A DNA stretch of 64,000 nt, from contig CM120640.1 in the NCBI GenBank assembly GCA_051362555.1, positions 50,260,788 to 50,324,787 on the forward strand, given 5' to 3'. The notes under the pieces were generated by a model, which was not told the DNA's origin, ran no database searches, and saw nothing but the letters and a program-made list of their open reading frames with translations. Each line of letters starts with the position of its first letter. Within the stretch, counting starts at the first letter, position 1. Shown here in pieces: positions 1 to 64,000 of the stretch. This DNA comes from Lingula anatina. Lineage: Eukaryota; Animalia; Brachiopoda. Position numbers and translations under genes: made by a program.

Positions 1-259
1 TGTGTTATGGTAGGGTGGGGAGCTGGAAAAGGTAGGGTGGCATTTTGAAATATTTTTATTTTATCTTTTTAATTTTCTTTCATTTACTCTGTTTAATTTC
101 CTGTGTGAACCTATAGCTAAGCCTTAATTACCCAACTGCGAAAACGGACACTTCAAAGGGAAAGAATTAAATGAGTACATGGTATATTACATTTAAAATA
201 ACGCAGAAATATAATTAAAAAGATACCACCTGTTCCTCTTTTTATTGTTTTTTCTACAG

Positions 260-886
260 CTGGACAAACCACCGGAAGCACAGTGCTGCAGGAAGTAGCG
301 CTGCCTGTACTGACAACGGGCATGTGTCGCGAGAATACTATTTATGGCAATGCCATAAAAGACAGTATGTTCTGTGCAGGAGATCTTCAAAATGGCGGAA
401 AGGATGCTTGTTCAGTAATATCTAGATAACATACTGTTAGATTTTAAGTTATTTGATAAAAAAATTGCATTTGTCAAATAATCCTTATTGAGACGTTTCT
501 GTTCTCAGTTATAGAGATATATTTATAGAGAAAATATCTTGGCATGATCAGTGATGTCAGTGGAAACACTCGGAGATTTTATGAACAACCGTTAGGTCTT
601 TAGTAGTCCGTTATTCATTTGAAATCTGATATTGCCTTTTTGAAATAAAAAAAATACAAAGCCTGTGTAGTTTCACTTGTTTTTTTTTTCTTGACTTTGA
701 TACTACGTGTTTTTTTCTTTTCAGGGTGATTCTGGCGGACCACTACAGTGCCATGTACGTGGTGTGTGGACAGTGGCCGGAGTGGCCAGTTGGGGGAGTG
801 GCTGCGGTCAGGCAGATAAACCAGGCGTATACACTCGTGTTTCAGACTACCTGACGTGGATCTGGGCAGTAATGTCAAGAAACTGA
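260..886 (+). CDS. Trypsin-like serine protease (S1A), last two exons (260-414, 725-886); 5' part lies outside the window
   Basis: Hand translation gives ...[10 protein letters not shown]...[18 protein letters not shown]|[46 protein letters not shown]...*. It has the catalytic GDSGGP motif and the S1-pocket Asp (KDAC). GT-AG intron at 415-724. Confidence 0.93.
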
Positions 887-2258
887 TCTCATTGCCGTTG
901 CTCGTGTATACCGGGCATGCATGAGACACATTGAATACAGCCGTTAACCACCAACGAGCACATACTTGCAGCCTTGTTTTGACACACCTGCCTTACCTGT
1001 TGCTATAAACCTTACTTAGTTATCGTCATTTATGAGTACATAACCGATTATTAAGAAACTGGTCAATACCTGATGCATTAACTGACAGAAATTTACTGGA
1101 TAAAACCCTATTGGCGGCGATAAGCTTGTGTAAATTTTGTTTGTTGAAACGTTATCCATTTCGATTTAAGTGGCACATAAATATTTGTTTTAAAACAAAC
1201 CATTAGTGGAGTCGATTGTGTCGACCAGATCTATTAGTAACATTGATTGTAAACAACTGCAACTTGTTGTTACGAAAATGTGCCTTAACATATTCATTTA
1301 AATTGGCAGAGAGCGACATTATGGCCAAACTAAGTACCTGCTGAGTCATTCCATCATTACAGTTTTGGAAATCGGTCTAAAAGTGCATTAATTTAGGTGT
1401 GCTTCAGGTGCTTTAATTGCCAATTTGGTTGACATGTGTTTTGTTCTGAAAAATATATTAACTACACGTTTATTGTAATTTTTTTCTTTGGGGGGGGGGG
1501 GTGTCAATCCACACATAATGAACAAATGGCATTACTGAACAAATCTTTAATGGTGCGTTTTTGTAAACCAGGATATGGATGGAGAGGCAAGAGGAACATC
1601 GCTCTCCTTTTAAATACGTATCTTTTATTAACTTATTTTTACAAACAAGATATTACGTGTGTCCTTAAGCGCAGATGCAAGATTTGCCCCAAGTCCTCAT
1701 TCAAAACAAGATGGGAGGACTGAGCCCCTACCACCTTTCTTAATGTTCTGCTTCCGCCAATGTCGACTGTAACGAAAGTGGCTATTAATCAATAACGAAC
1801 TGGGATGTTGTTAATGAGATGGTCAACAGTTTCATTTTCTCTACTGGCTTGCCAAAGAATGAAAAGATTGATGTTTTAAAATGGACTTTTTGACTGTAAA
1901 CCTCTCTGTAAATGGAAACGGACTAAATGGTCAATTAACGGGCAATGTGTTTGTCGTGTGTCTTCATTATATATGTAGTGTACAATGAAAATTCCAGTTT
2001 AAAATCAATATCTCAAACACAATTCTTTCAGACTTAGTCTGTGTACTTCCCGTTTTAGATGGAGACGGGAACAGTTAACCAGCATCAACAAAGTTCTTGT
2101 CAAGTGCACACAATGCAAAGTGCGCTTATTATCGTTAGTGACTACATAGGTTTCAACGTGAGCCCAAAGTAGTCATTTGCTGGCTGTCTCTTCGTCACGA
2201 ACGCTTTTGTATATACGCGTGCATTAACTGAGGCAAAGTCCGTCCAGAGGGCTAGGTT

Positions 2259-3944
2259 ATGGATATGGAAGAAAGGGTCGTCATAAATGTTGGTGGTACC
2301 CGTCACGACGTTCGCCAAGAAACACTGCGAAGAATTCCAGGGACAAAGCTTGCATCGCTTACTAAGCGAACTTTTCACTCTGATGATGAAGTTAAAGAAT
2401 ACTATTTCGATCGAAATTCTGCATACTTTGAAGTTGTCCTTGATTGTCTTCGCACTGGACAGCTTCATATTCCACGTAATTTGTGTGTTAAAAGGGTCCA
2501 GCAAGAGCTGGATTTTTGGAAAATTGATCGTAAAGAAGTAGGCTCGTGTTGTCTCCATATATTTACTGACGCAGAGGAACAAGAGACGGAAGCACTGGAG
2601 ATGTCTAAAGAATTTGGACTCATCCCGATGAACGATGACCAGATGACAGAAAAACTAATTGGTGTGTCCAGTCGTCGTATCCGATTGTGGACTTTTCTTA
2701 GCGATCCGAATTCTTCCAAGGCAGCTCTGGTAAATTTTGTGGCTCATCAAATAATATTAGCTAGACTTGTAAGAAGTTAAAACCAAAAAAATTAAAGCAA
2801 ATATTTTATCAAAAGGGAACACATATCAATTATTTTCATTCGGGATATAAATTTCAATGCATGAAAAAGTAAGTCGTCATTTTATTAGTGTTGCATTTCA
2901 TTTGAATCACCTGTGAAGATATACGTAAGACATATTCTGGTCCCTTTTCATTAGGAGGTTGTGACTGTCGACGACGGGTTCTAATATTTTAAACTTAAGT
3001 CGTACAATATTAGAGACTGATTCAAACTACTTTGAACATACCTCAATCATATTTTCTTTCATTTAAAAAGCATCTAGTTGATCTTTGTCTCACAGTACCT
3101 TTAATACATTGTGTTTCAGGCATGGCTATACTTCTACCTAATTTTGGTCGTGTTGACCATAATTTGTACAGCCTTAGGAACTGATAACAATCTACGAATA
3201 GGCAAATACTTAGGAAACATATCGCTGGACGAGGAAGCTTTGGCAGCAGAATTTGACATCAGTTTGAAAAGATTACAACTAACAATAAGCAGCAAACCAC
3301 AGTGGATGCATATAATTGACAATGTTGCTTTACTTTTCTTTTCCACCGAACTTTTCATTCGTTTTGTGGTTAGTCCGATGAAAGGGCGATTTTTCAAAGA
3401 CCCGATGAATATTATTGACATTATCTGGATCATTTTGAATTTGACTATAATAGTCACCACACCATTCCAGGAAAGCAACCTAGATCTTTTTATTTTTGCA
3501 GTCATTGTAGACGGAATCGTGAGTGTTCTGCGTGTTTTTAAGATTTTAAGAGTCGCCTCTTGCTGGCTTGGCCTCAGAGTGCTTTTGCTGACCTTAAAGG
3601 CTAGTATTAAAGAATTGTTATTAATGATTGTATTTCTTGGAATGGGTTTGGTTATCTTTGGGACATTTATATATTATTCAGAGCTGGATGAAATGGAAGG
3701 CCAATTTCCAAACATACTAGTTGGCTATTGGTGGGCCGTGGTTACTATGACGACGGTAGGCTATGGGGACATCCATCCCACCGGAGCAGTGGGTAGAATC
3801 GTTGGGGCGATATGCATTATAATCGGCATGGTTATCACAAGTTTACCAATATCTATCATCGGGAATAATTTTAGCAAATATCTTTCTTTTTCAAAAACTG
3901 TAAAAGTCCTAAGAAAGAAAAATGATCGAAACCATAAAAAATAA
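2259..3944 (+). CDS. Voltage-gated K+ channel alpha subunit, Shaw/Kv3-like but divergent; exons 2259-2729 and 3120-3944
   Basis: T1 domain (RVVINVGG...YYFDRN...) with the HX5CX20CC Zn motif of non-Shaker Kv channels. Six hydrophobic segments and the pore WWAVVTMTTVGYGD. A phase-0 GT-AG intron (2730-3119) joins the two ORFs. Confidence 0.92.
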
Positions 3945-4001
3945 TGAGTCAATTTAAATGTATATAACCTTTAAAATAAAGATCGCACAAAGTATAGGGC
4001 C

Positions 4002-4158
4002 TATAGGACCATGCAAGGATCTTAAAACGGTGAAGGATGACGAATTTCCATTGCGCTAACCATTTCGTGATAATGATATAGGGCTGTTATCACGAAATGG
4101 TTAGCGCAATGGAAATTCGTCATCCTTCACCGTTTTAAGATCCTTGCATGGTCCTATA
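4002..4158. repeat. Perfect inverted repeat with 72-bp arms and a 13-bp loop (hairpin or MITE-like)
   Basis: 4002-4073 (tataggacc...cgtgataa) is the exact reverse complement of 4087-4158. Both ends are TATA. Confidence 0.95.
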
Positions 4159-5695
4159 TATATAAGGAACTCATAAACGTGTGAATTTTTTCTTTCGGAA
4201 AATTGACCCCTTTCAGAGTCTCAGCTTTGTGTGTTTGTTTTTTAAGCAGAAAACGTAGCAAAACTAGGAAAATCAGTGGCTGCGAGAAAAGAACAAATGA
4301 GATGATAATGATTTAATAACATTCACAGATTGGTAGATTGTGTCTTGATGTGTATTTATAACGTTTAGTTCGTGAGGCAGACCACAGGCACAGGATGGAC
4401 AAACGCATAGCAGCACCAGTAGGCCTACATTGTGTGTTTAAATAAATGTAGTAGGTTACACAGACTTTACGTATTAAAAAACGTGTACTACGTTACGCAA
4501 GCTTTGCGTTGGATTGTATCAAACAAAACTCAGCTACATATCTAAAGAATGTATTTCATTTGAATTGGTGATACTGTCTTAGAAATGTCAGTTAGAACTT
4601 AGTTCTCTGTAAGCGTCTTTCACAAATTTCTAATGAGAAAAGAAAAATAAAAAGTTTTTTCCTCAGAATTTTTTGTTTCAACTCGCTTTGGCTTTATTAG
4701 CCTGGGTTTACTGTGGGGCTTTTTTCTTTTTCGCTACAAAAGCAACTGACATGGGCGTTACTAAGCAGCAAATCTTAACCAAATATGTTGACCTCCAGAG
4801 AAACCTAGGCTTATGGCCTTACTTGGCTTATTTGTAAAATAATTTGCGATAATTGAACACAGACTCATCTTGCTCTTCTTTGATGGGACGTCTATTTTCA
4901 CACGTCCTTCAACGATAAAACAAAAGGAAAAATATCAAAACCGTGAGACCGTCCTGTAATAATGGACCTGGGTCAATTTGGTGTATTTTGTGCAAGCTTC
5001 AGAAGTGTATTTCATAATTTTTATTTTCTACTTATGTATTTCATAATGAAAAGCAAGATTGCTGCCCTATGAATCCGCCTGGTAGAATACATTTGCTTCA
5101 CTACTTTACATATTTGAAATATTCATCAAACGTAAAATAGTACAAGAGGGCCTGTGAAAAAAAATGGGTCGATTGTGCCAAAATCCACACTCCGAATTTC
5201 GTTCAGCACCTCTAAAGCAATGCAATTTGTCAAATGTTTACGAGGCGAGTCAAGTGACTATACTTCGGTCGAATGTTCTTCATTAAGGTTCGGTTGACAT
5301 TTGATCAAACTAAACTTTGTCTGTGATAATTTCTATGGCTGCATTAATGGTATGCTGATATCAAAGTTAAACTTCTACTGGACTGTCCATATATTTTAGA
5401 CGCCATTAACGAGCTAACTGTTCATCTTGCTCTGGTCTACCGATTTTTGTACTATAACTAATATTTCCCAAACTAGAAAGAAAACAATATGAATGTAACA
5501 TTTCTAAAAGGACAAAAAGGTATGTTTTACAGTCTGCTATTCTCCCAACATCAACTATGCCATAACAATTATGTCTTCCTTCTGATATTTTTTTATTCAA
5601 AACTTGACAAAACGTGATTTTTGTAAAATTTACCAAATTTCTGATAAATTTTAGGGGAACAGATTTCAGGGTACAGTTCTTGTAAAATGGAATTC

Positions 5696-5918
5696 TATGG
5701 AATCCCAGGAGGGCCAAGCGGAAAAAAAAATTAAAAAAAAAAAAAATTTGAAAAAAAAATTTGAAAAAAAAAATTTTGAAAAAAAAATTTGAAAAAAAAA
5801 AATTAAAAAAAAATTGAAAAAAAAATTTTTTTTGAAAAAAAAATTGCGAAATTTGCGAGATCGCGTGTAATCCCGCGAGATCGCGCGTAATCCCGCGTGG
5901 TCGCGCGAAATCCCGAGA
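5696..5918 (+). repeat. Left TIR core: 25-bp unique tip, A-tract array, then about 3 CpG-rich 20-bp repeats (cgcgagatcgcgYgtaatcc)
   Basis: Reverse complement of about 11995-12201. Confidence 0.9.
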
Positions 5919-7929
5919 GGTCAATCGTGTTTCATTTTCAAGATGAAATTTTAAAAAAACACAAAATCTCGCGAGAAAGTGCGAGAAAGAAAAAAGCATT
6001 GGCGAATGAGGCAGGGAGGGGCTGTTCAAAATGCCGACATTGCACCGAACATGAAGAGGAGGATGTCATTTGTAAAGGGAAAACCGCCCAACAGACTGGG
6101 ATATTGGCTCCATGCTAGGCCAATGCCACGATGAGAAGGGATTTTATGGAGCTAGAATATTTAAAAAAACACTCTTTAGTACCACCAGCATGTACGCTGG
6201 CAGTATTCATGGCTTTAGTCCCGACCTATCTCATATGGCTCTGCAGGGTGTCGTGAACTACAAGTCACCGTTACCGCTTCTCCTCCTAGAGCGCATTATT
6301 TCAAGGTCAAACAGGTCACATTTTTCTAAAATTGCTAACTTTCTTGTGGAAAACAGTTATTATTGTCTATTTTCAGAAACTAAACAGATCTAATCTATAA
6401 TACAATGGGCAGGTGTTACCCTTAGGGTAATCTTTGATCTTCGTGAGTTTGGGGTCAATTGGGGCATTTTCAGACGAGTAGTGGCTATTAGATGCCAAAC
6501 TAAAAACTCTCTAATTCTGGAACCATCATTGCTAGAGACCTTGTTTTTTCATTTTGTAGAGCTTTGCATGCGCAACACTGCAGGTTTTTTGTATTTTTTA
6601 TTTTTTTCGTTAGGGCTCGGGCATTGTTCTGTATCAAATAGTTCAACATCCAATATTCAGATGTGAAAATAAAATGTAAAATACACCAAAATTAGCAGAG
6701 ATACACCCATTGTTACTACTGAACTTGAATAGGAAGGAGCAAACTGGTAATCAAAAATGATAGGACAATTTTATTAAAGTTGTGCTGTTTTTATCATTGA
6801 CTTAATTGTTGAAAATGGAAGTAAACTCATTAGTTATAGTTCTCACTTGTGAACATAGTGGAATTTTCAAATATCATGGGCCTGAATACCTTTGCTAATT
6901 AATTTTTTTGTAAATACCATTTTAACTGCATTGCATAATTAAGAATTGGTGGTGAATATGCTCTTAAGCATTATGTAATATAGCATCAAAAGTGAGGGAA
7001 AATAAATTTTGGTCACTCTCACCTTAATGGCCATAAACGTCATGCTACTCGTGGCTCTCAAACCTACTGAAAGGGTTCTTGGTCTGAATTGTACCTAGAC
7101 TTGCACCAGTTTGACTGCCTTTTATGTGCGTTCAATATTTTTTAAATATTAGCATTTTTATTGAGGGATTTAACCCCCAAAGGCATGAAGTCAAATGGCA
7201 GTGACCTTTTATACATTGTACTATTATGATAGTTCAAGGTTGTATCATTATGTAAAATTGTATCAGATTTGGCAAAACAAATTGTGTACTGCCAATAGTA
7301 ACATTATAAAGAAAAAACAGTGACATATAAGTTTGAAAATCCAATAATAATTCTTAAGCACAGATCAAATTGGGAACCCAGCTTGATTGTTTTTTTTTCT
7401 GAAATTTATGCATTTTTATTTGAATGTTCATATTTCTCTTGCTTGCATATTTTAACTGTGAATTTGAACTGACATGGGTATGCTAGTAACATATTCCTAA
7501 CAGACATATACCTGCAATGCTGTTCGACTTCCTGTTAAGCATACTGTATTTTGCATCAGTATTGACAGTTACCTACTTTGTGCATTTTTTAAATTCTTTT
7601 TTTGTAGTTTTGACAGCTATGCTGGGATAGAGACTTTGAATTATATGTATTGTCAAGTTTATTGAAAAGTGGTTGAATTTTTATGTACTGACAGGTGTGA
7701 CACCAGCATCTCCATGCACATAAAGAGATAACACCATCAAGGGAAAACCAATTTACCTTTTTGTCTTACAGAACTTGTGGTTTCATAAAAATGGGTTGTG
7801 TAGCCTGTTGCGCATTGTATTAATGTATCAAAAAAAGGAAAATAACCTTTTTTGTGATTCTTTATTCTCTTTTTTCCTGTACAGCAATTTGGAATTTGCA
7901 GGTTGGTGCAGAAACATTAATATTACATT

Positions 7930-10900
7930 TTACACATATGTAGATGACTGTAATGCAGATCTTTCTAGGATGAAGTGTCTCCTTAGTTGAATATAACTCT
8001 CCTCTTCAGTGGATATTTCTATTGTCAAGTGGTTAGTGGCAGTGAAGTTAGTTGCTTCATTATAGAAGTCCTGTGGCACACGAGCAGATTGTTCATAGTT
8101 CAGTGTTTTTTCTCGTGCAACTTCTGCCAAATCTCTATCACTGACAGTGAATCCACACTGGTGACCGCCTGCAAATATATATTGCATAAAATATGTAGGT
8201 TGATATACCTTAAGCCAGTTGTTCCATTTAGTCACATAGCCATGCCACAAGAACATGGTGATGTGTAAAATTGACTACGTGTTCATATTTAAAGTAAAAG
8301 ATTTTTAATACAAAAATGTCTTAAGTTTTAAATATTTCAATCTTTTATATGCTAAACATGTAACTGAAATTGCCAAATTTACCATATAAATGTGGAAATG
8401 CATAAATGTCATTTGGAGCAGCACCAGTGGGTAACCACACCTGCCTTTGGTGTCTTATTTTGTGGTTGTTCCACCACAGTTGAAATGCATCTATATCATG
8501 TTGTATCAGAGGCAAGTAAACAATTACCATGCACCACTTGTCAATGCAACTGTGTCTGTCATACCAACCATCTCTGTGCAAACCCTGAAAAGTATAATAC
8601 TTGTGAATTTATCAGTCATTCTATGATATGCCAACGGATTAAAACTCTCTTTAGGAAAGTTGACCAGAAACACTGAAATAATTGCATGACATCAGAATAG
8701 TGCGTGATCCAACTACAGGCTTTAATAGACATCCTTGTGACAAATGGGTAAATATAATAAGAAATTTACATACCTGGTTCAGTGGTGAAGGCCCCATGAT
8801 GTGACTATCGGAAAAAGCATGCTGATCACTGCTATTTCTTCTTAGGAACATTTGGCATTCAATTAAGTCTACATTCTCTGTCCCTGGGTCACTTCTAGTT
8901 CTATTAGGGCAGACTATTAAAAAAACGGTAACTATTAGCACAGATGTTTAAGAAGACCACAGTGTTGAAATATACCCCAAACTAGTATGTTACAATGGCA
9001 AAATCAGAAATGGATAATACTAGTAAACTCTTTTAAACCCAGTAGTGTGTGGTTAGATAAGGGATAGAGTTTTTTCAAATTGGTTTTTTACTTAAAACAG
9101 TGCATTATATACATACACAAAAATTTGCGTGAAAATGTATCAAAGCATCCATGTATGTAAATATGGAAGAACTGAAACTTGTCATTACCATCCACAGACC
9201 AAATCCAATTTGGTCCCTGAAAAGAAATAGTTGATATTATCACATGAAAACCTAAAATTAAATGTCATTTTGAAAGTATATACATGTGAATAATCTGACT
9301 GATACATTCCTCAAATGAACGAATCAAACAACTTTTACTGATAAGTGGCTCCATCATACAATTATCTTTCTATAATCTTAAGTTAGTTGAAACTGACAGT
9401 ATGATGACTTGGCAATTTTTGTGACCAGAAAAGGGTTTAAGACTAAATAGTTTTCCACATATTGTGTTATTGCTGAAAGTGCATGGCTTAAATGATCAAG
9501 ACAGATAGGTCTCTGTGTCTATACATAAAAATAATATTTATCTGTGATTTAAAAACTCGTCGATTTAAAGCCCTTCGTATCCTTAGTTTCCGACCTTCAT
9601 GATCAACTTCATGCAATATCTCTTGCACATCAATTCTTAGGATAGAGTAACAGAATAATATAATTTAATAGAAGTGAAACAAAAATAGATTTTTACTTTC
9701 ATTTTTTAATTAACTGCTTAATTGCAAAAATTAATCCTTTGCTTAACTAACCTTTTTACTTTCTTGTGATATTTCTGGCGACACTGATCATATATTCGCC
9801 TTACACCTGCCAGTCCCCCACAAACAACGAATTCTTGTTGAATAATATCCTTCATAAAAAGATATGACTCACACATTAAAATGACCATTTATTATGTATA
9901 TAACCTTATTAAATTATAATTGGAAATATAAATCACTGTAAGATGTCAATATTTTTATTTTATTTGTACAAGGGGGATAATTAAGTTTTGGATTGTAACA
10001 GACTTTCTATCAGACATATCTATATACTAGTACTGTACTGGTTGGTTGGTGTATTTATGCCATCTCCTCTATTCTAAGACTTGAGTGATCAAAATACTAC
10101 AGATATTATTTCAACATACAGATTGATTCAAAGTAGGCAGCATCAAAATTATTGCTTACCCTTAATTCTTGGACAGGGACATGTTCATGTCGCTTGATTT
10201 CAAGAACATTTAACCTTCTCTTGAGGGTACTTTCACTGACAGTGAAAAAGAAAATAATTAAAAATAATTAGATCCTTTCTGAACTTATTACCTGCTTTAA
10301 GATATTCAGTGAGCTGACAACTTTAAAGTTTGCCCTTCATGCAATAGGATTTTGCAGATTTTTATGGGAATCTATATGAAAATGATAACACGGACCAAGA
10401 CTTTTCTGGGGATTCATGCCATTTAAAATCACCACTTGTAATTTTCAACAAAAATTCCAGGAGTCCAAGCCATCATTAAAAAAAAAAACTATCCAGTGAT
10501 GTCAGCAGCTGTCCAATTAATAGTTAAGTTTGTCACCAAGAAAAGACTTGACGTGGGCGATAAGCAATGAGCTTCACTAACAATAAGAATTAAACATGAC
10601 ATTGATTGACACAAAGATTTCTCTACAAAAAAGCAAATATAAATAAGCATTTGTTGCCACAAAGAATTCTACACAAAAATATTTACCTCCAGGTAATACC
10701 AATGTCCTTTAAATATTCTAATATCAAAGCTTTGCTTTTATAATGTTCCACTAGATTATTGAGGAAAACCTTTAAATCTGAAATTCAAAAATAAAATGAA
10801 TTTTTTACATGAAGCAATGACAGACTATAGATGACTTATAAGAGATACAATTAAACATACACACATTATAAGGCAATTTCATTTAGTATGCTCTTTTGTT

Positions 10901-10976
10901 TATTACAAAATGGATGTGAATTTTTTCTGATATTTCTCCTCGAGAGCCAGTCACATATGAATAACAGTCTTTTACA

Positions 10977-11011
<35 letters not shown>

Positions 11012-11909
11012 TACTTGTAGCCCAAAGAAAAGCTTTGATAATAACACTGGAGATGTGTGCCTCAACATAAAAGGTGAATTATACAGGTTAAATCCACCTA
11101 ATTCAATTTTATGATTTATATTTTATACTTTCTTAAATCAACTTCTGTTTCATGCTTTCATAAAATAACTATTATTTGAATTGACAAACTGAAGCCCAAG
11201 AATTAAAAATATTTCAAGTAATATCATATATGAAACTATTTCAATTCTTATTGTATTTTAACACAAATAACTTGGTAGATCCATGTTGAAAAAAGACAAA
11301 CACTGAATTTGCTCACCAAATTTGAAGTCCTGATCCATCGGCAAGTGCCCACAGTTGACACAATGTCTGATGGTTCTAATTTTTCGGTATCCTGGACATC
11401 GACATTGCCTTTTGTTACAAGCACCGACGACACTCTACAAACGTAAATTACAAATGAAAAGCAATACTTTCAACATTCCTATCCTTAACGGGAACTGTAC
11501 ACGTGTGGTTTAATAATTGTTTCGAGGAAGTCTAATGAAAAATACTGTAAATTTATGTAAATGTATGTAAAATAAGTTAAATACCCAATGAAGACGTTTG
11601 CATAACCAGTCAGTGTCACTGTGTCAGGAAAGGCGACATATTTATTTAACCGGTGTTGCTATCTTCTTTTATTGCCCCTAGTACGTTCTAATACTAGTAA
11701 TAGTAAAGAAATAAGACTAAGAGGACACTCGTCCTTGATTCACTAATAATACTATACGTCACACTATCATCTGCATAAAGAATAAAGAGAAAACAACTTA
11801 CGTGCAATATATTATCACATCCGCATGATTTACAAATGGGAATGTGAGCCTGTTGTTCATAGTCCGTGCTATGTTGGCATTTTAAACACATCGTGGCTTC
11901 TTCCGCCAT
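7930..11909 (-). pseudogene. Multi-exon (about 12) IS3-family/integrase-core DDE transposase, decayed
   Basis: Exons at about 11909-11802, 11434-11317, 10777-10687, 10235-10160, 9849-9752, 9635-9542, 9216-9117, (degraded ~9040-8945), 8913-8774, (degraded ~8673-8615), 8584-8383 and 8168-7930. They encode GITWSESTLKRRL, DHEGRKLRIRRALNRRVF, GPNWIWSVDGNDKF..IHGCFDTFSRK, RSDPGTEN, GPSPLNQ and WNNHKIR. Lesions: the donor after 9542 reads AT, there are in-frame stops, and the expected catalytic RIE is not found. Confidence 0.8.
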
Positions 11910-11994
11910 GTTTCTATTCTCGCAATTTCTCGTGAGATATCGTGATTTTTTTTCTCTTTTTCTTGATTTCCTTTTGAAATAAAATTTGCTCGGT

Positions 11995-12201
11995 ATCGCG
12001 GGATTTCACGTGGCCACGCAGGATTACGCGCGATCTCGCGGGATTACACGCGATCTCGCAAATTTCGCAATTTTTTTTTTCAAAAAAATTTTTTTTTCAA
12101 ATTTTTTTTTCAATTTTTTTTTTTTTCAAAAAATTTTTTTTTTTCAAAAAAATATTTTTTTTTCAATTTTTTTTTTCGCTTGGCCCTCCTGGGATTCCAT
12201 A
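11995..12201 (-). repeat. Right TIR core of the IS3EU-like element
   Basis: Mirror of 5696-5918, with a shorter T-tract array. Confidence 0.9.
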
Positions 12202-12293
12202 GAATTCACTTTTATAACAAAAACACTTGGCTCTATAATATTCAATATATATAATAAAACTCTAAAAATCGGATCTTCCAGCTGAAAAATGTC

Positions 12294-15200
12294 TTAGATA
12301 GTGCTATCTTTATAACGACAATGTCTTCCATTGCGCTTTTCTTTTGAATAGTCACGTAAAGTATTCAGTTTAATTCTCGGAAGCTCTATGGGCCCCAAAT
12401 TGTTTGTTTTAGACATATCCTGCCAGAGTAGACAATTTCTGTCTATATGCGCCACTACATTGGGTCCTATTGTTGGCCTTTGGTCTGATCGCAGGCTCTC
12501 TGACGAATACGTAGATTCACTGTGGTGCTCCACCTTAGAGTCGCTAAAATAAAAATGATAACAAATGTTATATTTGGTACTATAGAGAAAGAAACTAATA
12601 TAAAATATAACAGGTGAATTCGTCTAAAAAATAAAGGTAAAAATACACGTAATCAAATATTATATTGTCCAATACTTTATCGGTGGTAAATTTTTGTTCC
12701 AGTGTCAACAATTTCGGCAGTTGCAGGAGGGGCATACTATCATTGCATTAGCACGCTACATGGATGACACCACAAATCTGCCATATTTTTAATTAGCGAC
12801 TTACCATTTCTTGCCCCTTTTAGAGCAGTTCCACTTGACAGCCACAATCACAATAACGACAGCAAAGACCACTAAAAACCCTACTGAAGCCAACGGTGTC
12901 CTGAAACGCGAGAGGAACGCGATTACAGGGCTCTTGCCCTCGTGGCCGTCTGTTGCTCCCTTCACTTGAACAGTGGTGCTCATTGTGACTTCTGCAGGCT
13001 TCATGCTGTTTCGCCCCTGTTCTTTTTTCGTCGTAGCTGACAAAGGATTCCTTTTAGTAACCTTAAAGTGTAGGTCTACAGTTGAGTCGGGAGAGTGCGG
13101 CTGTTCAATTTTAGTTGGCTCATTGGTTTTAAGTTGGGTTGTTTGGGTTGTTGGTGCTGTGTTATAAACTGCTGTAACCTCTTGTGCTTTCGTGTTCATC
13201 GTGCTTGAACTATATTTTTTGTTTTTACCCCTGGTCGTGTGGGCTTTTATATTCGTGGTGGTGGATTGTAGTGATTTGGGGGAAATTGTTCTCAAATATG
13301 TCGAAAGTCTCGAATTCATTCTATCTGTTGTAGGCCTATAGTAAGATGTGAAAGCTTGCTTTGCAGTTGAAACAGCCGCCGTATGTAAAGGCTTTTGGGG
13401 TGCTTTTGTTGACAGTTTTGGCCACGCTGTTGTTGCTAGCCTTAATTGGGTGGACGAAGGAAAATGCCTCGCCCGTGTGGATATCACTGGCATTGTGACG
13501 AGTTCTTCCGACGGCGTAGTCGGTTTCATAGATTTTTCCGAAGCTTCAAGTGTCACTGACGCAGACATTACAGTGGATGATGTCACTGTTGTTGACGGAT
13601 CACTTGTTTGAGCAATACTGTAATTATCCTCAACCCCTAGTGTTAAACGTGTGGTAGGTTCCCTCACTGCTGCAGTCGTCGACTCAGTTGATCCAGACAT
13701 ATGCTCTGTCTGATTAGTCCTAAAAGATTTTGTTTCTATAATTCTAGCCGTCGTATTTCTAATGGTCGTTCTGGCTGTTGTGAAACTTAATTTAGTTGAA
13801 TTAATGTTCATATTCGAGATAGTTTTTGTGTCTTTGGTCGTTTTTTCCGTTGTATCGGGTGAGATCTCTGTGGTTGACTTTAGTTTAGTTAAGTTTGCCT
13901 TTGTTAAAACTGGTAAGGCAAATGTTGTAGGCCTACCATTTGGTGCGGTTGTTGCTATTTTTGATGATGATGATGTTGTTAGTGCCGGCAATGGCTTGGA
14001 AAAAGGCAAGTACGATGTCTGCATCGGTCTCTGTGGGACTGTATCGAGGTCTTGCGACAGCGTAGTTTGTTCTACAAATTTTGTTGAGATTTTTAATGAC
14101 ATAGTCGGTAGTAGTGTAATTGTTGATGTCTCTGTTTTTGATGGATCAGATGTTTTTGCAGAAGTGAAGATGACTTCATTCCCCATATGTGAACGCGTGG
14201 TAGATTCTTGTAATACCGTGGGCGTTGTCTCAGTGGGATTTGAAATGTGTTCTGGTGCTGTTGTTTTTGATGCTTTAAGCTCCGACGTCGATTTTTCGTC
14301 GATCGTTTTCGAAGTTGTATAATCTAGCACCATTTCAGTAGGTTTGAGTTCTGATGTGGTAAATATTGCTGTTACCTTGTCTCTACTTGCTGGGCTCGTT
14401 GTAGTAGAGCCTGTTTCGTTGCTAACCATCAACGAAGTTGACGTTTCAGCCACTGCACTTATTTCTGGTTGTGCTGTAGAATTCAATTCTACATTTGTGG
14501 TTTTTATGGATTGAGGTAATTCTGTGGAAGACCCTATTTGTAAGTTTTGCGTGTCTGTTGCAGTAGTTTGTTCAGCTTCAGTACTTGTAGCTGTACATGG
14601 TTGTGTTGGCGTATTTGCGGCTTCTGTTGTTGTTTCCAAGGTAGTGGTCATTGGTACGCAATGTTCCCCAGATTCCACGTACCCAGGCTTGCAGGTGAGC
14701 TTTCCTTCTGCAGTACACACATGAAGAAGAGAGGTTGGTTTACACCTACAGCTGGGTCCGTATAGACCTGGATCACAGCTCACGTTAAATTGCACCACCA
14801 ATCTAAACAAATATAGCTCTTGGTTTATAACACTCTAAAACTCCTTGACTGTCAGTACTTAAATTACCAGAAATGTGTAGGCAAATTTAATAGTCGTTAT
14901 GAATTTAAAAAAAAAAAAAAAAAACAGATATGACAATATATTTTGATTAATTATTTCTGACAGTAATTGCAATTATAGGCTATTTAAACTGTCTGTCATA
15001 TGCACAAGGCTCACCTTGTTTGTATTGTTAATCCTTCTAGCGTCACGTTCACAGCATGCCCAGTGGTCAATTTTAAATCATAATCGGAGCTTTCGAATCT
15101 ATCCACAAGGCTATCACTATCTCCAATCGATGATTTTTTATGGGATACCCAAACTTCAACCCGATATCCGCCCTGTAACAGCAATTACTTTACCATCAAG

Positions 15201-16065
15201 ATGATAGGAACACGAATGTACTGATGGTTATAAATATTCATTCATTGACTATATTGAAAAGTGCTCTGCTTTCTACGCACATTTTAAAAAATCTACTCAG
15301 CGATTGAAAAAAATTCAAAATGAAAGCATTACCGTCCATTTAATGAATGGCACCAGAATAGGGTTTGGTTTCATATTGTCATTATCAAGATAATGTCCAA
15401 AATTCACGGTATTTCCCCTGTATACCATGGACGTGGTGGTCTTTGAGCACACCACATCTCCCGCACATCTGAATAGCAATGATATGAACATGAGAATGGT
15501 GATAATTTTAACAACAACAAAAAATCTATTTCACGCATAGGTCCGAGATACTACAGATACTGTAATGAATTTGATGTACTTTGAGAAATTAAATGCGCAC
15601 AAGATACAAAAGTTGAATCAAACCTGGTGTAAGCCATAGTATTCCAAAAGTACCATTCTTAAAACTAATTATACATTCAAACAGATTGCAATGACACACT
15701 TTGATGAAACAATGAAATGTCCCTTACCCACTGAAAACGTTAATCTTTATTTTAAATGCATGCGAACAGTCCTCCTTAAACAAACTTTTGTCACATGGTT
15801 GCCAATTTTTCCTCACCCCTTTCTCGTTCTCATACTCTATCAGTTTTACCGACAGAGTCCCGGATCCTGTTATAACTGATAATGAAACTTCTGGCATCCA
15901 GAGTATCTGGAAATAAGCGACTTTTACACAATTAAAAGGAAAAAACACTATCTGCCCCCATGACAAAGGCCCTGGATTGAAAACCGTGATATACTGACTT
16001 TTGCCACAGTTGATCCTTCTACTGATGGCCTTATTTGTCTGCGTTATGGGGAAATATGGGATAAC

Positions 16066-16155
<90 letters not shown>

Positions 16156-16534
16156 GGACAAGCAAGGAGAAAGATTACAAAATGAATAATCAATGTTAAA
16201 TTTGTTTCCTCTTTTTATTGCCTAAAAATATTGTTAGGTCATCATATACATGTATAACTGCGAAATGAATTGAATAAGAAGAGAAGACAAGTTTCATTGT
16301 TAGGATTTTCAGTTAGTTCCAAGGTCCTGTCTGAATCGCTGACTAGAAATTTTATAGACTGACATATAAGTGGACTACCCAGAAACGAGATGCGCTTTTC
16401 TGATATCAGGCTTTATTTTGTTGGAAAGATCAATTATCATTTAAATAACATACCTCAATCCAAATGACAAGCAGGAAAGTTTTCCTCATCAGATTGGTAA
16501 TTTTCCAGAATTGAGTAGCTTTCTTCGTCGTCAT
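12294..16534 (-). CDS. Notch-ligand-like type I membrane protein: signal peptide, MNNL/C2 domain, DSL-like domain, ~570-aa Ser/Thr mucin stalk, TM helix, cytoplasmic tail
   Basis: Exons 16534 (or 16489)-16454, 15906-15728, 15468-15333, ~15172-15015, 14802-12805 and 12543-12294 all have GT-AG ends with compatible phases. Motifs: SGTLSVKLIEYENEKG..C.....C...FKI, NPILVPFIKWTGGYRVEVWVSH..LVDR, VSCDPGLYGPSCRCKP...CTAEGKLTCKPGY...C. TM is LASVGFLVVFAVVIVIVAV and the protein ends in DSTI. Confidence 0.82.
16065..16155. repeat. Self-complementary compound microsatellite (AAT)n(ATT)n
   Basis: A run of aat repeats switches directly to att repeats in intron 1 of the DSL-mucin gene. Confidence 0.95.
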
Positions 16535-16938
16535 TAAAAACCAGGATGTAAACAGCACGAATGAGCTGCAATGACAATTGCTTTATGTTAATCTTAGTAT
16601 TTGTTTGAATTATCCATGCGACAATGACTGAGTGATGACCGCCATCTGTCTTGGAAAGGAATGGCAGAGACATGTTAATTTTCGAAAGCTATAAAAACTA
16701 ATTGATTTATAGAATCTCTGTTATAGGCCCCGGGCGACCTTGCATGTCGCTGAACAGAGACGGCAGTAATTAAAGTTTAAAACGGCACGCTGCTATCTGC
16801 TAATATTGGCCAACAACAAGTAATATGCTAATACTCGGCTTCTGTAGCCTTGATCCCATTGACCATGGACCATATATCTTGTTACACCGGTTACAGCTAT
16901 TCTCTGCCAGAGGCCTGTTAGTTGCTAACGTGTTACCC

Positions 16939-17096
16939 CACTCCCATACCTAGATCGATCTAGCAGGATTGACAGGAAAAATTTTCGGTATATGGATGAT
17001 AATAAAGGGTTACAATAACCTTAAGCTGAATGTAATTTAGCGAGAAAACCCTCGGAGATGGGTCAATTCTGCTAGATTGATCTTGGAATGGGAATG
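16939..17096. mobile_element. Small MITE-like element with imperfect 35-bp inverted repeats
   Basis: cactcccatacctagatcgatctagcaggattgac (16939-16973) versus the reverse complement of 17062-17096 shows 5 mismatches in 35. Confidence 0.6.
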
Positions 17097-17329
17097 GTGT
17101 CTACTTGTGCAAAAATCTTCGCCAAACGAAAAGAAATGTGCACAGCTAGTGAATAGCCAGTGAAATAAATGTAAATATCTAGTAAAACAGATTTTGTCCA
17201 TGGCCCTGGTGATGGGTGAGCTAAATCATCGTTTTGACAAATGTCAATAGCAAACGTGGATTTTTAGTTTGTATCTTATCTCAAAAGTCGCGAGCAACAA
17301 GAAGCTCTTGGGTCTTCTACATAAAAAAA

Positions 17330-17470
17330 TGGATTCTACAAGGTTCAGTGCTTGGTCCAGTGCTTTTCACATTATATATTGCACCAGTTGAGAACATTGC
17401 TGACAGCTATGGATTCATTATCATATTACGTGTATATGCCAATGGCTCACAAATCTATGTAGTATGTGAT
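17330..17470 (+). mobile_element. Degraded CR1/L2-clade LINE reverse-transcriptase fragment
   Basis: ILQGSVLGPVLFTLYIAP...YANGSQIY resembles the RT consensus GVPQGSVLGP.LF.LY...YADDTQLY, with the catalytic DD lost. Confidence 0.8.
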
Positions 17471-20400
17471 AAGCCAGGGGTTTGTTCGAACTCGACAGGG
17501 TACAAACGACCTTCAAAAAATATATGATGTCAAATTCTTTAGTTCTGTACGGTGACACACAAAAACCATTCACTTTTGCATGCAAATATTCCTCAAATAC
17601 ACAAAAAATTTAAAGAGGAATATATGACATAAAGTGCATAAAGTGAACAAGGTAGGGGTAATTTTCTACACTAAATTCGAGTGCGTTTTAATCATTAACA
17701 GGATATATAACATGAAACAATACTCTAAGATATTTTTCCGCACTGTGCTTTAATACTACATCAATGAAAAGTAAAAACAGTATAATCCATTGGCTTCCTA
17801 AAACTGTGCAAAATGTTTTCCTCAGACAATAGGTCATACAAGTCAATTTTTCTCTCTCACATATGGAAATGCATAGACCATTTTTTACCTTCTGAAAACT
17901 GTTATCCTTTAGCTTCTACTGGCTACGAAATATATACATGTAGTATAACTGCTAGTAGAGATCATAAAATGTCTCCCATTTCATATGTGACATTTTGGCA
18001 AGTGTAGTAAGCCATAATACATTAAGTTTACACCTACGATCCGTCAAACTACTGGTAACAAAATTTGATATTGATGATTCAACACTAGTAACACTAGTAT
18101 AAGGCCAGATATCATTACAAAATTTTAAAAACTTTACATAAATATAAAAGATTATTACCTATTTTCCACACATAACTTCATTTACCTTTTGGGGATACTC
18201 TTCAAATCGGGCGCAAGTGGATCGTACTACACCGCGTTGGAGATATAGCTTCACCCAATCAGTCCCAGTTATACTTATTGATACTTATATATATGGCGGC
18301 ACTTGAAACATTTATTAAGTGACATATAAACCACTTGATAACACTGTTGATATTGTGTGAAGACTTCTTAGTCGGTCTGTATGTTTAGATGATTACGATT
18401 ATCTTAACACAAAGGTAAGTGTTACAATCAAGTGTCTAGCAGAGTAGATGGACACCTGCTGATTGATCACGGGGACAAATAATGGTGCAGTCTGAAATTA
18501 ACTGAGTAAATAAAAAACTTTATTTATCTCAAAATTCCAATGTTTTTGTCTCCTAGTCTCCTATCATATGATCAATTGAATTTTTATATAACGAAGAATT
18601 CGTGCAGAGAGAAGTATTTTTTTTTCTTCTGGAGGTCTGCGCTTTTCAAACAGACAGGCTTTCACTTCATTATCTCGTCCTTGTTATTCCAGCACGACCT
18701 TGATCTTTTCTCCATCACTATTGCTTAACGATATCAATGTCATAAGTACTAACTTACCAACACTGTCGTTCTTTAGTTCTATTGCTTAACATGTTATTAA
18801 CAATAAAATATTGCCTGAAACAGCGAGAACCTATACCAAACAAATTGAATGCGCCTAAATTTCCAGAGTCAACATCTTCGCTAAGTGAAACGAGGCGCTT
18901 TAAGGTGTATACAACTTGTTTTAATCAAAATATTTTTGGCAGATTACCATTTGAGCCCGGTGAAAGAAATGGAAACATACTTAAAATACAAGAAAACTAA
19001 TGCCTGATATAAGCTTTAAGAACAAGATTTTTTATAAAAACGGTGCGTCTCACCATGCTTCAGCGGGGGCTCATATGTTTGACCCAATCTATAATAACCT
19101 GACGGGATGGACAGTAAAAGACTGCAGCCCACCGTCTTACTCTCAGTTTATAAACAAAATAGAGGATTGGCATATATTAGAAAGATATTGAACTGACTTT
19201 GACCAAGATCGTAGATGAACTACGATAAAAGATAAAACCAACAATCCGACTAACATGTTTTCATTCTGATGGCGGCTTCTTTCGAAGCTTTTGAGATAAT
19301 CTGCAAGTTGATACTGGCTATAATACATTGTCAGGTAATGGGGTAGTAGTCAGGCCCTAACTTTCAGCGATTTTGAAATTGGAAGTATTGGCATATCAAT
19401 CTAGATAAACAGTGAGTTTTGACATTGATTATTATTATACTTGTAAGTCCATTACACAAATAAGTAGGCCCGTATAAGTTTTAAATTGATTAAAACCATC
19501 ATTGGTGAAATATAAACAAGGACCGGATATATGAGATCTGTTAAATCGTTTGAATTTATTAAGGTGTGAAAATATGACAGGACACATTAAGTCATAAAAT
19601 GATGTTATCAGTTAAGGCTTTAAACCATACCAATATCTTAAATTTTCTTTCAGGCTGTGTGTTATAAAAGATATTTTAAGGTCTCTCTTTTCACTTTTGG
19701 TATCACAAACTAGATGTCCCTTTCTTACATTTCTTTTACCAAAGCAAACAGCCACAACCTTACTTTTCAGATCAGAATTAAAAGTTCTCAAAGAATCCCT
19801 CCTCTCCCTCAGGGTGGGGAGGTTACCGGCCTGAAGGAACGGTGTGACTTGAACCTGGGTAAATTATTCTCTAAGATCTCTTTTCGAATGAACTCTAAGC
19901 ATTCAAATCATTCAGCTGCAAGACCCTGTCCGCTCACAGGGGAAGCATGTTCTAAAACAACTCTAATTATTGGCTAGTATATTAATGTTATAGATCATAG
20001 GTGGTCAAATTTGACATTTTTAATTTCATAAGAGGCGCAAGTCATAATAGCCTTGAAAAACATCATACTATGAGATGGCTGGTTGATCATTAATCGCGAA
20101 AGGCAATCATTGCCAGATGTTATAGTTTTCAAAGTATTTATACGTAATGTGTAAATAGACGAACCCGTTTTCTTATCTCGCAGAGAATTTTCGTCAACTT
20201 TAATATTAGCTGGCAGAGAATTCGGAGAACTGTTTAACCAAAATTCTCCATGTTCCAAGAAAACAACAAAGAAGCATATATTTGTTCAAAAGTATTTATT
20301 GTTCTCTAAATAAAAAGCTTCCAAAGAATAAATCCTTCCTCAAGATTCTGTAAAGTAAATCTTTGGAAACGCCTTACAGGCATTTTAAAACATTAAGTAC

Positions 20401-21153
20401 ATTTCGTTGGCCTAATCTTTAAAAAAAACTACACACTACTGCAGGTAAAATATTGCACATTCTACTGAAATAAATATCACACTAATATAAAAAAACTATT
20501 TTAGCTAATTACACGCAACTAAAATGTCATTTGATAAAAATGTCATGGAATTTGAATGAAAAATATTTGTACAAAATAACCAAATGATTTTTCTACACAC
20601 TTAAAGATAGATGCAGTTCTTTAAATGAAGCAATGATTAACTATATTAGGAAAGAGTCCATACTGAGTCACCTTTCTTACGCACAAGCTGGTTGTTTGCC
20701 AACTGATTTTCATAAACATCCTTGAACATCTTCTCTTCATAAAATATAATACATTTTAGACAACGCGGACAACAGCGTTGGGATGCTATAGCACCATAAC
20801 CTAAAATACATATTTGGTGGGATTAACAGAATTAGAGGATTTCTTATTTTTCTCTCACATTAAACAGTGTCTTGTTATACAATATAATATAATACTATGG
20901 TACTAGAAACCTTGCTGAGCAGGCATGACATGGCATGATAAATATAACTGGCATAGTGAATTAGAATACTGCAGCTCATTTAAATGCCAGAGTGAAGACA
21001 CCCACTCCGTGAATAAATGAAATATCATAATATATATAAAAGTGTCAGCAATGTTATGTTTATAATGCAAGTATGACACAGATCTTGGTTCCAATATTCC
21101 TATCAGTCTCTAACATCCAGTGTGCCTTATGATTAATGCATCTTCCTGTCCAC

Positions 21154-24100
21154 CTAATCAACAGTGGCCTTCCGTGCCAGAGAGGCCAGGGCAGAAGATG
21201 TGGAGGCCTCAGACGTAAGTGGAGTCAGGTGGATGACATCTTCATCCTCATCTTCATCTTCTCCTGGAAAGTATTTTTACACTGAGTTTTTTTTTTTTGT
21301 GCAAGTACACAATATTTCAAATGATATCAAGACATACCTTTATTATATGCTGTTATCTTATATCAAGCATAACATATAAGTGAAAACCTACTTCAATCAA
21401 TTTTTTATTACCAGTTTCTAATTTAGGGACATTAATAATCAGGTAGAAATAAAGCCTCCTTAGCAGCCTGTTGGGTATAAGATTCCCTTTACTACAATAT
21501 TTATGTGTATGGGACTCATCCAAGAAAAAGAAAGTCTTTGTCTAGCATGAAGTCAAACACTGCCCCCACCCCTCTCCTACTTTACCTGCTGAATTAAACA
21601 TAACCACCTAGTCTCAAAAAAGGACCCTTTTATCAAATCAATATTACACTACATTATAATAGAGCATATCTCACCTCCAGCTGATGTTATAACTTTGTGG
21701 GATGGTGCATAGAGCACCATGAGGCTGAACACATAGATATTCCACATTCCATATACTCCTGAAACATATAAAGCCATACTTCAAACATTGGTCCACTAAC
21801 ATACTTGCATGAGACAAGTGTGATGAAGAAGATTTAGACTAACTGTACATCCCATTGTATTTTTGTTTAAACATCATCAAATCAAAATGACTTACTTTTG
21901 TCATAATGATACACTTTGAAACACCCCGACTATTGCTAGTTTTTATCAGAAAATATTCTGGCATGTAACTTTCTATAACAAACAATCACAATATACAGAT
22001 ACGACAAACCTGATGATAATCACTATGCATTTTTTCATCAATTTCCTTACCTGTGAAGAAAGCACTAGTGTACTCCAGTGAGACTCCCTCATCTCCCCAT
22101 TTCCACTGAGCCTCACTGATTTGACTGATAATAAAGAAAATCACTGTCAAGGCAGCACAAAAAACTGTAACCAGCAAGAGGAAGCGGAATCTGAAGATCA
22201 GGCCCTGGAAACACAAATCATTGTCAATTAAGCTGTATATATTCTGTTAAATAACTACATAAATGAAAACAATGTTAAATTTGAAAAGCCATAACTGAAA
22301 AATCCATGTCATCAAATTTACTGTTTAATCAACTGTAACACCACCTAACAATTCAGCTTTTCACTTGCTGCATATCCCTTGGTCCCTACACTACAATGAT
22401 CATCAATATTTGTTTCTAAAATCTAAATCTTAGCACTTACCTGGTAATATTTCCTTCTGCTGCTACTGAAGTGTAGAAGTGATGTTGACTTTCTTCTCAT
22501 GTTAATAAACACCATGACCAGCATGTACAGCATGAACAAGAAGTAAACACAAGCAGCTATTCCAGCAAGGCAAATGAAAGCAAGCTAAAACATACAGTTA
22601 AGGCACAAATGACAGCTGCCATACAGATCTTTGAAGATTTTATAGATAAATATGACAATACCTCCACAACATCATTTCACCAACATATTAATGGGCATCA
22701 ACACATAAAACTGCATCATTTTGTCAGAGCAATTTCTTTTTTCTGTCTTTATTTTCTTAATGTTTTTTTCACAAAGGATACACCCAACTTAGTTCCCGTG
22801 TCAGTCACCCAGATGCTGTAGAAAGGGTTGGCCAGCTGGACACCTCTAGAATAGAGTGAAGACAAAATGTGAAGAATATTTGGGCAATAATGACTGGGTG
22901 CAGAGTAACCAGAGAAGCTCTGAATCACTTATCATTTCCTCAAATCATGTGTTTGAAACATAAATCATATGTATATTTATAATTGCAAATTTCATTTCCA
23001 AATCAAACATGAAACAGTCATAATTAAGATGGGCTACTACTCTTCTAGAACAAGTAAAATTTTTCTTGATGGCAGTTGTTCTCAATATTTTGTTCTCAAC
23101 AGTCTATCATATATGAAAAAATTTCTGAAGATATTCACTTACTTTTCACACAGTTCAAAGATGAAAAGGCAAATACATCCAAGGATGACAGCACTCAAGT
23201 GCTTCCAGTACATCACCAGCCGGTTCCTCTCATAGTCATCCTAGGTAATATAGATATATTTCTTCTTACTTAGAGAACCACAAGCCTCAACAGCACCCTC
23301 TATTTATTACAGAGAAAGATTTGAACATATTTTACCAATGTCAAGATTTTTAAAAGGTTGAGATCAAGAGAACTTTTTGACATTAGGACAGAAATCAATA
23401 GCAAAATTGTGTGAAAGAGTTTGTTGATAACAGACGTAAGGAAATTGCTTTCACCAGACATAATTCTGAACACATACCCATACTTCCCTCTAGCATATTT
23501 TGAAGAAAAAATTGAAAATATTAAAAAGAAAAGGTTTAATGTTTAAATATAGAGATCGCTGCAACACAACAACACATCAGAAAAATCTTTAAAAAAATTA
23601 TGCCAATGATATCGATATAAACATTGTTATTAAGTAAATGGAAGTATAGATCTGCATGCAGGTGATGTGAGGAGAGGTCTTACCAGCATGTGCTCTCCTA
23701 GGAAGATGATCCAGAATGCCATAAGAACAGAGTAGAAGATACCCTGTCTGATGTCTGACAGCAAAGACATAAAGGGGATGTTGAATGCCAAGGTCAACCA
23801 CTCAATAGGGACTGAAAGTAATAGATCAAATATATTACAAGGCATTCAGGCTACAAAACTGCACAATTATGCACTGCATAATATTGTCTAAACTTAAAAG
23901 TTGTCCTTTTTCTATTTAGGAGCATCGAAACATTTTAGTGACTATCATGCTTACATGAAGTTGTGGACTGTAATCAGATCTCTTAATGTAAAAGGAACAA
24001 AACTTTCAAAAACAACATTAAAACGGCATAATAAGAACACATACTTAAGTTAAAGAATGATAATAAATAATTCCATTACAAAGGATGCAGTGCATGTCCA

Positions 24101-27100
24101 CAAAGAGGCGACACTTACGGTTCAAGAAAGTGAGAGCAAGACCCAGTGTAAAGAGTATCCTGGAACAGAGCAAGTTTAGTGATTACCAAAATCAACTTTA
24201 CAAAAGCATATGCAGCAAAAGAAAATTCACACAATAAAATAATATAAACCAAAATAAATACACTACACTAATGGCAAGTGCAATTTTTGGGCAAAGTAAT
24301 ATAATATCTATAACAAGTAAAGGAATTCAAATTACAACATATAAAAGGGGTACCCTTTAAATTCATAATCAGTATGACACATGAAATAATTATGAAGTGC
24401 AACATAACATAACACTTTTGAACTTACTTTTCCAAAAGGTTTGGTAGCCTAGGCAATTGCTGAATCCGTCTCCAGTACCAGATCATTATACCCAACACAA
24501 CTGGGAACACACAGGTTTTCATGATAAACCAGACTTGAGTGAAACCTCCGGTTTGGTGAATTACCTAACAAAAAATATATCACAGGCTATTAGATGTTTA
24601 ATACATATACCATAAGCCTGATCACTGGAAGTACCTTTATTTGAATTATATCGTGTTATTATGATGAAACTTCCCAACCCAGCATTGCTGGGCTCTTCAA
24701 TCTCTCAATGTAAACAAAATGATCACAACTTTCAAAAACAGTATTGAAAGTGTGTGTAAATAAATTAATGACCTACTCTAATTATATTATTACAAACTAG
24801 GATTTGTTAGAATGTCGGTTTATTTCAGACTGTTGGAATTTTTATTTATATGAAGTTAACATTTCTAACAATAATAATAATAACAAAAAATGCTAATATA
24901 TGTTTACAAATTGATCTTACATGCATCCAAATATCTTCCACCTTTCCAATGCCCCAGTTCTTTGCAGAATTGTTATGAACTGGTATGCGGATGTTCACCA
25001 AATAGTCTTCATAATATACACTGCCCAGCTCAAAGAAGGCAGTCATATTGCAGTCATAGTAATCATTTTCTTTCTTCTGAAAAAAAGAAAAGAAAATTTG
25101 AGAAAATCAATAAGGCAAAAAAATGACAGAAATAAGCAAACCTGCTATTCTTCATCTAAAAATAAATTATGCATATGTAGATTTTAATCTTGCCTAGCCA
25201 GATTTTAATTTGGCCTCAGCCATATTGAAACTGTAATATGGGTCGATGTAATATCAGCCTTGGTCAAATTAAAATCTGAATGAACTTTAATTTGTTCTAG
25301 GTCGATTTAAAATCTGACTTGATTGCAATCTTGCTTACGACACACACACGTCAAATTATTTTATAAAAAATCACACAGTGAATGTTTACATCAATTGTTG
25401 AGGATTAAAATTCAAATTTCTCTATTCTAAATACTTTTAAAATTGCTAAATTGATAAGGAAGTTATGTTACATTACCTGTGTATAGGCAGTACCTACCTC
25501 ACCAAGGTGGCAATCAAGTTTTCTCTGCTCATTGGATCTGGCTATTTCAATCCAATCACTATTTCCACTTCTGGCTGCTATTCTGGAATCCATATCTATC
25601 ACAGCATTTTCCACTGAAAAAAATTATTAAGTAAAAGCTTAATATAAGAAAAAGCTGTTCTGGCAATATTAAGAAAAATAATTTGAAATTCATTTTACAC
25701 ATCCATCACTTTACAAAGGGACTACTTCAAGAACAGTTTTTTACAAGTTACCATGGCAAAAAATAATATAATAAATACTAACCCATGGGATTGTTCTCTT
25801 TGTATTTGATCTCAAAGCCCAACACAGCAATCATATATTGAAACCATTTATTCATTTTTAATTCTTTTCCTTCTCTTGGGATTGGAAATTGAAAAGCAAA
25901 CACAATCTGGTTGGCCCCAATCTCATCTTCTTCAATCTTCTGGTCTTCAAAGGTGCTGACTGAAGTGCAGCTTCCCGATCCCCGAGGCCAAAATAACTTG
26001 TGTTTGTGGTTATGGCCGCCATGTTTGTGCTCATCTATACACTTGGTGGCAAGTAACTGCTGCACATGATGGGGTGACGGTGCTAAATGGAGAAAAAATG
26101 AATTTATCAGGAAATGATGGTAAAATCAATAGTCAGCAAAAAATGAAAATGTCAGACATTTTTGGATGCTCAATGTCAAACATATTATATTCCTAATCCA
26201 CTCACCATATATTCCCCAAAAGCAGTTTCTTTATTGGCAGGCACCCAATCAATTCATCATGATCTTTTTTTTTTCACTTACACTGTATACCGAACAGTTC
26301 TTTACCTCAATGCCATGTAAAACTATACATTATTTAATCACATAATATGTTGCAATAAGACAAAAAGCCTGTGTGCTACCAGTATTGATGTCAAAGATAT
26401 TTTCAAAAAGATCTATTCCTGCTTCAGCCACCTATGTAGATTGCATGCTTACGCCAAATTGACATCAGAAATTGGCAACATTTCAATCAATGACTTCAGG
26501 ATAAAAAAATAACTAAGGTACAACATCATGATTTATATGGTGCAGTTTTATTCAGCAGACGATTTGCCCATAGAAGTAGACACATTTTTATTCAACATAA
26601 ATTAAAAAAATGATTTAGTTAACAACCACTTAAGAAGAATCAGTACATTCACCATAACTTACATTCTATTATTCAAACAAACCAGTAATTGTATAACGTG
26701 TATTACATTAAGTTAAGTAAATAAAACAAAATGAACATACTGATTCATTTCACTAAAACAGCAGATTTGTCAAGTTGAATTTAACTAATTTTTACTGAAA
26801 GTGAACCAGTACAGTCATATACTTTGGGGTTTCCTTTTCCCTCAAAACTCTCTCAGTTAAGAGCCTCAATCACCTTGATGCTAACTCTAAAATTACCTTC
26901 CCTAACAACAAAAGATCTTGGATAAGAAAGGGCTTCACATCTATGAGTGTTTGATAAACCTGGAGGCAACATTAAATTGGGAACAATATTGAATGCTATT
27001 ATTTAGAGCAGGATCAGGTGACTAGATCAAAGGATGCACAATATAGTGCATATTAAACCTGAAAATATACAGTGGGGTTGGTTGTTTTATATGAGGCCAT

Positions 27101-28197
27101 ATCTATTGGACCAGGTCATAAAGATTGCAAGGCTTTGCAATACTTTTATAACTTGAAATAGATGTCCTAACTGCTAGTTTGAATAATGGACAACATGAAA
27201 AAGTAATGCTCATCATCTGGAAATATTATAAATAAAATGGTCATTTCATAACACTCAGCACTTATTTTAGTCCTTGCTCATTCTACATTATATACCACAG
27301 ATACAACATATATAAAATAATATTCCAATCAGTAAAAGCTGTACATACACTGTACATCTACAACTGATTAGTGAAAATACCTTAGTTTTATCATAACTTG
27401 AGAACCACTTTAATTTCTTATTTGCAGTCTAATAAGAGATCATTCCACATGATAATTATCATTCTCAAAAGAAAAAAGTCAATTAAATCTTTTTCAATTT
27501 ATCAGAAAATATGTGCCAATGGCTATAAGCATAAATTATCTCTAGCACAGAACAATCAAGCTATTAAAACTGAAATAAATGCCCACTTTAAATTATTTGT
27601 GAGGTCTGAGTCTACAACCTGAAACATCTACATGTGAAGAGCCGAATGCTGAATTTCTAGTATACTTATGCCTGCAACCAAATTATAGTTTCATATCTTA
27701 CTTAAATTACACTGACAAGGGATGAATTCTGGGAGGCCGATACATATTACTAGTATTTGAAAGTCATCTTTTTTATTACGTCAAATACAGCAATCTGCTA
27801 TTTGATTTTTGAAGACTGCCCCAATGCCAGTTAACAACTACTAGCTTTTTAATCTACTGGTTAGAGTGGGACCTGGGACTGAACCGAGACCAAACTACAT
27901 AGCACAGTGAAACCCCTGAATCGGCAAAAACACGATTCAGTAAGAATTGTGGAACCTACTTTTAGAAATCAGCTATGCTGGAAACATAATCCCTTAGCAT
28001 CGATACGTATGTGTGAGTCTAATTAAACAGCGAACAAATTCAATTTTAAAAGATCTAAGGAATGACTAAAGCAAAGCAATCTTCCACTTACCTATCTTCC
28101 CTCCAATCAAGAAGAAACCAATCTGACATATCAACAATACAATGCTAAGTGCAATGAGTTTCTTCCAACTAAGTGTTTCGAGAACAACCCCTGCCAT
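21154..28197 (-). CDS. wls: Wntless (Evi/GPR177) Wnt secretion factor, about 13 exons
   Basis: Starts [14 protein letters not shown]. Includes [93 protein letters not shown]. Ends ARKATVD*. Confidence 0.97.
22585..22781 (-). other. U12-type (minor spliceosome) GT-AG intron in wls
   Basis: 5' splice site GTATCCTTT and branch site TGCCTTAAC about 12 nt before the AG; the flanking exons join in frame. Confidence 0.88.
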
Positions 28198-29432
28198 CTA
28201 CAATGTCGTTCGCCGTCCAGAGATAGCTCAGAAAACTGTTGTGACGATTCTCTGGTAAGAAAATTGAGATATTAACACTGTATTTTGTTTCACTTCACGC
28301 CGTCTCTGTTCACAACTGCATGACTTACAGGCAGTGCTTCCTAATATATGCCCTAGCGCAAGCGCAATGTTGTTGATGGATAATATAATTAAGAAAAGTA
28401 ACATATATTTATGGTCTTGATTCTATCGAAAAATCATCAAATTAGGCTTGAAGCCATATTAAACTTTTCATGTATAATATATGGCTTCTATACCGAACAA
28501 AAACAATCACCATACAAATGTTTACTTGCTAATGCCTTTACGAAATTGGACGAGTCTAAACAGAAGTGCTATGGGGGTTGTTTAGAAAGTTGTAAAACTG
28601 AAATTGTAGCATCTCGCTAAGGGCACATTGAATCTTGCTAAGACGAGTATTTCAATGATTCTAACTGATAGCAGATACATAATATTTACTTCTTATATAG
28701 ATTGTTTGTAAAGTTTCCTGGTGTTTTAAACCTGTTTACCCTAACTTCGTAAAAATTTAAAGCGGACATTTTGAATGTCAGAAACTAGGCGCTGTGTACT
28801 CTAAATAGAAACTGTGCACTTACAGAGGGTAAATCATTACGTAATTTCTTCTTTAAACGATGCTTGATTATATGCTCTTTATTTAGAAGTTGTTTAACAG
28901 TTAGCCTACAATTTTTCACACATACACCTTTCCTCTTGCATCGACGTGAGGATCTTGGAAACTGCCCAGCTTTCTGGATAAGTCTAAAAAAAATTTAATT
29001 AAATTAGTTTAAAGATTCTAAACTGATTTTGGTGTTAAATTTCATCACGGTAGACTAGTGTGGTGCATGTATTCTAAAGTCGATTTGTGGTTTTTGAAAT
29101 CATAAACGGATCATGCCTTTCATGGTGACAGCCGGGGGTGCCATGAAGGCATGATAAGAATGAGAGTGCGTAAATCTAATAGCAGTTATACAAGACAAAC
29201 ATAAAAAGTAGATAAAGATAAAAAGATTAAATAAATTATGTACACAAGATGTAGGCAGGGTTCAATATAAATGATATAACTATCTCATATTTTTTAAAAT
29301 TCTATAGGGTAACGGTAACTCTATTACACAACAGCAGTAATATTGCAATTGGGAGGTGAGTTGTAATGTCTGAATATTCAGAAATGGGAGATTAAAAAAA
29401 AAAAAAACTGTGTGTTTTAGGATGATAATAGA
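28198..29432. promoter_or_regulatory. Divergent promoter region between wls and SYCE2
   Basis: Head-to-head start codons about 1.2 kb apart, locally CpG-retaining sequence, and a gcgcaagcgca motif at about 28356. Confidence 0.5.
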
Positions 29433-30627
29433 ATGAACACTGCAAAGAACAGAGCATTGTCCATCTTAGCGAGAGAGGCTGATACTGCAGAAAGCTCTCA
29501 AATGTCACAAAGGTAAGTATTAGTCGACTAGACAGCAAAAGATTTTATGAACTTTATTTATTTCAGTTATGTTTGAATGACTAATGTATGTAGTATTTTG
29601 CATTTACTAACATTATGTCCGAAATAGATATTCTGTGTGCTTCATATTATGTCTACTAGTAAATTATAAGTTGAAAATATTCTTTAAGTATATGGTATGT
29701 AGAGCTTCTTGGAATACTCTTAACTGTATGGGAATTTTTTTTCTTCTGAAGGAGAAAGATTTGAAAAAGAAAATCTAAATAATGCTTAATATTAGCTTTG
29801 TCCGTTTCTATTCAAAATTATACTAGTAGGAATACATACTCAATTTTTTTACTTTTTTCCAATTGACATTCTTAAGTGTCCATCCAGAGTCAGCATCTCA
29901 ACCACAGGTTTCCCCTGCAGAACAAGTGATGAATAAGAGAAGACATACTGAAACCCACATTCAAACACAATTTAGCAGCCACGAGAGCTTGAATTCTGCA
30001 GCTGAACAGCTGATAAATGACATAAATATGAAGAGAAAAGAGAACACACAGATGATAATTGAATTTAAGGATAGCTTGGATGTGCAGGTGAGTACTTAAA
30101 ATACACACAGGAATTAGATTTTGCATTTCACCTTTGGTTTTTGAAAAAATGTCTAATGAAAATATGAGACTAATACAGACTAATGCATTTACTGTTTCAC
30201 AGTTCACCTGGGATTTTTTGTTTGTAGAATCGGGCTTAATACCAGTTTAATATATGTATTTTTTTCCAAGAATCCATAATATCTCTTAATCAATTTAATG
30301 AAACCATATTTAATCTAATTAATAGCTTATTTTCCTTTTTGGGTAGTACATGTTAGAAATTCTATCTGAACAGTTACAAAATCTTCTTAAATTGCTCAAA
30401 GTAACAGATGGTGTTACAGTTCATTAATTTTGTTATTGAAGGTGCAGCATACTTGTAGAGAGGTTGAAAAAAGAATGTTTGATGTGTACGAAGAGCAAGG
30501 AAAAATTCTGCAAGTAAAATTGCAAAACCTTTTCATCATTCTTGACCGAATATCCAAACTGGAAATGGAACTGAAACAATTTAGAAGAGCACTGGGAATG
30601 TTGTATCAGGAAGTAGTGACAGACTGA
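29433..30627 (+). CDS. SYCE2: Synaptonemal complex central element protein 2-like; exons 29433-29512, 29877-30087, 30442-30627 (an additional 5' coding exon is possible)
   Basis: Coiled coil AEQLINDINMKRKENTQMIIEFKDSL..VEKRMFDVYEEQGKILQVKLQ...ISKLEMELKQ matches the SYCE2 core pattern as I recall it. Intron phases are compatible. Confidence 0.8.
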
Positions 30628-31719
30628 CAAAGCAATGATGTTTCATCTGTACAACATAAGTATGGGATGGTGGATAAGGGAATACTGAAACTGTTATAGT
30701 AATTAACCCAAAAGGAAAAATTAATCCAACTCAAGATGCTACTTTGTAGAAATTAATAATTGCATCGTTTGCTTTTTTTCATTTTTTGACAAAACAAAAA
30801 CTTACAGTTTAAATAACTTTGTGTATCCAAGTTGAAAAAGTGATATCTTTTTTCTTTCCAAATGTACATGATGTAATTGACTTTTGACTTTCAAAAGGGT
30901 TCTAATAGTTTAGAATTATTGATGAGATTTAAATTCTTAATAAAACTGTTCAGCATACTACAGAGAAAATTTAAGCTATTTGTTGATGTTTTGTTTCTGG
31001 CCTTATTATTTTTTTTCTCTAATTCCCTAGAAAATTTTATCAAGCATTGTTTGGCCATTTTAATCTTGTAAGGAAGCAGGTGTACAGGCAGAACTTTATT
31101 TATGTTTATAGCCTGAAGAAGTTAAATGTTTCACACACAAGAAAAAGTTAAAAATAAAAAACTACATGTTACTGAAACTGGATTTCAAATTTCATTATAT
31201 AGCAGCATCAGTTACTTTCAGTATTATACTCGTTATCTAACCAAAAAATAAATGTCAAATGTTTGTTGAGTTTTAAAGCTGATGTAGGGATGATATTTTA
31301 AACATGGTTTCCACCCATTTCTGTACTTTAGCCTCCCAAGGAAATTTTTTTTTTTTTGCTATGATCATAAAAAAAAGAAAAAAAGAAAGAAATATATATA
31401 TATATCAATTATTTTTTTGTGTTTATGTTAAATGGAGTAAATTTTTTAGATGTAAAATTTCCCAATCATTTTAATGAGGTATAACTGATGATCTACAGGA
31501 TTCTTATAATTGAAATGAATAACAAATCTGTAGTTCACTCTGCAATTGGCTTTATTGATGATAAGCATCTTCAGCATGATTTTATAAGTAATACTTTTAC
31601 ACAATAGGTTTCACATAGGAAGTACACTAAATGGCTTTAAAACACTTACAACAGATTTAATATATGAAAACTAAATTTGTCAATTTTGATAAACAACTGT
31701 AGTGACTTGTATCAAAGTT

Positions 31720-31767
<48 letters not shown>

Positions 31768-31979
31768 TGGGGTTCTTACAAAGGATACATTGATTTCATC
31801 AGAAAAGGACAATTTGAATTGTTTCACTTTCATCATATTCTATCCAGTGTAAGAAAATGGTAATATTTATCTGTTATTGAATACGAAGCAGTCATTATCA
31901 GAATTATATCTGCAAAAGCAATGTTCCATTAATCATAGTTCCATAATCATAAAGTTCTTCTTTGCCTGATCTACCATAT

Positions 31980-32891
31980 TTAAATCTGACAGTCCTCTGG
32001 GTATTCTACTTCCTTGCGCATGTGCTCAGGCTTGGTGATGAGCTCCTTCAGTGGTCTTTTGTTGATGTCAGCATCCATCTGTTTGGTTGAGACAGCATTA
32101 GCAGGCAGGCAGTGGTAAGGGAGTTGCTCGCGCTGGATGCCAACTTTCTTGCAGGCTGCAGGGCACTGCCTGACTGGTCTCAGAGAGAAGCAGATTTCCT
32201 GTTGGCCTCTGTACTCTCTGGTTTCTTTCTTGTTACGGAATATTGGTTTGCATGCTGAGGAAATGAAAAATGCAAAACCAAATGACAAACCAGTGAAACT
32301 TTCCATAAGAATAATAATTACAAAATAATTTTTCAAATTGAAAATTGCAGATGTTAGCTTGAGAACCTGTTTATAATTCAAAAATATATATCAAACTGCA
32401 ATGTTTAGTTAAATAAGGAAAAGAACATAAAAAAAAACTTTTACTTTGTACAAGGCCTTTTTTTGCAAAACAACTCTGATATTTATCTGTAGCATTATCC
32501 AAGAGTTGTAAAATCCCACACTGGTAAGAATCCCATAAAAATACCTTATTCTACAAACCTGGTACTTTTGCCTTGATCTGCTTGTTGCTCTTGAGGCTTT
32601 CAATCATTTCAGCTGGACATCTAGAACTTGGAATCAAATAGCTGTAGGCAAAATGTTCTGGGTTATCGTAGCGCTCCTTGCGTGGGCCCTCTAGATCATC
32701 TTTGGTCTGGCCATTCATGTTACCACACAAACCACATGTCTTACCACGGTACACAGCTGGGTTGTTCTTAAAATGAAAAAAGCAAGCAATGTTAAATATA
32801 TAAAACATCTTACTTTAATTATCCTTGAAAGTGAATAATTCATCCTGCATGAAATTGAAAAAAAAAAAAGAAGATAAATTATTCAGTTTTG

Positions 32892-32930
<39 letters not shown>

Positions 32931-35900
32931 AAAAATTGCATCCATGGCTGTAGATTCTTTTTATCAAAAGAAGACCTGTGTGACTCAAAAGCTTGATTTA
33001 AATAGTTACACGAGGAAGATTTCTATAATATTGATACAAAATTATCAACAGTTTTAAAAATATCAGAAACTGCAAGAAAAAAAGAGGAGAGGAGAAGAAG
33101 AGAGGTAGAGAGGCAGAAAAGATTAAACAACAATCTTATCAAATTGTACCTGTACTTTGACTGTCGCCAAGTCTGTCTGAACAGACAGGCCCAGTTCTTG
33201 GCAACTAATCACATAAAGGTTTGCCGTCTTGCGTACTGTAGCAATAATAGGACTGCTGGAAAATTATGAATGGTACCATGTAATGAGGCACTTCAGATGA
33301 ATAATCAAATATCACAGATTTAACACAATATTACTGTGTTAAGTTTCCAACAAAATTTTGTGTTATGAAAATATTGCTTACTGATGCAGAAAAAATACAC
33401 AATAAGAGATCAGTGCCAATGCTAAAAGTGTATTTTTTTTCCAGATGCCAAAGGTGTACCTGGGACTTTCTGCCTCACGAATCTTCAGCTCTCCAGATGG
33501 AGGGACTGCCTTTTTGGCACCATTTACTATAATTTCAGCAGATTTTCCCTGAGGTGTCAGCTGGATATTAACTTTCTTCTTAAGGGCAATTCTAATACCC
33601 TGATTGAAAGAGAAAATTCAAATGCATTACAAATGTACATAATGGAAAGATGCGAATTATTATACCCCAGAACAAGACATCTGAATGATTCCAAACAAAC
33701 ATTAACTGAGAAGAACAATATATCAAACAACTGTGTAAATGTGCCATACTTGTTGTTAGAGAAAATTGATAAGTGACAGAATGAAACAATTTTGCTATTA
33801 TATTACAGTATGTTATTTAAAATGTCCTTACTATTTGGTCATTGGCTTTATTACTCTCCAAAATGACCATAAAGCTTTCTCTTGGGGAGCAGTCCTTGGA
33901 CAGCAACACATCGCAAGGAGCTTTGGGTAATTTGGAAGCAATTCCATCATAGGTTTTCACAGTGCCCCCTTGAACTTTGCAGACAGCTATAAATGTAAAA
34001 TAATTTCTTCAACAATGTGCACTTCAAATTTTACCAGGCAGCACATGCTACCAAATGGGCAGACACACATATTGTAATAACATGTCAAAATAATAATAAT
34101 AATAATAATTCATTAAGCACAAAGAAATGGTTTACATTTACAGGCTCTCTAACTGATACAAATATTAAAAGAATAATTTGAGTAGTAAACTATGCTCATC
34201 CACGCAGGGATACACGCTTTCTAATTGCACTGTACAAATTTACATATGGCAATCACACTCTGCACAGAGAGTGGATTGAGTAAAATAGATAGTTTATTGT
34301 CTGTTGGACCCTGCAAATTCACCTCCGGTATGGAAGCGAACAGTATTTCCCGTTCGACTCTGTGTTCACTGCAAAATGGTTTCAACAATAACATAAAAAA
34401 AAACTGGTGAATATTAACGGATACAAACTGACACAAAATGGAAATTTGTAGAAAAGTTTAAATTCATGGAAAACTATTCAATTTAACAATTTTTTACGTA
34501 AGTAATTTTGATGATAGTAATTATGTTTTTATTTATCCAATTAGTGATGAATGAGGAAAACACAAAATATAATTTTTGGCAATTTTAACATATGATTACA
34601 CAATGTGTGATTGCGTAATCACCAGTTTTAATAATGGACTAGTATTATTGTTGACATTCAAAAAATGTGAATAGGACAGCCTTATATAAACACATGGATA
34701 TAAACTATCACTTGGAAAATGCAAATGTGAGTAAAAAAAAAAAAAAGGACAGGACAACTCTGAGTAAAATGTTCTAATTAATCCAGCTGATTTTCAAATG
34801 TGAGCTGAGTTAAAGTGCAGTAAAGCATTCCTATTAAGTTATATATATTTGCAGTCATTACAACTTACCAGGTAGTTTGCCACCACTTGCTTGCTGCAAA
34901 GTTGCCTCAACAATAGGGGTGGTGAGGGAGACAGTGGGCAGAGCAAAGGGGAGAGGGATGCTTTGGAATGTAGAAATCTCAGTGGGAGTCTGGCATCTTA
35001 CAGCAATCTGGGGCTGAGAAAATATGAAATAATTGGGTTTAAATGGTATAGTTAAGTGACAGATAGGGAAATGTTCAAGATTTTAATCATATGTTTTAAG
35101 ATAGTGCAAATGATAAATACACTCTAGTGTACCTTTTCCTTACCTGGTTTGGACTTCCTATACTTGTAGCCTGGATTCTGATTTTGTTTGGCTGGTTGTT
35201 AACATCAATGTCCTCCACACTCAGACGGCTGTACTGCTGGTATTTAGCATAGCGGTAGGCACTGGAGATGGCTGCTCTAAACCAATAGGGAAGCTAAAAA
35301 GAATCCATCAGAAATATGCGTTAACAAAATTTGCTGTGATGTGATAAATACAAATTAGATGTTAACTGTAAATTTTAAAGAAAAAAAAAAGAAACATAAG
35401 ACTAATTTAATGGAATAATTTTTCTCTTCCTGTATTTTATGATATATTTCAGCATTGTAAGGCAAGTCTTTACGAAATCACTCCTACATGTACCTGCTGG
35501 TATTGGATCAACACATCCCACTGTTGCAGCCTAGCAGCCTCCTGTCTCAGTCTCTCACACGCCACTGCTCTCTCATATGTGATGTTTTGTGCACGTGATG
35601 AAGGGTTGGCCCAGTCAGCAGCTTGCCCACCAGATTGCCTGGCATACTTGTTACGGTATGTCTGTTGATGCTGGGGGGCACTAGCAGGCTGCCCCTGGGG
35701 ATTTCCTTGACACTGTTCCCTCAGCTGCTGTATCTGTTCACTCTCTTGTTGAATCTGCCCACTGCCTTTGCCTGCTAGAGCCTGGATCAGAAAATAAGAT
35801 TATGTATGTCTCCATGTGAATTGATACGGAAAACTGAGTGTTGGGTTACCTTCCAATATATCGCTACAAACCACATACAAATCAGAAAATATAATTTATT

Positions 35901-38900
35901 GACATTAATTAACTTAACATTAATCTCTACTATAAAAGACATAGATCATTTTAAAGAAGTCATCTAAAATACAACATGACAAATTAGCCATTAATAAAGA
36001 ATCTTATTAGCTGAAACAAATCAGAATGTCGCTGTTTCACCACTTGCCTTGATAGCAATCTGTGGGTTGCTGCACTGTCTGCCCCATGCCACAGTGACTC
36101 CTGCATCAACAACCTTCTGAGACTGAGGGACCTGGGCGATTGCCACATTGTCAGGGAGTCTGGGATAGCTCACTTGACCATCAACACATGCCTAAAAGAG
36201 TAATTTTTTAAAATTTTTTAAAAAAATATTTCTTCATTTCTGATAAAGAATTGACATGTTAATAAATGTGGATTTTATTGAAACTTTAATATTCCAGCTC
36301 AAATAGTATTACTGAAAAGCTGCTGAACAGGACTTTTAGTGTTATCTTTATTACCTATCTTTGTTTATTACCTATCGTTGTCTAACAATTTATAAAAAAT
36401 ATCTGAATTATCTATCACTGATTGAAAAATAAATATTTAACTACAAAAATTCACAGTGTTATATATTTCTGCTAAAGAACTTTAAAAAGCAAAAAAGATG
36501 CTGTTCATCAACTCTGGGCCATTGAAAAAATTGTTCAAATGCACATACACAAATTGACAGTTGTTTTCAAATGGCATGAGAAACTTACCCTCCATGGGTA
36601 CTCCACAACACCTGGGATAGGAGTAGGGACAATCACATGCGCACTCACTTTGCTACGCTGAGACTCTTGGTCACGTGTATAGGCCAAACTGACCTTAGCC
36701 TGGCGAGGCTGACTTCCTCCTTGAGCTGTGTTAGAAACATTGTAAAAGAAGTTAGACAAAATCACAAATATTAAATCTTTAACAATAAGAAAAAACTAAA
36801 CACCTGTTTAGAAAATTTTATATAAAATGCTGTAAAGAAATTAACAGGATAGGTTAATTGTAAATGTTATGCAACTTACATGTACTTCCGATGCACCTAC
36901 TTGTAGGTGACTGTAAATGAGTGACTATGTACATGTATGTAATGGTTTTAATGGCTGTTGTATCACTTTTTCATCTTTCTTTTTTTAAATCTCACTCTTG
37001 TGTGTGCCCAAACTATAACTAGTGTATTTCTGTAGAATGAAAATAAATATATTACATTGCACAGCAAACAAGATCTGAGTGCGTTCATATGGACCAGCAG
37101 GCTGTGGCCCATAGGCAGGGCTGGAATATCCAATCTTTGAGCTTTCTTCTTCCTCCTGACCACCAAAACCAAAGTAGCTCCAGAAGCCTCCCTCAGATGC
37201 TCCATCTTGTTGTTGCTCGGTATAAGGTGGGCTTCCACCTGCAACCGATCCACCTCCCTGTTGTCTGCCAGGAACTGGGCTGATTTTCACGGACAGTGGT
37301 TCATTAATTTCACTTACTTGCTGTCTCCTGTTGAAGTATGGAAAAAAATTAGAAAATCATTCTAATATTAAAGGTGGGACAAAACTTGACCACAGAATTT
37401 AACTACAAACTTATCATATTTAAAGCATGAAAAGACATATTTTTACTTCTTCAACTGAGAATATACTTTGGTTCAAACTCACCTGTATTCGAAGGTAATC
37501 TGGTAAGCCTGTGCTGCATTACCTGCAGGTCGAACCTTGACCTGCAGATTTTGCTTGCCTACCAGTGGGTGGAATGGGGCAAAAGGAGCACCAGTGCGAT
37601 TTACATACTGGGCAAAAATCTCAAATTCAACACCAAGACCTTCACCGCCATATCTGTATCTTCTCTAGAAGAACAGAAGACATTAATTTAATTATTATAT
37701 TTTCTGTTTAATCTCCACAAACATGCTGACTTACTCAACCTTTATTACATTTTGCTGATATTATATATACTTATTCATGGAAAAATATGTCATGGAATTT
37801 TTTTAAAAGTTGCGTCACATCTTTTATTAGGTCTTTGTGCAAATACACCATTCCTTCAATTCCATGATTGATCTGCTTTGCAAGTTTAGGCTCCCAGAAT
37901 ACTTCTATTAAGTGCAGAGTAAAAGTTAGTGAAATCAAAACAATTCTATTTCATCCAGTTTCAATATTCTCCTACCTGTTGTGGAACATTGACCTCCTGT
38001 CCTGTGATCTCTATGCATTGTTCCTGTGCAGGCTGGGACGGCTGGCCAGGGACATCTCTCCAGCAGGTCATGGGGACAGCAGTGGCACCCACAAGTGTCA
38101 CCTCCTGGATACAATAGGGTGCAAAATTTATTTCAAAATGTAATTCAGCAGCTGAAGTTCTATTTGAACTGAAGATCTTACATGTGCTTAGGAATATGCA
38201 GTATATGTAGTTGTGCTAAAAGAATGTTTACTATCAAAAGATTATATGTCAAATAATTTGGATAAATATTCAGTGTTAAGCTGCAAAAGCTTGTGATGTG
38301 ATACAATTGATATAATATATAATGAAATAATATAATGATATAATCTATAACTAAGAGAGCAAAACGTTCAGAAGTGATGTTTGATGTGTTTATGCAACTA
38401 GTATGTAAAATCCAATTCATACACATTTTTATAATGATGATTTATTGATGAATTTACACCATCTTGTTTCCCAGTTTCCTAAAGTAAAACTAACCTGTTG
38501 TGGAGCATGGATCTGAGCAGTAAGCTGGCTGGTCTTGGTGTAGTACTGGGCATTGCCACGAATGGCCTGTCCAGAGCTGACGCGCAACTTGGCAGCAGCA
38601 GAGGCAGTAAACAAAACACCATCACAACCCATACGGTAGGTCTTCTCAAAAGCAATTCTACAAATAAATTTATTTACATATATTGTGCAAAATGTGGCGA
38701 AAAATGAAACAAATACAAAGAATCTTCAGGGCCAAAGAATCATGTTCTCTAATATTTATGTTCAACAGTGTTACATTCACTTTTATGAACCTCTATCATG
38801 CCACAAAACTTTCAAATTATAACTGTCCTTTTGATGTAAGATCTAATTTACCTTGGTGTCAGACTTGCTTCAATGTTGATAACATCAGGGATCAGGCTTC

Positions 38901-41900
38901 CAGCTGGGGTAGTCTTTGCCTTTATTTGTCCTTCAATTCTTACTGCAGTGATTGCAGTGAGGTTAAGAGTCAGTGGCAGACCAATACAGGTGGGCACTTG
39001 GTAGGTAGCATCAGCATTGACAAAAGAGCGAACGTAATCTACTGGCATTCCCTGTTCACTCTGGATTTGCTGCAGATCAAAGTAATCTGGAATTTTTGGT
39101 ACTTATTTATTATTATTATTTTTTTAAATTGTAAAATAAATATGAAATCTTGTTTCAAATGTATTATTTCAGTGTATACTTAAACTTCATAGATTAATCA
39201 TTTTTAAAATGTCAAATAAAGTGGTATATTCCCCATAATCTTATCTAATATTGCTAATGTATCAAGTGTCAAGTTTAGTTTTCTAATATAATATGCTTAT
39301 AATAATTAACAGCTGAAGCAAAGTAGTGGATCTATAGTCTTTAAGTTGTTAATTCTTCATTTATAATAGATGTCAATGTACTTCTTACCAGTCAGCAACT
39401 GTCTTACAGACAATGGGTCCAGTGTGTAGTAGGCTACCTCTCTCTCATTGACTCTGTAGTACACTTGACCATTCAGTCTCTCAGACTGGCAACCTTGAAG
39501 TTTCAACTGATAAAACATAAACAAAACTGGAAACATTAAAAAGCTGGTTATGATTAAATACATTTTTATGTTCACATATGATGTCCCTAATTATGTGTAG
39601 TTTTTCCCGTGAAAGTTTAATATAACATAATATGAAAAAAAGTTAATTACTTCAATCTGTTACACAGAATTTGTTCACTTTAAGTCTGCCTATATGACTG
39701 ATATCATGTACCCTGAAAAGCATCATTATATCACCCAGTTTGAGTTTTTTTTTAATGGTACAATTAATAATTTAAATTTTACATGTTCCTTGATTCTTTC
39801 TTGTTCCTGAACAATGTTCTGATTGACTGGCCCCTCCCTCTGTTGGTAATGTCTGGCACCTCTGGCTGAGTGTCTAGGGCTCTGGAGAGCATCCTTGAAT
39901 GTCTTCTTAATGATGTTGAAAGCAGTTTGTTTTGGGGCAAAGATTGCTTCCAAAATGCTCTGCAGTCCCTCAGCTCTGAAGCCAACCTAAAGGAAAACGT
40001 TTCAAACATCGCATAGTGGAAGCTCTATTGTAATAGTAATACAATGTCCATTCAGTTTAGGGAAAATCCACCAAATTTAATGAAAAGCTTAAGCTAGTTC
40101 TAGACAAAACATGTATAAAGTGCCTACTTACCTCAAATAGGTTTGTGGAGAATCCAAACATAGCAAGGTCATATCTGGCAGCCAGTGAACGTGGGAGGAG
40201 AGAGTATGGACTGTTTACTTTGTGGATTCCCTGAGCAAAACCAATCTTCAGATCATTATAGTATTTGCTATAGTGCATGGCCTTGGAGTACTGGAAGCCT
40301 GGGTTGTATGGCCTACAGAAACGGAGAGCAAACTGCGCACGTCTGGCCAGAGTCCTGTAGCAGGGATGTGAGGCATTGGCCACAGTAATAAGGTATGAGT
40401 AAACGTAGGAGCCGACTTCCAAGTCTTGTTCTCTCCTAAGAGACTGAGCAACAAGTTGAAGAGCTGTGCGGCTTGGGCTTTGTCCTATGAAGATCCTGAA
40501 GGCAGCAAGCCTGAGCTCTGTTGGTTCTTCACCATCAAAGTACACTGTCAGACAAACGTCATTGATCTGAAGAGAAATGTAAAACACGTTTATGTATTTT
40601 TTTGTTAGAATATTTCTGTTTGAGCAATTGAAAACAAAACTATTGACTGATGCCCAGTAAATTATATCTTTTACCATATCATGTATTTCCTGTCTGTAAT
40701 TTAAAAATAGTTGATCCATTCCTGTTAAAGTCTAAATTGTGAAATAAAAATCTTTATTATCACTTCAGAGCTATCAGTTTTTGTTTATATCTCTCCAAAT
40801 ATTTTGCCAATGGTGTCTTACCCTGTTTGGAATAGTTCCTACAAGATTTCTCAAAGCATTTACAGCCACCACACGCAGTTCCTGTGGCTGTTGCTTATCC
40901 TGAATCACCTTCTTCAACCAGGGAAAACTTCCTTCAATTCCTGCATTGCCAAAAGCCTTCAAAACAAGGATCTTCTCATCTCTATTCTGACCCTGGTTAT
41001 ACAAAGCTTGAAGTTGCTGGACATACTTATTAAGCCTGGTTTCAGTGCAGCCTTGGTCCCTGGCATATGGTCTTTGGGATGGGTATGGGTGCCAGGTACA
41101 GCTGGCATTTATCAGGGCCCCAGCTGACAGGAGGCAGGAACGGCGCACTATGGGGCTGTATGATGCAGGGAGATTCTGGTAAAGTGCCTGCAAGGGTAGG
41201 CCAAACATCACATCTTACTAACTACTAATTTTAATGGATGAATATAGTGTGAATGCCGAATACTTACTCAGTATACTCAGAAAGGAAATAATATTTCAGC
41301 ATACTTTTTTCACTTAGTAAATTTATACACATTGTATTAAAGGTATAAGTACCAATTTTTCCTAAAAACTGCAATTGCACTTATATAACCATGGCTATGA
41401 AGTAAACTTTACCAGGAGTTGGTCAGCCATGGAGAGGTTTGGCAGTGGACTAAAGGCTAAGCCTGACAAAACTTGAGCAGCTTCACGGTCTGCTAATTGA
41501 CCTCTCTTGATGGCTGTTGCTACCCAATCCACTATAGCTCCATTGCTCACAAGGGGCAACACATCGAACAGTACTTGTCTGCAATAGAAAAAAGTGTCTA
41601 TGTTGTAATTTGACATTTATAACAATTTGACATGTGTTCAAATTTGGCATTTAACTTTCTTTGATGGATTTAAAGCAAACAAAATCATGCCTTGCTCTTT
41701 TTAAATCATATACATTCATACATTTTATTTAAGAATTAAACTTCAAAACAAGCAAATAATTCTGTTTTACTATACTACCTACCTTGCTCTCTGGCTCTGT
41801 TGGTCATTCAGTTGTTGTCTCCATCCTTGCTGTTCATATTCCTGGTGGTGTTGCTGTTTCCTTCCCTGATGCCTTTGTTTCTGCTGCCTCTGGTCTTGCT

Positions 41901-43006
41901 GGCCATAGCTCTGTTGTCCCTGGCCTTGTTGGCCATATCTCTGTTGTCCCTGGCCTTGTTGGCCATATCTCTGTTGTCTCTGGCCCTGCTGAATTGTTGG
42001 TGCTGAGCCTTGCTGGCAGTACTGTTGCCAGATTGCAGCCAGTTGTTCAGTGCTGGACTGACGCAGGGAGCGCAGAAGAGCAGCAATATACTTGGGTGCC
42101 TCTACTGGAACCCCCTGGTCAAGTTCTGCGGTGATTTGGGACAGAAGCTGTCCAACCTGAAATATACATATTTTCTTTCAAAGTCAAGTTGTAAAAACAC
42201 AGTGTTTATCATATTACTATGCAAAATATAGAGTGTACATGTAAAGACATTCAAATTGTGATTTTGGATGAACAAACCTGTTGCTTTTTAGCCACAATTT
42301 CACTGGGTGTGCTTGGTCTTGGCTGCCACTCTGGATTCTTTGCTACTTCTTCTCTCTTGGGGATGATCATTCTTAGGTTTTCCTGGTGGATTTGTGGGTT
42401 TGTGGGTGCAGGGATGGGTGCACCATTCTGGTCGGCTCCTTGAATACGTACGCATTGGCTGAAAAAGTATATGGTTGAAATTCTAGTTGAACCATGATAA
42501 TTCAAAGGGGGAAGATTCTGTGTAAAAAATTTAATCAATAAATCTTTACAGCATGCAATTATCAATGAACATACTTTCACTCCTTCAAAGTAATCCATTT
42601 TCTTCACTTTGGCTACAGTACTTTTTTCCCTTCTTCATCAATTTTAAAAGTAAGAACTTCCATCCATATAAATCTTGATGTTTATAATATAGATGTAATG
42701 AAGTAGCAATATTAGCTTTTCATGTGAACCATGAAAATCTCTTCCACTTTTCACACTCTTTTTCCAGTTTCACAAACATTAAACAATAAATGCCCATCTC
42801 ACTTCTAAACACTTGTTCAAAACTTTTTCAAAAGTACAACCCCATACTTACTTGATGTATGTGACAGCACTGCCTCCCTGCTCAGAGTATGGAGTGAAGA
42901 CATGCTGGCTCTCTACTACTGCTGATTCTATAACATTGCCATTTTGACCTTGACTGGAGATGTTGTAGCGGGCTTGGGTGCCAGATCTCAACAGAGGCTG
43001 TTGCTG

Positions 43007-43066
<60 letters not shown>

Positions 43067-44148
43067 TTATTTGAGTCTAAAATCCATAAAATGTTCTGTG
43101 ACTTTACAAATGTAGACTTAACAAATAAAATACGAAGTTTATAGGATTATCTTAAATTGAAAAGTAATGGTATTATAATGGTATGTTCTGTAAAATTTTT
43201 AATGTTCAATCATAATTTTAACAGTTTTAAGCTCTTTTTTAAATCATTTGTTGACCTAATATTTCTTCTTAGTTCTGATGGTAACTGATTCAATTCGTAT
43301 GGGCCGCATATACAAAAAGATTTTTCTCTAAATGTTTTAAGCCCTGCTTATTGAGGTTTCAACAATAATAATTATAATAATTGGTCCTTAGAAATTTTAG
43401 TGCTATTTGGTGTGTATTGAGATACAAGTTCACAGAGATAATTGGTGCAAGTCCAGTATGTATATCTACAAATTGTAAATAAATCTTTCTTGCACAGATA
43501 TATATCCCTCCTTACACAATTACTTCCTTATGTCCTTTCTTACACAACTACATGAACCTGTTCTCAGCATTCTGTATAAATTCTTCCCTCAAATATGTGT
43601 ACTACTGAAACAATCTCCTTAAAATGTTGCAAAACAGTTCCCATTTAATAATATATATATGAAATGGGTTACCTGATCATAGTTGCAAGAATCACAGCGG
43701 ACAGCTGTATAGATGCTCTGTTGGAAAAGTGGCTGTTCCAGGCAGTTCCTATAGTTGCGCACCTTGGTGACATTGATCACATTCTGGCTAGCATACTGGG
43801 AGTAGGAGTAAGGGTAAGAGCCTACCTGGTACAGAGTCTCACAGTCACCTGATACACCATCCTAGAAAAAATGAATTGGAATCTTATAAAAAAGATGAAT
43901 AAATAAATCATTTTAAAAATAAAGGAATGAAAAATATCTCCAATTTTCACTACACAACACCAAAGTCTACATACATTCCAACAAAAACAGAAATATCATC
44001 TGACAATCACAGATAATAAATAAATAAAAAATAGTAAATAACACATAAGTGCCACATGTTTGTAAAAATCCTCAAATTTCATTATAATTGACCTGCACTC
44101 CACAAGTATATAGTAAAAAGAAATATGGCTTGCCAGTTTCCAAGAAAA

Positions 44149-44191
<43 letters not shown>

Positions 44192-44486
44192 ATATTTTTA
44201 AAAATTGCAATGAGTTTTGTGAAAAAAGTAATTGTCCATATTTTCAAAATTCATCTGCAATTTCAACATTAAAAAAAGAAGAAATTGACAATTTTTAAAT
44301 AAAAGGAAAATGATTTTTGCAAAGTGAGTTTTGGGTGGCAACTGATTATCAGTGTTTACTAAAGTCGCAACATGTACAAGCACAGTTGAGCAAAAATTAT
44401 GCAGACAATCACAGTGTCTTTAAGTAAAAAACAAAATTGCTTTTTAGATTTAAATAATTTTAAAAAGATCTCAGATCCATTTGCTA

Positions 44487-44533
<47 letters not shown>

Positions 44534-46372
44534 TAAGGCAAAAATACCACCACTTTCTTTAACCCAAGAAATAATCTCTAGATTTAATGCATTCTAATAC
44601 ACATTTTAAAAAGCATTTTCTTACCTCCATTACTTTGTAGACATTCCTGTTCTGTGTGCTCTGTCTGCGAATGTTTGTAAACCAAGCATCCCAGCTGGAC
44701 CTGTTGTCCTCATCTAAAGCTCTGTACTGCTGCAAGTTGACTTGGAATACACTCAGGACTCCCTTCTTGATATTCACTGACCAGTATGGGTCATCCTGTT
44801 CAGTCTGCAACTGCTTTACAATGCCATCTTCATAACTGGAAATAATATTACTATGGTTACTGAGGATATCTCCACAGGAAATATTTCTTTGTTTGTTTAT
44901 CAAATCCACTTAAGTTATTAAGTCAAAAAACTAGAAGATGCAATGCCAGCTCCCACAAACTGATTAACTGTTAAAACAATTTTTCAAAAAACCAGCTTAA
45001 AAAATTAAAAAAATACCATCTCTGTCATAAAGATCACTAATTTTATGTACCTTTGCCTTTACACCTCAAACATTAAGACAATTGATCAAATTAATACATC
45101 CACATTCAAAACTTTTGATATGTAAAATATCATTTTAAATAATTGAAATATTCACCTGATTTGGAATGGTCTTTGCAGCTCTTGGCTGATCACTTGCTGC
45201 TGCTCCTGTTGTAGGTCTTGGAAAATCTCCAGTGGCAGTTGCTGGGTTGGTTCACCTTGTACAACCTTCTCATTCAACCTGCGCACCTGAACACCTTCCA
45301 ACTAAAACATAACAAATGCTTTTTTATCAGTTCCATATAACACAATTAATTCATTAGTACTGAAACTGTAAGAGGAAATTAAATCTAAATCAATTGTAAC
45401 ACCACAAGTTTTACAGTCTCATCATATTTTCCCTTCTCCGATTTTCTCATTTGTTTTCCTTTATTTTCTTTTTCTATTATTTTTTAAGTAAGATGAGACA
45501 ACAGGAAGGTTTGTACCTGACATTGGACCTGTGAGGCAGATGTGAACTGCAGTCTGACAGTGGCTCTGATTCTGACTCCACTGTACTGCTGAGATGAGCC
45601 AGGGATTCCTGTCAAAACCTGACCATCATACACATATGCGTATTCACGACCTGAGCGGAAAACTGAAAAGAACAAAATTTACAACATAAATTACAGGAAT
45701 AACTCATTCTTAATCTTCTTTTTTAAAAATTGATATTAGATTATTCAAAGTTTCAGTCTAGCAAAAATTTTACAAAATTATAATAATAAATAGAATAATA
45801 AGAAAAGGTTACAGCCAGCAAGGCTGAAACTTATGCAGGCAATTAACAAAAAAAATTAGAGAAACAGATTGAATGGAGACCATAAAATATGGAAAGTTAT
45901 ACAGAAAAAAAATAAACAGCAACAACATTGACAAGATCAGATACCAGTGATCAGGATAGTATTAAATATATATTTCCTCATCCAGTATTTTAGTAGGTAC
46001 AGTTATTTACTGTTTACAAGTTTACCAGTTAACAGTTGAGACATACATTACTTACCAGATTCTCTTCTTGATGCACCTGTAGGGAAAAAACAGATTGATA
46101 AAGACAATCACAACTTTGAAAATTTTTTCTTCGTGTGTTATAACGTGTTTCTTGTCATTTACTCCTTATAGAAGAAGTAGTATGATATAGTGTTACAACG
46201 TTGTTGAAGCTTGCAGATCTTTTCAGACTATGCTTAATTAATTGACCAAAAAGACAAATCAAGCACTGAATCCTTTCCTACATAATTATCAGGATCAAAT
46301 AAAGTAAAAAGATTTAAATCAGCACTTACTTGCAAAGCAAGCCCCAAGAAGTAACAACAGTGTGAACTTCAT
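31980..46372 (-). CDS. Vtg: Vitellogenin / large lipid transfer protein (LPD_N, DUF1943, VWD), about 29 exons
   Basis: Signal peptide MKFTLLLLLGACFA. Motifs: FRSGREYAYVYDGQVLTGIP, WSVNIKKGVLSVFQV, LKAFGNAG, ELRLAAF, EVGSYVYSYL, and the VWD motif YRGKTCGLCGNMNG. C-terminal QEICFS..PV.QC...C. Confidence 0.93.
41888..41985 (-). repeat. Coding 30-bp tandem repeat x3 (GQ[R/G]QQ[R/S]YGQQ) in a vitellogenin exon
   Basis: The unit ttgYtggccataKctctgttgtcYctggcc occurs three times on the + strand. Confidence 0.9.
43009..43490 (-). mobile_element. L2/CR1-like LINE 3' end with AATAAA and (TTA)n tail in a Vtg intron
   Basis: The minus strand reads like ...LKTFREKSFCICGPYELNQLPSELRRNIRSTNDLKKSLKT, resembling the L2 ORF2 C-terminus (RAF..AP.LWN.LP..IR....FKK.LKT). 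It is followed by aataaa and a (tta)n tail. Confidence 0.65.
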
Positions 46373-46419
46373 GGTTCTAGTCCCCAGTGCAGCTGTGAAG
46401 ACGCCACCGTATGCACATC

Positions 46420-46426
46420 TTTTATA
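46420..46426 (-). promoter_or_regulatory. TATA box of the vitellogenin gene
   Basis: TATAAAA on the minus strand, about 48 nt upstream of the ATG at 46372. Confidence 0.65.
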
Positions 46427-47304
46427 CAAATTGAGCCTCCTGCAGCAATGTCAGACAGCCTCACCTTCACACCACTTTTGTCAGTATTCTCACACACCAA
46501 GTTTTCTTGTTTTTCTTTAAAGGTTGACAGATCATGGTTAATCATATCATTGTACTGTTGTTTTTTCTAAATGTAAATCAAAGAACAGATGTGATATAGA
46601 GGAAAACAGCACTGATTGGCACTTGGGATCCAAAGGGAAAAAATTGAACAGGTCAATATTGACACATACAAGGGACATTTAAAAAATTAAATATAAACTA
46701 GTTTAACCATTCAGTATAATAGGCAAAAATTTTCTTTGAAAATTTTAATAATTTTCAGTTCAAAGCCAAGGTATACCCAATCTAAAATCACTTAGTTATG
46801 TTCACAAACTATTTTTTGAGCAGAGTTTTGAAAACAGATTAACTCTTTAATTCAGCTCATCAAAACCATTGTTTTCTTGGATTAAAACACACCATGGTAT
46901 TTATGGGCAAACAATTCCAAAATACTTGAAAAATACTTCGCACAGTGGTGTTTTGTCTGTGAAAATATTCAGATTATGCTGATCTTCACTTCAGTGAAAC
47001 AGAAAGCTGTTTTGGCAATTATGTCATAAATGAGTACCTTTCTACCTGTGACAGCCATGGCAATGTGCGAAAAAATTGCATCTACAGCATCTCATAATTT
47101 AAGATTACCTCTCAGGTCTGTTTTAAAGCACAAAAATGAGCTTCCTGAAGCTAATGATCCAATCCTTTTGTTTTTTACTTTTTAATTTTCTGCCTTCTTT
47201 CTTATATGCAGTAAAATATTCATGAAATGCACAAATGCCTCAAATAGATAATTCTAAAGCAGTGTATTTTCTTTCCTTGTGGTCTTGGAGGGGATATTGT
47301 TCAG

Positions 47305-47436
47305 TGTGTGTGTGTGTGTGGGGGGGGGGATTGTCCAGGGAAATTGGGTGGAATTGACTGGGGGGAGGGGGGAATTGTCCACTGGGACTTGGGGAATTGT
47401 ATGGGTGGGAGGGGGGGGGATTGTCCTAGGTTCTCA

Positions 47437-47498
<62 letters not shown>
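47305..47498. repeat. (GT)n, then a G-rich array (GGGGAATTGTCC-like units), then (TA)n
   Basis: About five ggRaattg(tcc) units with long G runs, bracketed by microsatellites. Confidence 0.75.
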
Positions 47499-47501
<3 letters not shown>

Positions 47502-49622
47502 AAAACATCAGCATATATTCTTTTCCAATTGGAAATTGCCATCAGCTTAATTACAAATTCTACTTTTAAGTAGGATTTTAAGTACTTCTTAAAAGAAGTA
47601 AAACCAGTACCTTCTTGAAGAATCTGAGAATACCAATCTCTGTGTAAGTCCATCATTTTTATAACTTTTCATTTATCTTCAAAGCACTTATTTATTAATC
47701 TGTTTTGATATATACAAATTAACATGTTATAAGTTACGACAAGGCATAAATAAAAAGAATTCTCAGCCTTGGAAAATACCTTTCCATGGCCAACTCCATC
47801 AGCTGATCTTGTAGTTATTATTTTCACAAAGAAAGTTTTTGTAAGCAAGGCCTTCAAACAATAATACACAAAAGCCATGTTTTGTCTTACACAAAACATT
47901 TCAATCGGTTGGTGAGAAACTTGGTGAATCACTGAAGGTCAACTGATAACTTATGGAATTTTTTTTGGTATTTACATTTATATTTCTCCTTTACTGCTCC
48001 TTGCATGTTAAGTGTTTCAAGTGCAGCTTGAGGCTTCCCTCAAAATAAAACATTATCCATAAATCTAAAACAAAGATTAATAAGTACTTCTTGTCAAACA
48101 GAAGGTAAATAATCATCTCTGCAATTTGTCAGACAAAATTTTGTCATAGTGACGTTCAATTCAGTATGAAAGAAGCACCTTAAATATATTCCCTTACTTC
48201 CCACCCTTTTCTCCTGCAAAGAAGGGCAAATGCCTGTTACTATGAGACAATTCAATTAGTCTAATCTTTATCAAAATATTTGTTTTAACATGATTTGCTT
48301 TTCATGAAATGATTACAAAAATAAAGTTAATTAAATAACTGACTCCACATAAATTTTTGTTTGAAAGAGAGTGGGAGGGGAAGGGGTTCTGTTGAAGATA
48401 ATTGGAAAAGTAGGATAAAAATACGTCATTTACTTTTCAGAACAATGCACTTAGTTGTATAACACTTTCCATCACATTTCCTATTGTTATGTAAATAATG
48501 AGGCAACATTTGTACACTGTGGAAAATTCCCAATATTTTCTGGATACTTGGTCATTAGCCCTGAAGCGAACGACAGAAAGTTTCAGAAACATGAAAATAG
48601 AAATGGTTTTACTGTTACAGGATTTACAAAAGGTATAATAATGAGACAGAACTTAACAGTCTTCATGCTTATATGTTTATGATAGGTAAATCAGTAATAA
48701 TCAAAGTCAATTTTTATGGAAGGCCTTGTTATAATGATCTTATACCTGCTGCTTTATATTTTGCTTCAACGATCACTAGTTTGAAAAAGACATCATCAAG
48801 TAAAATGGCACTGCTTCCATTTGAAGGCACTATGTATTCAACAATATTTCCAAAGTCCAATTATCAAAATTGTATGCTCTTTTCTTTCCTTTTTTGCATA
48901 CCATTTTTAAAGATTTATAAAAATGACTAATTTTTTTGAAAAATCTTACTCCAGGTTTTAAGAATCTGTGTAAATTGACAAACAAACAAAAAATTAACAT
49001 AAGAATAAAACTGTTAGACTATTAAAAACTCATTTCCTTCTCTTCCTTTCACATCACTTTTACAAATTTATGAAATGAAAATAGTTAATTCAGGTAAATG
49101 AAATAATAAGAATCTGTGTAATTTAAGAAAAAACATTAACATCAGTTGAGTACAAAAGTGCAATCAAAGTTTTATCATAATATATTATTTTTGAATAAAT
49201 TTATTTTATATATTGTTTTTACAAAGTCATCTGGCAAAACAAACAAATGCTCTGACTGGTTAGTGGGGTTAAAAGAAAACTTTTATGGTAATGCAACAAC
49301 ATACTACAATGTTCAACGCATTTATTTACAAAATAAAATATAGCTTATTAGATATTATACATTATAATAAAACTATTTCATCTCAAATTGTGGAAAATAT
49401 ATTACATCTGCCTGACATCACACATTGTTTTAGAAATACAAGTTATGTTGGCAATATCCTTTCACATTTCCTCGTATATGATTCTCCTTTACACGATGAT
49501 ACCTTTTTCACAGTTATGCTTCTTGTTTTAAGATCAGGACCTGTACTTGCATCAGTCTTTTTAACATAGTGAAGTGACTTAAAGATTTCTGAAGCAATAA
49601 AGAGTCATTTTTTATACTTTTT

Positions 49623-55733
<6,111 letters not shown>

Positions 55734-56172
55734 TCTTATTTACAATGACAAAATGTTAAAGAGTAAACGTGTGTCAATAAATACAATACGTTACTGAATT
55801 GTACTTTCCGCTCAGAAAAACCAGGCAAGTACGAATGATATTGACTAAATGTTAGAGTATAAGCAGGCAATCGCCGAAACACTGAAATTTGTTGTCATCT
55901 GTTGCCATCTCCATTTTGGACCCCTTTTAGATGGCTTCTGTTATTGGTCCATTCTTTATAGATGGTCCAATCAAAGCTTTCATTTCACTTAGAACCAATA
56001 TGGCGAAGGGTGAAGGTCAAATTAGAGAACTTCTGGATTTTGCCTGATTCATGTACCTACCGTTCGTTTTACGTCTTTTCTCCCTCATGAAGCAATAATG
56101 CGGTGTTTAAGTGTACATTTGTTTAAATAGACCGTCTTCAGTATGTACAGTTACTCATAAGATAACCGAAAG
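55734..56172. promoter_or_regulatory. Bidirectional promoter ARMH1/TOPORS and putative non-coding first exon of TOPORS
   Basis: Three CCAAT/ATTGG boxes (about 55942, 55966, 55994), a YY1-like ATGGCG at about 56000, CpG retention, and a strong donor AAG|GTAAGT at 56172. Confidence 0.6.
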
Positions 56173-56890
56173 GTAAGTCATAATTCAGATTATGTAAATC
56201 TTATTATGAGCAGAAATACGAGGATAACTTTCTCACTATCAGGTTGTGAATCACATGCGATTTCAGCACTGTGACACTATATGGTGGAAACGTACATGTA
56301 TGCCCTCTCAAAATCGATTTCTTATTTATTTAGTACTATTTGACGGATTGTTGTCTGGGTTACAAAGCTTTGCAGTTTAGTTTTGAATTAAAGTTTTTCT
56401 TGAAAGTATGATACTGTACAGTACAATTTAAAACATCACTTCATCAGCTAGTTTTTCATCTATGTTGTAAGTGTATGTTAAAATTGTTATTTTTTTCATA
56501 CTTATGTAGGAAAACAACACTCGTTTGCCACCTTGAACAGTTAATCAATCTGGTTAATGAACCTAAAAATTAACACTTGAATACTATACAAGGACTTGGC
56601 AAAAGCCAGATGTAACTATAACAGTTTAGTGGCACAGCTCTTTATTCCTAAAGCCTGTTTCATCCCAACTCTGTCTGTCTTGACAGAGTTCTCAAATAGA
56701 ACTTGTGTTTCGTTTACATTTTCATGACAGTTACCCTGCATAGCAACTTATAATTATTATATGAATTTTAATTTTTAATATGTGAGAACACAAAATACAT
56801 GTATGTTGTGCCCAATGATAATGTCATTATAAAAAAGGAGAATTTCTTTCACACAGTCAACAGTTTTTTATTCCAGACTGTGGACTGATA

Positions 56891-59800
56891 ATGGCATCGG
56901 GAGATAGTGAAATACAGGATGTGACCTCAAACAGCGGTGACAAACAGCAGGAATGTGAAAAAGCAGAAAGTCCAAAACCAGGATGCAGCAAATATGATGA
57001 TACCCCTGTGGAGACACCAGAAGTCACAGCTAGGCCAGAGTCTCCAGAACCCAACTGCTCAATTTGTTTGTGTGCAATGACAAATAAGTCTTTTACAGAC
57101 ACATGTTTTCATACATTTTGTTTCATCTGTCTTTTGGAATGGTCAAAAGTGAATCCGGTGTGTCCGTTGTGTAAGAAAAAATTTGATAGCATCATTCATA
57201 CAGTGAAATCTATAGACCAGTATGAGCAGTATTACATACCACCACGTCCCCAGACACCATCTCCACCACCCCCTGATCTGAGCAGGTTGTGGGATTCAGC
57301 TGGGTTGAGGTTTAGGTAAGTAAAACATATTCAGAAATGTTAGCTTCCCATTTTCCTTGTATATCAGTAGTTGGTAATGCCAGAGACCGTGTGGAATTCT
57401 TTTGCATGTTCATCAAGCATTTTGCATCTGTCATTGTTGTCAAAAATACCCATTTTTACAACAAAACACCTGCATGGACATCAAAGGGTCCAACATTTCA
57501 CAGGAAATGATGGACCCACACACTTATCAGTTCATTTTTTGAGACTTGTCGAAATTGCAGTTTCCAAATGTTGGCAACTACATGTATTAGAATGCTTTCA
57601 CCACATATATTTAGTAGTCTCAAAATAAATTATTTGTTAATCATAAACTGTTGACTTGGTGAGTGAATTGATTTGTTTGTCATATCTTTCAGGTATGCAA
57701 GTACACTTGTAGATGATCCCTGGGGAGAGTATGATGATCACAGATACTGGCGTAGCAGGAGGCACGATGCTGTTATTGGCTTAGATCCTAGAGAACTCTT
57801 GGCTCAGAGGAGAGCTCATACTTTTCATGCAAGTCAGTACAGGAGCCGAAGATCCAGAGTTTCTTCAGCAACCTTGTATAGGAGAATGCGAGAACGTCAC
57901 ACCAGAGATTTTCGCCGGAGAATATACATGGAAGGCCTATGGGCAGTGCATCAAGACAATACAAGAAGATATAGGGACATTTCTCCTGAATTTTTTACAA
58001 GAAACCCTGCTCAAATTCACAGACTTGTTCCTTGGTTGAACAGGGAGCTGAATGCTATCTTATACAACCAAGAAGAAACTGTCAGCTTTGCCCTACAACT
58101 AGTGATGGAATTAACAAAAAGGTATGCCTACTCATTATTTACATCATGGTGCAGGGAATTTATGAAACATATGAAGTATTCCTATTCAAAACAACAAAAC
58201 AGTTGTTTATCCACACTCAAGGTCATTTTGTTTATTTCACACAACAAGTACTAAGAGAGATTGCATCAACATCCAAGTTTTTGCTGTGATAACCTGTACT
58301 GATGTCCTAACAACATGATTATTGCAGTAAGAAAAAGAAAACATTTCGTGACCTAAAAAAATTGTGCATTAACAAGAAGGACATGTAGAAAGAAAATTTT
58401 CTTTTCTAAAAAATTCAAATTTGTTGTTTCTGAGTTTGAATGACAATAGTATGATACAGACACGCTGCCATAAATTTATTGAAGATTTTATGTTAAATTA
58501 TGTAAACCATTTTTTTTAAATAGTTTTTAATTCCAACTACTTTTCTTGGTGTCAGTATTGCAAGAACAGATAATTTGTACTCAAAAGTTTCATTATATCA
58601 TTAATATAGAAATAGAATTTCAATGACTTTAGACTTTTAATGAATTTGGTTCAGTGTATGGAAAATGTCAAAATTGTATATTTGTTCTAAGAATGATGTG
58701 ATTTTTTCTTCAGTCAACAGCTAATATTGAGATAGGTTTTACCTCCAAAATTACATCATTCTTATAACTTAACACAGCTGATGAAATTCTTCTCTGACGT
58801 AAATTTGTTCTATTTTTATTTTTTAGATATGAGTTACAAAGTGATGAGATGCATCAACATTTGGAGTCCATTCTTGGCCTACATACCCGCCACTTTCTTC
58901 ATGAATATTACTGCTTTGCTAGATCACCTTTTGACATGACTGATTATGACACACATGCTGAGTATGAGCAAGTACTGAGTGTATCTGGTAGTGATCAGGA
59001 TTCTGATGAAGATCAACGCATGGGAAACACAGGAGTTGTTCAGCACCAGAGGAATGGAAGAGATGCATCTGGCTCGGAATCTTCTAGAGATAATTTGCGT
59101 GGTGCCAGGCGAAGAAAAAATTCCAGGGTCAGGAGGAATGCGGATGCTGGACAGGGTAGCAGTAATACTAGGTCTTCTAGAACCCACGGTATTAACAATG
59201 CTTCTGCCTTGTCCAGTATTGCATATAACCTTCCTTCCAACAGAACGCTAGGTGGTCAAGGTAGCTGGCAGTCAGATTTTAGAAATCCTGAACCAATAGC
59301 AGAAAGGAGAAATTCTTCTCCAGTAGACTTCACACCAGCCCCAATAGTCAGCAGAGTGCGTGATTTTTTGGAAGAAGTATCGGACCCCAATAATGCCAGC
59401 ACATCGCGTTCAGGTTGGGAATCTCCAGTGCTTAGCAGGACCACCATCTTTTCATCTCCACCAAGAGCTGAGAGCCCAGTTATTGACATTGTGTCCGTGA
59501 CTTCAACTCCAGAAAATAATCCTGAAGTACAAAATAATTCATCGTCTCCTGAATGTATTGATCAGAAATCCCCTGAATATATCAACCCAGGATCTCCTGA
59601 AACTATAGATCCTGGGTCTGCTGAAGACATTAAACCAGGAACTTCAGGGGTGTTAAACTTGAGTAAAGACGTGGAACATGTTTTGGCCTCTTCCAACACA
59701 CAAGATTCTGACAGTGACTCTGATGTGCAGTTTATTAAGTTTGAAAAACCTTGGGGTGAGCGCACACCTATCCATTTGTCATCTGGTCCAGACAGTGATA

Positions 59801-61776
59801 TAGAACTTTTGACAAAATCTTCACCTTTTCGTAAAAGAAAAAGGGAAAAAAATAGATCTCAAACTCGATCTAAGACTAGGTCTCGATCAAGAACAAGGAG
59901 AAGAGACAGGAGAAGCCAGACACCTCTACAATACAGACAAGGGAGATATAGAAGTAGTGACCGATCTGAGAGATATTTAAATAAATACTCTTCAAAGTCT
60001 AGAGAGCATACACAGCATAAACATAGTCATGACAGGTACAGATCAGTGTCTAGAACAAGAGATCGTTACCATTCAAAATTCAGGAAATCTAAGTCAAATT
60101 CCAATAAACCAGGAGAAATGGAAAAAGAAAAAACTGAAAAAAATACAAGGGACAGTCAAAAATATGAAAAACTTGGAAAAAGCACTAAGAGATCTGTAAC
60201 AGGAGAAAGTGAGAGACATGAGGATTACTTTAGGTTATCTAGGTATATGAGCCATAATTCATCAAGAAGACACTATGAAAAAAGGTTAAAGTCACCAAGT
60301 TATACATCCAAACACAAACATAAGAAAAAGAAAGACAAAAGGCACAGAAGTCGCAGTGTTGAGTTAGTCAAAGTGAAAAGAAAACACAAACATAGAAGTA
60401 GATCAAGAAAAAGTAAAAAATCCAAGAAAGATATTCACCGTGGTTACTCATATGATGAAAAATCGCCCATTCATATTGTGGAAGAGGTTCTACCTCTCTC
60501 CAAACACAAAGAAGTAACCAAGAAGTACAAGAAAAATCCAACTGGTCACAAAAGCAGCACTAAGAAACTGAGTAGTAAAGTTGTTCCAGTCAATGCAACC
60601 AGTAACATTGACACTGTGGCCATCACATCACCATCCTTAATCAGCACTAGCTCATTTGGTTCTCCTTTGGTAAGTGTGAGCACCAGCAGTGCTGGCTTCA
60701 GTTCTCCCTTGCCAAGTAACCAGAGTGGCAGTGAATGTATTCAATCACCAGTGGCACCAGTTGCTAATTGGGCAGGCGTCAGTGGTTCAGAGTGCACTCA
60801 ATCACCAATGGTGCAAAATAGGAATAGCAATGGGCTTCTATCTCATGCAAACAACTATGAAGATGATAATAAGAATAAAGGTCTCCATTCACCAATGATG
60901 TGGCACATGGACAGCACAAGCTTTAATTCTCCATCAGACAGCAACCAGCATGTTTCAGAATGTAGTCTTTCACCAGTGAAACAAAATGATCATGTAAGAT
61001 TTACTGCTCCTTCAGTCAAAAATCATAGTGACAGTGATAGTTTTTATTCATCAGTGACAAAGAAAACAAATAGTGTGGCATTAAGTTCTCCCTTGGTGAA
61101 CAACCATAATGATGAGCATATCCTGTCACCTGTGACACAAGATTATTCATCTGGTTTTGATGATATTACTGTTGACAATCTTAGTGATATCACTGTCACT
61201 GAAGCTGGAAGTTCATCAGAGATTCAAAATGGAAATAGCTCAAGCTTCAGACTGTCTTCAGTTGAAAACCATTGTGGTGGTGAAGGTGTCCATTCATCAG
61301 TGCTGCAGAATACAAATGCACGTTTCAGCTCTCCTTACTTTAGCCACCACAGTGTTGTTAATGCCTGTCACAAGGTACCAGAGGAACAGACCACAAACAA
61401 AACTGGCATCAGCTTCTTGCCATGTACATCAAACTGTAGAAGTGATGATGATTTCCTGTCAGTGTTGTTGGAGAATTCAGAAGTGACTAATTCTGGTCTA
61501 GACTCTGGTGGTACTGCCAGTTATGAAAGTGACTTTACAGGTGTAAATTTTAGTGAGTCTGTAGACAGTTTAACAAATGGTCAAAGCCAGTCAAATTCAG
61601 AACTCAAGAGCTTAAAAGGCCAGTCTGATGACACAGATGAGTTTGACATTAACCAGTTGTTACAAATAGGTTCAACAGACAATGCAGGTGCAACAAGAGA
61701 CGTGAGTGAAATTCCAAACCTGGATGAAATGGAAAAGCAGCTCAGAGAAAGCATCCAGTCTCGTGTATTCAAATAA
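56891..61776 (+). CDS. TOPORS: E3 ubiquitin/SUMO ligase Topors; exons 56891-57315, 57693-58121, 58827-61776
   Basis: C3HC4 RING (CSICL...CFHTFCFICLLEWSKVNPVCPLCK) and RFRYASTL. Also FRRRIY..GLW, RDISPEFF.RNPAQIHRLVPWLNREL, TRHFLHEYYCFARSPF, KPWGERTP, and an RS/K-rich region. Confidence 0.95.
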
Positions 61777-63034
61777 CTTTAGCAGCTTTTTATTGTCAGA
61801 TTTTATTACAAAGCTATGCATATGTACTGTGCCATATGACAATTGGGAAAACTTGCTTGAAGAGTGTAATATGTATACAGTCGGTATGTACCAGTAATTT
61901 GACTATTTCCTTTTTCCCCTTTTTTGCAAGAGTAGGATAATTATAGTAATAAACATAAGTCAACTGCTCTTGGATTAAATTAAGTATATTGCTCTTTGTC
62001 TAGTTTAGAAGTCTGAATTAAAAAATTTAACTATATTTTAATATTTAGTAGAACCCAAGTTCAATTGAATGCTGATATTTCTGGCCCTTCTGAACCAAAT
62101 ATATTGACTTTGCTTCACCTTGGAAGAATGGTACTGTACTCACAAAGAGAAACTTTCACTATGAATGTATATTCACAGATTTCTGCGGCTATTGTGTGCA
62201 CATTTCTGTACTTTTGCGTAGAAATGATGCCATCACCCACATGGTCTCTGGTAGAGAGAAGTGGAATTCTGATAGCTGCCACTATAATATATTTATGTTA
62301 TATTCAGATCATAAAAGGCAATTCCATTATAAAATGAAAAGAATGGTGTGTTTTAGAAATGTCACTTACTTTTTCAAACATTTGTTATTAATTTCAGACA
62401 TTAATTATATATTACAGTTAGGCTCAACCTCCAAAATATGTCTAGTGTGAGATTGCAATAAGGATTTGTAAGCCAAGGCTGCAAATATTTGTGATGAGAT
62501 ATGATCCTAAAATTGAGACATGGTGTTTGTACAATTTCTATATACTTTTCTAGAATTGTGTCATAGTGTTGATTTCATCACCAAATAACATTTCAGAAGT
62601 TGATTCTTAATTAAATAACCTTATTACTTTGGTAAACTGTGTGAACTAAAATCATATCACCTGTTCTCCAAATGTATGTTATTCATTAAAAAGAACTGTA
62701 ATCAAGTTGTTAAAGGATGGTTTCAGTTGTAAAAAGATTGATTTTAATCAATTAAAACTTCTGTTCCTAGTTAAAGTAAAGATCAGCCTCTGATTCAGTT
62801 TGATTGCATTTAAGTCTGGTAAATATATCATAATTCCCTTCAATATTTCCTACTACGGGAATCACTTTGGATATATCTTTTTGTGTCCCATCTTGTATGT
62901 AGTATATAAAAAAAATGTTTTATTGTCAAAAGAGTTTGGTCAATTGCACCAATAGCTTGATTGCCCAGGCTGTCTAAGGAAACTCCAGATCTCTACTAGA
63001 GTTAAATAATTGTAAAGGTCATTTAGTCTTCGGA

Positions 63035-63037
<3 letters not shown>

Positions 63038-63097
<60 letters not shown>
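63038..63097. repeat. (TA)n microsatellite; others at about 10980-11009 (TA), 31722-31764 (TA), 32893-32926 (CA), 44148-44193 (TAAA), 44489-44529 (TC)
   Basis: Direct inspection. Confidence 0.95.
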
Positions 63098-63100
<3 letters not shown>

Positions 63101-64000
63101 ATTTCTGAAAAACAAACTGGGATGTTATGATAGTTGCAAGATGTACTCTTACATTTGTGTATAACCTATTCAAGTGCAGGCGCTATTTTTATTATAGATA
63201 CATGAAACAATGTAACTCACATCTTAAGATGTCTGTCTGGATTTTGCAATTTAACTATTTATGCAGACATACTTATTTTGTATACTACAGATTGTTTGCG
63301 AGCTGGAAATCATTACCATTCAACTTTTTACATGTCAAGGTGAATCTATGTTGTTTAATACCTAAATTTTTCCAGAGGTTGGTGATATTATAGAAAAATA
63401 CAGCTTTCATATATTTTCATGCAGTCATTTTATTTCAAATTCATTACAATAAAAATATCTTATATATATATATGGTTTACAAGTTCTTAAAAAAAGAATA
63501 AACCATATCACAAACTATGTTTGATACCTCCGAAATCTTAAACTAAAACTTACTTATCATGCTCATTTACAGAAATATCCATACATCTTTACAACTGAGT
63601 TACAATGCAAGTCAAAAAGTTGAAGTTTTAGTCTATTCATATAAAAAGTAATATCTTAGTTTAATTCTGCATGTAAATTTTGTACAAAAACATAAATAAG
63701 GCAAATGTTATATTAATCTTACATATTTTATAGAATTTAACTGCTAGTATAGTCTGGACAAGTCTCGTTTTTACTTCAGTGCTTCTGAGACTTTAAGGTG
63801 CTCTGCTTGTGTCCCATTTATTAAAGGTTTGCATTGATATTATCTCTACAAGATACCAACAGTAACACGAATGTTTCTGAGATTGAAAAAAAAAAAACTT
63901 GAGTACTGGTTCACATTCAGATCTGCAACACCATGTCACACAACCAACAAAATTCATTCCATTCAACCACTTGGTTCTTCAAAGTCAATGATAAAGTATT

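Follow-up and report, generated by a model that had tools for sequence, protein, structure and literature searches.

A gene of the brachiopod Lingula anatina, found in the 64,000-nucleotide stretch of contig CM120640.1 that we analysed (the window), encodes a predicted transmembrane protein with a putative Notch-ligand head on a mucin-like stalk. We consider it probable, at roughly 55%, that this is a Delta-derived paralog combining a C2-DSL head, a 580-residue stalk, and a Delta-like tail, which has moved out of Notch signalling and now has a role in recognition or adhesion at the cell surface.

Gene structure and expression

The gene is confirmed as real. It consists of six exons on the minus strand that form one frame of 933 aa (2802 nt including the stop codon, no internal stop):

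16454..16534, minus strand: exon 1, aa 1-27, beginning of the likely signal peptide (from hydropathy)
15728..15906, minus strand: exon 2, aa 28-87, end of the signal peptide, first C2/MNNL strands, loop Cys65 and Cys74 (Pfam MNNL E=0.014; 52% identity to XP_013409600.1)
15333..15468, minus strand: exon 3, aa 88-132, C2 domain, Cys88 and Cys94 (tblastn with XP_013409600.1, E=4e-7)
15015..15172, minus strand: exon 4, aa 133-185, C2 domain, His143
12805..14802, minus strand: exon 5, aa 185-851, final strand of C2, DSL, entire stalk, TM helix
12294..12543, minus strand: exon 6, cytoplasmic tail with aa 851-933 and the stop codon (93% identity to the XP_013409600.1 tail)

The protein thus comprises a likely signal peptide (judged from a hydropathy peak of 1.88 and its position), a C2/MNNL domain, a six-Cys DSL domain, the stalk, a single TM helix, and a tail of 93 aa. 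All five introns are GT..AG and 160-547 nt long, with a GC content of 0.27-0.32 vs 0.38-0.43 in exons. Exon 5 (1998 nt) has no stop in the coding frame, whose two alternatives contain 39 and 42, and shows a 677-codon frame without stops. A full-length relative is present in RefSeq, the L. anatina 'mucin-5AC' (XP_013409600.1, UniProt A0A1S3JGR6, 893 aa). This independent model aligns end to end over the five junctions, including that from the TM exon to the tail exon, and has both the Met of the start codon (16534) and that of a second in-frame ATG (16489). The canonical splice sites, the intact frame, and the matching layout of the relative bear out the six in-phase exons of the preliminary description, made from the sequence of the window. 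Its Thr/Ser-rich sequence of about 570 aa in one 2-kb exon corresponds to the 580-aa stalk in exon 5, and its single TM helix and intracellular tail to a hydropathy peak at about aa 821-840 and the 93-aa tail. Searches by tblastn with the gene model and XP_013409600.1 found this to be the only locus for the gene in the window. Neighbouring genes include a Kv channel, a Cys-rich gene, Wntless, a vitellogenin-type gene, and a Topors-like gene. Read-through of the intron 5 donor meets a stop immediately, making a tailless form possible from sequence; XP_013409600.1 favours the splice.

Expression was very low in the eight RNA runs sampled (of nine, each to 6-30%). Exon 5 had only four reads, i.e., two pairs, which are sense by the strand convention of that study; RNA cover near exon 6 was thin in the same runs, and three of the four runs of one RNA set gave no reads. 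The preliminary description had looked to RNA-seq for junction support, and no splice-junction read was listed within the gene in the eight runs. This would fit a six-exon chain that arose through an error of prediction or assembly, or through a recent fusion of two paralogs into a non-functional chimera, as would the jump in identity to XP_013409600.1 from 53% to 91% at aa 595. Such an origin is nonetheless very improbable given the canonical splice sites and uninterrupted frame, the six-part layout in common with the independently annotated relative, the two sense-strand read pairs in exon 5, and the position of the domains: exons 4 and 5 are both needed for the C2-DSL junction, and a single exon encodes DSL, stalk, and TM.

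The head resembles Notch ligands

On sequence and model comparisons, we assign the head to the DSL ligand superfamily (C2/MNNL followed by DSL). When exons were searched singly, Pfam gave matches below the gathering score to MNNL in exon 2 and to DSL at the start of exon 5 (17.5 bits vs a cut-off of 24.2), and none in exons 3, 4, and 6. The head of XP_013409600.1 reached 25.9 bits for MNNL, above the cut-off of 22.5. With this relative as query, phmmer found four matches in the PDB, all Notch ligands: DLL4 5mvx (1e-5), Drosophila Delta 7alk (1e-4), DLL4 4xl1, and Jagged1 4cbz. A profile search had Drosophila Delta as its sole match below E=0.001, and the window DSL alone had no match among PDB sequences. 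The DSL domain directly follows the C2 domain:

14652..14780, minus strand: DSL domain, aa 193-235 (Pfam DSL E=0.005; alignment to 7alk, 5mvx, and 4cbz)

Its six Cys have the spacing 8-1-8-7-10; compared with Delta/Jagged1, the C2-C3 gap lacks two residues and the C3-C4 loop three. The window protein and XP_013409600.1 share all 10 Cys of the head, hence the fold appears to be maintained.

Structural comparisons point the same way. The best match of the head in the ESM Atlas was an MNNL+DSL cluster (0.94, 198/256 features), and the ten structure rows were all Delta-like (TM 0.63-0.71 over 161-181 residues). The AlphaFold models were of poor quality (mean pLDDT of 37.7 for the single-sequence one and 47.2). 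With a model of low confidence as query, Foldseek found 24 matches at E<=0.001, of which the 18 listed are all Notch-ligand C2-DSL structures. The best VIA-align score (Z of 7.1) was to Serrate 7alt, with an rmsd of 7.1 over 153 aligned residues, and was tied with other C2 domains. The C2/MNNL and shortened DSL domains of the preliminary description are thus upheld by the MNNL score of the relative, the six-Cys alignment, and the matches to Delta/Jagged structures. The best matches, the tail, and His143 make Delta rather than Jagged ancestry likely: His143 occupies the position of the Delta-type His, where Jagged1 has Asp140, which binds Ca2+ (PMC3888931).

Residues that contact Notch

In Jagged1, the DSL face formed by F199, R201, R203, D205, and F207 serves both trans-activation and cis-inhibition (PMC3415683). 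In the Jagged1 alignment, carried via XP_013409600.1, none of the five is identical in the window protein and one is conservative. F199 corresponds to R204 (M in XP_013409600.1), R201 to K206, R203 to T208 (I in XP_013409600.1), and D205 to Ser/Leu; the position of F207, whose change to Ala abolishes Notch binding (PMC3888931), is lost in the 3-residue shortening of the DSL loop. The Notch face of the DSL domain thus appears degenerate in the window protein and its relative alike. In DLL4, site 1, for the O-fucose of EGF12, consists of His64, Tyr65, and Thr114 (PMC7922208). Thr114 is replaced by Gly134 in the window protein and by Glu in XP_013409600.1; the mapping of His64/Tyr65 depends on the register, HMMER differing from the favoured strand-pattern register, where Tyr65 corresponds to Phe85. 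Since EGF repeats are absent, the EGF1-3 contacts of Jagged1 are impossible. Canonical Delta (XP_013393697.1) and Jagged (XP_013414285.1) are both already present in L. anatina (supplement of PMC8166818). The protein is likely not a working Notch ligand: with most Notch-gripping residues missing from the head, it has likely been repurposed for recognition or adhesion and does not signal through Notch.

Mammalian DLL3 is a cis-inhibitor, and the window protein might likewise still modulate Notch, whether by weak cis-inhibition, as a decoy, or as a long-reach ligand; it would act via a remodelled C2-DSL surface and be endocytosed through its tail motifs. We judge this unlikely. The head is complete and keeps its Cys, the tail has nine lysines, the NN motif, the KLNT stretch, and the PDZ-type end described below, and mammalian DLL3 has itself lost the DSL (PMC12166595). 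Furthermore, sponge Deltas, among them the EGF-less AmqDelta4, lack the DSL binding residues of bilaterians, yet they show developmental expression and are treated as Notch ligands (PMC3482393), so that residue loss is no proof of lost Notch binding. Yet the DSL face that has decayed here, with its F207 loop shortened, is used both in cis and in trans (PMC3415683), the EGF1-3 contacts and the IKN/KNxNKK box are lacking, and a head only 53-67% identical between proteins otherwise 91% identical fits poorly with a conserved receptor. The long-reach ligand and the decoy or cis-inhibitor of the preliminary description both need Notch binding, and the DSL-face decay and missing EGFs count against them; the anatomy and the C2/MNNL-DSL assignment stand, and the third function it named, a repurposed mucosal/adhesion receptor, seems to fit best.

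A Delta-like cytoplasmic tail

The TM helix and two short motifs of the tail are located as follows:

12837..12896, minus strand: TM helix, about aa 821-840, then basic residues (19-residue hydropathy peak of 3.16)
12396..12419, minus strand: Delta-type di-asparagine motif, [E/D]x2-4NN[L/I], aa 893-900
12297..12308, minus strand: C-terminal DSTI, a PDZ-binding-type end

DSTI fits the class I PDZ-binding pattern. It resembles the C-terminal end of Delta, ATEV (PMC5356439), and the di-asparagine pattern was taken from PMC4447371. The NN motif arises in 1.4% of tail shuffles and the PDZ-type end in 3.0%; together they arise in 0.04% of 200,000 shuffles, a figure that is optimistic because the patterns were picked after the sequence was seen. 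The KLNT stretch only resembles the C-box of Drosophila Delta, KQLNTD (PMC11887331). A pattern search did not find the main Mib1 box (IKN/KNxNKK) in the tail; a loose phi-x5-K-x2-N pattern matches.

A stalk without EGF repeats

12912..14651, minus strand: Thr/Ser-rich stalk, aa 236-815, 580 aa

The stalk represents 62% of the protein, with 34.7% S+T, 41% S+T+P, little Pro (6.5%), and a single Cys, and thus has no EGF repeats. Pfam identified neither EGF nor any other domain in it, including mucin-associated ones. Sub-threshold matches to ThsA_Macro and DUF2242 were dismissed as composition noise. Tandem repeats were not found in the stalk, where only two 5-mers recur and one segment was duplicated long ago (36% identity over 91 aa); the stalk is acidic near the head and basic near the membrane. 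It is presumably O-glycosylated.

The name 'mucin-5AC' of the relative was assigned automatically by the database. MUC5AC and other gel-forming mucins are secreted proteins with VWD, C8, TIL, CysD, and cystine-knot domains and tandem PTS repeats. We rejected this identity for a TM protein with no such Pfam domains and no tandem repeats in its stalk; the Lingula 'mucin-5AC' would be better labelled a Delta derivative. The protein could instead act mainly as a structural mucin of the membrane, in the glycocalyx, in lubrication, or as a barrier, and its head could be a cap for folding, oligomerisation, or lipid anchoring without specific recognition. The size of the Ser/Thr-rich stalk, the RefSeq label, the quick divergence of the head, and the high expression of mucin genes in the Lingula mantle (PMC4595640, where this gene is unnamed) are consistent with this. 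Against it, the stalk has no tandem repeats, little Pro, and no mucin-associated domain, the head is better conserved than the adjoining stalk (56% vs 44% identity to XP_013409600.1), and read numbers in the eight runs seem very low for a mucin made in bulk. This explanation therefore seems doubtful, slightly more so than a role in modulating Notch.

Comparison with known proteins

Canonical Delta has the architecture SP-MNLL-DSL-EGF-TM-ICD with at least nine EGFs (PMC5356439). The window protein has in common with canonical Delta (Drosophila Delta, DLL1/4) and Serrate/Jagged a likely signal peptide, a C2/MNNL domain, a DSL with six Cys, a single TM helix, and a lysine-containing tail with an NN motif and a PDZ-type end. 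It differs from them by its shortened DSL without the Notch-face residues and its tail without the IKN/KNxNKK box, from canonical Delta by a Ser/Thr stalk in place of the EGFs, and from Serrate/Jagged by having neither the EGFs (at least 16) nor the VWC domain. The sponge Amphimedon has an EGF-less transmembrane Delta, AmqDelta4, with SP, MNNL, DSL, TM, and tail, in which, as in the window protein, the bilaterian DSL binding residues are unconserved; the passages of PMC3482393 consulted, in which the words serine and threonine do not occur, describe no Ser/Thr stalk for it, although it may have one. Its EGF loss is almost certainly independent of that in Lingula.

Among lophotrochozoans (Platynereis, Helobdella, Lottia), 'Delta-like' is a named category with fewer EGFs, defined by SP, MNLL, DSL, TM, ICD, fewer than seven EGFs, and no additional conserved domain (PMC5356439). 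The window protein, with no EGF, no other Pfam domain, and a probable SP, fits this category, which is descriptive and non-monophyletic. EGF-less DSL proteins have also been described in bivalves (PMC8166818). Like the Lingula protein, these derive from Delta in particular lineages and have a reduced number of EGFs or none; the available sections of both papers mention EGF loss, ATEV loss, or DSL tandem repeats, and no mucin stalk. The Lingula protein does not appear in the three of four supplements of PMC8166818 that were available. That survey of the Notch pathway states that it discarded unexpected architectures, and surveys of this kind will miss such genes. We found no description of a mucin-stalked Delta/DSL protein in a literature search covering a minority of subscription journals. 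The preliminary description had not recognised the architecture as a named family: this applies to the stalk, whereas an EGF-less transmembrane MNNL-DSL protein was already known in AmqDelta4, and lophotrochozoan 'Delta-like' proteins with fewer EGFs form a named category.

Mucin-stalked single-domain receptors such as fractalkine/CX3CL1, TIM-1, and CD8 have a folded head, an O-glycosylated stalk, and one TM helix. The working design is likely the same without homology, the Lingula head being of the Notch-ligand C2-DSL type. An extended mucin stalk spans about 0.25 nm per residue. As a Delta-derived recognition or adhesion protein, the window protein would be displayed at the surface, where O-glycans would stiffen the stalk and raise the head above the glycocalyx. 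Its reach could be of the order of 100 nm, vs about 30 nm for nine EGFs (10 nm per three EGFs in PMC3415683). The head may bind a non-Notch partner, either a lipid or glycan via the C2 loops or a protein, and the tail may link the protein to PDZ scaffolds and permit ubiquitin-dependent uptake. A C2-DSL head taken off its EGF rod and put on a mucin stalk, with a Delta-type tail retained, would be a natural test of C2-DSL roles beyond Notch, e.g., lipid or glycan binding.

Divergence from the RefSeq relative

Further family members were searched for in several ways. Exon 2 had three matches among 1.84 billion representative sequences, one being XP_013409600.1; the two others, repetitive proteins, were dismissed as spurious. 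Residues 1-60 of exon 5 had no match in a homolog search, a weak blank since XP_013409600.1 was also missed despite six shared 5-mers. A search of proteins of 341-2000 aa with the XP_013409600.1 head, which shares 11 five-mers with the window head, found only XP_013409600.1 among 646 candidates. This last result is weak evidence that a second family member is absent from the searched protein database. With ten EGF families skipped, the ESM Atlas listed one row (0.76) and no large EGF-less C2-DSL cluster among the large clusters searched, and none of 74 pattern matches in metagenome contigs was confirmed. No paper citing XP_013409600.1 or A0A1S3JGR6 was found in the literature search, most subscription journals being outside its coverage.

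The two proteins have the same layout, head Cys, and DSL spacing, and are identical at 564 of 824 aligned residues. Identity is 53% in C2, 67% in DSL, 44% in the proximal stalk, 94% in the TM, and 93% in the tail. It is around 50% over aa 1-383, and the best single change point, at aa 595, separates 53% from 91%; hence, divergence is greater in the folded head than in the distal part of the mucin. Stalk indels are large, the window protein being longer there by about 100 aa. This pattern suggests either a paralog that has recombined or an allelic lineage of long standing. Tentatively, a Notch-ligand head could have been recruited in brachiopods as the variable end of a polymorphic receptor that recognises self/non-self, gametes, or microbes, the window gene and XP_013409600.1 being deeply diverged alleles of one locus. 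An old 5' block under balancing selection (signal peptide, C2-DSL head, and proximal stalk) would then adjoin a recently homogenised 3' block (distal stalk, TM, and signalling tail). We give this reading about as little weight as that of a Notch modulator. If true, this would be a novel use of a DSL-family head and would make the gene a candidate recognition gene in brachiopods, where we know of none; paralogs with gene conversion would make it an ordinary lineage-specific oddity. The preliminary description was silent on both this mosaic and the Delta-type motifs of the tail.

Gene structure and expression

The gene comprises six exons in the splice model:

16534-16454, minus strand, exon 1
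15906-15728, minus strand, exon 2
15468-15333, minus strand, exon 3
15172-15015, minus strand, exon 4
14802-12805, minus strand, exon 5
12543-12294, minus strand, exon 6

All five introns have GT..AG borders and AT-rich sequence, and the phases yield a single frame of 933 aa without internal stops. A hydrophobic N-terminus, which we infer to be a signal peptide, is followed by a four-cysteine domain of about 150 aa, a six-cysteine module at aa 193-235, a stalk of 580 aa (Ser+Thr 34.7%, one Cys), one transmembrane helix spanning roughly aa 821-840 and a tail of 93 residues. Searched singly against Pfam, exon 2 matched MNNL (E=0.014) and the beginning of exon 5 matched DSL (E=0.005), both sub-threshold and at their expected places; exons 3, 4 and 6 had no match. 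The anatomy given in the preliminary description, with C2/MNNL and DSL regions, Ser/Thr stalk, transmembrane helix and tail encoded by six exons in one frame, was accurate. The stalk contains an old internal duplication (13381-13670 and 13900-14210, 33/91 residues identical), and intron 1 a perfect palindrome at 16065-16156, made of two opposed ATA/TAT microsatellites with 43-nt arms.

A search of exon 2 against 1.84 billion cluster representatives gave three matches, of which two repetitive proteins were discarded as spurious. The third, XP_013409600.1 (hereafter P0002), is an 893-aa L. anatina protein named 'mucin-5AC' in RefSeq, and it aligns with our model from first to last residue, over all five exon junctions. 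We analyzed eight of nine RNA runs under the same species label, 6-30% of each. Run X3 gave four reads (two pairs) within exon 5; judged by the strand convention of a neighbouring gene in the same study, they are sense. In X1 and X9 the read depth close to exon 6 was about 0.5-1.2. The junction support for which the preliminary description had looked to RNA-seq did not emerge, as none of the splice joints listed from these portions of the runs lies inside the gene. Weighing this against the full-length alignment, we regard an artefact or a dead chimera as very improbable.

A head of the DSL-ligand superfamily

Profile and structure tests of the head (the C2-DSL part) were made on P0002 or on single window exons, in place of the spliced window head; ten head cysteines are common to both proteins. 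P0002 scores 25.9 bits for MNNL in Pfam (cut-off 22.5), and in the PDB its sequence matches Notch ligands only, namely Jagged1, Drosophila Delta and two DLL4 entries. Its best match in the ESM Atlas is an MNNL+DSL cluster (0.94), and Delta-like proteins occur in 10/10 structure rows (TM 0.63-0.71). The AlphaFold models of the P0002 head were poor (pLDDT 37.7 and 47.2). With the better one, Foldseek gave 24 matches at E<=0.001; all 18 of those listed were Notch-ligand C2-DSL structures, with other C2 domains next. VIA-align placed Serrate first, with a Z of only 7.1 (rmsd 7.1, 153 aligned), level with unrelated C2 domains. These checks bear out the Notch-ligand likeness first noticed from sequence, and by its head the window protein belongs to the DSL-ligand superfamily. 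A MUC5AC identity was rejected.

The protein fits neither the Delta nor the Jagged definition; it sits within the descriptive 'Delta-like' bin as worded in PMC5356439. An EGF-less transmembrane Delta, AmqDelta4, is already known (PMC10970066, PMC3482393), bivalves are reported to have DSL proteins without EGF repeats (PMC8166818), and domain loss is described as common among ligands (PMC12166595). Neither a mucin-stalked form nor XP_013409600.1 was described in any paper that our literature search brought up. The preliminary description recognised no named family with this architecture; within the scope of that search this applies to the mucin stalk, not to the head or the missing EGF repeats. 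The mucin-stalked Delta-like protein is a real and apparently undescribed variant.

Comparison at Notch-contact positions

The DSL cysteine spacing is 8-1-8-7-10 in both proteins, with the stretch between the second and third Cys shorter than in Delta/Jagged1 by two residues and the C3-C4 loop by three. We mapped the five Notch-face positions of the Jagged1 DSL given in PMC3415683, F199, R201, R203, D205 and F207, by alignment to Jagged1, transferred to the window protein through its alignment with P0002. Their counterparts are R204, K206, T208, Ser/Leu and a gap; one is a conservative replacement, and not one is identical. In Jagged1, F207A is reported to abolish binding (PMC3888931). Among the DLL4 C2 residues said to touch O-fucose (His64, Tyr65 and Thr114; PMC7922208), the equivalent of Thr114 is not retained, and those of His64 and Tyr65 vary with alignment register. 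The contacts of Jagged1 EGF1-3 are impossible here, and a separate canonical Delta and Jagged are reported in L. anatina (PMC8166818). The protein is likely not a working Notch ligand. Against this reading, bilaterian DSL residues are reportedly also missing from sponge Deltas (PMC3482393). A residual modulator of Notch seems unlikely to us.

Descent and possible function

The tail carries a match to the Delta motif [E/D]x2-4NN[L/I] (PMC4447371) in residues 893-900. Its last four residues, DSTI, are comparable to the PDZ-binding ATEV given for Delta (PMC5356439). Among 200,000 shuffled tails the NN motif arose in 1.4%, a PDZ-type end in 3.0% and both in 0.04%, the patterns having been chosen post hoc. 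The main Mib1 box (IKN, KNxNKK) was not found in the tail, and a KLNT stretch merely resembles the Drosophila C-box (PMC11887331). His143 is Delta-type, where Jagged1 has Asp140. Taken together, the tail motifs and His143 suggest that the whole gene derives from a Delta in which the EGF array has been replaced, and not from the shuffling of a head to a mucin of other origin.

Our main reading, to which we give a probability of roughly 55%, is a Delta-derived surface protein. Its stalk, likely O-glycosylated, would raise the C2-DSL head above the glycocalyx, where the head would bind a partner other than Notch, and its tail would serve PDZ anchoring and ubiquitin-dependent uptake. Phospholipids, reported to bind Notch-ligand C2 domains (PMC3888931), may be one candidate partner class, though Jagged1 Asp140 is not retained. 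A structural mucin on which the head is a passive cap appears improbable.

Divergence from P0002

Against P0002, exon 1 is 59% identical, C2 53%, DSL 67%, the proximal, middle and distal stalk 44%, 67% and 85%, the transmembrane helix 94% and the tail 93%. The head is much less conserved (108/192 identical) than stalk aa 600-810 (184/207; Fisher p=1e-13). A single change point fits best at aa 595, and the middle tier begins at about aa 384. Since conservation is higher in the head than in the adjoining stalk, the 5' block as a whole (signal peptide, head and proximal stalk) is old, and the pattern is not one of positive selection at a few sites. The divergence of this block is crudely seven times the distal one.

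Two histories agree with this pattern: paralogs that underwent gene conversion or recombination at the 3' end, or a single locus with deep alleles. Gene duplication is reported to be fast in Lingula (PMC4595640); no second copy was found within the 64-kb window, and a search with the P0002 head found no second family member, a weak negative. RNA runs were also compared at the adjacent gene:

11909 to at least 11318, minus strand, gene expressed in RNA reads, starting 385 nt downstream of the window gene's stop codon

In about 110 nt of its exon, run X7 has four fixed and two nearly fixed differences from the window. Over 11803-11916, 62 reads of X1 are at least 99% identical to the window; X7 and X9 have no such reads and carry several fixed differences. 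This suggests that the same-label runs come from divergent populations or cryptic species, so an identity of 91% in the 3' block is in keeping with population divergence. That the head is a polymorphic recognition module is doubtful.

Surroundings

The first two exons of the gene at 11909 are Cys-rich, loose read ends suggest an intron at 11801-11435, and no Pfam family scored above threshold. Other features of the window are:

2256-3944, plus strand, voltage-gated K+ channel (BTB_2, Ion_trans)
4002-4158, near-perfect palindrome (157 nt, 94%) directly after the potassium-channel gene
5677-5918 and 11996-12220, 240-nt element with long A/T runs, two inverted copies about 88-95% alike
16935-17100, inverted-repeat element (39-nt arms), its distance to the window gene's start codon, which lies downstream, being 400 nt
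25778-26125, minus strand, Wntless (WLS_GOLD)
40057-44909, minus strand, vitellogenin-type lipoprotein, Gln-rich repeat stretch near 41779-42177
55401-55739, minus strand, DUF5578 protein
56822-61776, plus strand, RING protein resembling Topors

The 240-nt element is likely a small transposon; one copy separates the stop codon of the window gene from the start of the next gene. Many RNA reads match 16935-17100 and then continue into unrelated sequence, as expected for a dispersed MITE-like repeat.
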